Below, in pieces: positions 1 to 64,000 of a stretch of DNA of 64,000 nt (positions within the stretch are counted from its first letter, which is position 1; each line of letters opens with the position of its first letter). Where the stretch lies: the NCBI RefSeq assembly GCF_001194135.2, contig NC_068988.1:28622397-28686396 (forward strand), written 5' to 3'. A program made the translations under genes and the position numbers. Origin of the DNA: Octopus bimaculoides (Eukaryota). Below the pieces are notes generated by a model. That model saw only the letters and a list, made by a program, of their open reading frames with translations, was not told the DNA's origin and did not search any database.

Positions 1-1060
1 AGGTAAAGCTTTAACAGGTTCTCATGAGCTCTTATCTAACGAGAGAAGTGTAGAAGACAGCAAAGACTATCAAGGTCTGTTTATGGAAACATTAATATTG
101 GTAATAAGGTTGACAGAACAGATAACAAAAAAAAACTTGATATTTACATTGATATTCATTAGTTCTATAAATGACTTCCTACTTTTTAACCTAATTAATG
201 AATTGTTCACGGTAAATTTAAGCTTCACTATTTTTCTGTGTCATTATCTTGTTCTCACATTCAAATAAAAATAGATATGGTTGAGGTCACTTCACACCTG
301 TGTAGTTCTGGCTTTGATACCACAGAACAACATTTTGGGAAAACATACTCTTCTACCAGCGTAGCATTGTATTCATACAAATAAAATAGGGGCACAAATT
401 TCAATAAGTGAGCAGCCAAAATTTCTAATAGTTGCTGTTTTAGAAGTGAATTAGGGATCAAGTTTTTGTTAGAACTTTGGTCACGTCAAATATACCCTTT
501 TCTGTTTATGGAACCACAGAGTTCAAAAGGCGGAATTGTGGTAGAATACATTTGATTTTGTATCATATTTTAAAACATATTAATTTATCCTTTGGATCTT
601 TCAAAGGCCAATGAAATAAGAATTTGTAACACAGGTATAAATATTATCCACCATAGTAATTGATAATGCTTTTTAATTAGTTAAAATCAAAAAGATGCAA
701 GTTTAAAACAATCTAGGTGGGATTTTGAATGTTCTGTGTCATATAGTTTTTTTGGTTTTTATTTCTTTTTCCCTCCAGTGGCATCTGTTTGAAAGCTGTT
801 TTAGAATGGTGTTGCCTTGGTAACCAAAGTAAATGAACTGCAGGTTTAAATCTTCGTTCTATGATGATTTCACTGAGTGGCCTTGTGTTGGTGAGCCGAA
901 CTACCCTAAAAATCACATTCAACCATCTTAAAAAGGCAGGGGAAGAATACATTGGATAATGTGATCCAAGATATATTATGTCAGGGAAAAAAGACAAGAT
1001 GGTCATGGCTAGAATGTCCTTGACCACAGGTCTGCTTGATCAGAGTTGACTTGGGTTTAA

Positions 1061-1282
1061 TCCTTTAGCATTTAAACCGGCCATATCAGGTCCAAATATT
1101 TTACCTGTTTTAATATAAAACAGGTAAAACAGCTTTTGTCTCTCATACCTACCCAATTATAATTTTAGAAATTTACAATCACGTCATTGAAATCTCAAAG
1201 CTTCAAGGTAATGCATAATTAATTCAAAATAGAGTGAATAAATAAGCATTACATTTGACAGTGTAATCAGAATGTTGAAGAG
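1061..1282. mobile_element. TTAA-flanked piggyBac-type MITE (partial copies near 3296-3410, 32630-33060, 34080-34190)
   Basis: TTAA at 1057-1060 and 1283-1286; degenerate TIRs tcctttagcatt / aatgttgaagag; internal sequence recurs in the window. Confidence 0.5.
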
Positions 1283-1290
1283 TTAAACAC

Positions 1291-1690
1291 AGTGGAGGTG
1301 CAATGGCCCAGTGGTTAGGGCAGCAGACTAGCAGTCAAAGGATCGCGGTTTCGATTCCCAGACCGGGCGTTGTGAGTGTTTATTGAGCGAAAACACCTAA
1401 AGCTCCACGAGGCTCTGGTAGGGGATGGTGGCGGACCCTGCTGTACTCTTTCACCACAACTTTCTCTCACTCTTTCTTCCTGTAATTCAAAGGGTCAGCC
1501 TTTGTTGTGCCTGTAATTCAAAGGGTCAGCCTTGTCAAACTGTGTCACGCTGAATATCCCCGAGAACTACATTAAGGGTACACGTGTCTGTGGAGTGCTC
1601 AGCCACTTGCACGTTAATTTCATGAGAAGGCTGTTCCGTTGATCGGCTCAACTGGAACCCTCGACGTCGTAAGCAACGGAGTGCCAACAA
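1291..1690 (+). mobile_element. tRNA-derived SINE family D (other copies about 19245-19560 -, 28613-28900 +, 45665-46015 -)
   Basis: tRNA-like head with A box (TGGCCCAGTGG) and B box (GTTTCGATTCC); the body gtggagtgctcagccacttgcacgttaatttc...actggaaccctcg recurs; local 24-bp duplication at about 1480-1532. Confidence 0.75.
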
Positions 1691-1874
1691 ATAAACACAA
1701 TCCTGCTCTCATATAACTATCCCTGTCCCAAGAATACTTAAAAAGTGCTGCAGTTATTTTCATTAACCTCAACACTGCTTCCTCTTCTTCCTTTGTTTCA
1801 CTAAAAACGAATAAGCAACAGATTAAAAATACAGAACAAGAAAGAGTTAAAAGTATTGTTGTTGATATAATTAC

Positions 1875-1987
1875 CTTGATCCATAGCAACCACCGATATT
1901 GTTTGTACAGATGACAAAATATTTGTCTGTGTCAATAGGGTGGCCTGGTCCGATGAATTTTTCCCACCAACCAGGCTCTGGACTTTT
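1875..1987 (-). CDS. cys2: Cys2/MetX-family serine O-acyltransferase, coding exon 3 (gene continues left of the window)
   Basis: ttatag| acceptor, AG|GTAATT donor, 113 nt (phase 0 to 2). Encodes [37 protein letters not shown], the GWW..IGPG..IDT..YFVIC.N..GGCYGS signature of the homoserine/serine O-acyltransferase family. Confidence 0.92.
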
Positions 1988-2149
1988 CTATAAAGAAAGA
2001 GAAAAAGCAAAGTTTAGCTGGTTTTAAACAGCAGAACTTTTAAGTGTATAAAACCATAAAATAATAATTTCAAATTGGCACAAGGCCAGAATTTTTTCGG
2101 GGTGGGGGGAATAGCTGATTACATTGACCCGGTACTCAACTGATATTTA

Positions 2150-2770
2150 TGAGGTCTGATCAATAAGTATCCGGACCGTTGCCATAGTAACGAAGGTAAA
2201 GCATACAGGGTGAAGCTGCATGTCACAGATGGATCCTGAACTCTGCTGTGCATGCACACTAAGTTTTAACATCCTACCTCACTTCTGCTGTTTACAGCAG
2301 TGCTCGGAAGGAAGGTGTGTAGCGTATGATCGTCACATTGACCATGACAGAGAAAGTTGTCATGGCGATACCTGCTCAGAGGCCTACACAAAGTTCCAGA
2401 AAGTGTATGGAGATGAGTGCATGAGCCGCACACAAGTGTACAAATGGTTCAGACATTTCCAAGACTTCCGAAAACATGTTGATATTGATGAACGTTCTGG
2501 GAGACCTGCAACCAGCAGAACTGAGAAAAACATCGCAGATGTGCATGCAGTTGTGAGGGGAAATCGTTGAATCACCATCCGTGAGTTATCAGAGGATGAG
2601 CAGATTAGTTACAGTTCAGTTCAGTCCATTATCACTGAAGATTTGGGTATGAGACGCATGTCTGCTAAGTTTTTGCCGATACTGCTTTCAGCTGACCAAA
2701 AAGACACTCGGGTTTCAGTTGCACAAGATCTCCTTGATTGTGTCAAGAACAATGAAAACTTTGTGTAGTC
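2150..2770 (+). mobile_element. Degenerate mariner transposon, 5' half (TIR and HTH region of the transposase)
   Basis: TA followed by TIR tgaggtctgatcaataagtatccgg; translation SEAYTKFQKVYGDECMSRTQVYKWFRHF...DERSGRPATSRTEKNI...ITIREL...LGMRRMSAKFLP with an internal stop. Confidence 0.85.
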
Positions 2771-2929
2771 CTCTGAACTCAGAATGTAAAGAAGGATAAC
2801 TAAATAAGACACTACTCAGTACCATTTAGTTCAGTGGTGCCTTAAAAAGATGAATTGTTGTGGAACGCCTCTTTGGAAATTTACACCTAAGTTTCAGTTT
2901 TTCTTGCACCCATACAATGAATACGTTAC

Positions 2930-3143
2930 CTTGTGACTTCTTGCATGTGAGCTGGCAGACAGGCCAGTGAATATCATTACAGTGTTGTCTCGGTCTTCGT
3001 TCAGCTCTCCCCAGGTTTCATAAGCAATGTCTAACTGAGGCAATATTCGACCTCCATATTTCATATAGAAAGGTTGATCATATGTGAATACTTCATAGCC
3101 AGACTGAACCAAGTCGTATTGAGGTTCTGGGCCGGATATATTT
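2930..3143 (-). CDS. cys2: Cys2/MetX-family serine O-acyltransferase, coding exon 2
   Basis: ttgcag| acceptor, AAG|GTAACG donor, 214 nt (phase 2 to 0). Encodes NISGPEPQYDLVQSGYEVFTYDQPFYMKYGGRILPQLDIAYETWGELNEDRDNTVMIFTGLSASSHARSHK with the family motifs AYETWG-LN and TGLSASSHA. Confidence 0.9.
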
Positions 3144-3414
3144 CTGCAACAATAAAAATATAAAAGTAATCAATACACGAGTTTGATGAGAGATTTGTGA
3201 ATACCACAGCAAAACAACAAACAAGTAATGTATATGACATCTTGTATCTTTTACTTGTTTCAGTCATTGGACTGCAGCCATGCTGGAGCACCACCTTAAC
3301 ACTAGCATTTAAACTGACCGTATCCAGCCAAAATATCCTACTTTATACTTGAACCAGCCAGATCTGGCATATCATACCTACCCTACAATGTCATTCTAAA
3401 AATAAACAATATAT

Positions 3415-3799
3415 AGGCGTAGGAGTGGCTGTGTGGTAAGTAGCTAGCTTACCAACCACATGGTCTCGGGTTCAGTCCCACTGCACGACCAACCACATGG
3501 TTCCGGGTTCAGTCCCACTGCGCGGCATCTTGGGCAAGTGTCTTCTACTATAGCCTCGGGCCGACCAAAGCCTTGTGAGTGGATTTGGTAGACAGAAACT
3601 GAAGTGCATGTTTGTATGTGTGTGTTTGTCCCCCCAACATCGCTTGACAACCGATGCTGGTGTGTTTATGTACCCGTAACATAGCGGTTCGGCAAAAGAG
3701 ATGGATAGAATAAGTACTAGGCTTCTAAAGAATAAGTCCTGGGGTTGATTTGCTCGACTAAAAGGTAGTGCTCCAGCATGGCCACAGTCTGAAACAGAC
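3415..3799 (+). mobile_element. tRNA-derived SINE family A (copies: 5290-5540 -, 16925-17212 +, 21868-21986 +, 22050-22385 -, 23975-24350 -, 39170-39300 +, 40355-40500 +, 40870-41250 +, 41765-41900 -, 52302-52480 +)
   Basis: Head gtggctgtgtggtaag...ggttcagtccc, body ccttgggcaagtgtcttctactatagcc, tail gactgaaacaagtaaaagag; this copy has a 37-bp internal tandem duplication at about 3450-3525. Coordinates approximate. Confidence 0.85.
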
Positions 3800-4431
3800 N
3801 NNNNNNNNNNNNNNNNNNNNNNNNNNNNNNNNNNNNNNNNNNNNNNNNNNNNNNNNNNNNNNNNNNNNNNNNNNNNNNNNNNNNNNNNNNNNNNNNNNNN
3901 NNNNNNNNNNNNNNNNNNNNNNNNNNNNNNNNNNNNNNNNNNNNNNNNNNNNNNNNNNNNNNNNNNNNNNNNNNNNNNNNNNNNNNNNNNNNNNNNNNNN
4001 NNNNNNNNNNNNNNNNNNNNNNNNNNNNNNNNNNNNNNNNNNNNNNNNNNNNNNNNNNNNNNNNNNNNNNNNNNNNNNNNNNNNNNNNNNNNNNNNNNNN
4101 NNNNNNNNNNNNNNNNNNNNNNNNNNNNNNNNNNNNNNNNNNNNNNNNNNNNNNNNNNNNNNNNNNNNNNNNNNNNNNNNNNNNNNNNNNNNNNNNNNNN
4201 NNNNNNNNNNNNNNNNNNNNNNNNNNNNNNNNNNNNNNNNNNNNNNNNNNNNNNNNNNNNNNNNNNNNNNNNNNNNNNNNNNNNNNNNNNNNNNNNNNNN
4301 NNNNNNNNNNNNNNNNNNNNNNNNNNNNNNNNNNNNNNNNNNNNNNNNNNNNNNNNNNNNNNNNNNNNNNNNNNNNNNNNNNNNNNNNNNNNNNNNNNNN
4401 NNNNNNNNNNNNNNNNNNNNNNNNNNNNNNN
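3800..4431. other. Assembly gap (other gaps: 13470-13479, 25483-25658, 37623-37936, 57288-57537, 61331-61538, 63296-63305)
   Basis: Runs of N. Confidence 1.
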
Positions 4432-5704
4432 AGTAAACAAATTTGGGAGAAAATGGTGGGAGAAAGATTATAAGCAATACATAGCGTCAGAAGAAAACTT
4501 TCGACTGGAAAAAGTAGGAAAGCTGAGACGTTTGAGTTTGATTTATTAGTGGAACGTTAAACGTGTTGACCCATTTTCATTTTTAGAAATGTTACAAGTA
4601 CTTTGCTGGTATTTGAACAAATCGTAATTACAAGAATTAAAGTTGGTCAACAAAAATAGGAAAAAAAAAAATGACCCGCCGGACCATCAATGTATTGCTG
4701 GTCGTTTGGGGGGGGGGGCACACCATGAGTAATGTGGACTAACATATATTTAAAGACGGTTGAAAGGCCTTTTATTATAGGTCTGCTCAATCAGGGGATG
4801 ACATCTGGCTAAATAACTTCTCCACTGACATAGTTTACACACAGTACAAAGAAAATAGGACACAAGAAAGTTTATAACGCAGTCCATTTGGTTGTTTCCT
4901 ATTTTAACGCCGTAAAAAAACACAAAATGAAAATACAGTACTTTTATTAATGAACATTTTCGTGTAAGTGCTGTATTTACTCCTGAATAAGTCGCACTCG
5001 TGTATAAGTAGCCAAAAAGCTATGGACTTTCACTTTCTGACTAAAATAAATGAACGAATAAAGTAGAATTTCCATTGACATAATTGCAACGTATAACCTT
5101 CGAAAATTTAATCGCTGCATAAGTTCGTTAAGAAAAAACAAATAAAAATAAAACAGAATTTATTTATAAAGTTATGAGGAAACAAAGTGGATGTGTGTTA
5201 GTAGAGCACAGACATACTCGGGATATTGAATTATTTGCTAAATGTTATTAGCTGGTCATTGTTATATACAAGCCCCCTTACCACACTGTAAATATAAAAA
5301 TCCTGGTTTCAGTCTTTTGTTGAACTGCTAGATTACGAGGACGTAAATACACCAACATCGGTGGAGGGACAAACACACACACAAACATATATATATGACG
5401 GGGCTTCTTTCAGTCTCCGTCTACCAAATCCACTCACAAGGCTTTGGCAGGCACGAGGCTATAGTAGAAGACACTTGCCTAAGGTGCCACGCAGTGGTAT
5501 TGAACCCGGAACCATGTGGTTGGGAGGCAAGCTTCTTAGTCCCATTTCTCTGTAATATAAACAGATTGGCTGCTTACAAGGATTGGTCAAATAATGTGAA
5601 AGCTTCTGGCAATTATCCAATAAGATTCGAAAATTGATGAAGACGCAATTCATCATTCTTTCTGTATTTTTTTTTTAAATCGACGGAGAAATAGTTAAAA
5701 TTGC

Positions 5705-5933
5705 GGTACTACTAAAGCAGCGCGGACCCGAACGCGCAGTCGCGCGTCCGCGCTAGCTAGTCTTGAGTGATCGATCCTAACCCTAACCCTATCCCTATCC
5801 CTAACCCTGTCCCTAACCCTATCCCTAACCCTAACCCGCGTGTGCAAATGAATACGTGTTTAGGGTTAGGGTTAGGAATAGGGTTAGGATCGACCACTCA
5901 CGACTAGCTAGCTAGCACTGCTTTAGTAGTACC
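5705..5933. mobile_element. 229-bp foldback MITE with 9-bp TSD and inverted telomeric repeats (Merlin- or MULE-type)
   Basis: Perfect 16-bp TIRs GGTACTACTAAAGCAG / CTGCTTTAGTAGTACC; TAAAATTGC direct repeat at 5696-5704 and 5934-5942; (CCCTAA)-like array facing a (TTAGGG)-like array. Confidence 0.85.
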
Positions 5934-6357
5934 TAAAATTGCTATGTTTGTATTTCTCCTACACATATATAAGGCTGTGTGTATTAAAAACACTAATCTT
6001 TAATATATACATACTAGCATACCCGTGTCGTCAAAAATTCCAACATATTTATTATTGATAGGAAATGGAGCGTGTAAGCAACAAGCAGAAAGCATTGAGA
6101 AATGTCAGCAACAAACCGATAAATTAAGTACTGGTATCTATTTGTTTGACTAAATCATGCGGTACTCCAACATGGTTGCAATCCTATAACTGAATTTAAA
6201 TGCGCAAAAACGACAAATAGTAATCAAATAAAGGATTTAATATACGCAAAGAAACAATATTTATTGTAAACAGTTGTCAGTTACTTTGAAATTCGGTCAC
6301 TGGTAGCGTATTGAAACTGACAGCTCGAAAAACCTACGGCAGACCTCTCTTCGAAGC

Positions 6358-6360
<3 letters not shown>

Positions 6361-6418
<58 letters not shown>
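6361..6418. repeat. (TA)n microsatellite
   Basis: Direct read. Confidence 0.95.
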
Positions 6419-6422
<4 letters not shown>

Positions 6423-6994
6423 TATAATTCTTCGCGTTCAAAGATAAGGAGGAGCAGCAAATTTTTAAGTGGTGATGTAAACAGAGAATTGAACAAGAGG
6501 ATATGGGGGATTTGGGGCAAATATGTAGGCTTTTGTCGTGGCGATGTTTTATTTTCTTGTTTTGGTGTTCCTCATCCGTTGCAGTTGCTCTGGTCTTCTC
6601 AAAATTGCTTGCAGTGGTCTAGATGCAACCTTGCCACACATCTCTCTGCTCTGGGCCTCCCTCCCACTACGTAGGGTCCATCTCTGCCTGGGCGGGTTGC
6701 GTTTCAGCTAGTCTTATACCCCTCCTCCGTCACCCACATATATATTACACACTCGCATAGAAATAAAACTACGAGTAAACCATGTGCGTATGTGTGTGTG
6801 TGTAGAAAATCAAAATAATGGTCGGAATTAGCAGAATATTGGCAATTGAAAACACTACTGACACTAAACAAGACTTTATACATGCATATGTCCACGTTTG
6901 CATTTTTAGTTTGTTTACTTTTTGGCAGATATAAGCAATACAGAAAAAAATAATAATAAAAATAGATACAGAACGAATTCCGAAGTTGTCTTAC

Positions 6995-7218
6995 GTTCGA
7001 GAAACGCAGGGAAATTCTGTTTCCATTCCTTTAAAAAGTAAATTGTTTCCGTTTGTTTCTTCTGTTTCTTTGACTTGCGAACTTTTTTGCTTGTAAGCTG
7101 TGACTGGAAGATGCCTTTTGGAAGCTTGGAAAGTTGAAGGAATTGATCGTCGTTGGCATTGAGATATATTTAACAACGATCGACTCAGCTGTCGAAGACA
7201 GAGCTGAACAGAAGTCAT
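6995..7218 (-). CDS. cys2: Cys2/MetX-family serine O-acyltransferase, coding exon 1 (mitochondrial-type presequence)
   Basis: ATG at 7218; acceptor ctttcag 9 nt upstream (exon starts 7227); donor AC|GTAAGA at 6995, phase 2. Peptide MTSVQLCLRQLSRSLLNISQCQRR...EFPCVSR; the FPC motif precedes GPEPxY in Cys2-type proteins. Phase fits the next exon. Confidence 0.8.
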
Positions 7219-8699
7219 TGTTGTTGGCTGAAAGAAGTTAAAGTGGACGGATGTTCTTGGTGGGGAAAAAGTTTATATATGACAGATAAATAGACAAAGG
7301 GAGAGAATTGTGTGTGAGGGTGCGTATATATAAGGGAAAGATAGAGAGAATGTGTATGATAGAGAGGGTGACGGGGCGGGAGTGTGAAAGAGTGACAGAA
7401 AGACAGTGTGTGAAGAAGAGAGAGACAGAGAGTGTGTGTGTGTGTGTGTGACAGAGAAAGAGAGTGTGATCAAGAGAGTATGTGTGACAGAAAGAGAGAG
7501 TGTGTGAAAGAGTAATGGAAAGAGATAGCGTGGCGAAGAGAAAGAGTGTGTGACAAAGAGAGAGAGAGAGAGTGACAAAAAAGAGCGGGAGCTTGTATGT
7601 GTGAAAGAGTGTAGTGAAGAAAGAGAGAGTGAGTAGGTGACAGAAGGAGAAAGTATGAGAGAGGGAAAAAAAAGAAAATGAGAGCGAGGCGAGGAATGTT
7701 CAGTTCAGTTTGTGTTTATGAAATTAACAAGTGTGTGAGATTTCGAGTGTTTATTAGATAGAAGATAAAGAAGCGAGGGAAAATAACTGCAGGGGAAAAG
7801 TTAATGAAGAAGTGTGGTTGGAGTGTGTGTAAGTTTTAAAAATAATTCCTAAGAGAAGTGTGTGTAAACGAAGCGAAGAAAGATCTTTTGTATTTATTAA
7901 AGACAGAAAGGAAAAGAAAGTGAAGATATGTATTATTTTGTTAGGAGAAAAGTGTAAGAATGACGCCGTGAAGTGATAAGCAAATGTTTCTTTCGAAAAT
8001 GAACGATATATTACTTTCGTAAATAGATAAATCCCATATACAAAGTGAGAAGTTCTATTGTTGTCTCTGATCACCCCCTTATTTGAGTTTAGTTGTACCC
8101 TCTGGTCGGTGACTCATTTACTCTGCACAAATTTCTGTTGCCTAATATAATTTGTATCTACACAATACACATACATGATGTGTTAGAGCTGCTGTAGTTC
8201 ATAGAACTGGATGGGTACAGTAAATATTTCCTGCAGACCCAATGGTGGAGTGAAAGGTGACGCTGAAGCTGACTGGTTGGCTTTGAACAGGTTCATAAAT
8301 AATCGAAACTAATGACTACTCAGTACATCACCATCTGTGTCACCCTTACAGACTTGATAATATCACAATAAATTGTATTAAGATAATAATAATAGCTTCA
8401 AATTTGGGCACAAAACCAGTAATTTTTAAGAAGTGGGAATTAATTGCATATTTTATGATTTACGTTTTCGTGTTTTTGAAATAACGGACTGCAGTTAAAG
8501 TTTCATAGTATATATTTGAAAGAATTACAGAAACTCGGTGATTTGTCATTAAAGTTAGGAACATCTAGGACTTATAAAATGAGTATTCACTCAGTAGCTG
8601 GTCTGGAGCCATAAAAAAACAAGGAAGAACCAGGAAATACCTGACAAGGCCCATAAAGTGGCCTCGTTCTACCTCGCAAAATTTCTCCAGGTAATCTTG

Positions 8700-8763
8700 G
8701 GCGGAAGTAAAGAATACGTACACCACCAAAAACCTCTGAGTGTACGTATTCTTTCCTTTCGCC
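8700..8763. mobile_element. 64-bp hairpin/MITE (related copy about 17266-17363)
   Basis: 24-bp inverted repeats ggcggaagtaaagaatacgtacac / gtgtacgtattctttcctttcgcc (2 mismatches); no clear TSD. Confidence 0.55.
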
Positions 8764-8854
8764 AGGCCTTCTATGAGTGTGCTTGCCTGCATGTGTGTGA
8801 AGGTGTGTGTGTCTGTACATGCGTGTGTGTTTGTTGTGCGTGTTGTGTAAGCTG

Positions 8855-9110
8855 AAGCCCGCAGAGTGAAACCGCTTGGAACAGATTGACCGTCAACTCT
8901 GCTGTGCATGCGCACTAAGTTTTAACGTTCTAGCTCACTTCCGCTGTTTACAGCAGTACTTGGAAGGAAGGTGTGTAGTGTGTGATCGTCACATTGACCA
9001 TGAAAGGGAAAGTTGAGCAGAGAACCGGCATCAAAAGCTTGGCGATACCTTCTCAGAGGCCTACACAAAGTTTTCAAAAAGTTTTCCTTGCTCTTGACAC
9101 AATCAAGAAG
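8855..9110 (+). mobile_element. Second, rearranged mariner fragment of the same family
   Basis: 8900-9060 matches 2240-2400; about 9062-9108 is the reverse complement of about 2712-2758. Confidence 0.75.
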
Positions 9111-9787
9111 ATCCTGTGCAACTGAAACTCTTATTCATGAGCAGCACAGGCGTGTTTTTTCAATCCTGCTAGGGACCTATACTCTTTTGTACAGGATGTG
9201 GCAATGATGGGCACTTCTTGCAGCAGGTGTTCAGAGAGCTGACCACCCACGTTGATACATGCTGTCATTCCGTCATGAAGTTTTTCTTTTGAGTGTTTTC
9301 CCTGTTTCGGTTACGGCCAGCCATAGTATGCAACATATGCAACGCATAGCAAAAATGTTAACTGAGATGTTGAAAAATTCAAGCGTTGGCCGTGCTTGAA
9401 GCTTTTTAAAGCGAGGAAAAGTCTTGCACATTCTCCAAACAACGAATATATTGGCCCCCTAATAAAAAAAAAACCTTGTCTTCATCATTGAATGCAAACA
9501 AAGTCGTAGGTGTTACATCAGTTTTCCTTCCCCAAAAGAGATGGTTGATCAAAGACGAAGTATCTTTCACTCCAAACTGATGGATGGTTGTTGACTTAAC
9601 TGAGTTCAGCCGCCCTTTGACATATCTTGATTTCTGTCCTGCAAGGTCTCCAACAAAAACCACTCATTTTACCAAGCCGACTCGATACGTTCGCCGATTT
9701 AGTCGCCCCTGCTCCAACCACGTGACAGGTTGTACCAGGTTACAAGTTACCAGTAGCAGTAAGAGTGACTTGAATTATATTGACTGA

Positions 9788-10215
9788 CTAGCAGAGATAC
9801 CCGGCGTTGCCCGTGTTACATGCAATTGAAGAATGAGACTTTTCTGTTATATTTTCTTTAAGGAACTGGAATACCTATGATTCGAATTTCATCAAAATTG
9901 CACATGAGGCTTCTTTCCCTCTTTACACACCCTAAAAAAATTCTAATCATGACACATTTATCCCATACTAATGATCTTTATGCGCATATTCCAAAATTCC
10001 AGTCTTCTGGAACCTATAAAAAGGATTTTGCTCATATAAAATGGAGCTCATGGAGCTCTAAAATGTGGGAATGAAGGCCCCTGTTGGGGGTGGGGGTGTT
10101 AATGTCAACCAGAGAAGTTGAATTGTTGGGAATGTTTTTAACTTGGGTCTTATAGTATGCCTGTATATATGTGAAAGTATAGTTTCACTTTAATAGTTTC
10201 AGTATGAAACTCCTG
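9788..10215 (+). mobile_element. Possible non-autonomous Helitron/Helentron-like element
   Basis: Terminal actagc...acccggcgttgcccg motif resembles Helentron/HINE ends; the other end is not defined. Confidence 0.3.
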
Positions 10216-10235
10216 GCAACCAATATCTTTATACC

Positions 10236-10457
10236 CAGTCCGCCACTAATCGAGGGTGTTACGTTCCCAAAACCCCCAGCGATAGGTGAAAATCCGCGAA
10301 GTAGAAACAGTACTGTACTCTATGTTTTTTTAAAATTAGTTTCATAATTTTTATATATTTATTTTATTGTAAATACAAAACAACACTACAGAAGAATCGA
10401 CGTAAGCTTAAATAATAAACCGCGATAGGTGAGCCGCGATATGGCGAGGGATTACTG
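10236..10457. mobile_element. pogo/Tigger-type MITE
   Basis: Right end cgcgatatggcgagggattactg and left-end sequence gggtgttacgttcccaaaacccccagcgataggtgaaaatccgcgaagtag resemble Tigger-type MITE termini. Confidence 0.5.
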
Positions 10458-11494
10458 CATATGAATCAATTTACACGTCCTTTACATTGGACAGATGCAG
10501 TGTTGCCGGAAGAAAAAATTCTGTTGTAACAAGAAACACGTTTTTTTATATAATTTTACTTATGTCTAATGAGTCCTCATTACCCCGAAGAATTTAATTT
10601 TTACCCCACTTGGGGTAATTTATCCCGGTTCTCCGACCCTTGAATTAACCCCTTCAATGCGGTGCTTTAGCTTTGTTCTGTAGCCAGTTACATTCCGAAA
10701 TCGGTTACTGCAAGTTTTGAATAATTTTAAGAACAATTTTGCTTGCATGGACTATGAAATCATTGCATCTTCGTACATTGCTGCCGTAGACCATGTTTAA
10801 AATTCCTGGTGTAAATTATCTTCTGAATTATCTTATATTTTGTATTTGTGTCGGCATTCGTTGTCTGTGTAAACGTGAGAAGAAAAAACCCAATGTATTT
10901 TTGATTATAGATAATGGCGAATTAATTGTAAAAAGAGGAGAGTCTAAATGCCCTTCTAAATAGGAATTTTACCATAAGTATTTTGTATGTGTGGACATCT
11001 ATACATTTTGTATCTGTGTGCCCATGTAACATCAAAATGTTTAAGCGTGACAAAGATAATATATTCGTAATCACGGATGAGAGGAAAATTTAAATGCTTT
11101 TCTCAGTAAGAACTTTTACCATCTCTAATTTGCGGGGATATTTGCTGTCTCCATGTAACATCAAAATAGATTGGTGTGACAAGAATAATGTATACGTACT
11201 CACGAATACCTTCTTTTATCGTTTATCTTTCACTTGTTTCAGTCTTTGGACAGCTGCCACGCTGGAGCACCACCTTGAAGGGTCTAGTCCGGGGGTTCTC
11301 AACCATTTTTTTAATCTATGGACCTCTTTTATTAATATTTTATTCTAGTGGACCCCTGTAACTATTCTATGTTTAAAAACTAGTTTTTAAAAATTTCTTT
11401 CCAAATTCCTATTTGATTTTTCACACAGTAACGTGTGTAGGTTGAACTACGTAAAATGTTATGGAAAGAAACGTAGCTGTTTCTCGAAATACAT

Positions 11495-12280
11495 GGTGCC
11501 ACTCTAGCGTTCGGTCTACCGCAGAATCCTACTTTAGCGTGCAGTCAACTGCAGTATCCTGTCTACGCTGTGAAATTACTTTTAGCGTGCCGTCTGCTTT
11601 TCTTACCCTTTTACACTTTAGCGTGCGATCTACCTCCACTATGAGAACTTTATACTACAGGATGATAAAAACAAATTGAATAATGTTGAATAATGGTTTA
11701 TTAATAACTTAAACTTAAATCTTAATTAACGATACTCACTTCATACATAATGTTCTTCATGATTCACTGTAAAATGGCGATAACCCATGGCATTTAGATT
11801 AGAATATACGGGCCATTACTTAATTATTGAATCTTTTTCACATTCCCGCTCAATGATTGGTCATAGAGTGTTTCTGTCACGCCGTTGCACATAGAAGTAT
11901 CGACAGTCAGAGCTTTGTTTCAGACTAAAGACCCACGGACCATCAATTCTACGTCCATGGTTCCTGTTATTTTGTACATCTACGTAATTTTCTTGAGCAA
12001 GAGGAGCATTGTCGCCATTTAGCAGTCTCCCACGATTGTATTTCCGTCAACCAGCAAATCTTGAATTATTGATACCTGACAGCTCGAAGACTAAGCAGGG
12101 AGTTGAAGAGATCTAATTACGGTGTTGTAGGGAATAGTTTGTGTTACAGAAGATTAACTACAATGAAATAGAGAACGGCAAGAGTAGCATAGCCAGACTG
12201 TGTGCTGTCTGGAGCAACCTTTGAGTTTGCTGCCTTGCACTGGGCCCTCAAGACTATACGAACTTATGCAGCAAACCCAA
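11495..12280 (-). mobile_element. Merlin (IS1595/IS1016-like) transposon relic, 3' end with disrupted DDE transposase
   Basis: Minus-strand translation of about 12020-11741: NRNHGRRIDGPWVFSLKQSSDCRYFYVQRRDRNTL*PIIERECEKDSIIK*WPVYSNLNAH / GYRHFTVNHEEHYV, matching the WVF..RD..TL.PII..W..Y..L..GY.H..VNH pattern. Terminus GGTGCC at 11495 with four subterminal ACTTTAGCGTGC-like repeats. Confidence 0.75.
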
Positions 12281-12284
12281 AAGA

Positions 12285-12480
12285 ACCGCCCCTAAACATA
12301 GAGGGGACAAACAAGGACAGACAAAGTGATTAAGTCGATTACTGGTATTTAATTTATCGACCCCGAAAGAATGAAAGGCAAAGTCAACCGCGGCGGAATT
12401 TGAACTCAGAACGTAACGGCAGATGAAATACCGCTAAGCATTTCGCCCGGCGTGCTAACGTGTCTGCCAGCTCGCCGCCT
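12285..12480 (-). mobile_element. tRNA-derived SINE family C (copies about 22395-22560 +, 45110-45280 -, 46268-46680 + x2, 54465-55290 - x4, 55560-55730 -)
   Basis: Head gagctggcaga...ttagca...ctgagttcaaattcc (A/B boxes), body gtcgactttgcctttcatcctttcggggtcgataaattaa; many copies. Confidence 0.85.
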
Positions 12481-12979
12481 TCTGAAAAGTAAACTAGGTT
12501 CAGCACAAAATGGGTCTTAACTTTCACACTAGCAAGAACTATATTAGTAAATTTTATATTTGAGAAGGTCATGTGACACTGTTAACGTCTAGAAAACAGC
12601 CCTCATCTAGCAGCTTCATGGTAAAGGAGGTTACGTTAAGTATTCTTTGCAGATTTTGGGGTAACGTGTTATTTTTAGAAATATGTTGTTTTCCCTGCCT
12701 TTCTTACTAGTTAGTATCTGGTTTCGTAACATTTATACAAAACTGTCTAGCTTTTTATCAGTAATGTGTACCAAGTGTTGGACTCATTTGGGTTAATTTT
12801 GACATTAACATCCCCACGATTTTCACTAAGAAAAAAAAAATTTACAGTAGACTACAGAGAGTCACGTGGAGACGAAATGGTTGTACTTCGACCGGGAGAT
12901 CCAAGACTGGGACAGTATAGCCCTTTTCCTTTAAGTTAAGACGATCACACACACACACACAGATATATATATATATAAG

Positions 12980-13469
12980 GAACGACCGTGCGAACTCAAA
13001 AAAGGAGAAATGGTGACGAATGGAAAAACAGAGGACTCCTTTTATTTAAACGTGTCACACGGTCGAACACACAAATATATATATCAATGATGATATACAA
13101 AATATGTTATGCTGATGCGACGACGGCGGTGGTCATCGTTGGCTGGACGAAGCTGTTGAAGTGGTCGCTGGCTGATTGTTGCTGCTGCTGTCGTGTGGTA
13201 CACGGAGCAGTCTCTAAGAGAAACTGGACCGAGACGAATTTGCTGGGTATGAGTTGATCTATTTAAGGCGTTAAGGGGGCTCCAAGACGGTAGTAGGAAA
13301 ACACTATCACGTGACCTTATTAAGGGCTGTGATTGGTCAGTTTGCGTTCTGGCGGGAACGGTTCGAAGAAGTTGCCGATTCGAATAATGATCAGTCACGT
13401 GATGACAAGGTTGATGTTTTCCGCTACGTCCGCGTTTGTCTATATTTAAATGAGAAGAATGGCGATAGC
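12980..13469 (-). mobile_element. Possible solo-LTR-like element
   Basis: CpG-rich island in AT-rich DNA; on the minus strand it has two CACGTG, a CCAATCA box, a TTAAATA TATA-like box and then AATAAA; bounded by (TA)n and an N-gap, so TG..CA ends cannot be checked. Confidence 0.3.
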
Positions 13470-13581
13470 NNNNNNNNNNACACACACACACACACACACA
13501 CATATATACATACACGTTTATATATTTGTTTTGCAAGATTCTTGATGTGAAATAGTGTGTTGAAACAGATATTGTTGTATT

Positions 13582-13798
13582 TTGTATTTGGGGATGGTCA
13601 TGCTGCCAGTTTAGCCAATAAAAACACACGCACTATATATTTGGTGCTAATTTGCTTCAGCCTTATATTACATTAATCGTATTTTTTCGTACATTAAATA
13701 CGATTAATGTAATATAAATCTGAAGCAAATTAGCACCAAATATATAGTGCGTGTGTTTTTATTGGCTAAACTGGCAACATGACCATCCCCAAATACAA
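13582..13798. repeat. Near-perfect long palindrome (103-bp arms, 11-nt spacer), probably a foldback MITE
   Basis: 13582-13684 versus the reverse complement of 13696-13798: 3 mismatches by manual alignment. Confidence 0.9.
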
Positions 13799-14379
13799 CA
13801 ATATATATATATATATTCTTGGTAGTCTTCCGAAATTGCAGTCTTGGTGGTCTTCCGTAATTTTTTTTCCTTAGTGAAAATCGTGCGGGTGTTAATATCA
13901 AAATTTACCGCAAAATAAGCACGTGCTTGGAGCATCAAAGAAAGGACATGCCACCACAGAACCAGTAAATGGTTTTACAGCATAAAAGAAATCACTTTAA
14001 ACTTGCTAAAAGAATATTTGGGATATATATACATACACACGCAACATACAGAGAGAGAGAAAGGGAGAGACATTACACATGTTCAAACAATTGGAACATA
14101 ATTAGATACACAGACACATAAACAGAGAGAGAGATAGAGAAACATTAAAGCGTCTGATGTCAAATAAGTCAGCGTCTCAGCGATGCCAAAACGGCTGCGC
14201 CGAAACGTCTCGTATTCCATCTTATTTCACTAAATACGTATTTGAAGAAGATATATTGTATTTTAATCTCATTTCACTCTGACATCAGTGACATCTATGT
14301 AACAAAATTTATTATCAGTTGTAGTTGTTGACGATAAGCTCAAACTTTTCCATAAAATCTCGCAAACATTGCAGTGAAA

Positions 14380-15090
14380 TAAAAAAACCTGAACTTCAAG
14401 CACGTAAACTTTCCATGTACCTTTTAAATTACAGCGCCGCCACCGCCATCTCGATATTGATGACAAAGACTATCATCTGGAACACCCGAAAGAATGTATC
14501 TTTTCGATTTGTGTTGAATAGTTTATCGGTCAAAAGAAACATTAGACGTTTTGTTTGACCTATTTCACTTACATCTGATATTATCTCTCTTCTCTGAGAT
14601 AATTCACTGATTCAGATATTTGTTCTTGGTATTGTAGGCCACTAAACTATCTACTAATTTCTACTAAGTTCAGTATTTCACTACTGAATTTATATCGGCT
14701 GTCTTGTTTCTGAGCGCAGCACATAGCTTATAATAAAGATAGGATATCACTATACAGGCATACCTCACCTACATCGTTAATTGGTTCCAGCAGACACGAC
14801 TAAAGTCGAATTAACTTGTTTCTTGGCTAGGCTAGGCCGAATTTACTTGTCTCGAGGCTAAACCGATAATAACCATTCCCAGTCCTGTACTTTATTTATG
14901 AATGCATTGTCAATAATAAATATTTGATTTTAAAAAAAAACTATTTAAAACTTACAAACAAATAATTTTTTAATACAGTACAGTAAAAAAAAAGTAATCT
15001 AAATTTGCGAATAACAAGTTGGCGGTGTTTACTGTGCATCGCAGACGCTTTATGAATGCAGTTTGCAATAAGACATGGTAAAATATGAGC
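14380..15090. promoter_or_regulatory. Possible bidirectional promoter between the cys2-like gene and the plus-strand gene
   Basis: Minus strand: gagATGGCGGTGGCGGCG at about 14432-14452 followed by donor-like sites. Plus strand: CpG-containing stretch at about 15015-15080 ending in ACATG|GTAAAA. Both flanking genes have acceptors upstream of their ATG, so both need upstream 5'UTR exons. Confidence 0.3.
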
Positions 15091-15295
15091 TCCGAAAGAC
15101 CGATAAATAAGACAACGTAGCTGATTTCATGATTTCGTTCACTAAGCTACACTACTTTATGGTGTGTATCTTAACGTTTACTAGTTCCCTACGGTTTCAC
15201 GAAGAAATCGATAATTGACCACTGAAATTGAGGCATTGCTTGAAAAGATTTTAACTGACTATTTTTATGAATAAATTCAGAAAAATCTCTCTATA

Positions 15296-15298
<3 letters not shown>

Positions 15299-15357
<59 letters not shown>
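15299..15357. repeat. (CT)n microsatellite
   Basis: Direct read. Confidence 0.95.
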
Positions 15358-15368
<11 letters not shown>

Positions 15369-18262
15369 ACCTGTATGCACGTAGTTTTACTATTATTTGA
15401 AACGCATTTGGAACAAAACGTAAAAACGCTGTGGTAACAGCTACAGTACGAAACAACTTTTAACTGAAATATTTACAAGATCCTGAAATAAGAGCGAGAT
15501 AAATAGTATAGGATGTTACATCCTGGTGTTAAATAACTTGCATCCCATAGCTAAATAACTTCATAACAGATACAGTATATAAAACCATAGCTGTTGAAGC
15601 TAGGATAGAGGATCTTTCTGAATTGAAAAGTGGTGTCCGTCAATTCATAAAGATCCAGGATTGACTCTGTAACCGTAACCACAGCAATAGATAACTTGTT
15701 CAAAGTTACTTGATGCAAGTTCAGTTGAACTTATTTAAAATGCGTTTCCCGAGCAAGTGACGTAAGAGAAAATATCAAATATCAACAGTCATTCAATTTC
15801 CATCGTAAAAGACAAGCTTTCAGACGGATAACGTATTTGATGATTATACCCGTTTATTTATTTATCTATTATCCAATCATTGAAATAATAACTGATGTTA
15901 AATAGACACACTAATTATAAGATGTCGTCTGCATTCAGCTAACAGGTGAATTGCAAAACAAAACGTTTCTTTGTATTTATAATGAATTGTCAACTCTTTA
16001 CAACGCGTTCTTCTTGCTATCTTGTTCATTTGATGAAATTTCTGGTCTCACATTTTCGTTTTCAGCGATTAAGTTTTTATTTTGTGCTTTGGTTTCAATC
16101 TCGCCTATTGTCCATATATGAATTCATTCGTTATTACTAAATTTTACTGGTTTCATGTGACGAATGAGCCAGATGTTTTCGCCAAGCGGCTCGAATCTCT
16201 AACCTGATTTCACTATCTGATAATGGCTTTGAGAAAAGATTAAATTCTCTTCAGCTGTTAACCTAGCGAAGTATTTTAGCTATGTTAAAAAAATTGTTTC
16301 TAATGACATATCAACTTAGGCGAAAAATAAATGAGATATCAATTTAAAAGTAAGTTTCGTTTTCTGGTAGTTTAACATTCTAGTTCGTGTTCATCGTTAA
16401 GGCTTTTATCTGAAACATATAAAGTTTCCTCTTCCCGTTACCAAAAAACTAGAGAAGAAAATATAAATAAAAGAAACCTTAGCATACAAAATAATATTCG
16501 GTTTTATTGAAATAATTAGGGTGATATGATCATTATCACAACTGTTTTTCATTTGATACGTTCGACCTTTAGTTCTCAACTACGAAGAAAAACGTGAAGA
16601 GAAGGATTTTTTTGGCTTTGTTTTCTTTTCTAAGCAATGAATAATCCTACACAGAGATTTTATTATTTTCTGTGATATCAGTACATAATCTATAGTACCC
16701 TTCATACTTTTATCTAACCTCGTAGAGAATGTTAAAAAGTGAAAGTAACTTGATATCCTGGCAGATTGTTTTCTGCGCATTATCTGTGCGCGCGCACGCG
16801 TATATATTTGATTAATTCAACGATATAAATTCCTTTTAAAAGGGTGTAAGCATCCAAGTTATATTCAGTGTATCAGTGAAAAACCAAAAGATGTTGGCTT
16901 CGCATTGATGGATATGGGTAAATCATCAAAGCCTTGGGCCGACCAAAGCCTTGCGAGTGGATTTGGTAGACGGAAACTGAAAGCCCGTCGTATATATGTG
17001 TGTGTGTGTGTCTGTGTTTGTCCCCCCACCATCGCTTGACAACCGATGCTGGAGTGTTTACGTCCCCGTAACTTAGCGGTTCGGCAAAAAGAGACCAATA
17101 GAATAAGTAGTAGGCTTACAAAGAATAAGTCCTGGGGTCGATTTTCTCGACTAAAGGCGGTGCTCCAGCATGGCCACAGTCAAATGACTGAAACAAGTAA
17201 AAGAGTAAAAGTGAATTTATGTATGAGAAAAAGAAAACGGATTAATTGACATATAGACATCAATTTGGCAAAAGTAAAGAATACGCACAGCCTGTGTTTA
17301 AGGTTTAGGGTTAGGGTTTTTGTTACGCCGAAAACGGATGGTGTACGTATTCTTTATCTCCGCAATAAATCTATTAAAATAAATTCAATTCCGAACAATA
17401 TCAAACTCATAGAACCTACAATCGTTTCCATGTCCAATTGATTCAAATTAGAGAAATTAAATTAAATTAAAGATTCATATTGAATATAGTTACTTGAGCA
17501 TTTCGTCAGGGTAAGAATTTGATAGAAAAAGAACTACATCCCAATGTATTGGCTGATCATTGATAGACCCAGTCTTAAATTTAGATATGTGCGCTTACGG
17601 TGTGGGGGCGGAGTCCTGGATTTTTTGCGGGGTGTTGCCCAAAAGTTTTGAAAAAAATACGATATAAGTGGAATATCAGCCATTACTTATCAAAATTAAT
17701 CGATTTTTTTTCTTGAGGCCTATGACTCATAAGGCTGGTTACCCGCTTTCCATGAGATATAAGTGGCCGGGATCTCAACATGCCCCATAATAGGATACCA
17801 GTTAGTTACAGGGTTCAAGACCAGTAATTTTGAAGAGAAGAGATAAGCCGATTACATCGACCCCTGTACACGTGTGCACATAGATATATATGTTATACGA
17901 CACACAGTTCCAGCTATCAAATTGACTCACAAGGCACAAACCAGTCCAGGGCCATAGCAGACGACACTTGCCTAAGGGGACTGAACTCCAAACGACGTCA
18001 TTACCAAGCCAGCTTCTTAACCACACAGCCTTGTCAGTGCCTATTAAAAGGTTTCTGAGGAGGGATATTTTTAGTAATCAAAGCATTACAAATAAGATCA
18101 AGATCGAATCGTGCTTTCAAAGCCCTTTCTACTTATTCCCTTTGTTCTGTCTTCCTCTCTCTGCTCTCTCTCTCTCGTTTTGTTTTATTTTTCTCTCATC
18201 TGTTCCATTTCTTTATTTCTGTTCTGCAGATGTGAATGAAATATATTTATTATTGACGAACT

Positions 18263-18455
18263 ATGAATAACACACAACGTTTCCTTTATACACAAGCAAC
18301 TCGCCCGCTAATTTCAGGCTGTGTAGAAAAATCTGAGAAAGACCCTAAAATAATCGACTACAAAAATGTTTTCCTACGTCCAACATTCAAGGAAAGTATT
18401 GTGTGTGAAGCATATGACATGAAAATTCCAGCTTATACTGTAGAGGTTGATTCAG
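18263..18455 (+). CDS. Uncharacterised protein, first coding exon
   Basis: Acceptor ttctgcag| at about 18229; in-frame TGA just upstream of ATG 18263; donor TCAG|GTAAAT (phase 1). MNNTQRFLYTQATRPLISGCVEKSEKDPKIIDYKNVFLRPTFKESIVCEAYDMKIPAYTVEVDS. No recognisable domain. Confidence 0.5.
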
Positions 18456-18774
18456 GTAAATATAAGTTAAATGATTTGAATAACTTAAGCACACTTCTAC
18501 AGGCAGTGAAGGTATATGGCCTAGTAATTAGAATTATTATGCTCACGATCATGTGGTCGCTGTTTTAGTTCTCAAACATGTGGTGCTCTAGAGCAAAACT
18601 CTTGCAGTGAGTCAGAAATGCTAATTTTGTTGCTGCGTTGTAGCACAGTCATGCTATAACAACTCCAGCCAATCAGAGCTGGGTGTGTATCAATACGAGA
18701 GGCAGTTCTTTGCCCATGAAGAGAAGCGAGAGTTTTAATTTAATTAGCAAATAGACAGCAGAAAAGTAACATCA

Positions 18775-18920
18775 CTCTTTCGACATGGAACAGCAACTTT
18801 GTTTTGCACACCAACTTTGCATTTGCTAGTTCTGAATTATATCACATTTCTCTTTCAATATGGAACAGCTCTTTGTTCTTCACATCAACTTTGCGAGGCT
18901 TACTCTGAATTATATCAGCT
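18775..18920. repeat. Diverged tandem duplication of a unit of about 70 bp
   Basis: tctttcgacatggaacagcaactttg...ctgaattatatca and tctttcaatatggaacagctctttg...ctgaattatatca. Confidence 0.65.
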
Positions 18921-19198
18921 CTTGACTTATCACTAAATCTATTGTTCAAACATAAGTGATAAAAGCTTTCCCAGACTCACACACACACAAGTTACACATC
19001 TTACTACTTGTCAATTGTTGTTAATTAAAAAATATTTTTGCCTTCTGATATTTTTCCTTTTACCAACTTCCACACTATAAATTATCAACAACACTCTCAC
19101 TACACTGGTGACACTATAAATGCACTCACACTGAAATTGTAGACACAACAAATGAACACTCTCACTACATTGGTGGCTTACTACTCTCTTTATTTCAG

Positions 19199-19891
19199 TT
19201 TACTTTAGTCACTCAGATATAAATGAGTAACACCGCCATAATTAGCACTCCGTCAGTTGTGTTGATGAGGATTCCAGTTGACCCAATCAATGGAACAGCC
19301 TACAAGTGAAATTAATGGTGCAAGTGGTTGAGTGTTCCCCAGACACATTCTTAATGTAGTTTTCAAGGAGATTTAGCAAGATGCAGATGTGACAAGGCTG
19401 GTCCTTTGAAATATAGGTACTACTCGTTTTTTTTTTTTTTTTTTTTTGTCAGTTGCATGAACTGGGACAACATGAAATAAAATGTTTTGCTCAAGGACAC
19501 GACACACTGCTGCGAATCAAACTCACAATCTTAAAGCCATAAGCTGAATACCCTATCCATTAAGCAATGCACCTTGAACCCCACCTGCCTTACTGGTTAA
19601 TGAGTGAAGTCTCTCTTGAACATTGGATGGTAAATCCAATAATTTTGTTTTCCTCTCAAAAGTTTTAATGTATTTTTTCTTATTTCCTTCTTCTGTGCAG
19701 ATAGTTTCTGGAAATTCTTATATTCTAACCAATGGAAAGATTGCTGTATGATACGTGTAAAGCCTGGCTTTCTGAATACCGATTTGACCACGACATTAGC
19801 AAGTTTATTGAAGAACAAAAAAATATCAAGTCATAAAACTGTTGGCTTTATTAAATTTAGATCAAGCGATATTAAGGAAGTGAAGCCACAG
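19199..19891 (+). CDS. Two candidate micro-exons (19199-19226 and 19861-19891) bridging phase 1 to phase 0
   Basis: tatttcag|...GA|GTAACA (28 nt) and aatttag|...CAG|GTAGGC (31 nt) together restore frame between exons 18263-18455 and 21146. They were chosen for phase compatibility only. Confidence 0.25.
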
Positions 19892-21145
19892 GTAGGCTGG
19901 CTACTTTAAGTTTCCTACATTTTTGCCTTTTGTTTGTCCAAAGAAACATCCATTCTTGTTTTCAGACTTTTAGTTTGTCCTACTTTCATATGTTCGGAGT
20001 GAAGTAAATGTAATGGATATGTGCACAAAATAAACGACAGGAGAAAAATAATGATTGAAATCACTAGCATAGCTTGGGGGGCAGTAGGGGCAGCACTTTT
20101 AAAGGGGCGCCACTTTTAGGTCTGCTGTAGGCAATATGTGTTTTTTTGTGGAGTCTGGGAGTGGCAAATGGAAGGGCTGCCCCAGGCGGCACACACTCTA
20201 GCTATGCAAGACACTTGCCCAAGGTGCCATGCAGTGTGACTGACCCTGGAACCATGTGGTTGGGAAACAAGCTTCTTACCACACAGCCACAACTGTACCT
20301 ATAATTGTCCAATAAGTTTTTGTCAGTCAGAAATTAAATGGCCCATGTATAGTAGGTAAACAGAGCATGTAGCTGGCAGTGAATTCACACTATTGACAAA
20401 GCTCAAAGAGGCAGAAATGCACATGTAGCACTCTTTAGGATATTTGTTATGTAAGACTCTCAAAAAAAAAAGACATTTAGGTAAATTACATAGGTTTCAA
20501 CTAAGAAAATTTGCCTTGTATAATTTATAGACAGTTCTGTGCTTGCTTGCAGGTAACACCTATCATAGCTGCCTGCCAGTCTCTTCCCTCAAGATCTCTG
20601 CGTGTAACTACAAAGCTTACATGAGACTTTGATATTCATTACATAACATAAGGAACGCATAACTCAAATTTAATAAGTGGCACAACACTATAAAATGACA
20701 GATAATAGAGAGCTGTTTTAAGATACCAATCAGTGACATAATGCAATTATCACAATATTTTTGCCTGCTACTAATATATTTATGTCATTAAATATGTCCA
20801 TAAGAGATATCATCTGCTAATGAATACTACAGTAAATTTGCTCTTTGTGACATATCTGCATTAAGTATGATACATAGATTGTTATTTTAATTTAATACTG
20901 CTTCTGTTGCTTATAAGAATTCCTAGTTGAAACTATTTCACTTCTCATTCTCTAGAAAGATCATTGGGAAAGGCTTGAAGAATGTAGCAATTTCTAATTT
21001 TCATTCTGTCTCAAAATATATGTTTTTGTAGCACTTCAAAAGAATTCAATACTTTCCATTTTTCCAACTTCAAATAAAAGTCATAGTTCATTTTCATTCC
21101 TTTGATTATATACTGTATGGACATTCTGTCTTGTTTTTATTTCAG

Positions 21146-21659
21146 AAATATGGAACAATACGTTTAGAATTTACATATTTTGGCAGAAATACCCAATACG
21201 TCGGAAGGAGTAAATCAGAAGAATTTAGAAAAGAGCATTACACAGCGAAAAAAACCAAAAGTTTAAAATCTAGGCTGGAAAGTAACCTCACATATCAGCT
21301 ACAAAGACAGCGAGAAATTATACAGAATAGAATAAAATTAAGTGAATTTTCGGAATACGATAAAATTAAATCAATCAGATTAATTAATGCTAATCTCTCA
21401 CATTTTCATTGTTCTGAGCCAATTAACCTTCGAGATGTTTTAGACACTGGTGATTCACCAAAGGAAAAATTGGCATCAGTTTTCAAGCCAACTGCTACTA
21501 CTGTTCAGAAGACCATCAAAAGTCAACCAATTCTTCAGCGTCCAAAGCATACCCGTGAAACGAAGGGCAAGGGTAAAGACCCACAACACGATGAAAGCTT
21601 GTTTAATCAAACATATTTACAACCAATAAGTAGCCACAATATGTCTTTTAAAATTCTAG
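21146..21659 (+). CDS. Uncharacterised protein, internal exon (171 codons)
   Basis: ttttatttcag| acceptor, 514-nt open frame (KYGTIRLEFTYFGR...NMSFKIL), donor CTAG|GTTTGT (phase 1). Confidence 0.65.
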
Positions 21660-21726
21660 GTTTGTGGAAGTTACGTCTTATTTTGCAGCATTGTTTGCCT
21701 CTTAAAATTTGTTTATCATAAAACTA

Positions 21727-21728
<2 letters not shown>

Positions 21729-21787
<59 letters not shown>

Positions 21788-21805
21788 ATAATAATAATAA
21801 TAATA
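21729..21805. repeat. (TAC)n(TAA)n compound microsatellite
   Basis: Direct read. Confidence 0.9.
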
Positions 21806-22642
21806 AAATGATTTCTTTATTAACCATAAGGGTTTACATTAAGAAAAACATTATGGACAGCATAGATGCAGAAGTGGCTATGTGGTAAGTAGCTTGCTTA
21901 CCAACCACATGGTTCCGGGTTCAGTCCCACTGCATGGCACCTTGGGCAAGTGTCTTCTACTGTAGCCTCGGGTCGACCAAAGCCTTCTCTCTGTCCCTAT
22001 TTCCATACCCCCTCTTTCTGTTTACGTGTGTGAATATATTACATTATTCTTTTACTTGTTTCAGTCATTTGACTGCGGCCACGCTGGAGCACCGCCTTTA
22101 GTCGAGCAAATCGACCCAAGGACTTATTCTTTTGTAAGCCTAGTACTTATTCTATTGGTCTCTTTTGCCGAACCACTAAGTTACGGGGGATGTAAACACA
22201 CCAGCAATGTTGGGGGGACAAACACACATATATACATATATACGACGGGCTTCTTTCAGTTTCCGTCTACCAAATCCACTCACAAGGCTTTGGTCGGCCC
22301 GAGGCTATAGTAGAAGACACTTGCCCAAGGTGCCACACAGTGGGACTGAACCCAGAACCATGTGGTTGGTAAGCAACCTATTTACCAGAATCATTAGCAC
22401 ATCAGACAAGATGCTTATAGGCCTTTTGTCCATCTTTACGTTCTGAGTTCAAATTCCACTGAGATTGACCTTGCCTTTCATCCTTTTAGGGTCGATAAAA
22501 TAAGTACCACTTGAATAATAGGATCAAGGTATTTGACTAGCCACCCCCACCAAAATTTTAAACCTTGTGCCAATGGTAAAAAGATTTTCTCTCCAAATTT
22601 TTAATCAAGCATTTGTTTTTATGATTTTCTTTTCTTGTTTAG

Positions 22643-22964
22643 GAAGCATAATTCGACACGAGGATAAACAAAAGACTCTTGGCTATAAAGTACGAATGTC
22701 TAAACTATTTCTTAGTGATAAACTCCTTAATAAAACCCATAACATGTTAGAGAAGACTGTCTTAGATGCTGAGCTGAGACCCAAACACAAATCTGTTGAT
22801 CTTCCAACGGAAACTAAGATTGTTGAAAGTGTGGGCTCCACCATCAGCTATAGCAAGTGGAAAAACTTTTCTGAACTGGTTTATGGCATCGTAGGCAGTC
22901 AAGAACTCCTTCGTACATTACTAAACAGTCATCCAGAGTGTCCAAAAACGAAATACAAAAAACT
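22643..22964 (+). CDS. Uncharacterised protein, internal exon
   Basis: cttgtttag| acceptor in phase 1 matches the previous exon; open frame GSIIRHEDKQK...PKTKYKK; donor CT|GTAAGA (phase 2). Confidence 0.65.
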
Positions 22965-24157
22965 GTAAGAGGCTATTTAACATCTATTTAATTTTTTTTC
23001 TTTTTCTTGTGAGGTAACATGCAGTTTGCTTTCATAAAAGAAAAAAAATGAAAGTAAATTATCCTTAAAAAGTGGAAATTGTGATAGAAACTGGAAGTGA
23101 CGGCAGTAACATACCAAATTTTTAGAAGCAGAACCTACAGAACACCCTCATTATGCTGCATCCACTGGCACCAAGGAGTGATATGTTAAGTATTTCAGGA
23201 AAAGCAACTGAAGTACATGATTCCAACATACTGTATCCAGCAATGAACACTATACAGCAGGCAGTTTGATGCTTGCATGTGGACGCATGATAGCCAACAC
23301 AGTTACATGTGAGCAATGCAATAATCCTGCATGATTAAGGAGTTGTACTGAAAAAACCAACTGGAAGTAAGGGCATTGTTCCTATTGATTTACTTGGGCT
23401 ATATGAGCCAATCCCCTTTTTTCAAGAGGAGCCATTTGATTTTCGGTTTCTATCGCAATTTACTTTCATTTATTTTAAAGATGATTTACTTTCACTTTTT
23501 CTGTCACTAAAATTACCTTTTAGTAAGTCCACTAGTTATTCCATTGCCTGATTGGGCAATTTAATTCAATGTATATCACAAGCTGAGACACGACTGCTAT
23601 CTCCAGCAGTTGGGCATCTACCATTGACAAGATTGGTAAAGGTTGAAATCACATGATCTAGTAGTCTTGGCGGTGATTTTTCTCCCGCTAGCAATATAAA
23701 CAAGAATGCTTATGTGCACCAGAAGACCAGACGAGAGTTTCTCCCATGGTAAATATTGCAGTATTTTGTGTTCTAACATGACATTGTATTTTAAGTGGGG
23801 ATAAATATTACATTTTGATATTAAAACTGCTTCTGTCTATTAATTATTTTATTGAAAATCAGTATAAATTACGAACTGATTACATGCAATACTGGCTAAG
23901 CTAGAACACAATACTGTGAAGGCACATGAAAGCAGGGTTGTGAGTTAAACAAAAAATTAGATCAATACTCTTTTTACTCTCTTTTACTTGTTTCAGTCTT
24001 TTGACTGTAGCCATGCTAGAGCACCGCCTTTAGTCGAGCAAATCGACCCCAGGACTTATTCTATCGGTCTCTTTTGCTGAACCGCTAAGTTACGGGGACG
24101 TAAACACACCAGCATCACTTGTCAAGCGATGTTGGGGGGACAAACACATACACACAC

Positions 24158-24190
<33 letters not shown>

Positions 24191-24409
24191 CAATGGGCTT
24201 CTTTCAGTTTCTGTCTACCAAATCCACTCACAAGGCTTTGGTTGGCCCGAGGCTATAGTAGAAGACACTTGCCCAAGATGCCACGCAGTGAGACTGAAAC
24301 CAGAACCATGTGGTTGGTAAGCAAGCTACTTACCACACAGCCACTCCTACGCATAACTGACCTATGAAAGTCACATGATTTTGCAATTAATTTTGGTATT
24401 GTCTTGCAG

Positions 24410-24749
24410 GCATGCTAGACTCAGCGAACGTGGAAAATTGGACAGAATATTTAGGAGAAGAGGCCGAACTAGATGCTTAAAATGGATGAAACATCAAACT
24501 CTAAAGGCAGATGATGAAATGATGGATGAAAAAGATGAAACAGAGGAGATCTTTGAGATTTATAAAGCATCAAACATTCTGTCAACACAACATAATATTA
24601 AGGAAATTCAGATTATCCAGGAAAAATTACTGGAGTCCCTCGGACGCTTCGTTGTCCGGCAGGAACTGTTGTGTTTCAGCAATGGGTTTAGTACTATAAG
24701 AACGCTTGTTTTCATCAGACCATCTCTTTTCATGGAAGTGTACTTTTGA
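24410..24749 (+). CDS. Uncharacterised protein, last coding exon
   Basis: tcttgcag| acceptor in phase 2 continues into the long frame HARLSERGKLDRIFRRRGR...SLFMEVYF, then TGA at 24747-24749. Confidence 0.6.
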
Positions 24750-24784
24750 TGAATGAGGAATGAATGATTAGATAATAAGGCCAT

Positions 24785-24875
24785 AATATATATACATGTA
24801 TGTGTGAGTATATATATTATGCATGTATATATATATATATATATGTGTATAATATATATATATGTATTGTGTATG

Positions 24876-24908
<33 letters not shown>

Positions 24909-25444
24909 ACTGTGTATGCATATATAATTTATATAAAATATATATAGGCATATAATATATATATATGCATATACATATACATATTATATATATATGTTTT
25001 ATTTGTGTATGTATGTGTTTTTGTATGTTATATTTCTAAAATATGCATTTATGTACATATACATGTGTGTGTGTATATATATACTTCTTTAATTCTTTAA
25101 AATGTTTCAGCTTATAAGCTGTGGTCATATAAATATATTATACTACATATATATATTCTACACTATATATATATATATATACATATAAATATATATATAT
25201 ATATTATACATCATCATCATCATCGTTTAACGTCCGCTTTCCATGCTAGCATGGGTTTGACGATTTGACTGAGGACTGGTGAAACCGGATGGCAACACCA
25301 GGCTCCAGTCTGATTTGGCAGAGTTTCTACAGCTGGATGCCCTTCCTAACGCCAACCACTCTATATTATACAATATATATATATATATGTATCTATATTA
25401 TACAATGTATATATATATATATATATCTATATCTATATTATACA

Positions 25445-25482
<38 letters not shown>

Positions 25483-25720
25483 NNNNNNNNNNNNNNNNNN
25501 NNNNNNNNNNNNNNNNNNNNNNNNNNNNNNNNNNNNNNNNNNNNNNNNNNNNNNNNNNNNNNNNNNNNNNNNNNNNNNNNNNNNNNNNNNNNNNNNNNNN
25601 NNNNNNNNNNNNNNNNNNNNNNNNNNNNNNNNNNNNNNNNNNNNNNNNNNNNNNNNNNATATATGTATATATGTGTGTGTGTGTGTTTGTCTGTCTGTAT
25701 GTATATATATATATGCATGC
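24785..25720. repeat. AT-rich low-complexity/(TA)n region with an embedded RTE tail and N-gap (25483-25658)
   Basis: Direct read. Confidence 0.9.
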
Positions 25721-28700
25721 TCATTTGTTTCCCTAAGCTATCACCATATGACAGTGGTCCCTGACCAATGGGAGAATACTGCGACAGGATGGGTACAGGC
25801 TGCTGTTGAATGCATAAACAGCAGACCAGAAATAACCATTAAAAAAAAAAAAAACTTTGTTATGAGACTAATTGAGTCAGGAGAGATAACTCTGAAGGTA
25901 TTACAGTTAAAATCGAAGATGGATTAAAGCAAAGAATGAAAAGTTATGTGATAGACACGAGAATTTGGTGAGTAAGCAGAGATATATGAGGATTAACAGG
26001 GCAGATTAAACCGAATCCTACAATTGCATTGTCAACTACGTAAGTACAAAATGTCATTATCAACTATCTAGACGAAAACAGAAGGTGCATTTTAATAAAT
26101 TCTAACTTTGGGTTTCTTTTTCTACTATAAAATGCACAGCCATTGGATAATCCATTCAGCCAGCGATAGTTGAGAGTTTAAGACTTAATATATGTTCACT
26201 TACGTAATTGTTTGTTTGTGCGTATGTGATATTTGTATCTATGTATGTATATATTCATAAACGTGTGTGTGTCTGTGTATATATATATACATTCATTCAT
26301 ATATATACACACACATACATATATATATATATGCATACATATATATACATACATACATACACACGTAAAAGCACCCACTACACTCTCGGAGTGGTTGGCG
26401 TTAGGAAGAGCATCCAGCTGTAGAAACTCTGCCAAATCAGATTGGAGGCTGGTGTAGCCTTCTGGCTTACCAGCCCTCAGTCGAATCATCCAACCCATGC
26501 TAGCATGGAAAGCAGACATTAAACGATGATGATGACATATATATATACATATTTATTTCAAAAGATCTGGCTTTGAAGATGCTTTCTTGTTCTTTTTATG
26601 AAGTGTCCTGTCCATTATGTCCCAGAGGTGTTCAATAGGGTTCATATCTGGTGACTAGCTTGGCCATGGAACCTTTTTAATGTCATTCTCATCTGACAAA
26701 TTTTGGGTTATTTTAGCCATATGACAAGGAGCCTCATCTTTTATAAATAATCTTCTTTAATCATTTCACCACTGGAGATTGGAAGGAATCCTTTCTGCAA
26801 TGAGGACACATATTTATCTGATTTTATGTTTCCATCACATTCCACCAGCTCTGATCAACCATTGCTCCAAATTGCTCTCCAGTCTATCACAGAATAGCTG
26901 CCGTGTTTCATTGTTGGCTGCAATCTTTTCACATCAAATTCTTGATCACAGTCTCCAGACCCACAGATGAACACCTTTGTTCTGGTCTTCTGAATTATCT
27001 TTGCCTTTCATCCATATAGTGTTGGTATAATAAAGTACTAGTTAAATACTGGGGTCCATTTGATCCGCTAAAGCTCTCCCATTAAACTTCAGTCTATGTG
27101 TTTATGTTTGAACCAATTATTACAAAAAGTAGAAATAAAATACCTCATTGTATTTTAGTCACATTTCATAGTATCTAATTATAGTCTGAGTCCAAATTCT
27201 TATTATCGTAGCCTCTCATCCATCGGAGTTGACATAATAATGTACCAAGTGAAACCATATTACATTCCCTAAAATGTGTGGCCTTGTGCCAATTTTAAAA
27301 GCTGGTGTTATTAATAAAAATACAAGATATGGAAGTAACAATAAAATATCATTGTTCTTATTTCTCTGTTTTTCATTCCATAGAATCAGCTTTACCTTTC
27401 TTTTTACCAAGTTTGATATTAAAAAAACCCCAAAAAACTATGAAGTATTCTGATTGATTTAATAAACTGTACTTGCTTTCAAAAAATGTTGTGTTACCTT
27501 ATATCTGTGTTAAAGATTATTGTTATTAATATGGCAGCATTGGATTGACAGTTGTGATGAATTGGTAACATTTATAAAGCACTTCATAAAATGCCACTTG
27601 GTATTTCATGATTCCTTAAGTTCTGAGTTGAGGTCATCTTTACCTTTTCACATAATAAACAACTAAAAGTGCCACTCATGATTTTCTAACATGCCACCAG
27701 CACAAGTGCTAGAAGTCGACACTGGTAACGATTCTTGGTACATATGAAATTTCTTCCAACTTCTTTTCCCTTATATCAAGCACAACCATTGATGGTAGCA
27801 GGGTCCTGTCTTTCTTCTACTTAAAGAATCAGTTTTACTGTTTCCTTTGAGACATTTCGACTGTAGAGTTTGCTTCCATTTCCTTTCATAATCTGTAGAC
27901 ACATCTCTGACAAAATAAGTCACCAAGTGTTCCCATGGGTGTACGAGACAATTTGATATCACGTAGAAATATAGACATTAACACGTCTGAACATCTAGTT
28001 GTATGTATGAATATATTTCTGCATATGTGCATGTTTTGTCTCAACTCCCAGATTCTATGTCCAGTCAGCCATGCCAAATTATAAACGCCCAAACAGCCAG
28101 TCTTAAACCCTTCTGCTTAAGACTATAATAGAGTGGCAAGAGAGAGAGATAGAACCGAGCCCTGGTAACCCCTCCCCACCTCCTCTTTAAGCTAAATTTG
28201 TTGCTAACTACTACTCCATGCATGGCTTCCACTTCAACCTAAAATTATTTTACCAAATATCTGAGATAGGTAACATTTTTTAAAACAAAGTTGTTACATG
28301 GTTTGGTTTGTATACCTGACAGGTAAGCGGATTCCTGATGTTAGTGTAACAAATGGTTAGCTAATTTGTATCAAAATTCCAGGAGCTTGAATCTTCATTT
28401 CTTTGTACCATAATCATAGCCTTTTATACACATAGAAAGCCCTCATGCTGTTACCTGATGCATGCATTAAAAAACGCCAACATGACGAGATTACAGATGC
28501 CCATCAATGTAGTCTGCAAAAGGGTTTCACAAAAGTGAGCCTTCTATTCATTTGCCAGCCCTGACTGTGATGTATAAAGATGTTGCTGTCATATCCATGA
28601 TGAACCTAAGTACGTGGCTTAGTGGTTATGGGTATTCAGCTCACGATCATAAGGTCGTGAGTTCAATTCCCAGTGGCATGTTGTGTCCTTGAGCAAGACA

Positions 28701-31571
28701 CTTAATCTGATGTTGCTCCAGTCCACTCAACTGATAAAAATGATTTGTACTTGTAATTTTAAGGGCCAGCCTAGTCACAGTCTCCCTGAGAAATACACTA
28801 AGGGTACATATCTGCGGAGTACTCAGCCACCTGCATGTTAATTTCACAAGCAGACTGTTCGGTCGATCAGGTAGCAGGAATTTTCATTGTGTTAGATTAG
28901 CCTAAGCTCAATTATCTAATTGCATACACTCATCACCTCAATATCTCAGCTAACAATACACGTTCACCACTGTTACCTTCCAGGAAGAATTGGCACCTTT
29001 TGTTCTTTGAGGAGTCTGATTGTGGCTCCCTTCTGTCTTACATCTTGTATCACGTATACGACTTACCTCAACTCCGACATCCCCCATATCTCCTGACGTA
29101 CTTGTCATTGTGCCAGCACTGGCAGTAACAGCCTCGAAATTTTTGACAACACAAGAAGATATGGAGTTCTGCTGGGTGTTTGTCTTCAGCACCTGAAAGG
29201 AATAAACAGGATTTTGCGATTGCCAGGCTCTCACATATGGCTTCTATTAATTGGGTGATCTGGCTCGGTTTCCATGGCTGGACACCCTTCCTAATGCCAA
29301 CCATGCCACAGTGTGTACTGGGTGCTTTTGATGTGGTGTCAGCATCAGTATTAACTCTGCTGTGGCAGATGGGTTGTCTTGAGTATAGCACGGAACCTAA
29401 TATAAGGCTCAGTGTCTATAGGTCTGTGTGTGTGTGTGTGCCTTTGTCTAAACATTATGCAATGATTGTAAATGAGCACCATCACCATTGTATAAGCAAG
29501 ATTGTTGTTTCCCCATCTTCTGTGAAAATCATTTCTAGAAATGGAAGATTGTTACCTAGCTTGAAAACTGGTGAAGGCTGGCAACAAGACAGGCATTTGG
29601 CCATAGAAAATCTGCCTCAATAAATTCCATTTGACCAGTGCAAGCTTGGAAAAGTGGATGTTAAAGGAGGAAGATGATTTAGAACAAAACACTTCTGAAC
29701 CAAATTAAATGGAATTTACCCCCCCCCCCCCAAGTCATCACTGGAAGGTCAACAAATAGGCAATATGAACAATACAAAATAGATGTGGCTGCATCAAAAT
29801 TATTGACTTCAGATAATTAATCCAGTTTGAAATGGTTTAAGATTGAATTAAAAATTTGTATTAAAATAGCCACCATAGTTCTTGTTACACTGTCTGCAAA
29901 TGTTGAAAAAGAGATGAGGAACAAGCAGTAACATTAATATTATAAGAGTATTTGAAATTAAATTTTTTTCAATAAAACTGGAATAAAATGAAGCACACGA
30001 GTTGGTTTTCTGTAACAAAAAGTTTCATTTGACAACAGAAACCAACATACAAATGGATTTGATGAATATATTATGATAAAAGAAATAATAAAAATATGAA
30101 AGAAAGGCTACCAAAAACTGAGAATTTTTTCTTTTTCTTTTTTTCCAAAATTTTAATCCAAATTTACTGCTTTAGTAAAGACTTTCATTTTTGAAAGTAA
30201 CATTACAAAATAAAACCCACTCAAAAATAACTACACTTTAAGCTGACCCCTACTGACCCTGTCTCTGATCTCATAAACAAATGATAAGTATTTGAAGAAG
30301 AGTGATGAGATAAAGTAGGTGGGATCAATGACATTTCATTCAAATCTAAATGGCCCCAGTCAGTAATGAGCAGCTTCATATAGCAGATTATATGCAACTG
30401 TAAAGGAATGAGGACAAAGTGACACTTACTGGAGATGAAACGGATTTATAATCTATTTACAAAATACACTAAAACTAAGGCAAGATCTTTTGTTTCTTAA
30501 CAAAACCCAAACAGGTTTGTTTATTAAAAAGGAGGTGGGGAGATAATTGATGGTAAGACACTTATCTTAAATATATTTATGTAAAAAAAAAAAAAAAAAA
30601 AAAATTGTATGATTAGGAAAATGAATGACTAAAAATCAGTTTAAAAGGGAATAAAAACCAATGAGAAAAAAATATCCAAGTTTTTTTTTTTTTGCTTTGT
30701 TTTGTATATGAAGAATTTTCTTTCTTTTTTTTGTTATATCTGAAGTTCTCTTGAAAGTAAGTTTCTGAGGAAATAGTTTTCACACTGCTGAGCTGAATCT
30801 GCATTACATGGAAGGTCTCATCCTGACGCAACCAAATGTTAAGAACTGTTTATAATATGAATGGTTTGAATGATAGGTTAAATCATGAATGAAGAGTCGG
30901 GGAAGAACGGGGATACTTATGGCTGTCTGCAAGACAGTAGCAGGATAAACGCCTGCAACCTAACAGTGTTATATACATTGGCAACAGCAGTGACAATAAC
31001 AACAGCAGTAATGCATGACTGCAGTCAAATGGCTGGTTAATAGAGGATCAAATAAAGAGACAGATAGAAAGAGAGAGCTGGATGCCTATCGTCTTAATAG
31101 TGTGTATGAATGCTAAAGGCAAGCTTAGGATTATGCGTATGATTCAGTTCATAGAGTAGGTTTAAACTGCTGAAACTATACAGAGGCAGTGAAGTTCTTT
31201 CAGCCTGCCAGTCTACAGCAGTATAATGAATGGTAGGAAATAAATTAGCAAAAGAAAGAGAGAGAGAGAGAGGAAAAGATAGTGTATATCTCACTCATGA
31301 AGAGGAGAAATTAAAAAGGGGAGAGGGGGAGGGAGAGAGAGAGAGAGAGAGGTGTGAGGAGTTGATGAGGTTGTTAGTACCACTGTTATTTCTGTTGATG
31401 CTGCTGCTGCTTTTGGTTGTTTGAGGGAGGCTGAACAGAGAGCAATCAAACCAGCCAAAACGCCACCTGTAAATCAACAGAGGTGTTGCTGTTTCTGCGA
31501 CTGCAAGAATGAAGCCACCCCAAACACAGAAACTCTGCACTCCAGATTCTTGCCGCAGCATGCCAAAGGGT

Positions 31572-31586
31572 TCAGTTAGTATCCAT
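31572..31586 (-). CDS. ALYREF: ALYREF exon 6, coding part (MDTN-stop)
   Basis: tatttcag|ATG GAT ACT AAC TGA, phase 0; matches the MDT(S/N) terminus of ALYREF. Total CDS 813 nt = 270 aa plus stop. Confidence 0.8.
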   Translation of the reverse strand: MDTN

Positions 31587-33119
31587 CTGAAATATAAGAC
31601 AAAAAGTCACTTAAAAAGTATAACAAATATGAAAAGAGAAAAACTGATGGTAGAAACAGACATTAGAAGAATTTCCTACACATCGCCATCAAATTGCTAC
31701 CTCTAGCTTTATTATTATACATTGCCAGTGCCGCTGGACTGGCTCCTGTGCAGGTGGCATGTAAAAAATACCATTTTGAGCATGGTCATTGCCAGTACCA
31801 CGCGACTGGCCTTTGTGCCGGTGGCACGTAAAAGCACCCACTACACTCTCTGAGTGGTTGGCGTTAGGAAGGGCATCCAGCTGTAGAAATTCTGCCAGAT
31901 CAGATTGGAGCCTGGTACAGCCATCCAGTTCACCAGTCCTCAGTCAAATCCTCCAACCCATGCTAGCATGGAAAGCAGACGTTAAATGATGATAATGAAC
32001 GAGGCTAGAGGTAGCAATCATACTTTTCATGGAATGAAAAATATAGTTCCTGCTTGTAGCCTCTTCCATAATACCATATTTCATATGAAATACATTTAAT
32101 ATATTTAAATTAATTATGAAAATAATCTTAAAATTTGAAGGAGGTTATTAAATTTCTTCATTAATTGATGTACTAGGTTCCCATATGAAATGTAAATCAC
32201 CAAAAATGTTACATAAAAATGATTATGATGGAAAGTCTTAATCTAAATATGAACGCTTTTAAAACGGAGTCTTATTTCACAGAGCTGGATGGAGGTGGTC
32301 TCAGGTGGGTTGGTGCCAAAGGAGTTGAAGACCTAATAATACATTCCTGGTCAAAAGTCTGATTACAAAAATGAAATTTAGTATTTTCTAAATACGTTCT
32401 GTTATAAAAATAAAAACGAATGCTCTCGTAGGTATTTGCAAGTAACCAAATTAATTAGCCAAGACTTCTGATGATTTTAGAAAATTAGAATAAAAATCAT
32501 CAAATTGCAGGTGCAAACTAGAAATGATTATGTAACTTGTGAATTGCATTAGCTTAGAGCACTGATGGCTAAGTTAATAGGGGGCTAAACTAGCATAAAA
32601 ATCCCCCAAAATTTAGCATCTGGTTGCATGTTTGAAGCTGAACACTTTAGCATTTAAATTATTCTCATCATTATCATTTAAATTCCGTTTTCTACACTGG
32701 CATGGGTTGGAGGGCTTGACAGGAGCTGCACTAGGTTCCATAGTCCTGTCTTGTTATGGTGTTTACAGCTGGAAGCTCTTCCTAACACCCACCACTAAAG
32801 AGTGTACTGGATGCTTTTTATGTGACACCATCACCAGTGCTTTTTTTACAGGGCACCAGACACCAATGCTTTTTATGTGGTTCCTTGGTTTTAGGATATC
32901 AATTCTGTTGTGGTGGGTGGGTTTTCCTGAATACAGCAATGGTCCTTTGTCATTTCCTTTGAAAGGGTCAACATTCTGAGACTGATCTATTCTGTCAAAT
33001 GTGATGCTTATTTACTCACATTGCTTTGAATTAATCATGCAATATTTGTTTGTAATTTTGTTAACTTTTAACATGCAAACACTAGCTCAAAACACTAACA
33101 CACATGTCTGACAGGGTGC

Positions 33120-33600
33120 TAGTGTTTTGAGAGAGAAGTCAGGCATAAGAGGAATTAGTTGCTGTGTGCAAGAGAGAAGACTGCGCTAGTTTGGTCATGT
33201 GATGCGGATGGATGCTGACAGCTCCAAAAACTGCCGATCTTCCAAAGTAAAAGGAACATGTGGAAGTGGGAGACCCACGAAGACATGGGACGAAGTACTG
33301 AAGAACAACCTCAGGATGCTGAACCTTTCAAGCAGGATGACAAAGGCACAAGACGCCTGGCACCTTGCCATACTCTGCAGCAGGAGTGTTAAGACCGGTC
33401 CCTCTGGTGGTGAAAAGCATTTGTGGTGGTGTCACATAAAAACACCCAGCACACACTGTACAATGGTTGGCACATTAGGAAGGGCATCCAACCACAGAAA
33501 CCATGCAAAACCAGACTGGTGTCTGGTGCAGCTCTCCAGCTCTGGTCAAACCATCCAACCCATGTCAGCATAGATAATGGACATTAAATGATGATGATAA
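33120..33600 (+). mobile_element. Degenerate RTE LINE 3' fragment in the last ALYREF intron
   Basis: GIRGISCCVQERRLR*FGHVMRMDADSSKNC...GSGRPTKTWDEVL followed by a degenerate RTE tail ending in (GAT)n. Confidence 0.75.
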
Positions 33601-34726
33601 TGATGATGATGAGAAGGCAGTCTTGAAATTTTGTCAGCAGATGTATAAATACCAATGATTCACAATTATGTAGTTTAAATAAAATGAGGAAATATTTCTT
33701 GGTGTTTGACCATGTTGTCGTAATATTGTGAATGGTGTTCTGAAGATCTTCACTTTTGCTATCAAAATACTCTTCCTTGTCAGGAAAGGAAAATTCAGAA
33801 TCAGCCATATCTGATTCACCTGAAGAAAAGTTGCAGTAGCTTTCGTTTTTCTTCTACATTTTGTAAGTCTTCAACTGTGAATCCTTTGAAATTGGAACTG
33901 CTACTTGCTGAAGCCATATTGTTGATTACAAAAATATCAATTTCCATTTCAAACATTGGGAAGGGGTGGAACAGGAGGCATTGAAATTTGCAGTTGAAAA
34001 TTTCACAGTATATACAACTATATTTAGATGGAAATGATCTTATTTCACATTTTCTCTTAGCTTTGAGATTTTGATACAATTGTTAGTTTTTAAAATGACA
34101 TTGTAGGGTAAGTGTGAGAAGCCAGATTTGGCCACTTTGAACATAAAACAGATAGAATATTTAGGCTGGCTTAAATGCTATAAAATTAAATAGCTTTAAG
34201 TGATACCATTGAAGTTTGTTGTTTTAGCTTTAATCAAACAGCCCCATGAATAAAGACAATCTGAGATCACACTCAGATTGTTGTTTGCTATATTAGGGGC
34301 TGCATTGGCCAATGCAGGCATCTTCCTTTAAAATGGTAGGTTATGTCAGGCAGTCTGAGTGCCTACATAGGCGCCCACATAAACTATATCTCTGCTAAAG
34401 TGGAAGTATAATTTATTGCTGTAGATAGGAGCAAAGCAATAAAACCAACAACAAGTGAATGCTTGGCTGTAGTGCTGGGTGTTTATATTGCTTTCCAAGC
34501 AAAGGTCCTTGTGAAAAACAACCGTCCTTGCTAAGGGAAGAGTTATCATATGAAAAGCAAAGATGAGTATTGGCTCTGAGGATCATTGTAGTTTGATAAA
34601 CGAACGTATGAAAAGCCGAGAGGTTAAGAGCTAATAAACAATAGTTTGGAAGAATAAACTTTAGTAAATAAGTCAAAGCATAACGAGATATATAAAAATA
34701 ACAAAGATATTAAACAAGTCCTTTAC

Positions 34727-34877
34727 CCTAGCATTGTATGCATCAAGCTGTGCATCCAATTCTTCAGCTGTTGGTGTTTTTCTGGTCTGACCTCCACGAC
34801 CTCGACCTCCTCTTCCCCGACCTCTTCCTCTTGTGTTCCCAGTGCCACCACCAAGCCCACCCCCTCCTGAATTGTAT
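34727..34877 (-). CDS. ALYREF: ALYREF exon 5 (RGG region and C-terminal UBM)
   Basis: tttgtag|YNSGGGG...RGRGRGRGGRGRGGQTRKTPTAEELDAQLDAYNAR|GTAAAG; conserved C-terminal helix; 151 nt. Confidence 0.95.
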
Positions 34878-35037
34878 CTACAAAACAAAACAGAAGAGAG
34901 AGATTCAACAACACTCAACATGTCCAAATTTTATGAAGTTATTGTCATTTAACAACAATAAAAACCTTCAATTCCATAATCAAAATGCAGTAACAACTGA
35001 ATCAACAGAGCTGGAAGTTAAACAAAGCAATCCTTAC

Positions 35038-35128
35038 GCTGGCCTTCGATTCGATAGACCACTAATTCCCAATCTGTTAGGGCCTTCCGATGTTGTTGCA
35101 CCTACTAGCTGGATATTCATGGCTCGAC
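35038..35128 (-). CDS. ALYREF: ALYREF exon 4
   Basis: tctccag|(G)RAMNIQLVGATTSEGPNRLGISGLSNRRP(A)|GTAAGG; 91 nt, phase 1 to 2. Confidence 0.92.
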
Positions 35129-36104
35129 CTGGAGAAAACAAAAATTTTAATCAAAATGATTGCTTTGAATTGCAGACTGGAGATCATTTCAACATAAACC
35201 AACATAAAAAACTTATGAATGCCAAAAGCATGACCTAATTCATGATTTCAATCTAAGTATAAATTGTCAAAATAGAACAATAAATGTTTTGTGCTTCAGA
35301 AATACAAGTTGAACTTTGCACTGGAAATAAAAGAACTGAAATATACAAAAATGTAAATACTCTCATTAGAATAATATAACTTATCTGCTTTTGTCTTATT
35401 ACTATCAAGGTCAAGATGCCTAGTTTAACATCACCCATCCACTCCTTTACTTTTGATGTCTTTAGCAAAGTTCACATTGTTGCATTTGGACTAAGTTTCC
35501 TGTCTGAGGATAAGTTCCTTCTTTCCTATCATTGTAACTAACTTGCAGATAGCTGGCCTCCTGCAAAACTGAATCTTGGATAATCAACACTTCTTGGACA
35601 GTTGCCAAATGCCTGCAAAATGGAAGTCATTTCTTGCTCAATTATCAAGGTCCTATTAGACTTGGTTAAAGCCAACAGATCTTGAGCTGTCCTCTGCTAG
35701 TGTAGTCAGGGGGTGGTGGTCAATGACAGCACACCAGTGTTTCAGCTGGTTGATGACAAATGTCATTGAACTGAGATAACACTTTGATGCTGCACTAGGA
35801 ATGAAGCAACAAGATTGACAGCCTAAGGTAATTTGGAGTGTGTGCGTGTGCACGCGTTAAAGTATAATTCTATAGTTTGATGAATACTTAATTTAATTAA
35901 TCTGCCTACTTAGACCCTTACTGTAGCAATATTAATTGGTAAAGTGATTTGACTACTCTACATAAAATATTGTAATTCTTTTGTTTTAGTCAGTAGGTTG
36001 AGGCCCAAACCTTGAAGGTTTTTTAGTCAATCAAATCAACGCCAAGACAGACTGACACTTATAGTCCTCTAATCACTGAACTGTTAAAGAATAAAGACAT
36101 TGTG

Positions 36105-36182
36105 AGTTGGAATCAGAGTCAGTATAGTTTTACCGACTCCAACTCCAGCTATCCCTTAATTGACTCCGACTCCACAGCCCTG
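36105..36182. mobile_element. End of a (CCGACT)n-type MITE; related pieces at 37129-37170 and 38160-38200
   Basis: Terminus gactccgactccacagccctg; its reverse complement cagggctgtggagt starts at 37129. Confidence 0.5.
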
Positions 36183-36227
36183 ATTATTACCAGACAAAAG
36201 GAAATATAGAAAGAATATAATAGATAC

Positions 36228-36375
36228 CATCCAAAGGGACATTGTTGTACTGTTTCATAGCTTTGATAGCATCAGTTCGTCTTTCATAAATAACTTCAGC
36301 AGTACCTAATGATCGACCAGAACGATCATAATGAACGGCAGCTTTCTTTAGAGGTCCAAATTCTGCAAATAATTC
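36228..36375 (-). CDS. ALYREF: ALYREF exon 3 (RRM core)
   Basis: ttgtag|[49 protein letters not shown](G)|GTATCT; 148 nt. Confidence 0.95.
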
Positions 36376-37274
36376 CTACAACAGAAAAACCATTTTTATT
36401 CACATGCACAAAGAAACTTAACTATTTTTTTTTAAATCACAAACAAAATTTCATATTGTTTTAAATATAGCAATTACTAACTTAGCACCAATCTTAGTCA
36501 TGATTTTGTATTGGCACTAAACCAAAAATACAAAAAAAAAAAAACGAAGGCTTAGCCCTGGTGATAAAGCAAGTCAAGTTTGTATTCAAGTTTCTAAAAA
36601 CCAACCAAAAGCCCACTTCCACCACTCAGGTGCTTTTGGAGAGGATACTTAACAACTTGACATCCTTTTGCTGATCAACTTAGATAATACATAACACTAC
36701 ATGTCAATAGCAGTTTCAATTTGGATTGGAGTATGTCCAAAGATGATTTTAGGATAAAAATGTGAGCAATAATGAAAACAGTTAAATTCTCCATAATAAA
36801 TGATGCCAGTGCTGCCTGACTGGCTCCCGTGCCAGTGGCACGTAAAAGGCACCCACTACACCCTTGGAGTGGTTGGCATTAGGAAGGGCATTCATTATGG
36901 CCCATGGAGATCCCATATAAGATTTTGTTGTTAAAAGTTATGTGCAATAAATTGGTCATATTTCTACAATACACAAAATGTTTTAATATTTTTTATACAA
37001 TTCCTGATAATATTTAAATATTAAATGGCACCAGAGTAAAATAAGAATCAACGGGAACCATGGTTAAGAAACACCACTTTGAATGGATGGAGTCTTGATA
37101 GGCTGCACAAAGCTGATATTATTACAACCAGGGCTGTGGAGTTGGAACAAAAATCTTTGACTCCGACTCCTCTTTATGTAATTAAGTGATTGTGGTCTAC
37201 ATAACTCATATGCTTGAACTTGGAGTAGGCCTATTTGTTCTAATTGGTTTATATTAAAGAATAAAGACACTCAG

Positions 37275-38160
37275 AGTAAAAGGCAGACTGTATGACACAT
37301 GCGTACGAACAACCATGCTACATGGCAGTGAAACATGGGCTGTAACTGCTGAGGACATACGTAAGCTCGCAAGGAATGAAGCCAGTATGCTCCGTTGGAT
37401 GTGTAATGTCAATGTGAATACCCGTCAGAGTGTAAGTATCTTGAGAGAAAAGCTGAACATTAGAAGCATCAGTTGTGGCGTGCAAGAGAGACAATTGCGC
37501 TGGTATGGACATGTGGTGAGAATGGAGGAGGATAGCTGCGTGAAAAAGTGCCACACCCTAACAGTTGAGGGAACCCGTGGAAGAGGTAGGCCCAGGAAGA
37601 CCTGGGCTGAGGTGGTGAGGCANNNNNNNNNNNNNNNNNNNNNNNNNNNNNNNNNNNNNNNNNNNNNNNNNNNNNNNNNNNNNNNNNNNNNNNNNNNNNN
37701 NNNNNNNNNNNNNNNNNNNNNNNNNNNNNNNNNNNNNNNNNNNNNNNNNNNNNNNNNNNNNNNNNNNNNNNNNNNNNNNNNNNNNNNNNNNNNNNNNNNN
37801 NNNNNNNNNNNNNNNNNNNNNNNNNNNNNNNNNNNNNNNNNNNNNNNNNNNNNNNNNNNNNNNNNNNNNNNNNNNNNNNNNNNNNNNNNNNNNNNNNNNN
37901 NNNNNNNNNNNNNNNNNNNNNNNNNNNNNNNNNNNNGGCACATAAAAGACACCATTTCGAGCGTGGCCATTTTCGTGCGGGTGACACGTAAAAGCACCCA
38001 CTACACTCTCTAAGTGGTTGGCGTTAGGAAGGGCATCCAGCTGTAGAAACTCTGCCAAATCAGACTGGAGCCTGGTGTTGCCGTCCGGTTTCACCAGTCC
38101 TCAGTCAAATCGTCCAACCCATGCTAGCATGGAGGGCGGACGTTAAACGATGATGATGAT
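37275..38160 (+). mobile_element. RTE-clade LINE 3' end (ORF C-terminus, gap, 3'UTR, (GAT)n tail)
   Basis: MLHGSETWAVT...RKLARNEASMLRWMC...LRWYGHVVRM...RGRGRPRKTW is a typical RTE C-terminus; after the N-gap come the 3'UTR and gatgatgatgat tail. Confidence 0.9.
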
Positions 38161-38840
38161 GAGTCAGAGTCGGTACAATTTTACTAACTCCGACTCCTGC
38201 ATGTTTTAATGCTTTCAGTATATTTTTGAATATTATTGACTCTTCATTGCCTAATGTAGTAAGTTATTAATGTCTTCAATCATCTCACACAATCTCTTTT
38301 GTACTCTCATGTTTTCGGTATACACAATGATAAAGAGTGAGAACAAACCATATATCATCATTATTTAATGCCTGTCTTCCATGCTGGCATGGGTTAGACA
38401 CTGACTAGAGCTGGTAAGCTGGAGAGCTGCACCAGGCTCCAATTGTTTTGGCATGGTTTCTACAGCTGGATGCCCTTCCTAATGCCAACCACTCACTCTA
38501 CAGAGTGTACTGGGTATCGTTTACATATCACTGGCACTGACCACAACCATGATTTCACTTAGCTCGATGTGTCTTCTCAAGCATAGCAAATTGCCAGAAG
38601 TCTTGGTCACTTTTCTTTATATATGGAGAAAATAAAATAAAAATACATATAAAGTCATTTTTCGTTTCTTCCATATATCAATTTTTGTATGTTAGTATGT
38701 ACTGGATGAGGCTTGTAATATCTCCATTATGAATTTTTAGTCTCAAATTATTATTTTTTTAACAGCTAGATGTCCATTCTAAAGAAAACCAATGCAAGAT
38801 ATAAAGTGAAGAATTACAGAGTAAAGCTAAAAAGAAGTAC

Positions 38841-38996
38841 CTGAATATCTGAATCATTAACTCCAAAGTCTAAGTTGGAAATTAGCAATTTGCCCTGCCC
38901 CGCTGTGCTTATTCTGCCACCAATCATACGTTTTATGGGTCCAGCAGTACCACCATCAAAGAGATCATGTTGCCACACATCAGGAAGCTCTTTTGG
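38841..38996 (-). CDS. ALYREF: ALYREF exon 2
   Basis: ttttcag|[16 protein letters not shown]...[18 protein letters not shown]|GTACTT; WQHD motif and RRM RNP2; 156 nt. Confidence 0.95.
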
Positions 38997-41900
38997 CTGA
39001 AAAGGGAAATAAAAACAAAATAAAATCAGATATTTGTGTGATACGAATTAGAAAACAGAGACAAAGAAAAAAAGAAAAAAAAAGAAAGGAAAATTAAACA
39101 CAAAAACATTACAAGTAAACAGATTCACAATGAGACAAGTCAATATTTTCATAGATAAAATACAGGCACAGGTGTAGCAGTGTGCTTAAGAAGTTTATTT
39201 CACAAGCATGTGGTCTCAGGTTCAATCCCACTGTGCAGCACTTTAGGCAAAGCCTTGTGAATGGATTTGGTAGGCGGAAGCTGAAAGAAAGCCACTTTGT
39301 GTGTATGCACATGCGCGCGTGTATAAATTTGCAATATATGGATTCATAGAACCATGTGGCTATCACAGAAAGCTCCTCCAGTGGATCCGGCTATCATACC
39401 ACACAGTAATCCAATAGAGGAGTATAGTGCTGAGTTTTATGCAGCTGAAATCCAGGAGATCCAATTGATGAATTCATGAGGAATATATAAACTATAAAAT
39501 GTCAGAAGGTAGGAAAGGTGAATACAATTATATAACCACTTGTTATCCTTAGGATTACAGCCGTTTTGCAGCCTTCTTCATGTAATAATAATTTCAGTGT
39601 ATAAGTTATTTCACATGTCTGCACTAATATGCAATGAAGCATTAGTGCATTGATTTGTAAATGTACAACTGTATTGTACAATGAATTTTTGTGCAGGCAC
39701 ATCATCGCCTTTTAACATTCGCTTTCCATGCTGGCATGGGTTGGATGGTTTGACTGAGGACTGGCAAGCCAGAAGGCTGCACCAGGCTCCAATCTGATCT
39801 GGCAAGGTTTCTACAGCTGGATGCCCTTCCTAACGCCAACCACACCGAGAGTGTAATGGGTGCTTTAACTTGCCACCGGCATGCGGGCTAGTCAGGTGAT
39901 ACTGGTGTCGACCATGCTTGAATGGTGTTTTTACATGCCACCAGCATGGAAGCCAATCAGGCAGCAGGTGGCAATGACCATGCTCGATGGTGCTTTTAAG
40001 GTGCCGCCAGCATGGGGCCGGTCAGCCAGCACTGGCATCAACCACACTCAAATGGTGCTTTTTCGTGCCAGTAAGGCGGTATCAGCCACGGCAAGGACAT
40101 AAAATAATCATACACTGAAATTATCATTACATGATGAAGGCTGTGAAACAGCCATAATCCTAAGGATAACAAATGGTTAAATAAACATATTCACCTCTCA
40201 GGCCTCCTGACTATTTCATAGTATATATGTACATGTATGTGTGTGTGGGTTCTTATGTGCCTTGTCTTAAGTGAATTTCTTTTCTTATATGAAATGTTTC
40301 TATAAATACATTTAGCCATTATGGGCTTTAGATTTTTAAAAATTTATTAGAGGTGGTTTAGAAGCTTGCTTCCCAGCCATATAGTCTTGGGTTCAGTTCC
40401 AGTGTGGCACTTTGGGCAAGTGTCTTCTGCTACAGCCCAGGGATAGTGGATATGGTAGACAGAAAAATGAAAGAAACCTTATAAGTGTGTGTGCATATTT
40501 GTGTCACCTTGTCTTGACATCATGTGATGGATGTAAATGAGCATCATCATCATCATCATACAAATGTTGTTGTCTACTTCCAGTCTTCCATAAAATAAAA
40601 CCCGTCTAGCGATGGGAAAACATCAACTAGCTTGGAAATAGGAAGGGCATCTGGCTGTAGAAAAATCTGCTTCAACAAATTCTGTCTGATCCATGTAAAG
40701 CATGGAAAAGTGGGTGTTAAACAATGTAGAAACAGTCTCATACATAATCATTTTGGTCAACATCTACTTGAACTACTTAAAAAGCAAACAAATCTAAATT
40801 TCAGAAAGATGATTAAATATTAGATAAAACATTTCTCCCAGTGCGTAACATACGTTAACAATTTCATATACAGAAATAAAGGCACAGGCATAGTTGTATG
40901 GTAAGAAGTCTGGCTCTCAACCACATGGCTCTGTGTTCAGCCCCACTGCATGGCACCTTGGGCAAGTCTTCTATAGCCTCAGGTCAACCAAAGTCTTGTG
41001 AGTGGATTTTGTAGACTGAAAGAAGCCTGCCATGTATGTACATGTATGTCTGTGTTTTCTCCCACTACCACTTGATAACCATTGTTAGTGTGTTTACGTC
41101 CCCGTAACTTAACAGTTCGGCAAAAGCGACCGATAGAATAAGTACTAGGCTTAAAAAAATAAGTCCAGGGGTCGATTTGTTTGACTAAAAGTCTTCAAGG
41201 TGGAGTCCTAACCTGGCTGCAGTCTAATGACTGAAACAAGTAAAAGATAAAAGAAAAAAAAAATTGTCAAAGAATAAAAACATGAAAAAATGTCAAACTG
41301 TTTCTTTGAGCTCATGAAGCATATACCTAAGCATTGGTTGTGAATTGAGGGGATAAATAACAGCCTCAAAGAACAATGCCACAGAAACCAAAGACATCAC
41401 AAACAAGGAAACAAAATCAAATGACTAAAAAAACTAGTTTTTCTCACCAATCTAGTATTGTTGAACCAGGGATTTGATCTGCCTCCCTGTAAAAGATGAT
41501 GAATTTTTCAACCCAGGTGCAAAATATGCGAAAATCATATATAAAAGTACATTTCTTTCTTGCCAAATTTCAAATATTTTTCTTCGATTTATTTTTTTCT
41601 TTAAATGTCCGTCAGATTTGACTTTAAAGTTAAATCTGATACAAATGACTTTCTAAAGTTAATGTATACTTAATTAACAACAATTTAATGAATTTCTTTT
41701 CATAAACGCAATGCTTCTACAATCAAACTAGGATTTTAGATTTTTAAAAGTTCATCAGTGTGGTTAAGAAGCTTCTAAACCACATGGTCTTGGGTTCAGT
41801 CCCGCAGCATGGCACCTTGGGTGAGTATCTTCTACAACAAACCTAGGCCAATCAAAACCTTGTGAATGGATTTTGGTAGACAAAAAAGAAAGAAACTCAT

Positions 41901-42565
41901 CGAACATGTGTGTGCATGCATACATGTGTGTGCATGCATACATGTGTGTGGAGCCATGTCTTATGCAATGGTTGTCAGTGACCATCACAATCATACAAGT
42001 GATGTTGTTTGTTTTCAGTCTTCCATGAAAAACTGATCTGGTCATGGGGAAATATTACCTTGCTAGGAAACAGGTGAGGGTTGGCAACAGGAAGGACATA
42101 CAGGCATAGGAAACCTGTCTCAACAATTCCGTCTGATCCATGCAAGCATGGAAAAGTGGATGATGATGATATCTACTTTAGCATCACACCAACAAATCTT
42201 TCGATATATTTTCCCACCATGGTAAATACCACTACAAGACAACTGCAAGCCAATTCATTGATGGTAAATGTCAATACATTAATAAATTCACCAAGCAGTT
42301 TATTCACAGAGTAAATACCTTATTTGATGGCATGTAAGATGCAATATTACCCGCCAGAAAACCACCCTGGGTCTTATCATGCTAAGTTGGGCCTTCCACA
42401 CAAACTTTAATGTACTAAAATCTTTTCTTCCTGACAATGTGCTGCTGAGATTGGGGTGCATCTAATGTCTGTGTTTCATGCCACCAAATACTGCACTTTA
42501 GTAAACAGAGTTTGTATTCACATAGCAAATATGTTGCATTTTCATTAACAATGAAAAGGCAATTT

Positions 42566-42566
<1 letters not shown>

Positions 42567-42633
<67 letters not shown>
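42567..42633. repeat. (GA)n microsatellite
   Basis: Direct read. Confidence 0.95.
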
Positions 42634-42634
<1 letters not shown>

Positions 42635-45600
42635 AATCAAATTTACTTCATTGATACAGGAATAAACAAAGTTACTTATAAAAACTGAGCCACAAAATGG
42701 AACACAGTTTAAAGATAACCAAATTATAAATTGGAGGAAAGAAGAAATATTCTAAAATGACAAATAATGGATTAATGCCTCTTAATCCAGTATGTCATGC
42801 TATTGCTATTCATTGATCATCCATGGAATTCTTGCAGCACTATATTTTATATTTCATTTTATGATGTGAAATCTCTGCAGCAACAATATACTACTTTTCA
42901 TTCCTTCATAGTTCTTTCTTTCAATAATAATTATTAATATTATTTATTATTTTATTATTCCTTCAGTGTTCCTCTTCCAAAATTTCTCAGAGATTCAAGA
43001 TTGCAGGATGGAATTTTTTTCATCTTCAAATTTCTATTCCATTGTTAACAATAATTTTACTATGTAAATAAAAATGACAAATTTACCATATTTACTCTGT
43101 GAATAAAAGATAAAAAATGACAAATTTACCAACAATGCATTCGGCATGACAATCAATTCAGACAATAGACTGGCTCGTGATAGAATTATGCACAAAGAAT
43201 TTAGAGTGAACCCTAACCCTGCCCATCCCTACGTACCAGTTATAGTCACCTTCCTCTAACTGGGAGGGGGGGGTATGCTTTTACACATTTTTACCATCTC
43301 TCTTTCTGTCCTATCATTACATTAACCACTTATCTCCAGGCATAGAACCCCTTCCCTCACCTGCATGATCTCGTCTTGCAAGTTACCTGGTCACCTCACT
43401 GGTGCCAGCTTTTATAGGCACTTAGTACATTGTGTAAAGTGAGTGGCACTAGAAGGGGCATCCAACTCTGTAGAAACAATGCTGAAGTAGACATTGCAGC
43501 TTCGCAGTCCTCTCCTGTTGAACCACCCAATGCATGCCAGTATGGAAAACAGATGTTAAATGGTGATGATGATGAATGTAGAATTGAACACTGTAACTTA
43601 AAAAAATGAGAGCAAATGGCAGAAGTAACTGTGAAGATTGGACTTAGTTCCTGAGCTTATATCTTAACCTCAAAACAGCAGAGCTGAATATCTTACAAGC
43701 AAATTCAAGGCCCACATTTTTTCCCAAAACTTGAAAGTCATAATAAAAAAGAAAAAAAATTAAATTAAAAAAAATTAAAGTAATAACCTATCAAGATGGT
43801 AAGCATTAGTAAGTATTATTTATCATCAATTTATTGTCATTTAAATTGAATTTTCAGACTTCAAAAGTCTGAATCATAACACTACTTTTAATTATACAGT
43901 CAAAATCTTTTCCCACTAGTAATTCTTTATTAATAGATTCTGTCTAATGGAATCTAAAAAGTAATTAATTACAGAAGTAAACTTGTGCTCTCTCACTCTT
44001 AAGTATTGATTCTAAACAAAGCAAACACTTTGTTCTTTGGTTATTGTCAAGAAATACAAATACCAGTTTAACTATAAAAAAAAATTTCTCCATTTGACGA
44101 GGCACAAACTCAGTTTTTTGTAATGTAGGAAGAACAAAATCAACTTATAATCATTCCATCCCTGTACATAATTATGTACACATACACACACACATGCACC
44201 AATAACTCATCTACTTACTGTACTGCATTATAGATCATCATCATCATCATTTAACACCTGCGTTTCGTGCTGGCATGGGTTGGATGGTGTGGCAGGATCT
44301 GATGGGGCCCAAAGACTGCATCTTGCTCCAGTCTCTGCTTGGACATAATTTCCATGGCTGGACACTTTTCTCCGATGCCAACCACTTTACCATCAGCACC
44401 AGCAAGGCTGTCATGCAGTTTGCAAGACTATATGAACCCGGTGATGGGGAGGGAACAAACTATGCTATGAAAAGGGGTGGGTAGGTGGTGTAGATGAGTA
44501 CTATAGATTTTGATCAAAACTGTAACAGACAGGTGTAAACAGTCTTTATACAAAGTATCTTTGTAAGGAGAAAATGACAGATCTAAGGGCTTCAGTAAAA
44601 TGGATAGACCAATTTGCATATATAATGTATTCTAGACAGTTCTATTAATCATTAGCATATTAATTGTTTTGTTTCAATGCAACTACACTAGAGGATATAT
44701 CAATAGATTTTAGCCCTAACTATAAACACCTAGTCATTAATACTCATCATTAAGTTGTATTTGGAATGCATATTAACATGAAGCTTGTATCATAGAATCA
44801 AGGGCAGCATCTGACAAGATGGTATCAAAGAGGTTAAAATTAAGTAACAGGGAAGTCTAAGGACGATAAAAGCATGATACTTTTCTTACAGGGAAAACGT
44901 GTACTTTTTAAAGGTGTCTGTGATAAATAATTCAAGATTTGTGACCATCATAATCATTGATGATATACAAGGTATGTACATACGTTTGAGACTAGGTAAT
45001 GAACTTAGCAGCATATACTGGAGCACACTTGACAAGGAGAATCTTTATTTGCATGGAACATGTAACTGTCATTTTTATCTCTGAGAAACTGTAAATATTG
45101 GCTTCAAATGTTGGAATGAGGCCAGTAATTTCAGGGAAGAATAAATACCCAGTGTCCAACGGGTATTTATTTTATTGACCTTGAAAGGATGCACGGTAAA
45201 GTTGACCTCAGAACATAAAAATGGACAAAATGCCACAGCATTTTACCCAGCATGCAAATGATTCTGCCAGCTCACTACCTTAGAAACTGCAGATATTACG
45301 ACAGCTCGCTATATCACTTAACAAGATCATGAACATTCAATCTGCTGTCATCTGTGGAGTTCTAAGTTTTAAGTCATCCGATGTCAACTGTGATGTTTAG
45401 CTGTCATCAGCTGATAACACTCTTCCATGACCACCAAAATTTTACTGGAATTTCCAATGAAAAATGAAGAGACTTATTTTTTTGGAGTTATTTCCTATCC
45501 AGTTGTCACCCATCTTCTGGTTCCAGTATGCGATCCAAACTGACCAATAGGAACAAACTTTATACATTTTCTCATGACAGTTAGTTTTCTTACTGCAATA

Positions 45601-48591
45601 CCTGTGAAACTTTGAGTAATGCAGGTCTGAGCCACAAACTACTTACACATATATTGGAAGTCATTGTCGTCATGGCACTCCGTTGGTTATGACGAGGGTT
45701 CCAGTTGACCTGATCAACAGAACAGCCAGCTTGTGAAATTAATGTGCAAGTGGCTGAGCACTCCACAGACACATGTACCCATAACGTAGTTCTTGGGGAG
45801 ATTCAGCATGACAAGGCTGGCCCTTTGAAATACAGGTACAACAGAAACAGTGAGAGAAAGTTGTGGTGAAAGAGTACAGCAGGGTTCGTTACAACCCCCT
45901 GCTGGAGCCTTGTGGAGCTTTAGGTGTTTTCGCTCAATAAACACTCACAACACCCAGTCTGGGAATCGAAACCGCGAGTCTGCTGCTCTAACCAATGGGC
46001 CATTGCACCTCCACATTGGAAGACATACACATATATGAAAGTTACTTTCTATGGAATATTTAAAAGTATTCCCCAACAAGTCCTCAGTGTTTTAATTAAA
46101 TCAGAATTTCCTTTTCATGACACATACTTTCACTTGGCAGTCCTTTTGCTTAATAATATTACAAGACTTTCTGAGAAACACCACCAATACAGCTGACATT
46201 ATTGTCTCCACCTGCTTTTTAAAAAGTAGTCCAAACTTCCAAACATCATTATTAGAGCCAAGAAATTAAGGCAGTGAGCTGGCAGAATTGTTAGCACACT
46301 GGGTAAAATGCTTAATGGTATTTCGCCCATCTTTATGTTCTGAGTTCAAATTCCACTGAGGTTGACTTTGCCGTTCATCCTTTCGGGGTCAATAAATTAA
46401 GAACCAGTGAAACACTGGGGTCGATGTGATCGACTGTCGCCCTCCCCACAAAACCCAGGACTTGCATCTAAAGTAGAAAGGATTATTAGATCCAAGAAAA
46501 AGGGTGATGAGCTGGCAAAGTTTTTTTTAGCACACAGGACAAAATGCTTAGTGGCATTTCTTCTAATTATGTTAGGAGTTCAAACTATACTGAGGCTCAC
46601 TTTACTTTTCATCTCTTCAGTGTCAATAAAATACGTGCACTGGAATCGATGTAATTGACTAACCACCTTCTAAAAAACTGCTGGCCTTGGGTAAAATTTT
46701 TTAATTAGATCCAGGAATACTTTATTAACTGTACATTCCTTTCGATCGATTTAAATGAGTCATAACAATCAAGTTACAATTCCTATCAATGCCAACAAGC
46801 AAGTTTCATTTGTGTCATTTAAAATGCTAACACATCATTTATTATGAAATATATGCAGATATCACGTACTCTCATACATATTAGCTGAAGTCCTACATAA
46901 ATATACATAACAAACAACTGTCCACTCATTGTTAATAAACAAACCATATGAATGAAAATGTATCTTTTATTTTAGGCTAACTTTAATTACTCTTAAATCA
47001 ATTATTTGTTTTTAAACAGCCATTTGCATTATTTCAAAAAGAAAAAAATTCTGGATGAATTTACAACCAATATGCCATCTAAGTAGAACAACAGTTTACC
47101 AGTTTCTTTTCCAAGACAAACAACAATAGGATAAACGATGATGCCTTGAAATTCTAACTTGGCAAATTTGATTACACGTGTAAAAGACTAAGCAAACATC
47201 ACAAGATTACATTAAAAAGAAACATCTGATAACAATTAAAGACATGAATAAGCATAAATTAATTAGTAAAGTCTTTCTTTAGTTCGTCCCTCATCCATAA
47301 TAATTATTTAAAAGGTATTTTAGATGTAACTGCCAAACAGCTGTGTGTTCTTTATAATCTATCAATAAATAATATTCGACGCTCTGGAAACAGCATCCGG
47401 CAAACACTTCCCGCCATGCCACATCGATTTTTCTTTACAAATTCTCTTCCTATTTAGCTGTTATCTCTATCTTAAAGTTTGGGACAAACTTGTTCTTTAT
47501 GTACTACGGAACAAATTAGCTCTGGTCTTTGTAAATTTTTAAAAAGTAAGTCAAAGACAAACTAAAACGCTTATGTCACCATTAGCATGAACTAATATCA
47601 CGGAGAGGCCGTTGAAACTGTCATTTTGGTGTTTGTTACGGAGTTCAAATCCCAAAGAGATCGGCTATTTTTGCATCATCCATTGTAAATGAGGAAAATA
47701 TATACGGATCAATAGTTGGTTTCTTATATAATGGTTTTTGATGCCGGAAAAAAAAAAGTGGTGGGATTTTCAACGAGATTTTTTTCTGTTTAGAATTACA
47801 TATGATTATGGTTGGGACGAATCTTCAGAGAATCGAGAAATATTAAAGGAGGTGAATGAAATGTATTTAAAAGCAGCCCCCACAAGATGAATGTTGTGCA
47901 GAAGATAAAGATTTACACGGGAAACAAAGGGATCTATTTAAAAGAGGGGAAAATTTGTATCAAGCTACACCTTGTCGCTCTAGATTTTATTATTTAAACC
48001 GCTCAAGGCGAAATATCTATAAGAAGGAATTAAGATGTAAATAGCAGCAACAAACTAGTTCAATGATTAAGAAACAAATTACAAAAATAATAATGATTAA
48101 ATATTCATTTAAAAAGTAGATGATTCGTAAAACTGAGTCAATAAAATGGAACCTGATATAAATTAAACTGAGACACCATCCCACTAGAGAAAAATAGATG
48201 GTACGAGATGATATCATTTTGCACTTAAAGAAGAGACCTAACTGTCCATATTATGGTTGAATGTACCTGGTTAACAAATAGATCCGTGACATGTAGGGAA
48301 AGAAAAGCCTTAAACCATATAACGGGTCAAAACAGTTTTATATCTTCTACATCTTGGCTGTTATTTATCGCGTAATTGTACTGTAATTATATATCCACTT
48401 GAAACAAAAAGCATCACCGATCAATTGGGGGTGAATATACATCAAGGTGTGAATATACTAGTAACAGTTGAGCGCCGTGTTTTAAAAAAAGAGCCAGTAC
48501 ACACGTATCAAAAAAACATTTAAAGCATTTTGAAAATGTGAATAGCTTTGAAAATGGTTAATATAAATTAGAAAGGAAATGAATTTCTTAC

Positions 48592-48843
48592 TCGCATATA
48601 AGGCGCCGGTCTGTTGGAACTTCTTCGTCTTTGAATGCCTCCTCCCCGGCTTCTGAAATTGAATCCAAAGCTTCCTCCACGGTTTGGCCGACCGCGGCCG
48701 CCTAGTGCGCCCCGCGATCGGGTAACGCGTCCACCGCGGACTCCGCCACGTTTAATTCCACCTGCTCCACCACTGCCGCCTTTCTTCTTATCTAATTTAA
48801 TGATATCGTCGAGACTCATGTCTAATTTATCCATGGCAGCCAT
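48592..48843 (-). CDS. ALYREF: ALYREF/THOC4 exon 1 (N-terminal UBM and RGG region)
   Basis: MAAMDKLDMSLDDII is the conserved UAP56-binding N-terminus, followed by a Gly/Arg-rich region; donor CGA|GTAAGA, phase 0. Confidence 0.95.
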
Positions 48844-48922
48844 CCTTTAACGATTCCTACCTTTTCCCTTTCTATGGCGTTTGCTCGTTGTTAGTCGACA
48901 CAAAACATCAACGTGCAAAATA

Positions 48923-48932
48923 AAAATGGCGG
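48923..48932 (+). promoter_or_regulatory. YY1-type motif AAAATGGCGG about 80 nt upstream of the ALYREF ATG
   Basis: Exact motif in the ALYREF proximal promoter/5' region; function is inferred. Confidence 0.35.
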
Positions 48933-50544
48933 TCCCGTGTGTGAGGCATGATGGGAAGTGTCCAATATCAATATATGAAATAACACATTTTTTTAATATT
49001 TCAATTGAAACATTTCTTTAAAAGATACGCAAATATATTTTTTTTTAATTATAAGAAATATAATAACACATATTAAATATTTAATCGAAATTTTCTGAGT
49101 ACTGTTGTCCTCTCCTGGGATTCTAAACTTTGTTAATCTTTAGTTATCTGCCCTTATTGAAGAAACTATCTCTCAATTTGCAACGCCAAACCTGTTCCAT
49201 GAGAAATAGAAAATACCCTATTAGGACTAAATCCACTCTTAAGATTTTTAAAATTAATAGCTGAAGACAGAAAAAAAAAATCACCTCTTTACTGTCTTAT
49301 ATTGATGCTTATAAAGGTGTAAAGCAAAATACATCAGTTGTAGTTGACACGCATCTAAAAACCTTCAAAAGTCCTTAGTAATACCAGATCCCAATTACTG
49401 ACGGTCTCTCTTTGCTATCTCATGTCTACAACAGCAATCACTGCATCCTAAAGACTGGTCTTCCTCATTAGGGCAAGGAAAATTGTTTACATCCCATTAA
49501 TTCGTTAGGGTGAAACGTACAATGGAATATTGTTCCCACGTTTAGGTCGGCGCTTCTACTATATGGACATCCTCGACTGTATTGAAAGAAAAGTAATTTG
49601 ACTAATCCATATGAAGTCGCTTGCCAACATACTCCAGCCCGGATCCATTCACGTGCTGTCCCTTGTGATCTCTGCTTATCGAAGCTGGCTGGTTCTACCA
49701 TTTCGATCCAAGCCCATCCGACATTTCCTTATTCATTCTATATCTACCTCCACTAGACCCCTCATTCTTCCCAGGATATCGATCCTTGAAAAGCCCTTAT
49801 CACTTTTGACTAACTGGTACTCATTTTTTTGGAGGTCATTCTCTTTTTTGACCCTCTATTGAGGCCGGATTATTTGTCATTGAGGATATTTTTTGGTTGA
49901 ATTCATACTTTTTTTTGTGTTATTGTTGTTTAAAGTAGGAAATTATGATCATATCAGATTGCTTATAATTTTCTTTCTTTTTTTATTTTCTGTCTATCTT
50001 TCTTTTCGTTTTTTTTTCTTTTTGTAACACATTTTTGTGTTAAGATAGGATGGCGTTATACGATAGATTTTTGGTTACGATTTCTAGCAGGTCAAACGAC
50101 CATAATAGAGACTCCATCGTAGAATAAATAATTTTCAAACTGAAATATGTGAATCATTAATAATATATTTCTCTTGTTAGTGTTTTCTTTTTCTTTCCTT
50201 TTTTTTTAAACATTTTTTTTTAGAGATAAACTAATTTATTCATTCAAACTGGAGTTACGGAAACTTTGCCTTTAACTTTCCATTCACTCTCGCAAATACA
50301 TGATATCAATAATGCTTTCGCAATAATGATTTGAAATAAATGGAGGAAAATTTCGTGCACTGTTCGATCGCCGCAAATTACAGCAAACTGAAGCAATTTT
50401 ATGTAATGGAACAATAAATCCATGAAATATATATATACACAGTTACAAAGCATATTCAAGGCATATCTTAATCTTTTTAAATGCTTGACCACTTTCATGC
50501 TCATGTGTGCGATCATGTCATTGTATATTTTTGTTGCCTTCACA

Positions 50545-51290
50545 GCTGCATTGCCCAAGCGACCTGGAGGTCTTGGTCTTCGTAAGTGTTCGTCCCTCTC
50601 TCGCCCCTGCTTCCTTTCCTCCACCCACGCCTGCTTCACCCTGGTGAGCAACATCCTCTCCTCTCCAAAATGGACCAATTCCAACAGGGAGTCGGATAAA
50701 GCTCTCCAATACTGGAGGGAATTGTACTTGTAGGCTCCTGAGAAGGTGGAGGACTGTCAGAGTCAGAGAGCTTGGGACAACATAATTTCGAAGGCCACCT
50801 TCGACTCCCTCCAGTTCTCAAGGTGTCGCTTACTGTCTGCTAGCACCAAATACTCAGGTGACTGGATTGATGCCATCCCAGTGGCTAATGTTGGTGGCCT
50901 ACTCACCTTGGATGAACTTCGTGTCTCCATTGCCCTCAGAGTGGGAGCTGACATATGCACGGGTTTGATATGTCGTGGCAGGCTCCTTGACTCCACAGCC
51001 TTTCTTTCCACATGAATGCTGGTTGCTTCATGCGTCAAACGGAGTTGAACCTGATACTCAAGAAGAGCTTGGCCCGGGCAAATATCCCCTTCATCTTGGA
51101 ACCATCTGGATTGTCCAGATGTGATGGGAAGAGACCTGATGGCCTCACCCTGTGCCCCTGGTTGCAAGGCAGATGCTTTATCCGAGATATCACAGTTAAC
51201 ATCTCCTTTGCTTCTTCTCACATCATAAATGCTGCAGTCAGGACGAGATCCACAGCTTCTGCGGCTGAGTGGAACAAAATCCTGAATCTT
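50545..51290 (+). mobile_element. Degenerate CRE-like non-LTR retrotransposon (RT thumb to restriction-like endonuclease)
   Basis: LPKRPGGLGLR...FLSS; SQRAWD; SGDWIDAIP...ELRVSIALRVG..IC; EPSGLSRCDGKRPDGLTLCPWLQGRC..RDITV...AAE, with frameshifts and stops. Confidence 0.8.
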
Positions 51291-52955
51291 CTGGGGTTCA
51301 GAAAGAGGTCTCAGGGAGTAGCGTCCCTGACTTCCTCAGCTAGTTTTTCACCGCATTTCTTAAAAATCCTGGTAGAGGCCGTGGCCTTGGTCTTGGGACC
51401 ACTTGTGTCTAGAAACTGAGGTTGGGGTAAGCAAGGGCATGCTCCCTGTAGAAAATCTAGCTCCAAAAAAGCCTCATGATAGTAAAGGATAATGGGCACC
51501 AGCCAGTTCAAAGGTTGGGGTGGGTTGCACCTGCCTAACTCAGTTGCTATGACACTGAGGTAGATCTGGCCACCCCTGTTAACAGGGACAAAACCCAAAT
51601 TTAAAACACTGGATGATGCTGAAAAACATGTGTGGCCATGGGGAAATATTACTTTACTTAGAAACAGATGAGAGTTAGCAACAGGAAGGGCATCTGGTTG
51701 TAGAAAATTTCATCTCAACAGATTCCATCTGACTCATGCAAGCATGAAAAAGTGGATGTTAAATTATCAAAATGATGATGATGATGATTTTGGGCATATT
51801 TTGTCAATTTGCAATTAGTTTGATATAGCTCATAAAATTTCATTTTTTAGGAGCTCTTTTCTGGAAAACCATACCAAATGCATACAAAATACTGGTATCT
51901 GTGCACCAACATTTAATATACAGAGCATGAATAGACTTAGTATTTATACAAAATTGTTCAGCAAGTAGTTGAGCTATTATTTACCATTGTGTGGAAATAG
52001 TTTATGCATTCCCAGGGATAAATCCATGTATGTATGGTCAAATACAGACACAACAATGACAATTGCTGGTCAGCAAAAATAATCAAGAACCGGTAGTACT
52101 TGACAAACTGAATGGTAAACTTGAAAGTACCCAGGTGAAAATGACTATTGCAAAAGCAGAAATACTATACTTGTGGTGTTCCCAGGTAGCCATTTAGTGT
52201 AAGGGAAATAATCATTTCTTCATATTATTTGGTGGGATTAAAAGTTTGAATTTTAAATCAAGGAACTAAATGCATAGAATATATTTATCTAGTTATCTAT
52301 AGGTGTAGGAGTGGCTGTGTGGTAAGTAGCTTGCTTACCAACCACATGGTTCTGGGTTCAGTCCCACTGTGTGGCACCTTGGGCAAGTGTCTTCTACTAT
52401 AGCCTTGGGGCGACCAAAGCCTTGTGAATGGATTTGGTAGACGGAAACTGAAAGAAGCCCGTCGTATATATATGTGTATGTGTGTGTGTGTGTGTTGATG
52501 ACAGGTATTATTTTGTACACATCCCTATAATGTAGCAGGAACTTGAAACACTGCTTTCCAGTGGCACAGGAGGTGCTTTTATGGAGGCCACACTTTTGTG
52601 TCAGCTGTATAAACCAATTTAGGCTTCGGCACCTGGCAATTAGAGCAAACTCAAGTGCCACCCTGGATGCACACTCTCTAGCTATGCCACTGCTACTTGA
52701 TCCAGCAATATCTTTTGAGTTATGGCTTCTTTATTCCTGTTTTGCTCTGAAAGTCTCACAGACCCTCTAAAAATCGTTATAGATGCTGTCCTTTGATTAA
52801 GCCATAAATTATGGAGGGTGGGAGAAGAATAGAAATTCACACTGACGTAGGGGAAGAGTTTTAGCACTTGACTCTTTCAGCTACTTTAAAGTCCTTTATA
52901 AATTTATAATAATGATTCATGACATTAGCAGCAGGCCACAAATATGTGAATTGCT

Positions 52956-52987
<32 letters not shown>

Positions 52988-53144
52988 TCAGTAATATTTT
53001 TATTGCCTCTGAAAAGGTGAAAGGTGAAGTTGACTCTAGTAGGCTTGCAATTTAAAATCTGGAACAACGGAAGTAAGTATTGAAAGGTATTTCATCCAGA
53101 GTTCAACCCATTTTATCACTTCGCTAATAATTATATTGACATGT

Positions 53145-53503
53145 GCTGGTGTCATGTAAATAGCACCCATGCTGGTGCCACATGAAAGGTACCCACGCTG
53201 GTGCCATACAAAAAGTACTCAAGCTGATGCCACATGAAAAGCACCCATGTTGGTGCCACATGAAAAATACCCATACTGGTACTACAGGAAAAGCACCCAT
53301 GCTGGTGCCAAATAAAAAGCACCCGTGCTGATGCCACTTGAAAAGCACATGCTGGTGCCACATGAAAAGCACCCATGCTGATGCCACTTTAAACGCACCC
53401 TTACTGGTGCCATGTAAAAAGCACATGTGCTAGTGTCATATAAACAGCACCCTTGCTGGTTTCACATACAAAGTACTGTGCTGGTGTCACAGGAAAAGCA
53501 CCA
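53145..53503 (+). repeat. 26-bp minisatellite, 14 units, fused to an RTE tail
   Basis: Consensus GCTGGTGCCACATGAAAAGCACCCAT, 12 units of about 26 bp plus units of 24 and 25 bp; runs directly into the RTE tail at about 53505. Confidence 0.9.
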
Positions 53504-54049
53504 AGTGCACTCTGTAAAGTAGTTGGCATTAGGAAGGGCATCCAGCTGTAAAAGTCATGCCTGTGGTTCTCCAACTGGCCAGCTCCTATCAAACCATGTA
53601 ACCCATACCAGCATGGAAAACAGATGTTAAATGATGATGATGATGATTTCTATAAGCTGTTCATAATGTGGGGAGATTGGGCAGGCATTTACCTACCAAA
53701 GGAACTTATTACCATTGTGGTTACTGAGCCAAGAATTTCAAGTTCAGTTTGAAGTCATGACTCCAAAGATTCAATATTTGCAGCTTGGTTGAGATAGACA
53801 AAGAACAGTGAAATGACACCTTTACTCTTCAAAAGCGAGCAGGAACAGTGTATGTACCCAGGAATAGGACTCCTGATGATTGGATATTAAACTGATTGAG
53901 ACATTGTGTAGATGAAAACACAAATGAAGCAACAGACAGGATATTTTCACTTATCTGAATTATGAAATAAATTACAGGCTTTTTTGTTGTCAGTGTTCTC
54001 TTGTGTTTTGTTACAACCATTCTTAGATGCTACTATATATGTATACATT

Positions 54050-54372
54050 GCCAGTACCGCCTGACTGGCCTTCGTAGGATTTTCGAGTGAGATCGTTGCC
54101 AGTGCCCTTGGACTGGCTCTTGTGCGGGTGGCACATAAAATACACCATTTTGAGCGTGGCCGTTGCCAGTACCGCCTGACTAGCCCTCGTGCCGGTGGCA
54201 CGTAAAAGCACCCACTACACTCTCTGAGTGGTTGGCGTTAGGAAGGGCATCCAGCTGTAGAAACTCTGCCAAATCAGATTGGAGCCTGGTGTTGCCATCC
54301 GGTTTCACCAGTCCTCAGTCAAATCGTCCAACCCATGCTAGCATGGAAAGCGGACGTTAAATGATGATGATG
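54050..54372 (+). mobile_element. RTE 3'UTR-derived short copies (also about 25210-25350 -, 26364-26535 +, 31724-31998 +, 36806-36890 +, 38355-38540 -, 39700-40060 -, 43400-43575 +, 44245-44410 -, 53505-53645 +)
   Basis: Shared sequence gtggcacgtaaaagcacccactacactctc...ggaagggcatccagctgtagaaac...ccaacccatgctagcatggaaagcggacgttaaa(tga)n, the same as the tail of the RTE at 37937-38160. Confidence 0.85.
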
Positions 54373-57059
54373 CTCATTAAGTTTTATTTTAGCATGGCTT
54401 GTATGGCTTCATATTGTTCATGTCCTTCTTACAAGGTGTGCAATATATATATATATGTAATAATAAAAATAATGGTTTCAGATTTTGCCACAAGGGCAGC
54501 AATTTTGGGGGAGGGGATGAGTCAATTACATTGACCCCAGTGTTCAATTGGTACTTGTTTTATTGACTCTGAAAGGATGAAAGGAAAAGTCGACCTTGGT
54601 GGAATTTGAACTCAGAACATAGTGACAAGTGAAATACTGCTAAGCATTTCATTCAGCATGCTAATGATTCTGCCAGCTCACTGCCTTTATATAATAATAA
54701 TGATATCAAATTTTGGCACAAGGCAGCAATTTCAGGAGGGGACAAATCGATTATATTGACCCCAGTGTTCAACCAGTACCTATTTTATCGACCTCAAAAG
54801 AATGAAATGCAAAGTTGATCCTGACAGCATTTGAATTCAGGACGTTAAGCTGGAAGAAATCCCGCTAAGCATTTTACCCAGCATGCTAGTGATTCTGCCA
54901 GCTTGCCACCTTAATGATAATAATCCTTTCTACCATAGGCACAAGGCCTAAAATTTTGGGGGAGGGGACTTGTTGATTACATTGACCCCAGTGCATAACT
55001 GGTACTTATTTCATCAACCCCGAAAGGATGAAAGGCAAAGTCGACCTTGGTGGAATTTGAACTCAGAATGTAATGACAAATGAAATACCACTAAGCATTT
55101 CGCCCGGCGTGCTAACGTTTCTGCCAGCTCCACCACCTTAAGAATAATAATAAGAATGGCTTCAAATTTTGGCACAAAGCTAGCAAGTTTGGGGGAGGGG
55201 GTTAAGTTGCTTACATCAACTCCAGCACTCAGCTGGTGCTTATTTTATTAACCCCAAAAGGATGAATGGCAAAGTTGACTCGGTTTCTTTTATTTGCTAC
55301 GAGGGTAATAGACGAGTGGGCATTACAAAGTCAAATGACAAAAACATGAGAATTTGTAAAAAAAATTAAAAAATGGAAAACAAAATATCTATATAATGAG
55401 CATGAAATGAGATGTCTGATGAAAGGGGCAGCAATCAAAGAGCCCATTAAAGGAAAATTTCATTAAAATTATTCTTTTGAGCCCTAGAACTCCTAAGTCC
55501 GACAACTCAGTTTCCCTGGCGTATAAGTGATATCGCAGCATTCTCCTGAACTTGTAAGGCTCAAGGTTAGTAATTTTTGAGGGGATGGGTCAAGTCAATT
55601 ATATTGACCCTAGTACTCGACTCGTACTTTATCTCATCGATCCCGAAGGAATGAAAGGCAAAGTTGACTTTGGCGGAATTTACGAAGCATTTTGTCTTAT
55701 TTGCTAACGATCCTGCCAGCTCACTCGCAAGTGCCCTCTCCTAATTGTATTCCCCGCCCCAAACGCACGTGTTGAGTGCAGGTCCATTCACACCTATCTT
55801 TTCGCAAATTTACAGAAGGGCAGCAACTCCCTCAATCAGTGGATCTGGAAGAAGTTGAGAACTTGCCTGAAGAATAAAGTGTTTAAGTCCTTTTAAACTT
55901 ATCCGCCGTAAGTCCTCTTCACACAACCACCAAACGGGAAAAGTCTTTGCTTTTCCTGGCTAAAGGAAGGTAGTGAGGTTTTGGTGATACAGACGACAGA
56001 CTCGCTTGACCAGGAACCGTCTTTATATGACATCGGTTATTCGACAGAGCTACGCAAGTCAGCAATGCTCGCCACTCTGCACCCATCTTAGATCATGTAC
56101 TACTGTTATAAATACGAAGAACCCATTGGCTAATATAGATACAGTCTAAATAAACGAATTGATCATAGCTAGCCTGGGACCAAACATTAACTTTTAAAAT
56201 AATAAATGGCCAAATCAGTTTAAGGATTATCTTGGAGAGTATAGTATATTTTATTTTCAAATGAAGTGAATTCTTTCAGTGTATTCATTTTTTAAATACA
56301 CACCATCAACAGGGCTCGAATACAGAAGAATTAAATTTCGAATTTCACTGACATGCATATAACGTTGTCATTTATTTCACAATTAATTTCACACACATTA
56401 ATGATATTTCCAAATTCATCAATTCCAAACACAAGTCTATTTAGGATCATATGTTGAAGAAATTTAAGGTCGAGTGAAAATAATACATGTAGAAAAAATA
56501 TATATAAACAAGGGAAATCACTCCTGCTATACTATGAGGTCAAACTCGACTTTCGATCGGTGAGGGGAAAGTTTTGTAAAACTGAAAGTTAACAAAATAA
56601 ATAAAGAAAATAACATAATTTTAATAAAGAAATCTTGCTTGGTAATTTTGACAAGTTGTCCTTGTTTCATTTATGCCTAATTGCAAGCTGATCAGGTGGA
56701 ACAGATCAAAATAAAAAAGGAGGTAACCAGGTCGATATTGGCGTGCGCATTTAACCAAGCACCGCGAATTTAACTCCACTCTGTCATACTGCTTTGTATA
56801 AACGTTTGGGTATATTGCGTATATCTTGTCATTCAGTAAGATGAAAAAACTTAGGTGGTACAGTTTCAATTCTTTTCGCTACTCAACACAGTATTTAGAT
56901 TTGGAGCGGGCTATCAATGTCGCAACTATCTTAGTGTGTATACGAGTTTAGTTTAAATAAAGGGGACGCAATGTTTTTAAAACAATGTTGTTATATCCTT
57001 AGAAAAAATTAAATCAAAAGTTGAATTCCTACTTTTCCTTCCACGAAAATTAGTTTGTT

Positions 57060-57287
57060 CAACACCTTAATTCCTTTGACTCCATGTAGAACATACGGTG
57101 CTTTTTTGCAATGGATTGCAGATGTTCCCAGGTGCAGCTACCCGCCAGTGTGCTTCAGTTTCTGTGAATCTTTCCCATGTTGTTTTTGGTCAGCCACGCT
57201 TTCGTCTCTTTTGGTGTGTAATTCAAGAGGCTTGCCTTTTAATGTTGGAGACAAGTTACTGTAGGATGTGTCCCAGCCAATCCCATT
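57060..57287 (-). mobile_element. Fragment of a second RTE-type LINE lineage
   Basis: Minus frame WDWLGHILQ*LVSNIKRQAS*ITHQKRRKRG*PKTTW resembles the RTE C-terminal W.W.GH.LR...RKRGRP..TW motif; adjoins an N-gap. Confidence 0.6.
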
Positions 57288-58728
57288 NNNNNNNNNNNNN
57301 NNNNNNNNNNNNNNNNNNNNNNNNNNNNNNNNNNNNNNNNNNNNNNNNNNNNNNNNNNNNNNNNNNNNNNNNNNNNNNNNNNNNNNNNNNNNNNNNNNNN
57401 NNNNNNNNNNNNNNNNNNNNNNNNNNNNNNNNNNNNNNNNNNNNNNNNNNNNNNNNNNNNNNNNNNNNNNNNNNNNNNNNNNNNNNNNNNNNNNNNNNNN
57501 NNNNNNNNNNNNNNNNNNNNNNNNNNNNNNNNNNNNNTCAGTTTATTTTTTAATTTTGTATTTAGCCGACGCAAGTTCAGGATTTTCGCTTCGTTACATA
57601 TAGTTTTATTTAGGACTACTATAATCCCTGAAAAACATTTTAGCTTGTTTGATTTAATATATCAAATAACTAGCTTTTCAACTGAATACTTTTCATTAGG
57701 ATTAACAGATAACTAAAAAACAAACATCGAGTATTTTACTGTTTAGAACATTTAAAAAGTTTATTACACTATTTTTGTTTGGACACTATCGCCAAATTCT
57801 AAGTAACCTATTTTGAAGCAGTTTTGAAATATATTTTTGGTTACTAACGGTGGCGATGATGAAAATAAGAATCCACCTAAAAGCTTCAGATTTCTTCACT
57901 TGTTGAAATTCATTTACCTGCATGATCAATAGTTTTTGGCTGTTTATTTCTTGTGCGGATAGCTTCCATGTTGATACATTCCAAAATCAGATTCATAGCT
58001 TCATCGTTGCTTCCTATTTTTTTCCTTACTTTTACTCTATTTTTGATAACTTTAAATCAAATGCCTTTTTTTTTTTCTTTTTCAGAATTCAGATAATGCT
58101 TCTTATACCATACTGCGATTCTATAAACTTTAGTAGATGAAATACAGTAACTATTGTTATCAACTAACTAGGGGGGTGCACTAATACTACGATCAAAAGT
58201 GTTTTTTTATATTAATAGAAACATTTAAAGCTGTTTCACTCAGCACGCAGAAATCCAACTACTTCCGTCTCTGTCTTTTGCTCGACTCAATACCTCTGAT
58301 CCTCCTACATTTGCCCTTATACTTGTCACTACATTGCTACCTTCGCTACACACATTCCTCTCACTACAACCCCCTCTTCTCTTCTCTTCCTGTTTCTTTC
58401 AATCAGCCTAGATTACGCCACTGCTGTCACTATCTTCGTCTCTTTACTCTATCTATCTATCTCTTATTCCTCCGCCCCCTTTTTATCCTCTCTCCTAGTG
58501 TTCACCCTCCTTCAAGTGAGATTTCATTCCTCTTTTCTCTCACTCTGTCTAATTCTATCGCTTTTTCTTTACCTCTCCTCTTACTAAATTTGCTTATAAT
58601 CTGTTATTTCTCCCTCACTATTTCCCCTTCTCTCTCTCCGTCTATATGTTTCTAGCTCTGTCTTTCTATTCTCCTCTTCCTTCCGTCTGCTTGTATTCAC
58701 CTCGTTTGCTTTAACTACAACAATCCGA

Positions 58729-58737
58729 ATGGTAAGT
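58729..58737 (+). CDS. Candidate start-codon-only first exon of a downstream gene
   Basis: caatccgaATG|GTAAGT, a consensus donor directly after an ATG, preceded by a long CT-rich tract (58260-58680). No downstream coding exon identified in the window. Confidence 0.35.
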
Positions 58738-59881
58738 CTGCATTTTTGTTTTTTTTCTTCTTGCTATCAAGAGAAAAACTAAATTTCCACACACCCCCAT
58801 ATGTTTTTACTACGTGTGTATATGCATGTTTGTTTGTATACTTATCTGCCACCGGACCCTGACTATTTTTATTTAGAGCTGTTCATGGTGGGCGATAGCT
58901 CTATAGTAGCACTTATGGAGCTACTATGCCCGACTATGTGTATACGTTTGTCTCGAAACCTTTTCTATCTGTGAGCCTGTCTCTCTTGTTAGGATCTCCA
59001 TCTGCTGATAAACGGACTTAGTAAAGACAGAGGAGACGGTTGGATGTTCATTCCAGTCGGTAGTCACTTCATCCAAAATAGAACTGAAGGCCTTGTTTTT
59101 GTTTGTATATTTCGCTGTCGTGGAGTTGGCATCCGCTTCGTGCTACGATCGCCAGAGAAGCTCTTTTAACCTGCCACTAACACACGACTACGGTAGGTCG
59201 TAAATGAAACCTCACCCCTCTCCATCTAGTCTAACATGTTTTCTCCACTATAGGGCTCCGGAGGTGGTGGATATAAAAGGAAAAGAAACAAGAGGCTAAT
59301 GAATGGTGTCCACAATTTTGGGAATCCCTTTACTTTTCTATCCACAAACATTGCTATGACCTACTTGCTATTTCATCCTTTGTTCTTTTCTCTCCATCCG
59401 CCATATTTTGCTTGTTACTCTTACTCGCTCTACTTCCCTCTCTTACAAACGCACATACGCAGACACACTCTGTCATAACTAATACTCTTTCTCTTTCACT
59501 CCCCTCTCTTTCTCTTTCACTCCCCTCTCTTTCTATCCCTCCTCTCTTATGAATCTATTTTCTTTCTATCTCATTTTCACATATTCTTTTATTTCTTGTC
59601 ATTATACTATTTTCTCTTTACCTATTTTCTTTCTATCCCCTTTCTACGTATTCTTTTAGTTCTTGTCATTATTTTACTTACTTACGATTCCTTCTGCATG
59701 TTTCCATTATATTTCTTTCTCTCTCTCATTCTCTCCGTCCTGCAGACTTAAGAATCCAACTTAAGACTAAGGCTTTTGTTTTTCTTTCAGTTTTACAAAA
59801 CTGATCTGTTTACATTTAACTATTTATCATACATACCCACCTTCCCTTCACTCTCTTCCTCTCTCTATATCCAATTCGTTA

Positions 59882-59926
<45 letters not shown>

Positions 59927-61538
59927 GATTCAATCGCTCGAATTACTTATCAAGAATTGGGTTTGGGGTGACAGTATATTGTTTGATGTATCTGGGTTCT
60001 CGATGATGTCTCATGTTTGTTGGTGGTATGCTACATATGCACGCAGATTCATACACCTGCTGTAGTTCATTTCTGGACATCGCACCTTCCATTCCTTCGG
60101 CCATGTTCGGCAGCACGCACTTGTCTCAGGGGAAAAAAAAAAACATCTACCACCCTTCCCTCTTTTAAAATTTTTATTATTTCTTAAGGATCACTTGTGT
60201 GTACGCACACGCTTTCACACATCCACATTTTCACATGTACATACAGCATAGTAAGAACACAATTAAGCACCAATAGTCACTGTTTTTTAATTAGTAAAAA
60301 ATACCAAAATAGAAGCAGCAGAAATATAAATAACGAGAGAAAATATAAAAAGAAAAGCAATCCAAACTACACTATTTTGTTGATGTTTTGGGTTATGCGT
60401 TATATTTCTATTCCAAACTTATTTTCAACGTTTCTTTGAAACATTTTAGCAGAATTGTATTCAATATGTTTTGCAAAGAGTCGAAAATAATCGCAATGGT
60501 TTCTGAAAGAAACAGATAGTCCCTGATTTTGTGTCCAGTTCAGTTTAGTCGGGTTGGCAACGACTGCTGCTTGTTCGCCGATAATCTAGTTCGTTGGTCA
60601 CATAGTTGAGTGTGTTACTAAATCCATACTCGATGAAACAGCATGCATTCCAGCAACTGCAACTAAGCACAACACACAGTAGTGTTTGTGATGTGGAAGG
60701 GTGTGACTCGACATACACTACATGCTTTCTCTCTCTCTCACCGTTTATGTCGCTAACAACGTGCGCGTTATGTGTATCGGAGTCGAATAGAACCCATCGT
60801 ATGTAGTATATATATATATACATAAGTATAGTATCTTCTCTGTTTTGTGCTCCCGTTAAGTCCGTGATTTTGTGTGGTGCATGCTTTTGTGTTCTGTATA
60901 CTTTCGCAACGTCTATTCTGTCTATACTACGGCAACATATTGTAGTCTAATGTTAGTTGCCAACTAGACACTGCAACTGTAAGACTAACTAAAATAGCGT
61001 GCCGTATGAGATTTCACTTAATTACATTTTCATTAATGCCGTTATTCAATTCAGCGCAGGATAGACACGAAAAGGGACGAGATTGGAACCGTCGCATCAT
61101 TAATTTATTAAAAGGGAACGAAACGAGATCGTTTTAGTAGTGGTGGACTTATTTATCCTGTCTTTTGCACTTATGGTATCTTAATTAATTGTACACCTTT
61201 AATGCACACATGCGTAGGAGTCAAAACACAACTATGATATATATATATATATATCGTTTGTAGAAAACAAATCCGAATGAAGCACACTCGAAGATGTAGA
61301 GCAGTATATATTATATATTTAATATATATANNNNNNNNNNNNNNNNNNNNNNNNNNNNNNNNNNNNNNNNNNNNNNNNNNNNNNNNNNNNNNNNNNNNNN
61401 NNNNNNNNNNNNNNNNNNNNNNNNNNNNNNNNNNNNNNNNNNNNNNNNNNNNNNNNNNNNNNNNNNNNNNNNNNNNNNNNNNNNNNNNNNNNNNNNNNNN
61501 NNNNNNNNNNNNNNNNNNNNNNNNNNNNNNNNNNNNNN

Positions 61539-61578
<40 letters not shown>

Positions 61579-63264
61579 TCTATGGCTTTCTGTAATGCAA
61601 TAATAGCGCAGTAGAGTTTATCTAAAAGAATGTTATAAGGACGATAGTGAAAGAAACCTAATAATTGCGTTGTCAATCTGGGAAGCCACCATTGTACACT
61701 CTTTCATTGCGCTTGTACTTTAGACTATCACAGTTGGTTGCTTAAGTAAACTATTTATTTTCCTCCGCGTGTAGTTTTGTAATTTTTGTGTATTAGTTCG
61801 AGCTACACACCCGTTTGCATTCGATTTATCTCTCCCCATTTACCCTAATTCAAGCTTAATGAATCTTGTATTTATTTTTTTTTACTCGCAACTTAACTCA
61901 GTGCGATGTTGGAAACAGTTGATTGCGTTATATGTAGTCCGTCTACCCAGCCGATCAATAATGTTGATTTGTAGCCCCATTTTAACTCAACCCAGTAGTT
62001 TGTAGTAGTAATTTAAAGTAGTGTGGAAAACATCAGTGTAGCTTTAGTTTCGTTCATGTTTGCATATCATCTATGTATACATGTACAGGGAGTGTGCCCC
62101 GAGTTATTTGAATCTCTCTTTCCCCATCTTTACCAATATAAAACTATCGTGTATATTTTAAAAAATCTAGTTTGTAAACACAAGCGTTTACCTGATTGTA
62201 TATTTAGTTGCTGATATTATTTTGTTTTAGGTCAGCTCGAACTGAGCAGATTTATCATCAAATATGTTCCTACCGTGACCTCATCTTTTTATTCAGCTAC
62301 AGCGTGCATTGAAGAATACATTATCTGTAGGGTGTGATACAAGTGAGATTTGGCTGTTGTTTTTAGTAGGTCGGATGACCACACAGCTGCGCTTCCAATG
62401 GCTCCTACGTATATCATGTTTGTGTCTCTAGATTTGGATACTTCTTAGGAATCAGATTGTCCCAAACGGTTCCGTTTACCAAATTGTTTACAATAGCAAA
62501 CTTTCGACCCTCCTGATTCTTTGGTTCATATCTCGTTCTGACTGACATTGTTATATTTTTCTGGGATGGAAGCGGTTTAATTGAATAGTTACCAGCAATA
62601 TGTTGGACAAAATCAATCGGTTGCTTATAATCAATAACTGTGTTTATAAGGAAACACTACCTATCAAGCAAAATTGCTTATTTTCATTTTTGAGTCTGAT
62701 TTTTAGGTCAAGAATATAGACTAGGTTGTGATTTGCTTGCTTTTTCTAACACACGTCATTAGATTTCGTTGCTCGTGTTTAAGCCTTAATTTGGTCCTGC
62801 TTAGGTAAGTCTATTGATTAGGAGCATCCACCTGAAACCATCTTCGATATCTTTTCAAGCATAGTGTATCCGATATGTTTTTTATTAACAGATAAAATTT
62901 ATTTTTGAAAGACGATACGGTGTAATTTGAGAAAGATTTGGTTACTACATATTACAGGTTCAGCGGTCTTGTCTCCTCGGTGGCATTAATGATGTAATCA
63001 GGTAAAAATGATTATGATAAAAAAAAAAAATCAAAGCTAGCCGAGTTGTGTGAATTTAGTTCGCAGGAACTCATTTGAGTTAATTAAAAAATTTCGAGTT
63101 GTAGTTCTTGTGTATCATATATTCCTGTTCTAAAAAAAGAAAGGGAGAATAAAATAGCTCCCCGCTCAACCAAGAAAAACACGTGTATTTATGTCAGTGT
63201 ATGTGTCTGAATGTCAAAGGTCATATGATTTGATTATTACTGTTTTATGAGCTGTTGATTTTAA

Positions 63265-63295
<31 letters not shown>

Positions 63296-63305
63296 NNNNN
63301 NNNNN

Positions 63306-63335
<30 letters not shown>
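63265..63335. repeat. (TAG)n microsatellite spanning a 10-N gap
   Basis: Direct read. Confidence 0.9.
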
Positions 63336-63336
<1 letters not shown>

Positions 63337-64000
63337 ATAATAATAGATTAGTGTTTACCGAAGTAGTTTGCAGGTAGTGACAGTCGTTAGTTACTATAGT
63401 TACATTTAAGCTAGTATTTATTTATTTGTTTATCTTTGTATTATCGCTTCTACTACCAGTGCTGCTGCTGTTACTATGACCAAACCTACGAGATGTGTCT
63501 CAACGTGGTCGTTCTACATGCTAGATTTAGCACGATAATCTCTCTCAGATCATATCCTTTCGTCATAAAAAAAACAACAAAAACAAACGGAAGGAATCAA
63601 TGGGTAAACAAATGCGATGGTCAAGGCTGGAACGTCTTTGGTCATAGGTTTTGCTTGATCAAGGTTAATGGCTAAGCAGCAACCGCTCCGAAAATAACAT
63701 CGGGTTTGCTCCCTCTGTGAAGTATGGGAATTAATAATGGAGATAACTGTTAATTATTCACTTCAACTTGTGTCATGTTAATTAAAATCTTAATTATTTC
63801 TGACAAAGGATTCACTCCGAAATGTCGCTTATGTCTTTTTATTCACCGCACACTGAGCTACCTCAATATTCGTGATAAAATGATAAGAACAATCGCCTTC
63901 CATGGTTATTTTTCATCTCGTATTAACTCCTTTCACTACTGGTTTGAACCAACCAGGAAGTTATGTGGTCATTCTATCAGCTGGAAATAGCAGCCAAACT

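What the first reader, a model, noticed from the sequence alone, without database searches (positions are those of the whole stretch)
1875..7227. Intron-containing animal Cys2-type serine O-succinyltransferase: a fungal-style de novo cysteine pathway in a probable cephalopod
Seen in the sequence: three GT-AG exons in compatible phase encode MetX-family motifs (AYETWG-LN, GWW..IGPG..IDT, GGCYGS). Established knowledge: the loop TGLSA(SSHA) is the serine-accepting type (fungal Cys2/CysA; DcsE has TGLSP), not the HALTG of homoserine acetyltransferases. Vertebrates make cysteine only by transsulfuration; a Cys2 plus cysteine-synthase route has been reported in animals such as Acropora corals. Inference: this animal can make O-succinylserine and hence cysteine from serine and sulfide. 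Spliceosomal introns full of host SINEs argue against bacterial or fungal contamination. The pathway is known from other invertebrates but little studied in cephalopods.
Basis: partly seen in the sequence, partly recalled or inferred. Interest (0 to 1): 0.72.

Follow-up and report, generated by a model that had tools for sequence, protein, structure and literature searches.

The report
Octopus Cys2 serine O-succinyltransferase gene start
The window holds the first three exons of the Octopus bimaculoides Cys2-type serine O-succinyltransferase gene, a real animal gene that is already annotated and whose cysteine pathway in molluscs was published in 2022.

Summary
On the minus strand, three GT-AG exons (7218-6995, 3143-2930, 1987-1875) splice in frame into a 183-residue N-terminal fragment of a MetX-family acyltransferase. 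The N gap (3800-4431) lies inside intron 1 and hides no coding sequence.

The fragment is 183/183 identical to residues 1-183 of Octopus bimaculoides XP_014767701.1 (LOC106867363, 464 aa). The window matches chromosome CM046608.1 of assembly GCA_001194135.2 at 100%. Exons 4-11 lie 1.4-8.5 kb beyond the window's left end; the 11-exon CDS there is intact.

- The fragment falls in the MetX-G3c (Cys2) clade with 98.5% bootstrap support.
- It carries the Gly-Leu-Ser-Ala loop typical of serine-accepting enzymes.
- The full protein has Ser-Leu, the conserved Arg and Asp, and the Ser/Asp/His catalytic triad.
- An octopus Cys1a partner enzyme is already catalogued.

It is not new. Salazar et al. 2022 reported Cys2 and Cys1a in all animal phyla except vertebrates, arthropods and nematodes, with an oyster Cys2 as the mollusc example. 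NCBI already names the O. sinensis, O. vulgaris and Argonauta orthologues serine O-succinyltransferase. Substrate and acyl-donor use in octopus remain inferred by homology. Interest is low.

The parts
6995..7218 (-). Coding exon 1 (224 nt). It starts at the ATG at 7218 and encodes residues 1-75. These cover a basic, acid-free N-terminal 49 aa and the animal-type F-K-G-M-E-T-E-F-P-C motif.
   Evidence: The donor is gtaaga. The translation is identical to XP_014767701.1. The first 49 aa hold 8 R/K and 0 D/E.
3144..6994 (-). Intron 1 (3851 nt). It contains the 632-N assembly gap at 3800-4431, interspersed-repeat copies at 3406-3799 and 5313-5538, a (TA)33 run at 6361-6426, and a palindrome at 5698-5940.
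   Evidence: The junction is collinear with orthologues.
2930..3143 (-). Coding exon 2 (214 nt), residues 75-146: GPEPQYD...AYETWGELN...TGLSASSHARSHK.
   Evidence: The acceptor is ttgttgcag and the donor is gtaacg.
2954..2965 (-). Codons for Gly135-Leu136-Ser137-Ala138, the serine-type substrate loop of MetX-G3 enzymes.
   Evidence: The signature is defined in PMC9506716. DcsE has GLSP and its engineered variant has ALSG.
1988..2929 (-). Intron 2 (942 nt). It holds a decayed Mos1/mariner-type transposase remnant on the + strand, at about 2370-2770.
   Evidence: Pfam HTH_48 scores E = 3e-07, and the remnant has an in-frame stop.
1875..1987 (-). Coding exon 3 (113 nt), residues 147-183 plus 2 nt: [37 protein letters not shown].
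   Evidence: The acceptor is tttatag and the donor is gtaatt.
1..1874 (-). First 1874 nt of intron 3. It contains no coding exon. Exon 4 lies 1382 nt beyond the window's left end.
   Evidence: tblastn finds no further exon here. The exon map comes from L001.

Best explanation
This is the 5' part (exons 1-3 of 11) of the nuclear Octopus bimaculoides gene LOC106867363. It encodes a Cys2-type (MetX-G3c) L-serine O-succinyltransferase.

Inferred mechanism:
1. The alpha/beta-hydrolase enzyme uses its Ser232/Asp395/His429 triad in a ping-pong reaction.
2. It takes the acyl group from succinyl-CoA onto Ser232 and passes it to the hydroxyl of L-serine.
3. The Gly-Leu-Ser-Ala loop encoded in exon 2, together with Ser-Leu, Arg269 and Asp430, gives the preference for serine over homoserine.
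4. The product, O-succinyl-L-serine, is then converted with sulfide to cysteine by the octopus Cys1a homologue.

Shown here: the gene structure, the species, the family and subgroup placement, the signature residues, and the existence of the partner gene.

Inferred by homology only: the substrate, the acyl donor, the flux in vivo, and a possible mitochondrial location suggested by the basic N-terminus.
For: - Exon structure and phases.
- 183/183 identity to XP_014767701.1.
- The window is 100% identical to CM046608.1 of GCA_001194135.2.
- An intact 11-exon CDS.
- Abhydrolase_1 domain on the full protein.
- The best solved relative is DcsE, a serine O-acetyltransferase (3vvl).
- Identity ranking G3c > G3a > G1/G2 > G3b.
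- NJ bootstrap 98.5% for the G3c clade including the fragment.
- All SST signature residues and the triad.
- 59% identity over 433 aa to Acropora digitifera Cys2 (P0349). That protein differs only slightly from A. loripes Acys2 in the data S3 listing. Acys2 rescues S. pombe cys2-delta (PMC9506716).
- Octopus Cys1a, A0A0L8GIK4, is 66% identical to the validated Acys1a.
- NCBI names the O. sinensis, O. vulgaris and Argonauta hians orthologues 'serine O-succinyltransferase(-like)'.
Against: - No biochemical or expression data for any cephalopod enzyme were seen.
- The acyl donor (succinyl- or acetyl-CoA) cannot be read from the sequence with the tools used. The closest solved structure, DcsE, uses acetyl-CoA, and older database names say 'serine O-acetyltransferase cys2'.
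- The window itself holds only 39% of the codons. The catalytic residues were read from the public locus, not from the window.
- The tree is a simple NJ tree on 104 columns.
- O. bimaculoides also has CBS (A0A0L8H496), so this route need not be the main source of cysteine.
- The source of sulfide in an animal is open.
Confidence: 0.9

Rival explanations
1. It is a homoserine O-acetyltransferase (Met2/MetX-G1 type) that works in methionine biosynthesis, as the original RefSeq name ('homoserine O-acetyltransferase-like') and the top NCBIfam models suggest.
For: The best NCBIfam models are named MetX homoserine O-acetyltransferase. PDB depositors call the relatives homoserine O-acetyltransferase. 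The older name of XP_014767701.1 says the same.
Against: - All NCBIfam scores are far below the curated cut-offs (116 bits against 331).
- Identity to the G1/G2 references is 36-45%, against 52-66% to G3c.
- The G3c clade has 98.5% bootstrap support.
- The loop is G-L-S-A, not A-L-[ST]-G, and Arg269 stands where G1/G2 have Asn.
- More than 60% of MetX annotations are reported to be wrong (PMC9506716).
Confidence: 0.03
2. It belongs to the same Cys2 clade but uses acetyl-CoA. That would make it a serine O-acetyltransferase producing O-acetylserine, like DcsE, rather than a succinyltransferase.
For: The closest solved structure is DcsE. Several orthologues are named 'serine O-acetyltransferase cys2' in databases.
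Against: S. pombe Cys2 is reported to be primarily an SST, and Acropora Acys2 rescues cys2-delta upstream of an O-succinylserine sulfhydrylase (PMC9506716). The octopus protein is much closer to these proteins than to the bacterial G3a references, the DcsE-like group with the GLSP loop.
Confidence: 0.06
3. It is a decaying or truncated gene fragment, or a misassembly around the gap, with no function.
For: The window shows only three exons, one gap and introns rich in transposons.
Against: - The complete 11-exon ORF is intact in the public locus.
- The orthologues in O. sinensis and O. vulgaris have the same length (464 aa) and are 96% identical over the fragment.
- All catalytic and signature residues are kept.
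Confidence: 0.01

Closest known systems
Octopus bimaculoides LOC106867363 (XP_014767701.1; UniProt A0A0L8I294) and its orthologues: O. sinensis XP_029640115.1 'serine O-succinyltransferase', O. vulgaris CAI9726862.1 and Argonauta hians GAB1600525.1
   Same: It is the same gene. The spliced fragment is 183/183 identical to XP_014767701.1, and the window DNA is 100% identical to the public chromosome. The other two Octopus species are 96% identical over the fragment, and Argonauta is 66%.
   Different: Nothing differs in sequence. The O. bimaculoides record is still labelled 'uncharacterized protein' or 'AB hydrolase-1 domain-containing protein', whereas the sister species carry the functional name.
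Animal Cys2 (MetX-G3c) of Salazar et al. 2022, for example Acropora loripes Acys2 and Crassostrea gigas K1Q6X7
   Same: It shares the clade, the F-[KR]-G-x-x-x-x-F-P-C N-terminal motif, the GLSA loop, Ser-Leu, Arg and Asp, and the catalytic triad. Identity to Acropora Cys2 is 59% over 433 aa.
   Different: The octopus protein was not in the paper's Cys2 list; the paper used an oyster for Mollusca. It has not been tested by complementation.
Fungal Cys2/CysA (S. pombe Q10341, A. nidulans CysA)
   Same: It shares the same MetX-G3c group and the TGLSASSHA loop. Identity over the fragment core is 58-63%.
   Different: The N-terminal extension differs. The animal proteins form their own subgroup in the published tree.
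DcsE of Streptomyces lavendulae (PDB 3vvl)
   Same: It is the best solved-structure match (E = 2e-25) and has a serine-type G-L-S-P loop.
   Different: DcsE is bacterial and serves in D-cycloserine synthesis (from my own knowledge of the 3vvl entry, not from a tool result). It uses acetyl-CoA and has Pro instead of Ala at the fourth loop position.

Membership tests
MetX family (alpha/beta-hydrolase O-acyltransferases) | Significant sequence match to MetX models and to solved MetX structures | tested here: met
   NCBIfam MetX models score E = 1e-33 to 1e-24 on the 109-aa fragment. Sixteen PDB MetX-type chains match.
MetX family (alpha/beta-hydrolase O-acyltransferases) | Alpha/beta-hydrolase domain with a Ser-Asp-His catalytic triad | tested here: met
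   The full-length P0269 matches Abhydrolase_1 at E = 8e-28. Ser232, Asp395 and His429 align with H. influenzae S143, D304 and H337. These residues are encoded outside the window, in L001.
MetX-G3c / Cys2 serine O-succinyltransferase | Gly-Leu-Ser-Ala/Pro at X. campestris positions 52-55 | tested here: met
   G135-L136-S137-A138 is encoded at window 2954-2965 on the minus strand. The criterion comes from PMC9506716.
MetX-G3c / Cys2 serine O-succinyltransferase | Ser-Leu/Met (not Ser-Tyr) at positions 149-150 | tested here: met
   S232-L233 in P0269. These residues are off-window.
MetX-G3c / Cys2 serine O-succinyltransferase | Arg at Frateuria position 183 and Asp at X. campestris position 360 | tested here: met
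   R269 and D430 in P0269. The G1/G2 references have Asn at the Arg position. These residues are off-window.
MetX-G3c / Cys2 serine O-succinyltransferase | Phylogenetic placement within the G3c clade | tested here: met
   An NJ tree on 104 columns with 33 sequences (the window fragment plus 32 references taken from the paper's data S3) gives 98.5% bootstrap support for G3c plus the window fragment. The identity ranking agrees. No ML tree was run.
MetX-G3c / Cys2 serine O-succinyltransferase | Measured preference for L-serine and succinyl-CoA; rescue of cys2-delta | not testable with these tools
   This needs a recombinant enzyme or yeast complementation. So far this has been done only for the S. 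pombe and Acropora proteins.
O-succinylserine pathway (Cys2 + Cys1a) | A Cys1a-type O-succinylserine sulfhydrylase in the same genome | tested here: met
   O. bimaculoides A0A0L8GIK4 is classed as Cys1a in data S3 of PMC9506716. It is 66% identical to the validated Acys1a. Its locus was not examined here.
MetX-G1 homoserine O-acetyltransferase | Ala-Leu/Trp-Thr/Ser-Gly loop, and grouping with HAT sequences | tested here: not met
   The loop is GLSA. Identity to the G1 references is 36-40%. The fragment falls outside the G1/G2 cluster.

The most novel reading that the evidence does not exclude
The octopus enzyme has a basic, acid-free N-terminus that looks like a presequence. It might therefore work inside mitochondria, next to the succinyl-CoA supply, with Cys1a. 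Its main role could then be to capture sulfide (detoxification or H2S handling) rather than to supply cysteine, alongside an intact CBS route. Nothing here tests this. It rests only on N-terminal composition and on the co-presence of CBS.
Probability: 0.1. Interest if true: 0.4.

Novelty: already known. Interest (0 to 1): 0.1.

Why it matters
The finding matters little beyond correct annotation. The gene is in RefSeq and UniProt. Its orthologues in sister octopus species already carry the name serine O-succinyltransferase. The presence of the Cys2/Cys1a route across non-vertebrate, non-arthropod, non-nematode animals, molluscs included, was published in 2022.

The practical gain is small. The O. 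bimaculoides record ('uncharacterized protein') could be renamed. Cephalopod nutrition and aquaculture work could note that octopuses probably have a second route to cysteine. That claim still needs an enzyme assay.

Tried and rejected
- Pfam on the 109-aa fragment and on the exon 1 peptide gave no hit. The fragment is too short for Abhydrolase_1; the full protein does hit.
- The first word-index protein search returned only short proteins of 190 aa or less, with a best identity of 70%. It therefore missed the octopus entry.
- The exhaustive search of representatives gave only 60%-identical cluster representatives.
- The octopus protein was found only after I extended the query with the C-terminal part of P0121 as bait. 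The 84% identity in that table reflects the chimeric query. The real comparison is.
- tblastn for downstream exons in window 1-1874, and anywhere else in the window, found none. They lie outside the window.
- ARAGORN and Rfam found nothing in the window.
- A Pfam scan of ten long ORFs elsewhere in the window gave only one sub-threshold ALG10 hit.
- Literature searches found no paper on a cephalopod serine O-succinyltransferase.
- Contamination and pseudogene readings were considered and rejected (see the rival explanations).
Full report
**Observation**

The gene lies on the minus strand. The exact exon borders, all with canonical splice sites, are:
- Exon 1: 7218-6995 (224 nt), donor gtaaga.
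- Exon 2: 3143-2930 (214 nt), acceptor ttgttgcag, donor gtaacg.
- Exon 3: 1987-1875 (113 nt), acceptor tttatag, donor gtaatt.

The phases fit. Exon 1 ends after two bases of a codon, and exons 1+2 total 438 nt. The splice gives a 183-residue peptide plus two bases of the next codon. The ATG at 7218 is preceded by an in-frame stop 19 codons upstream.

The match is far beyond chance. NCBIfam MetX models score down to E = 1e-33, and the PDB search gives E = 2e-25. tblastn with four Cys2 proteins from other phyla finds exactly these three stretches and no other credible match in the 64 kb.

**The gap**

The 632-N gap (3800-4431) lies inside intron 1 (3144-6994). Its left flank is a copy of an interspersed repeat that is cut off by the gap.

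The exon 1/exon 2 junction reads FPCVSRT|NISGPEPQYD. It aligns without any insertion or deletion to orthologues from independently assembled genomes: O. vulgaris and O. sinensis (96% identical over the fragment), Argonauta hians, Lingula and Acropora. No coding exon is hidden in the gap. The same gap exists in the public assembly.

**Identity of the locus**

The first protein search returned only short proteins and missed the source species. A query extended with a homologue's C-terminus found Octopus bimaculoides LOC106867363.

The window's 183 residues are 183/183 identical to its N-terminus. The accessions are XP_014767701.1 and UniProt A0A0L8I294. The record was formerly named 'homoserine O-acetyltransferase-like' and is now 'uncharacterized protein'.

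The encoding contig is chromosome record CM046608.1 (97.8 Mb) of assembly GCA_001194135.2. Window 1-17218 is 100% identical to it in reverse orientation.

A spliced reconstruction on that locus gives 11 coding exons, all GT-AG, totalling 1395 nt. They translate exactly to the 464-aa protein. Exons 4-11 lie 1.4-8.5 kb beyond the left end of the window. The window therefore holds 39% of the codons.

**What the protein is**

Reference sequences of the MetX groups were taken from data S3 of Salazar et al. 2022 (PMC9506716). Several results place the protein in the MetX-G3c (Cys2) group.

Identity over the conserved core:

| Reference group | Identity to the window fragment |
|---|---|
| MetX-G3c (Cys2/CysA, animal Cys2) | 52-66% |
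| G3a | 44-50% |
| G1/G2 | 36-45% |
| G3b | 21-25% |

- A neighbour-joining tree on 104 columns puts the fragment inside G3c, among the animal sequences. Bootstrap support for the clade is 98.5%.
- The paper lists the residues held to define serine O-succinyltransferase activity. All are present in the octopus protein: Gly135-Leu136-Ser137-Ala138 (encoded in the window at 2954-2965), Ser232-Leu233, Arg269 and Asp430.
- The Ser232/Asp395/His429 triad aligns with the H. influenzae enzyme's catalytic residues.
- The best solved relative is DcsE (3vvl). Its loop is GLSP, and its engineered variant (3vvm) has ALSG there. That DcsE is a serine O-acetyltransferase, and that the variant was made to resemble the homoserine enzymes, comes from my own knowledge of those entries and not from a tool result.
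- The full protein carries an Abhydrolase_1 domain.
- It is 59% identical over 433 aa to Acropora digitifera Cys2. That protein differs only slightly from A. loripes Acys2 in the data S3 listing. Acys2 rescues S. pombe cys2-delta.

**Pathway context**

The same paper's data S3 lists O. bimaculoides A0A0L8GIK4 as a Cys1a-type synthase and A0A0L8H496 as CBS. The octopus Cys1a is 66% identical to the functionally validated Acropora Acys1a.

The octopus therefore has both the partner enzyme and the classical transsulfuration enzyme. The claim that it actually makes cysteine from serine and sulfide is inference. Neither octopus protein has been assayed, and the source of the sulfide is open.

**Mechanism**

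By homology, Ser232 is acylated by succinyl-CoA, and the acyl group is passed to the hydroxyl of L-serine. The GLSA loop, Ser-Leu, Arg269 and Asp430 shape the pocket for serine. Cys1a then replaces the succinate with sulfide.

The family, subgroup and residues are shown here. The substrate, the acyl donor and the flux are inferred. The first 49 residues have 8 Arg/Lys and no Asp/Glu. This composition suggests a mitochondrial presequence, but that was not tested.

**Rival readings**

- *Homoserine O-acetyltransferase.* The database names suggest it, but the scores are far below the curated cut-offs, and the loop, the Arg position and the tree all speak against it.
- *Acetyl- rather than succinyl-CoA as donor.* This cannot be excluded from sequence.
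- *Contamination.* Excluded by the introns, the chromosome context and the orthologues in three other octopods.
- *Pseudogene.* Excluded by the intact CDS and the conservation.

**Novelty**

The finding is already known.
- Salazar et al. 2022 state that Cys2 and Cys1a occur across all animal phyla except vertebrates, arthropods and nematodes. They list Crassostrea gigas K1Q6X7 as the mollusc MetX-G3c.
- NCBI names the orthologues in O. sinensis ('serine O-succinyltransferase'), O. vulgaris and Argonauta hians ('serine O-succinyltransferase-like').
- No paper in the searched library treats the cephalopod enzyme itself.

**Surroundings**

- Intron 2 holds a decayed Mos1-type transposase remnant.
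- Intron 1 holds interspersed-repeat copies with 8-9 relatives in the window, a (TA)33 run, and a 240-nt palindrome with telomere-like arms.
- No tRNA or Rfam family is found in the window.
- Long ORFs elsewhere gave nothing above threshold.

**Verdict**

The novelty class is 'already known', and the interest is low.

Noticed in passing
window 5698-5940: A palindromic element of about 240 nt sits inside intron 1. It has 26-nt outer inverted repeats (85% complementary) and inner arms made of telomere-like CCCTAA/TTAGGG repeats facing each other across a 25-55 nt spacer. It could be a hairpin-forming or MITE-like insertion. Its origin is unknown.
   Followed up: partly
window about 2370-2770 (+ strand), intron 2; a visibly similar stretch near 8860-9130: This is a decayed Mos1/mariner-type transposase N-terminus with an in-frame stop (Pfam HTH_48, E = 3e-07). 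The related stretch upstream of the gene (read by eye, not aligned) suggests a dispersed family.
   Followed up: partly
window 3406-3799 and 5313-5538 (inverted); also 1504-1662: An interspersed repeat has 8-9 further copies in the 64-kb window. It contains a 37-nt internal duplication at 3451-3521. ARAGORN and Rfam see no tRNA-like part, so the label 'SINE' is unproven here.
   Followed up: partly
window 7260-7700: A purine-rich GA/GT low-complexity tract with several short tandem arrays lies directly upstream of the start codon. GC skew is +0.32 in the 6001-8000 bin. This is the presumed promoter/5' region of the gene.
   Followed up: no
window 7072-7218 (-), residues 1-49: The N-terminus has 8 Arg/Lys, 12 Ser/Thr and no acidic residue before position 51. 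This is the composition of a mitochondrial presequence. An 'RRSIP' motif also occurs in Acropora Cys2.
   Followed up: no
window 50244-50684 (-): An ORF gives a weak, sub-threshold Pfam match to DIE2/ALG10 (E = 0.001; 18.9 bits against a cut-off of 27). It may be an exon of a neighbouring gene or a chance match.
   Followed up: no
window 33199-33573 (+) and 37315-37620 (+): Two ORFs contain '...GRPRKTW...' and 'LRWYGHVVRM' motifs, which I recall from the C-terminal ends of retrotransposon ORF2 proteins. Pfam gave no hit, and the second ORF runs into an N gap.
   Followed up: partly
L001 28430-34345 (outside the window, downstream of the gene): The next called gene downstream of the Cys2 gene, on the opposite strand, encodes a 213-aa product with a STEEP1 domain (PF25809).
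   Followed up: no
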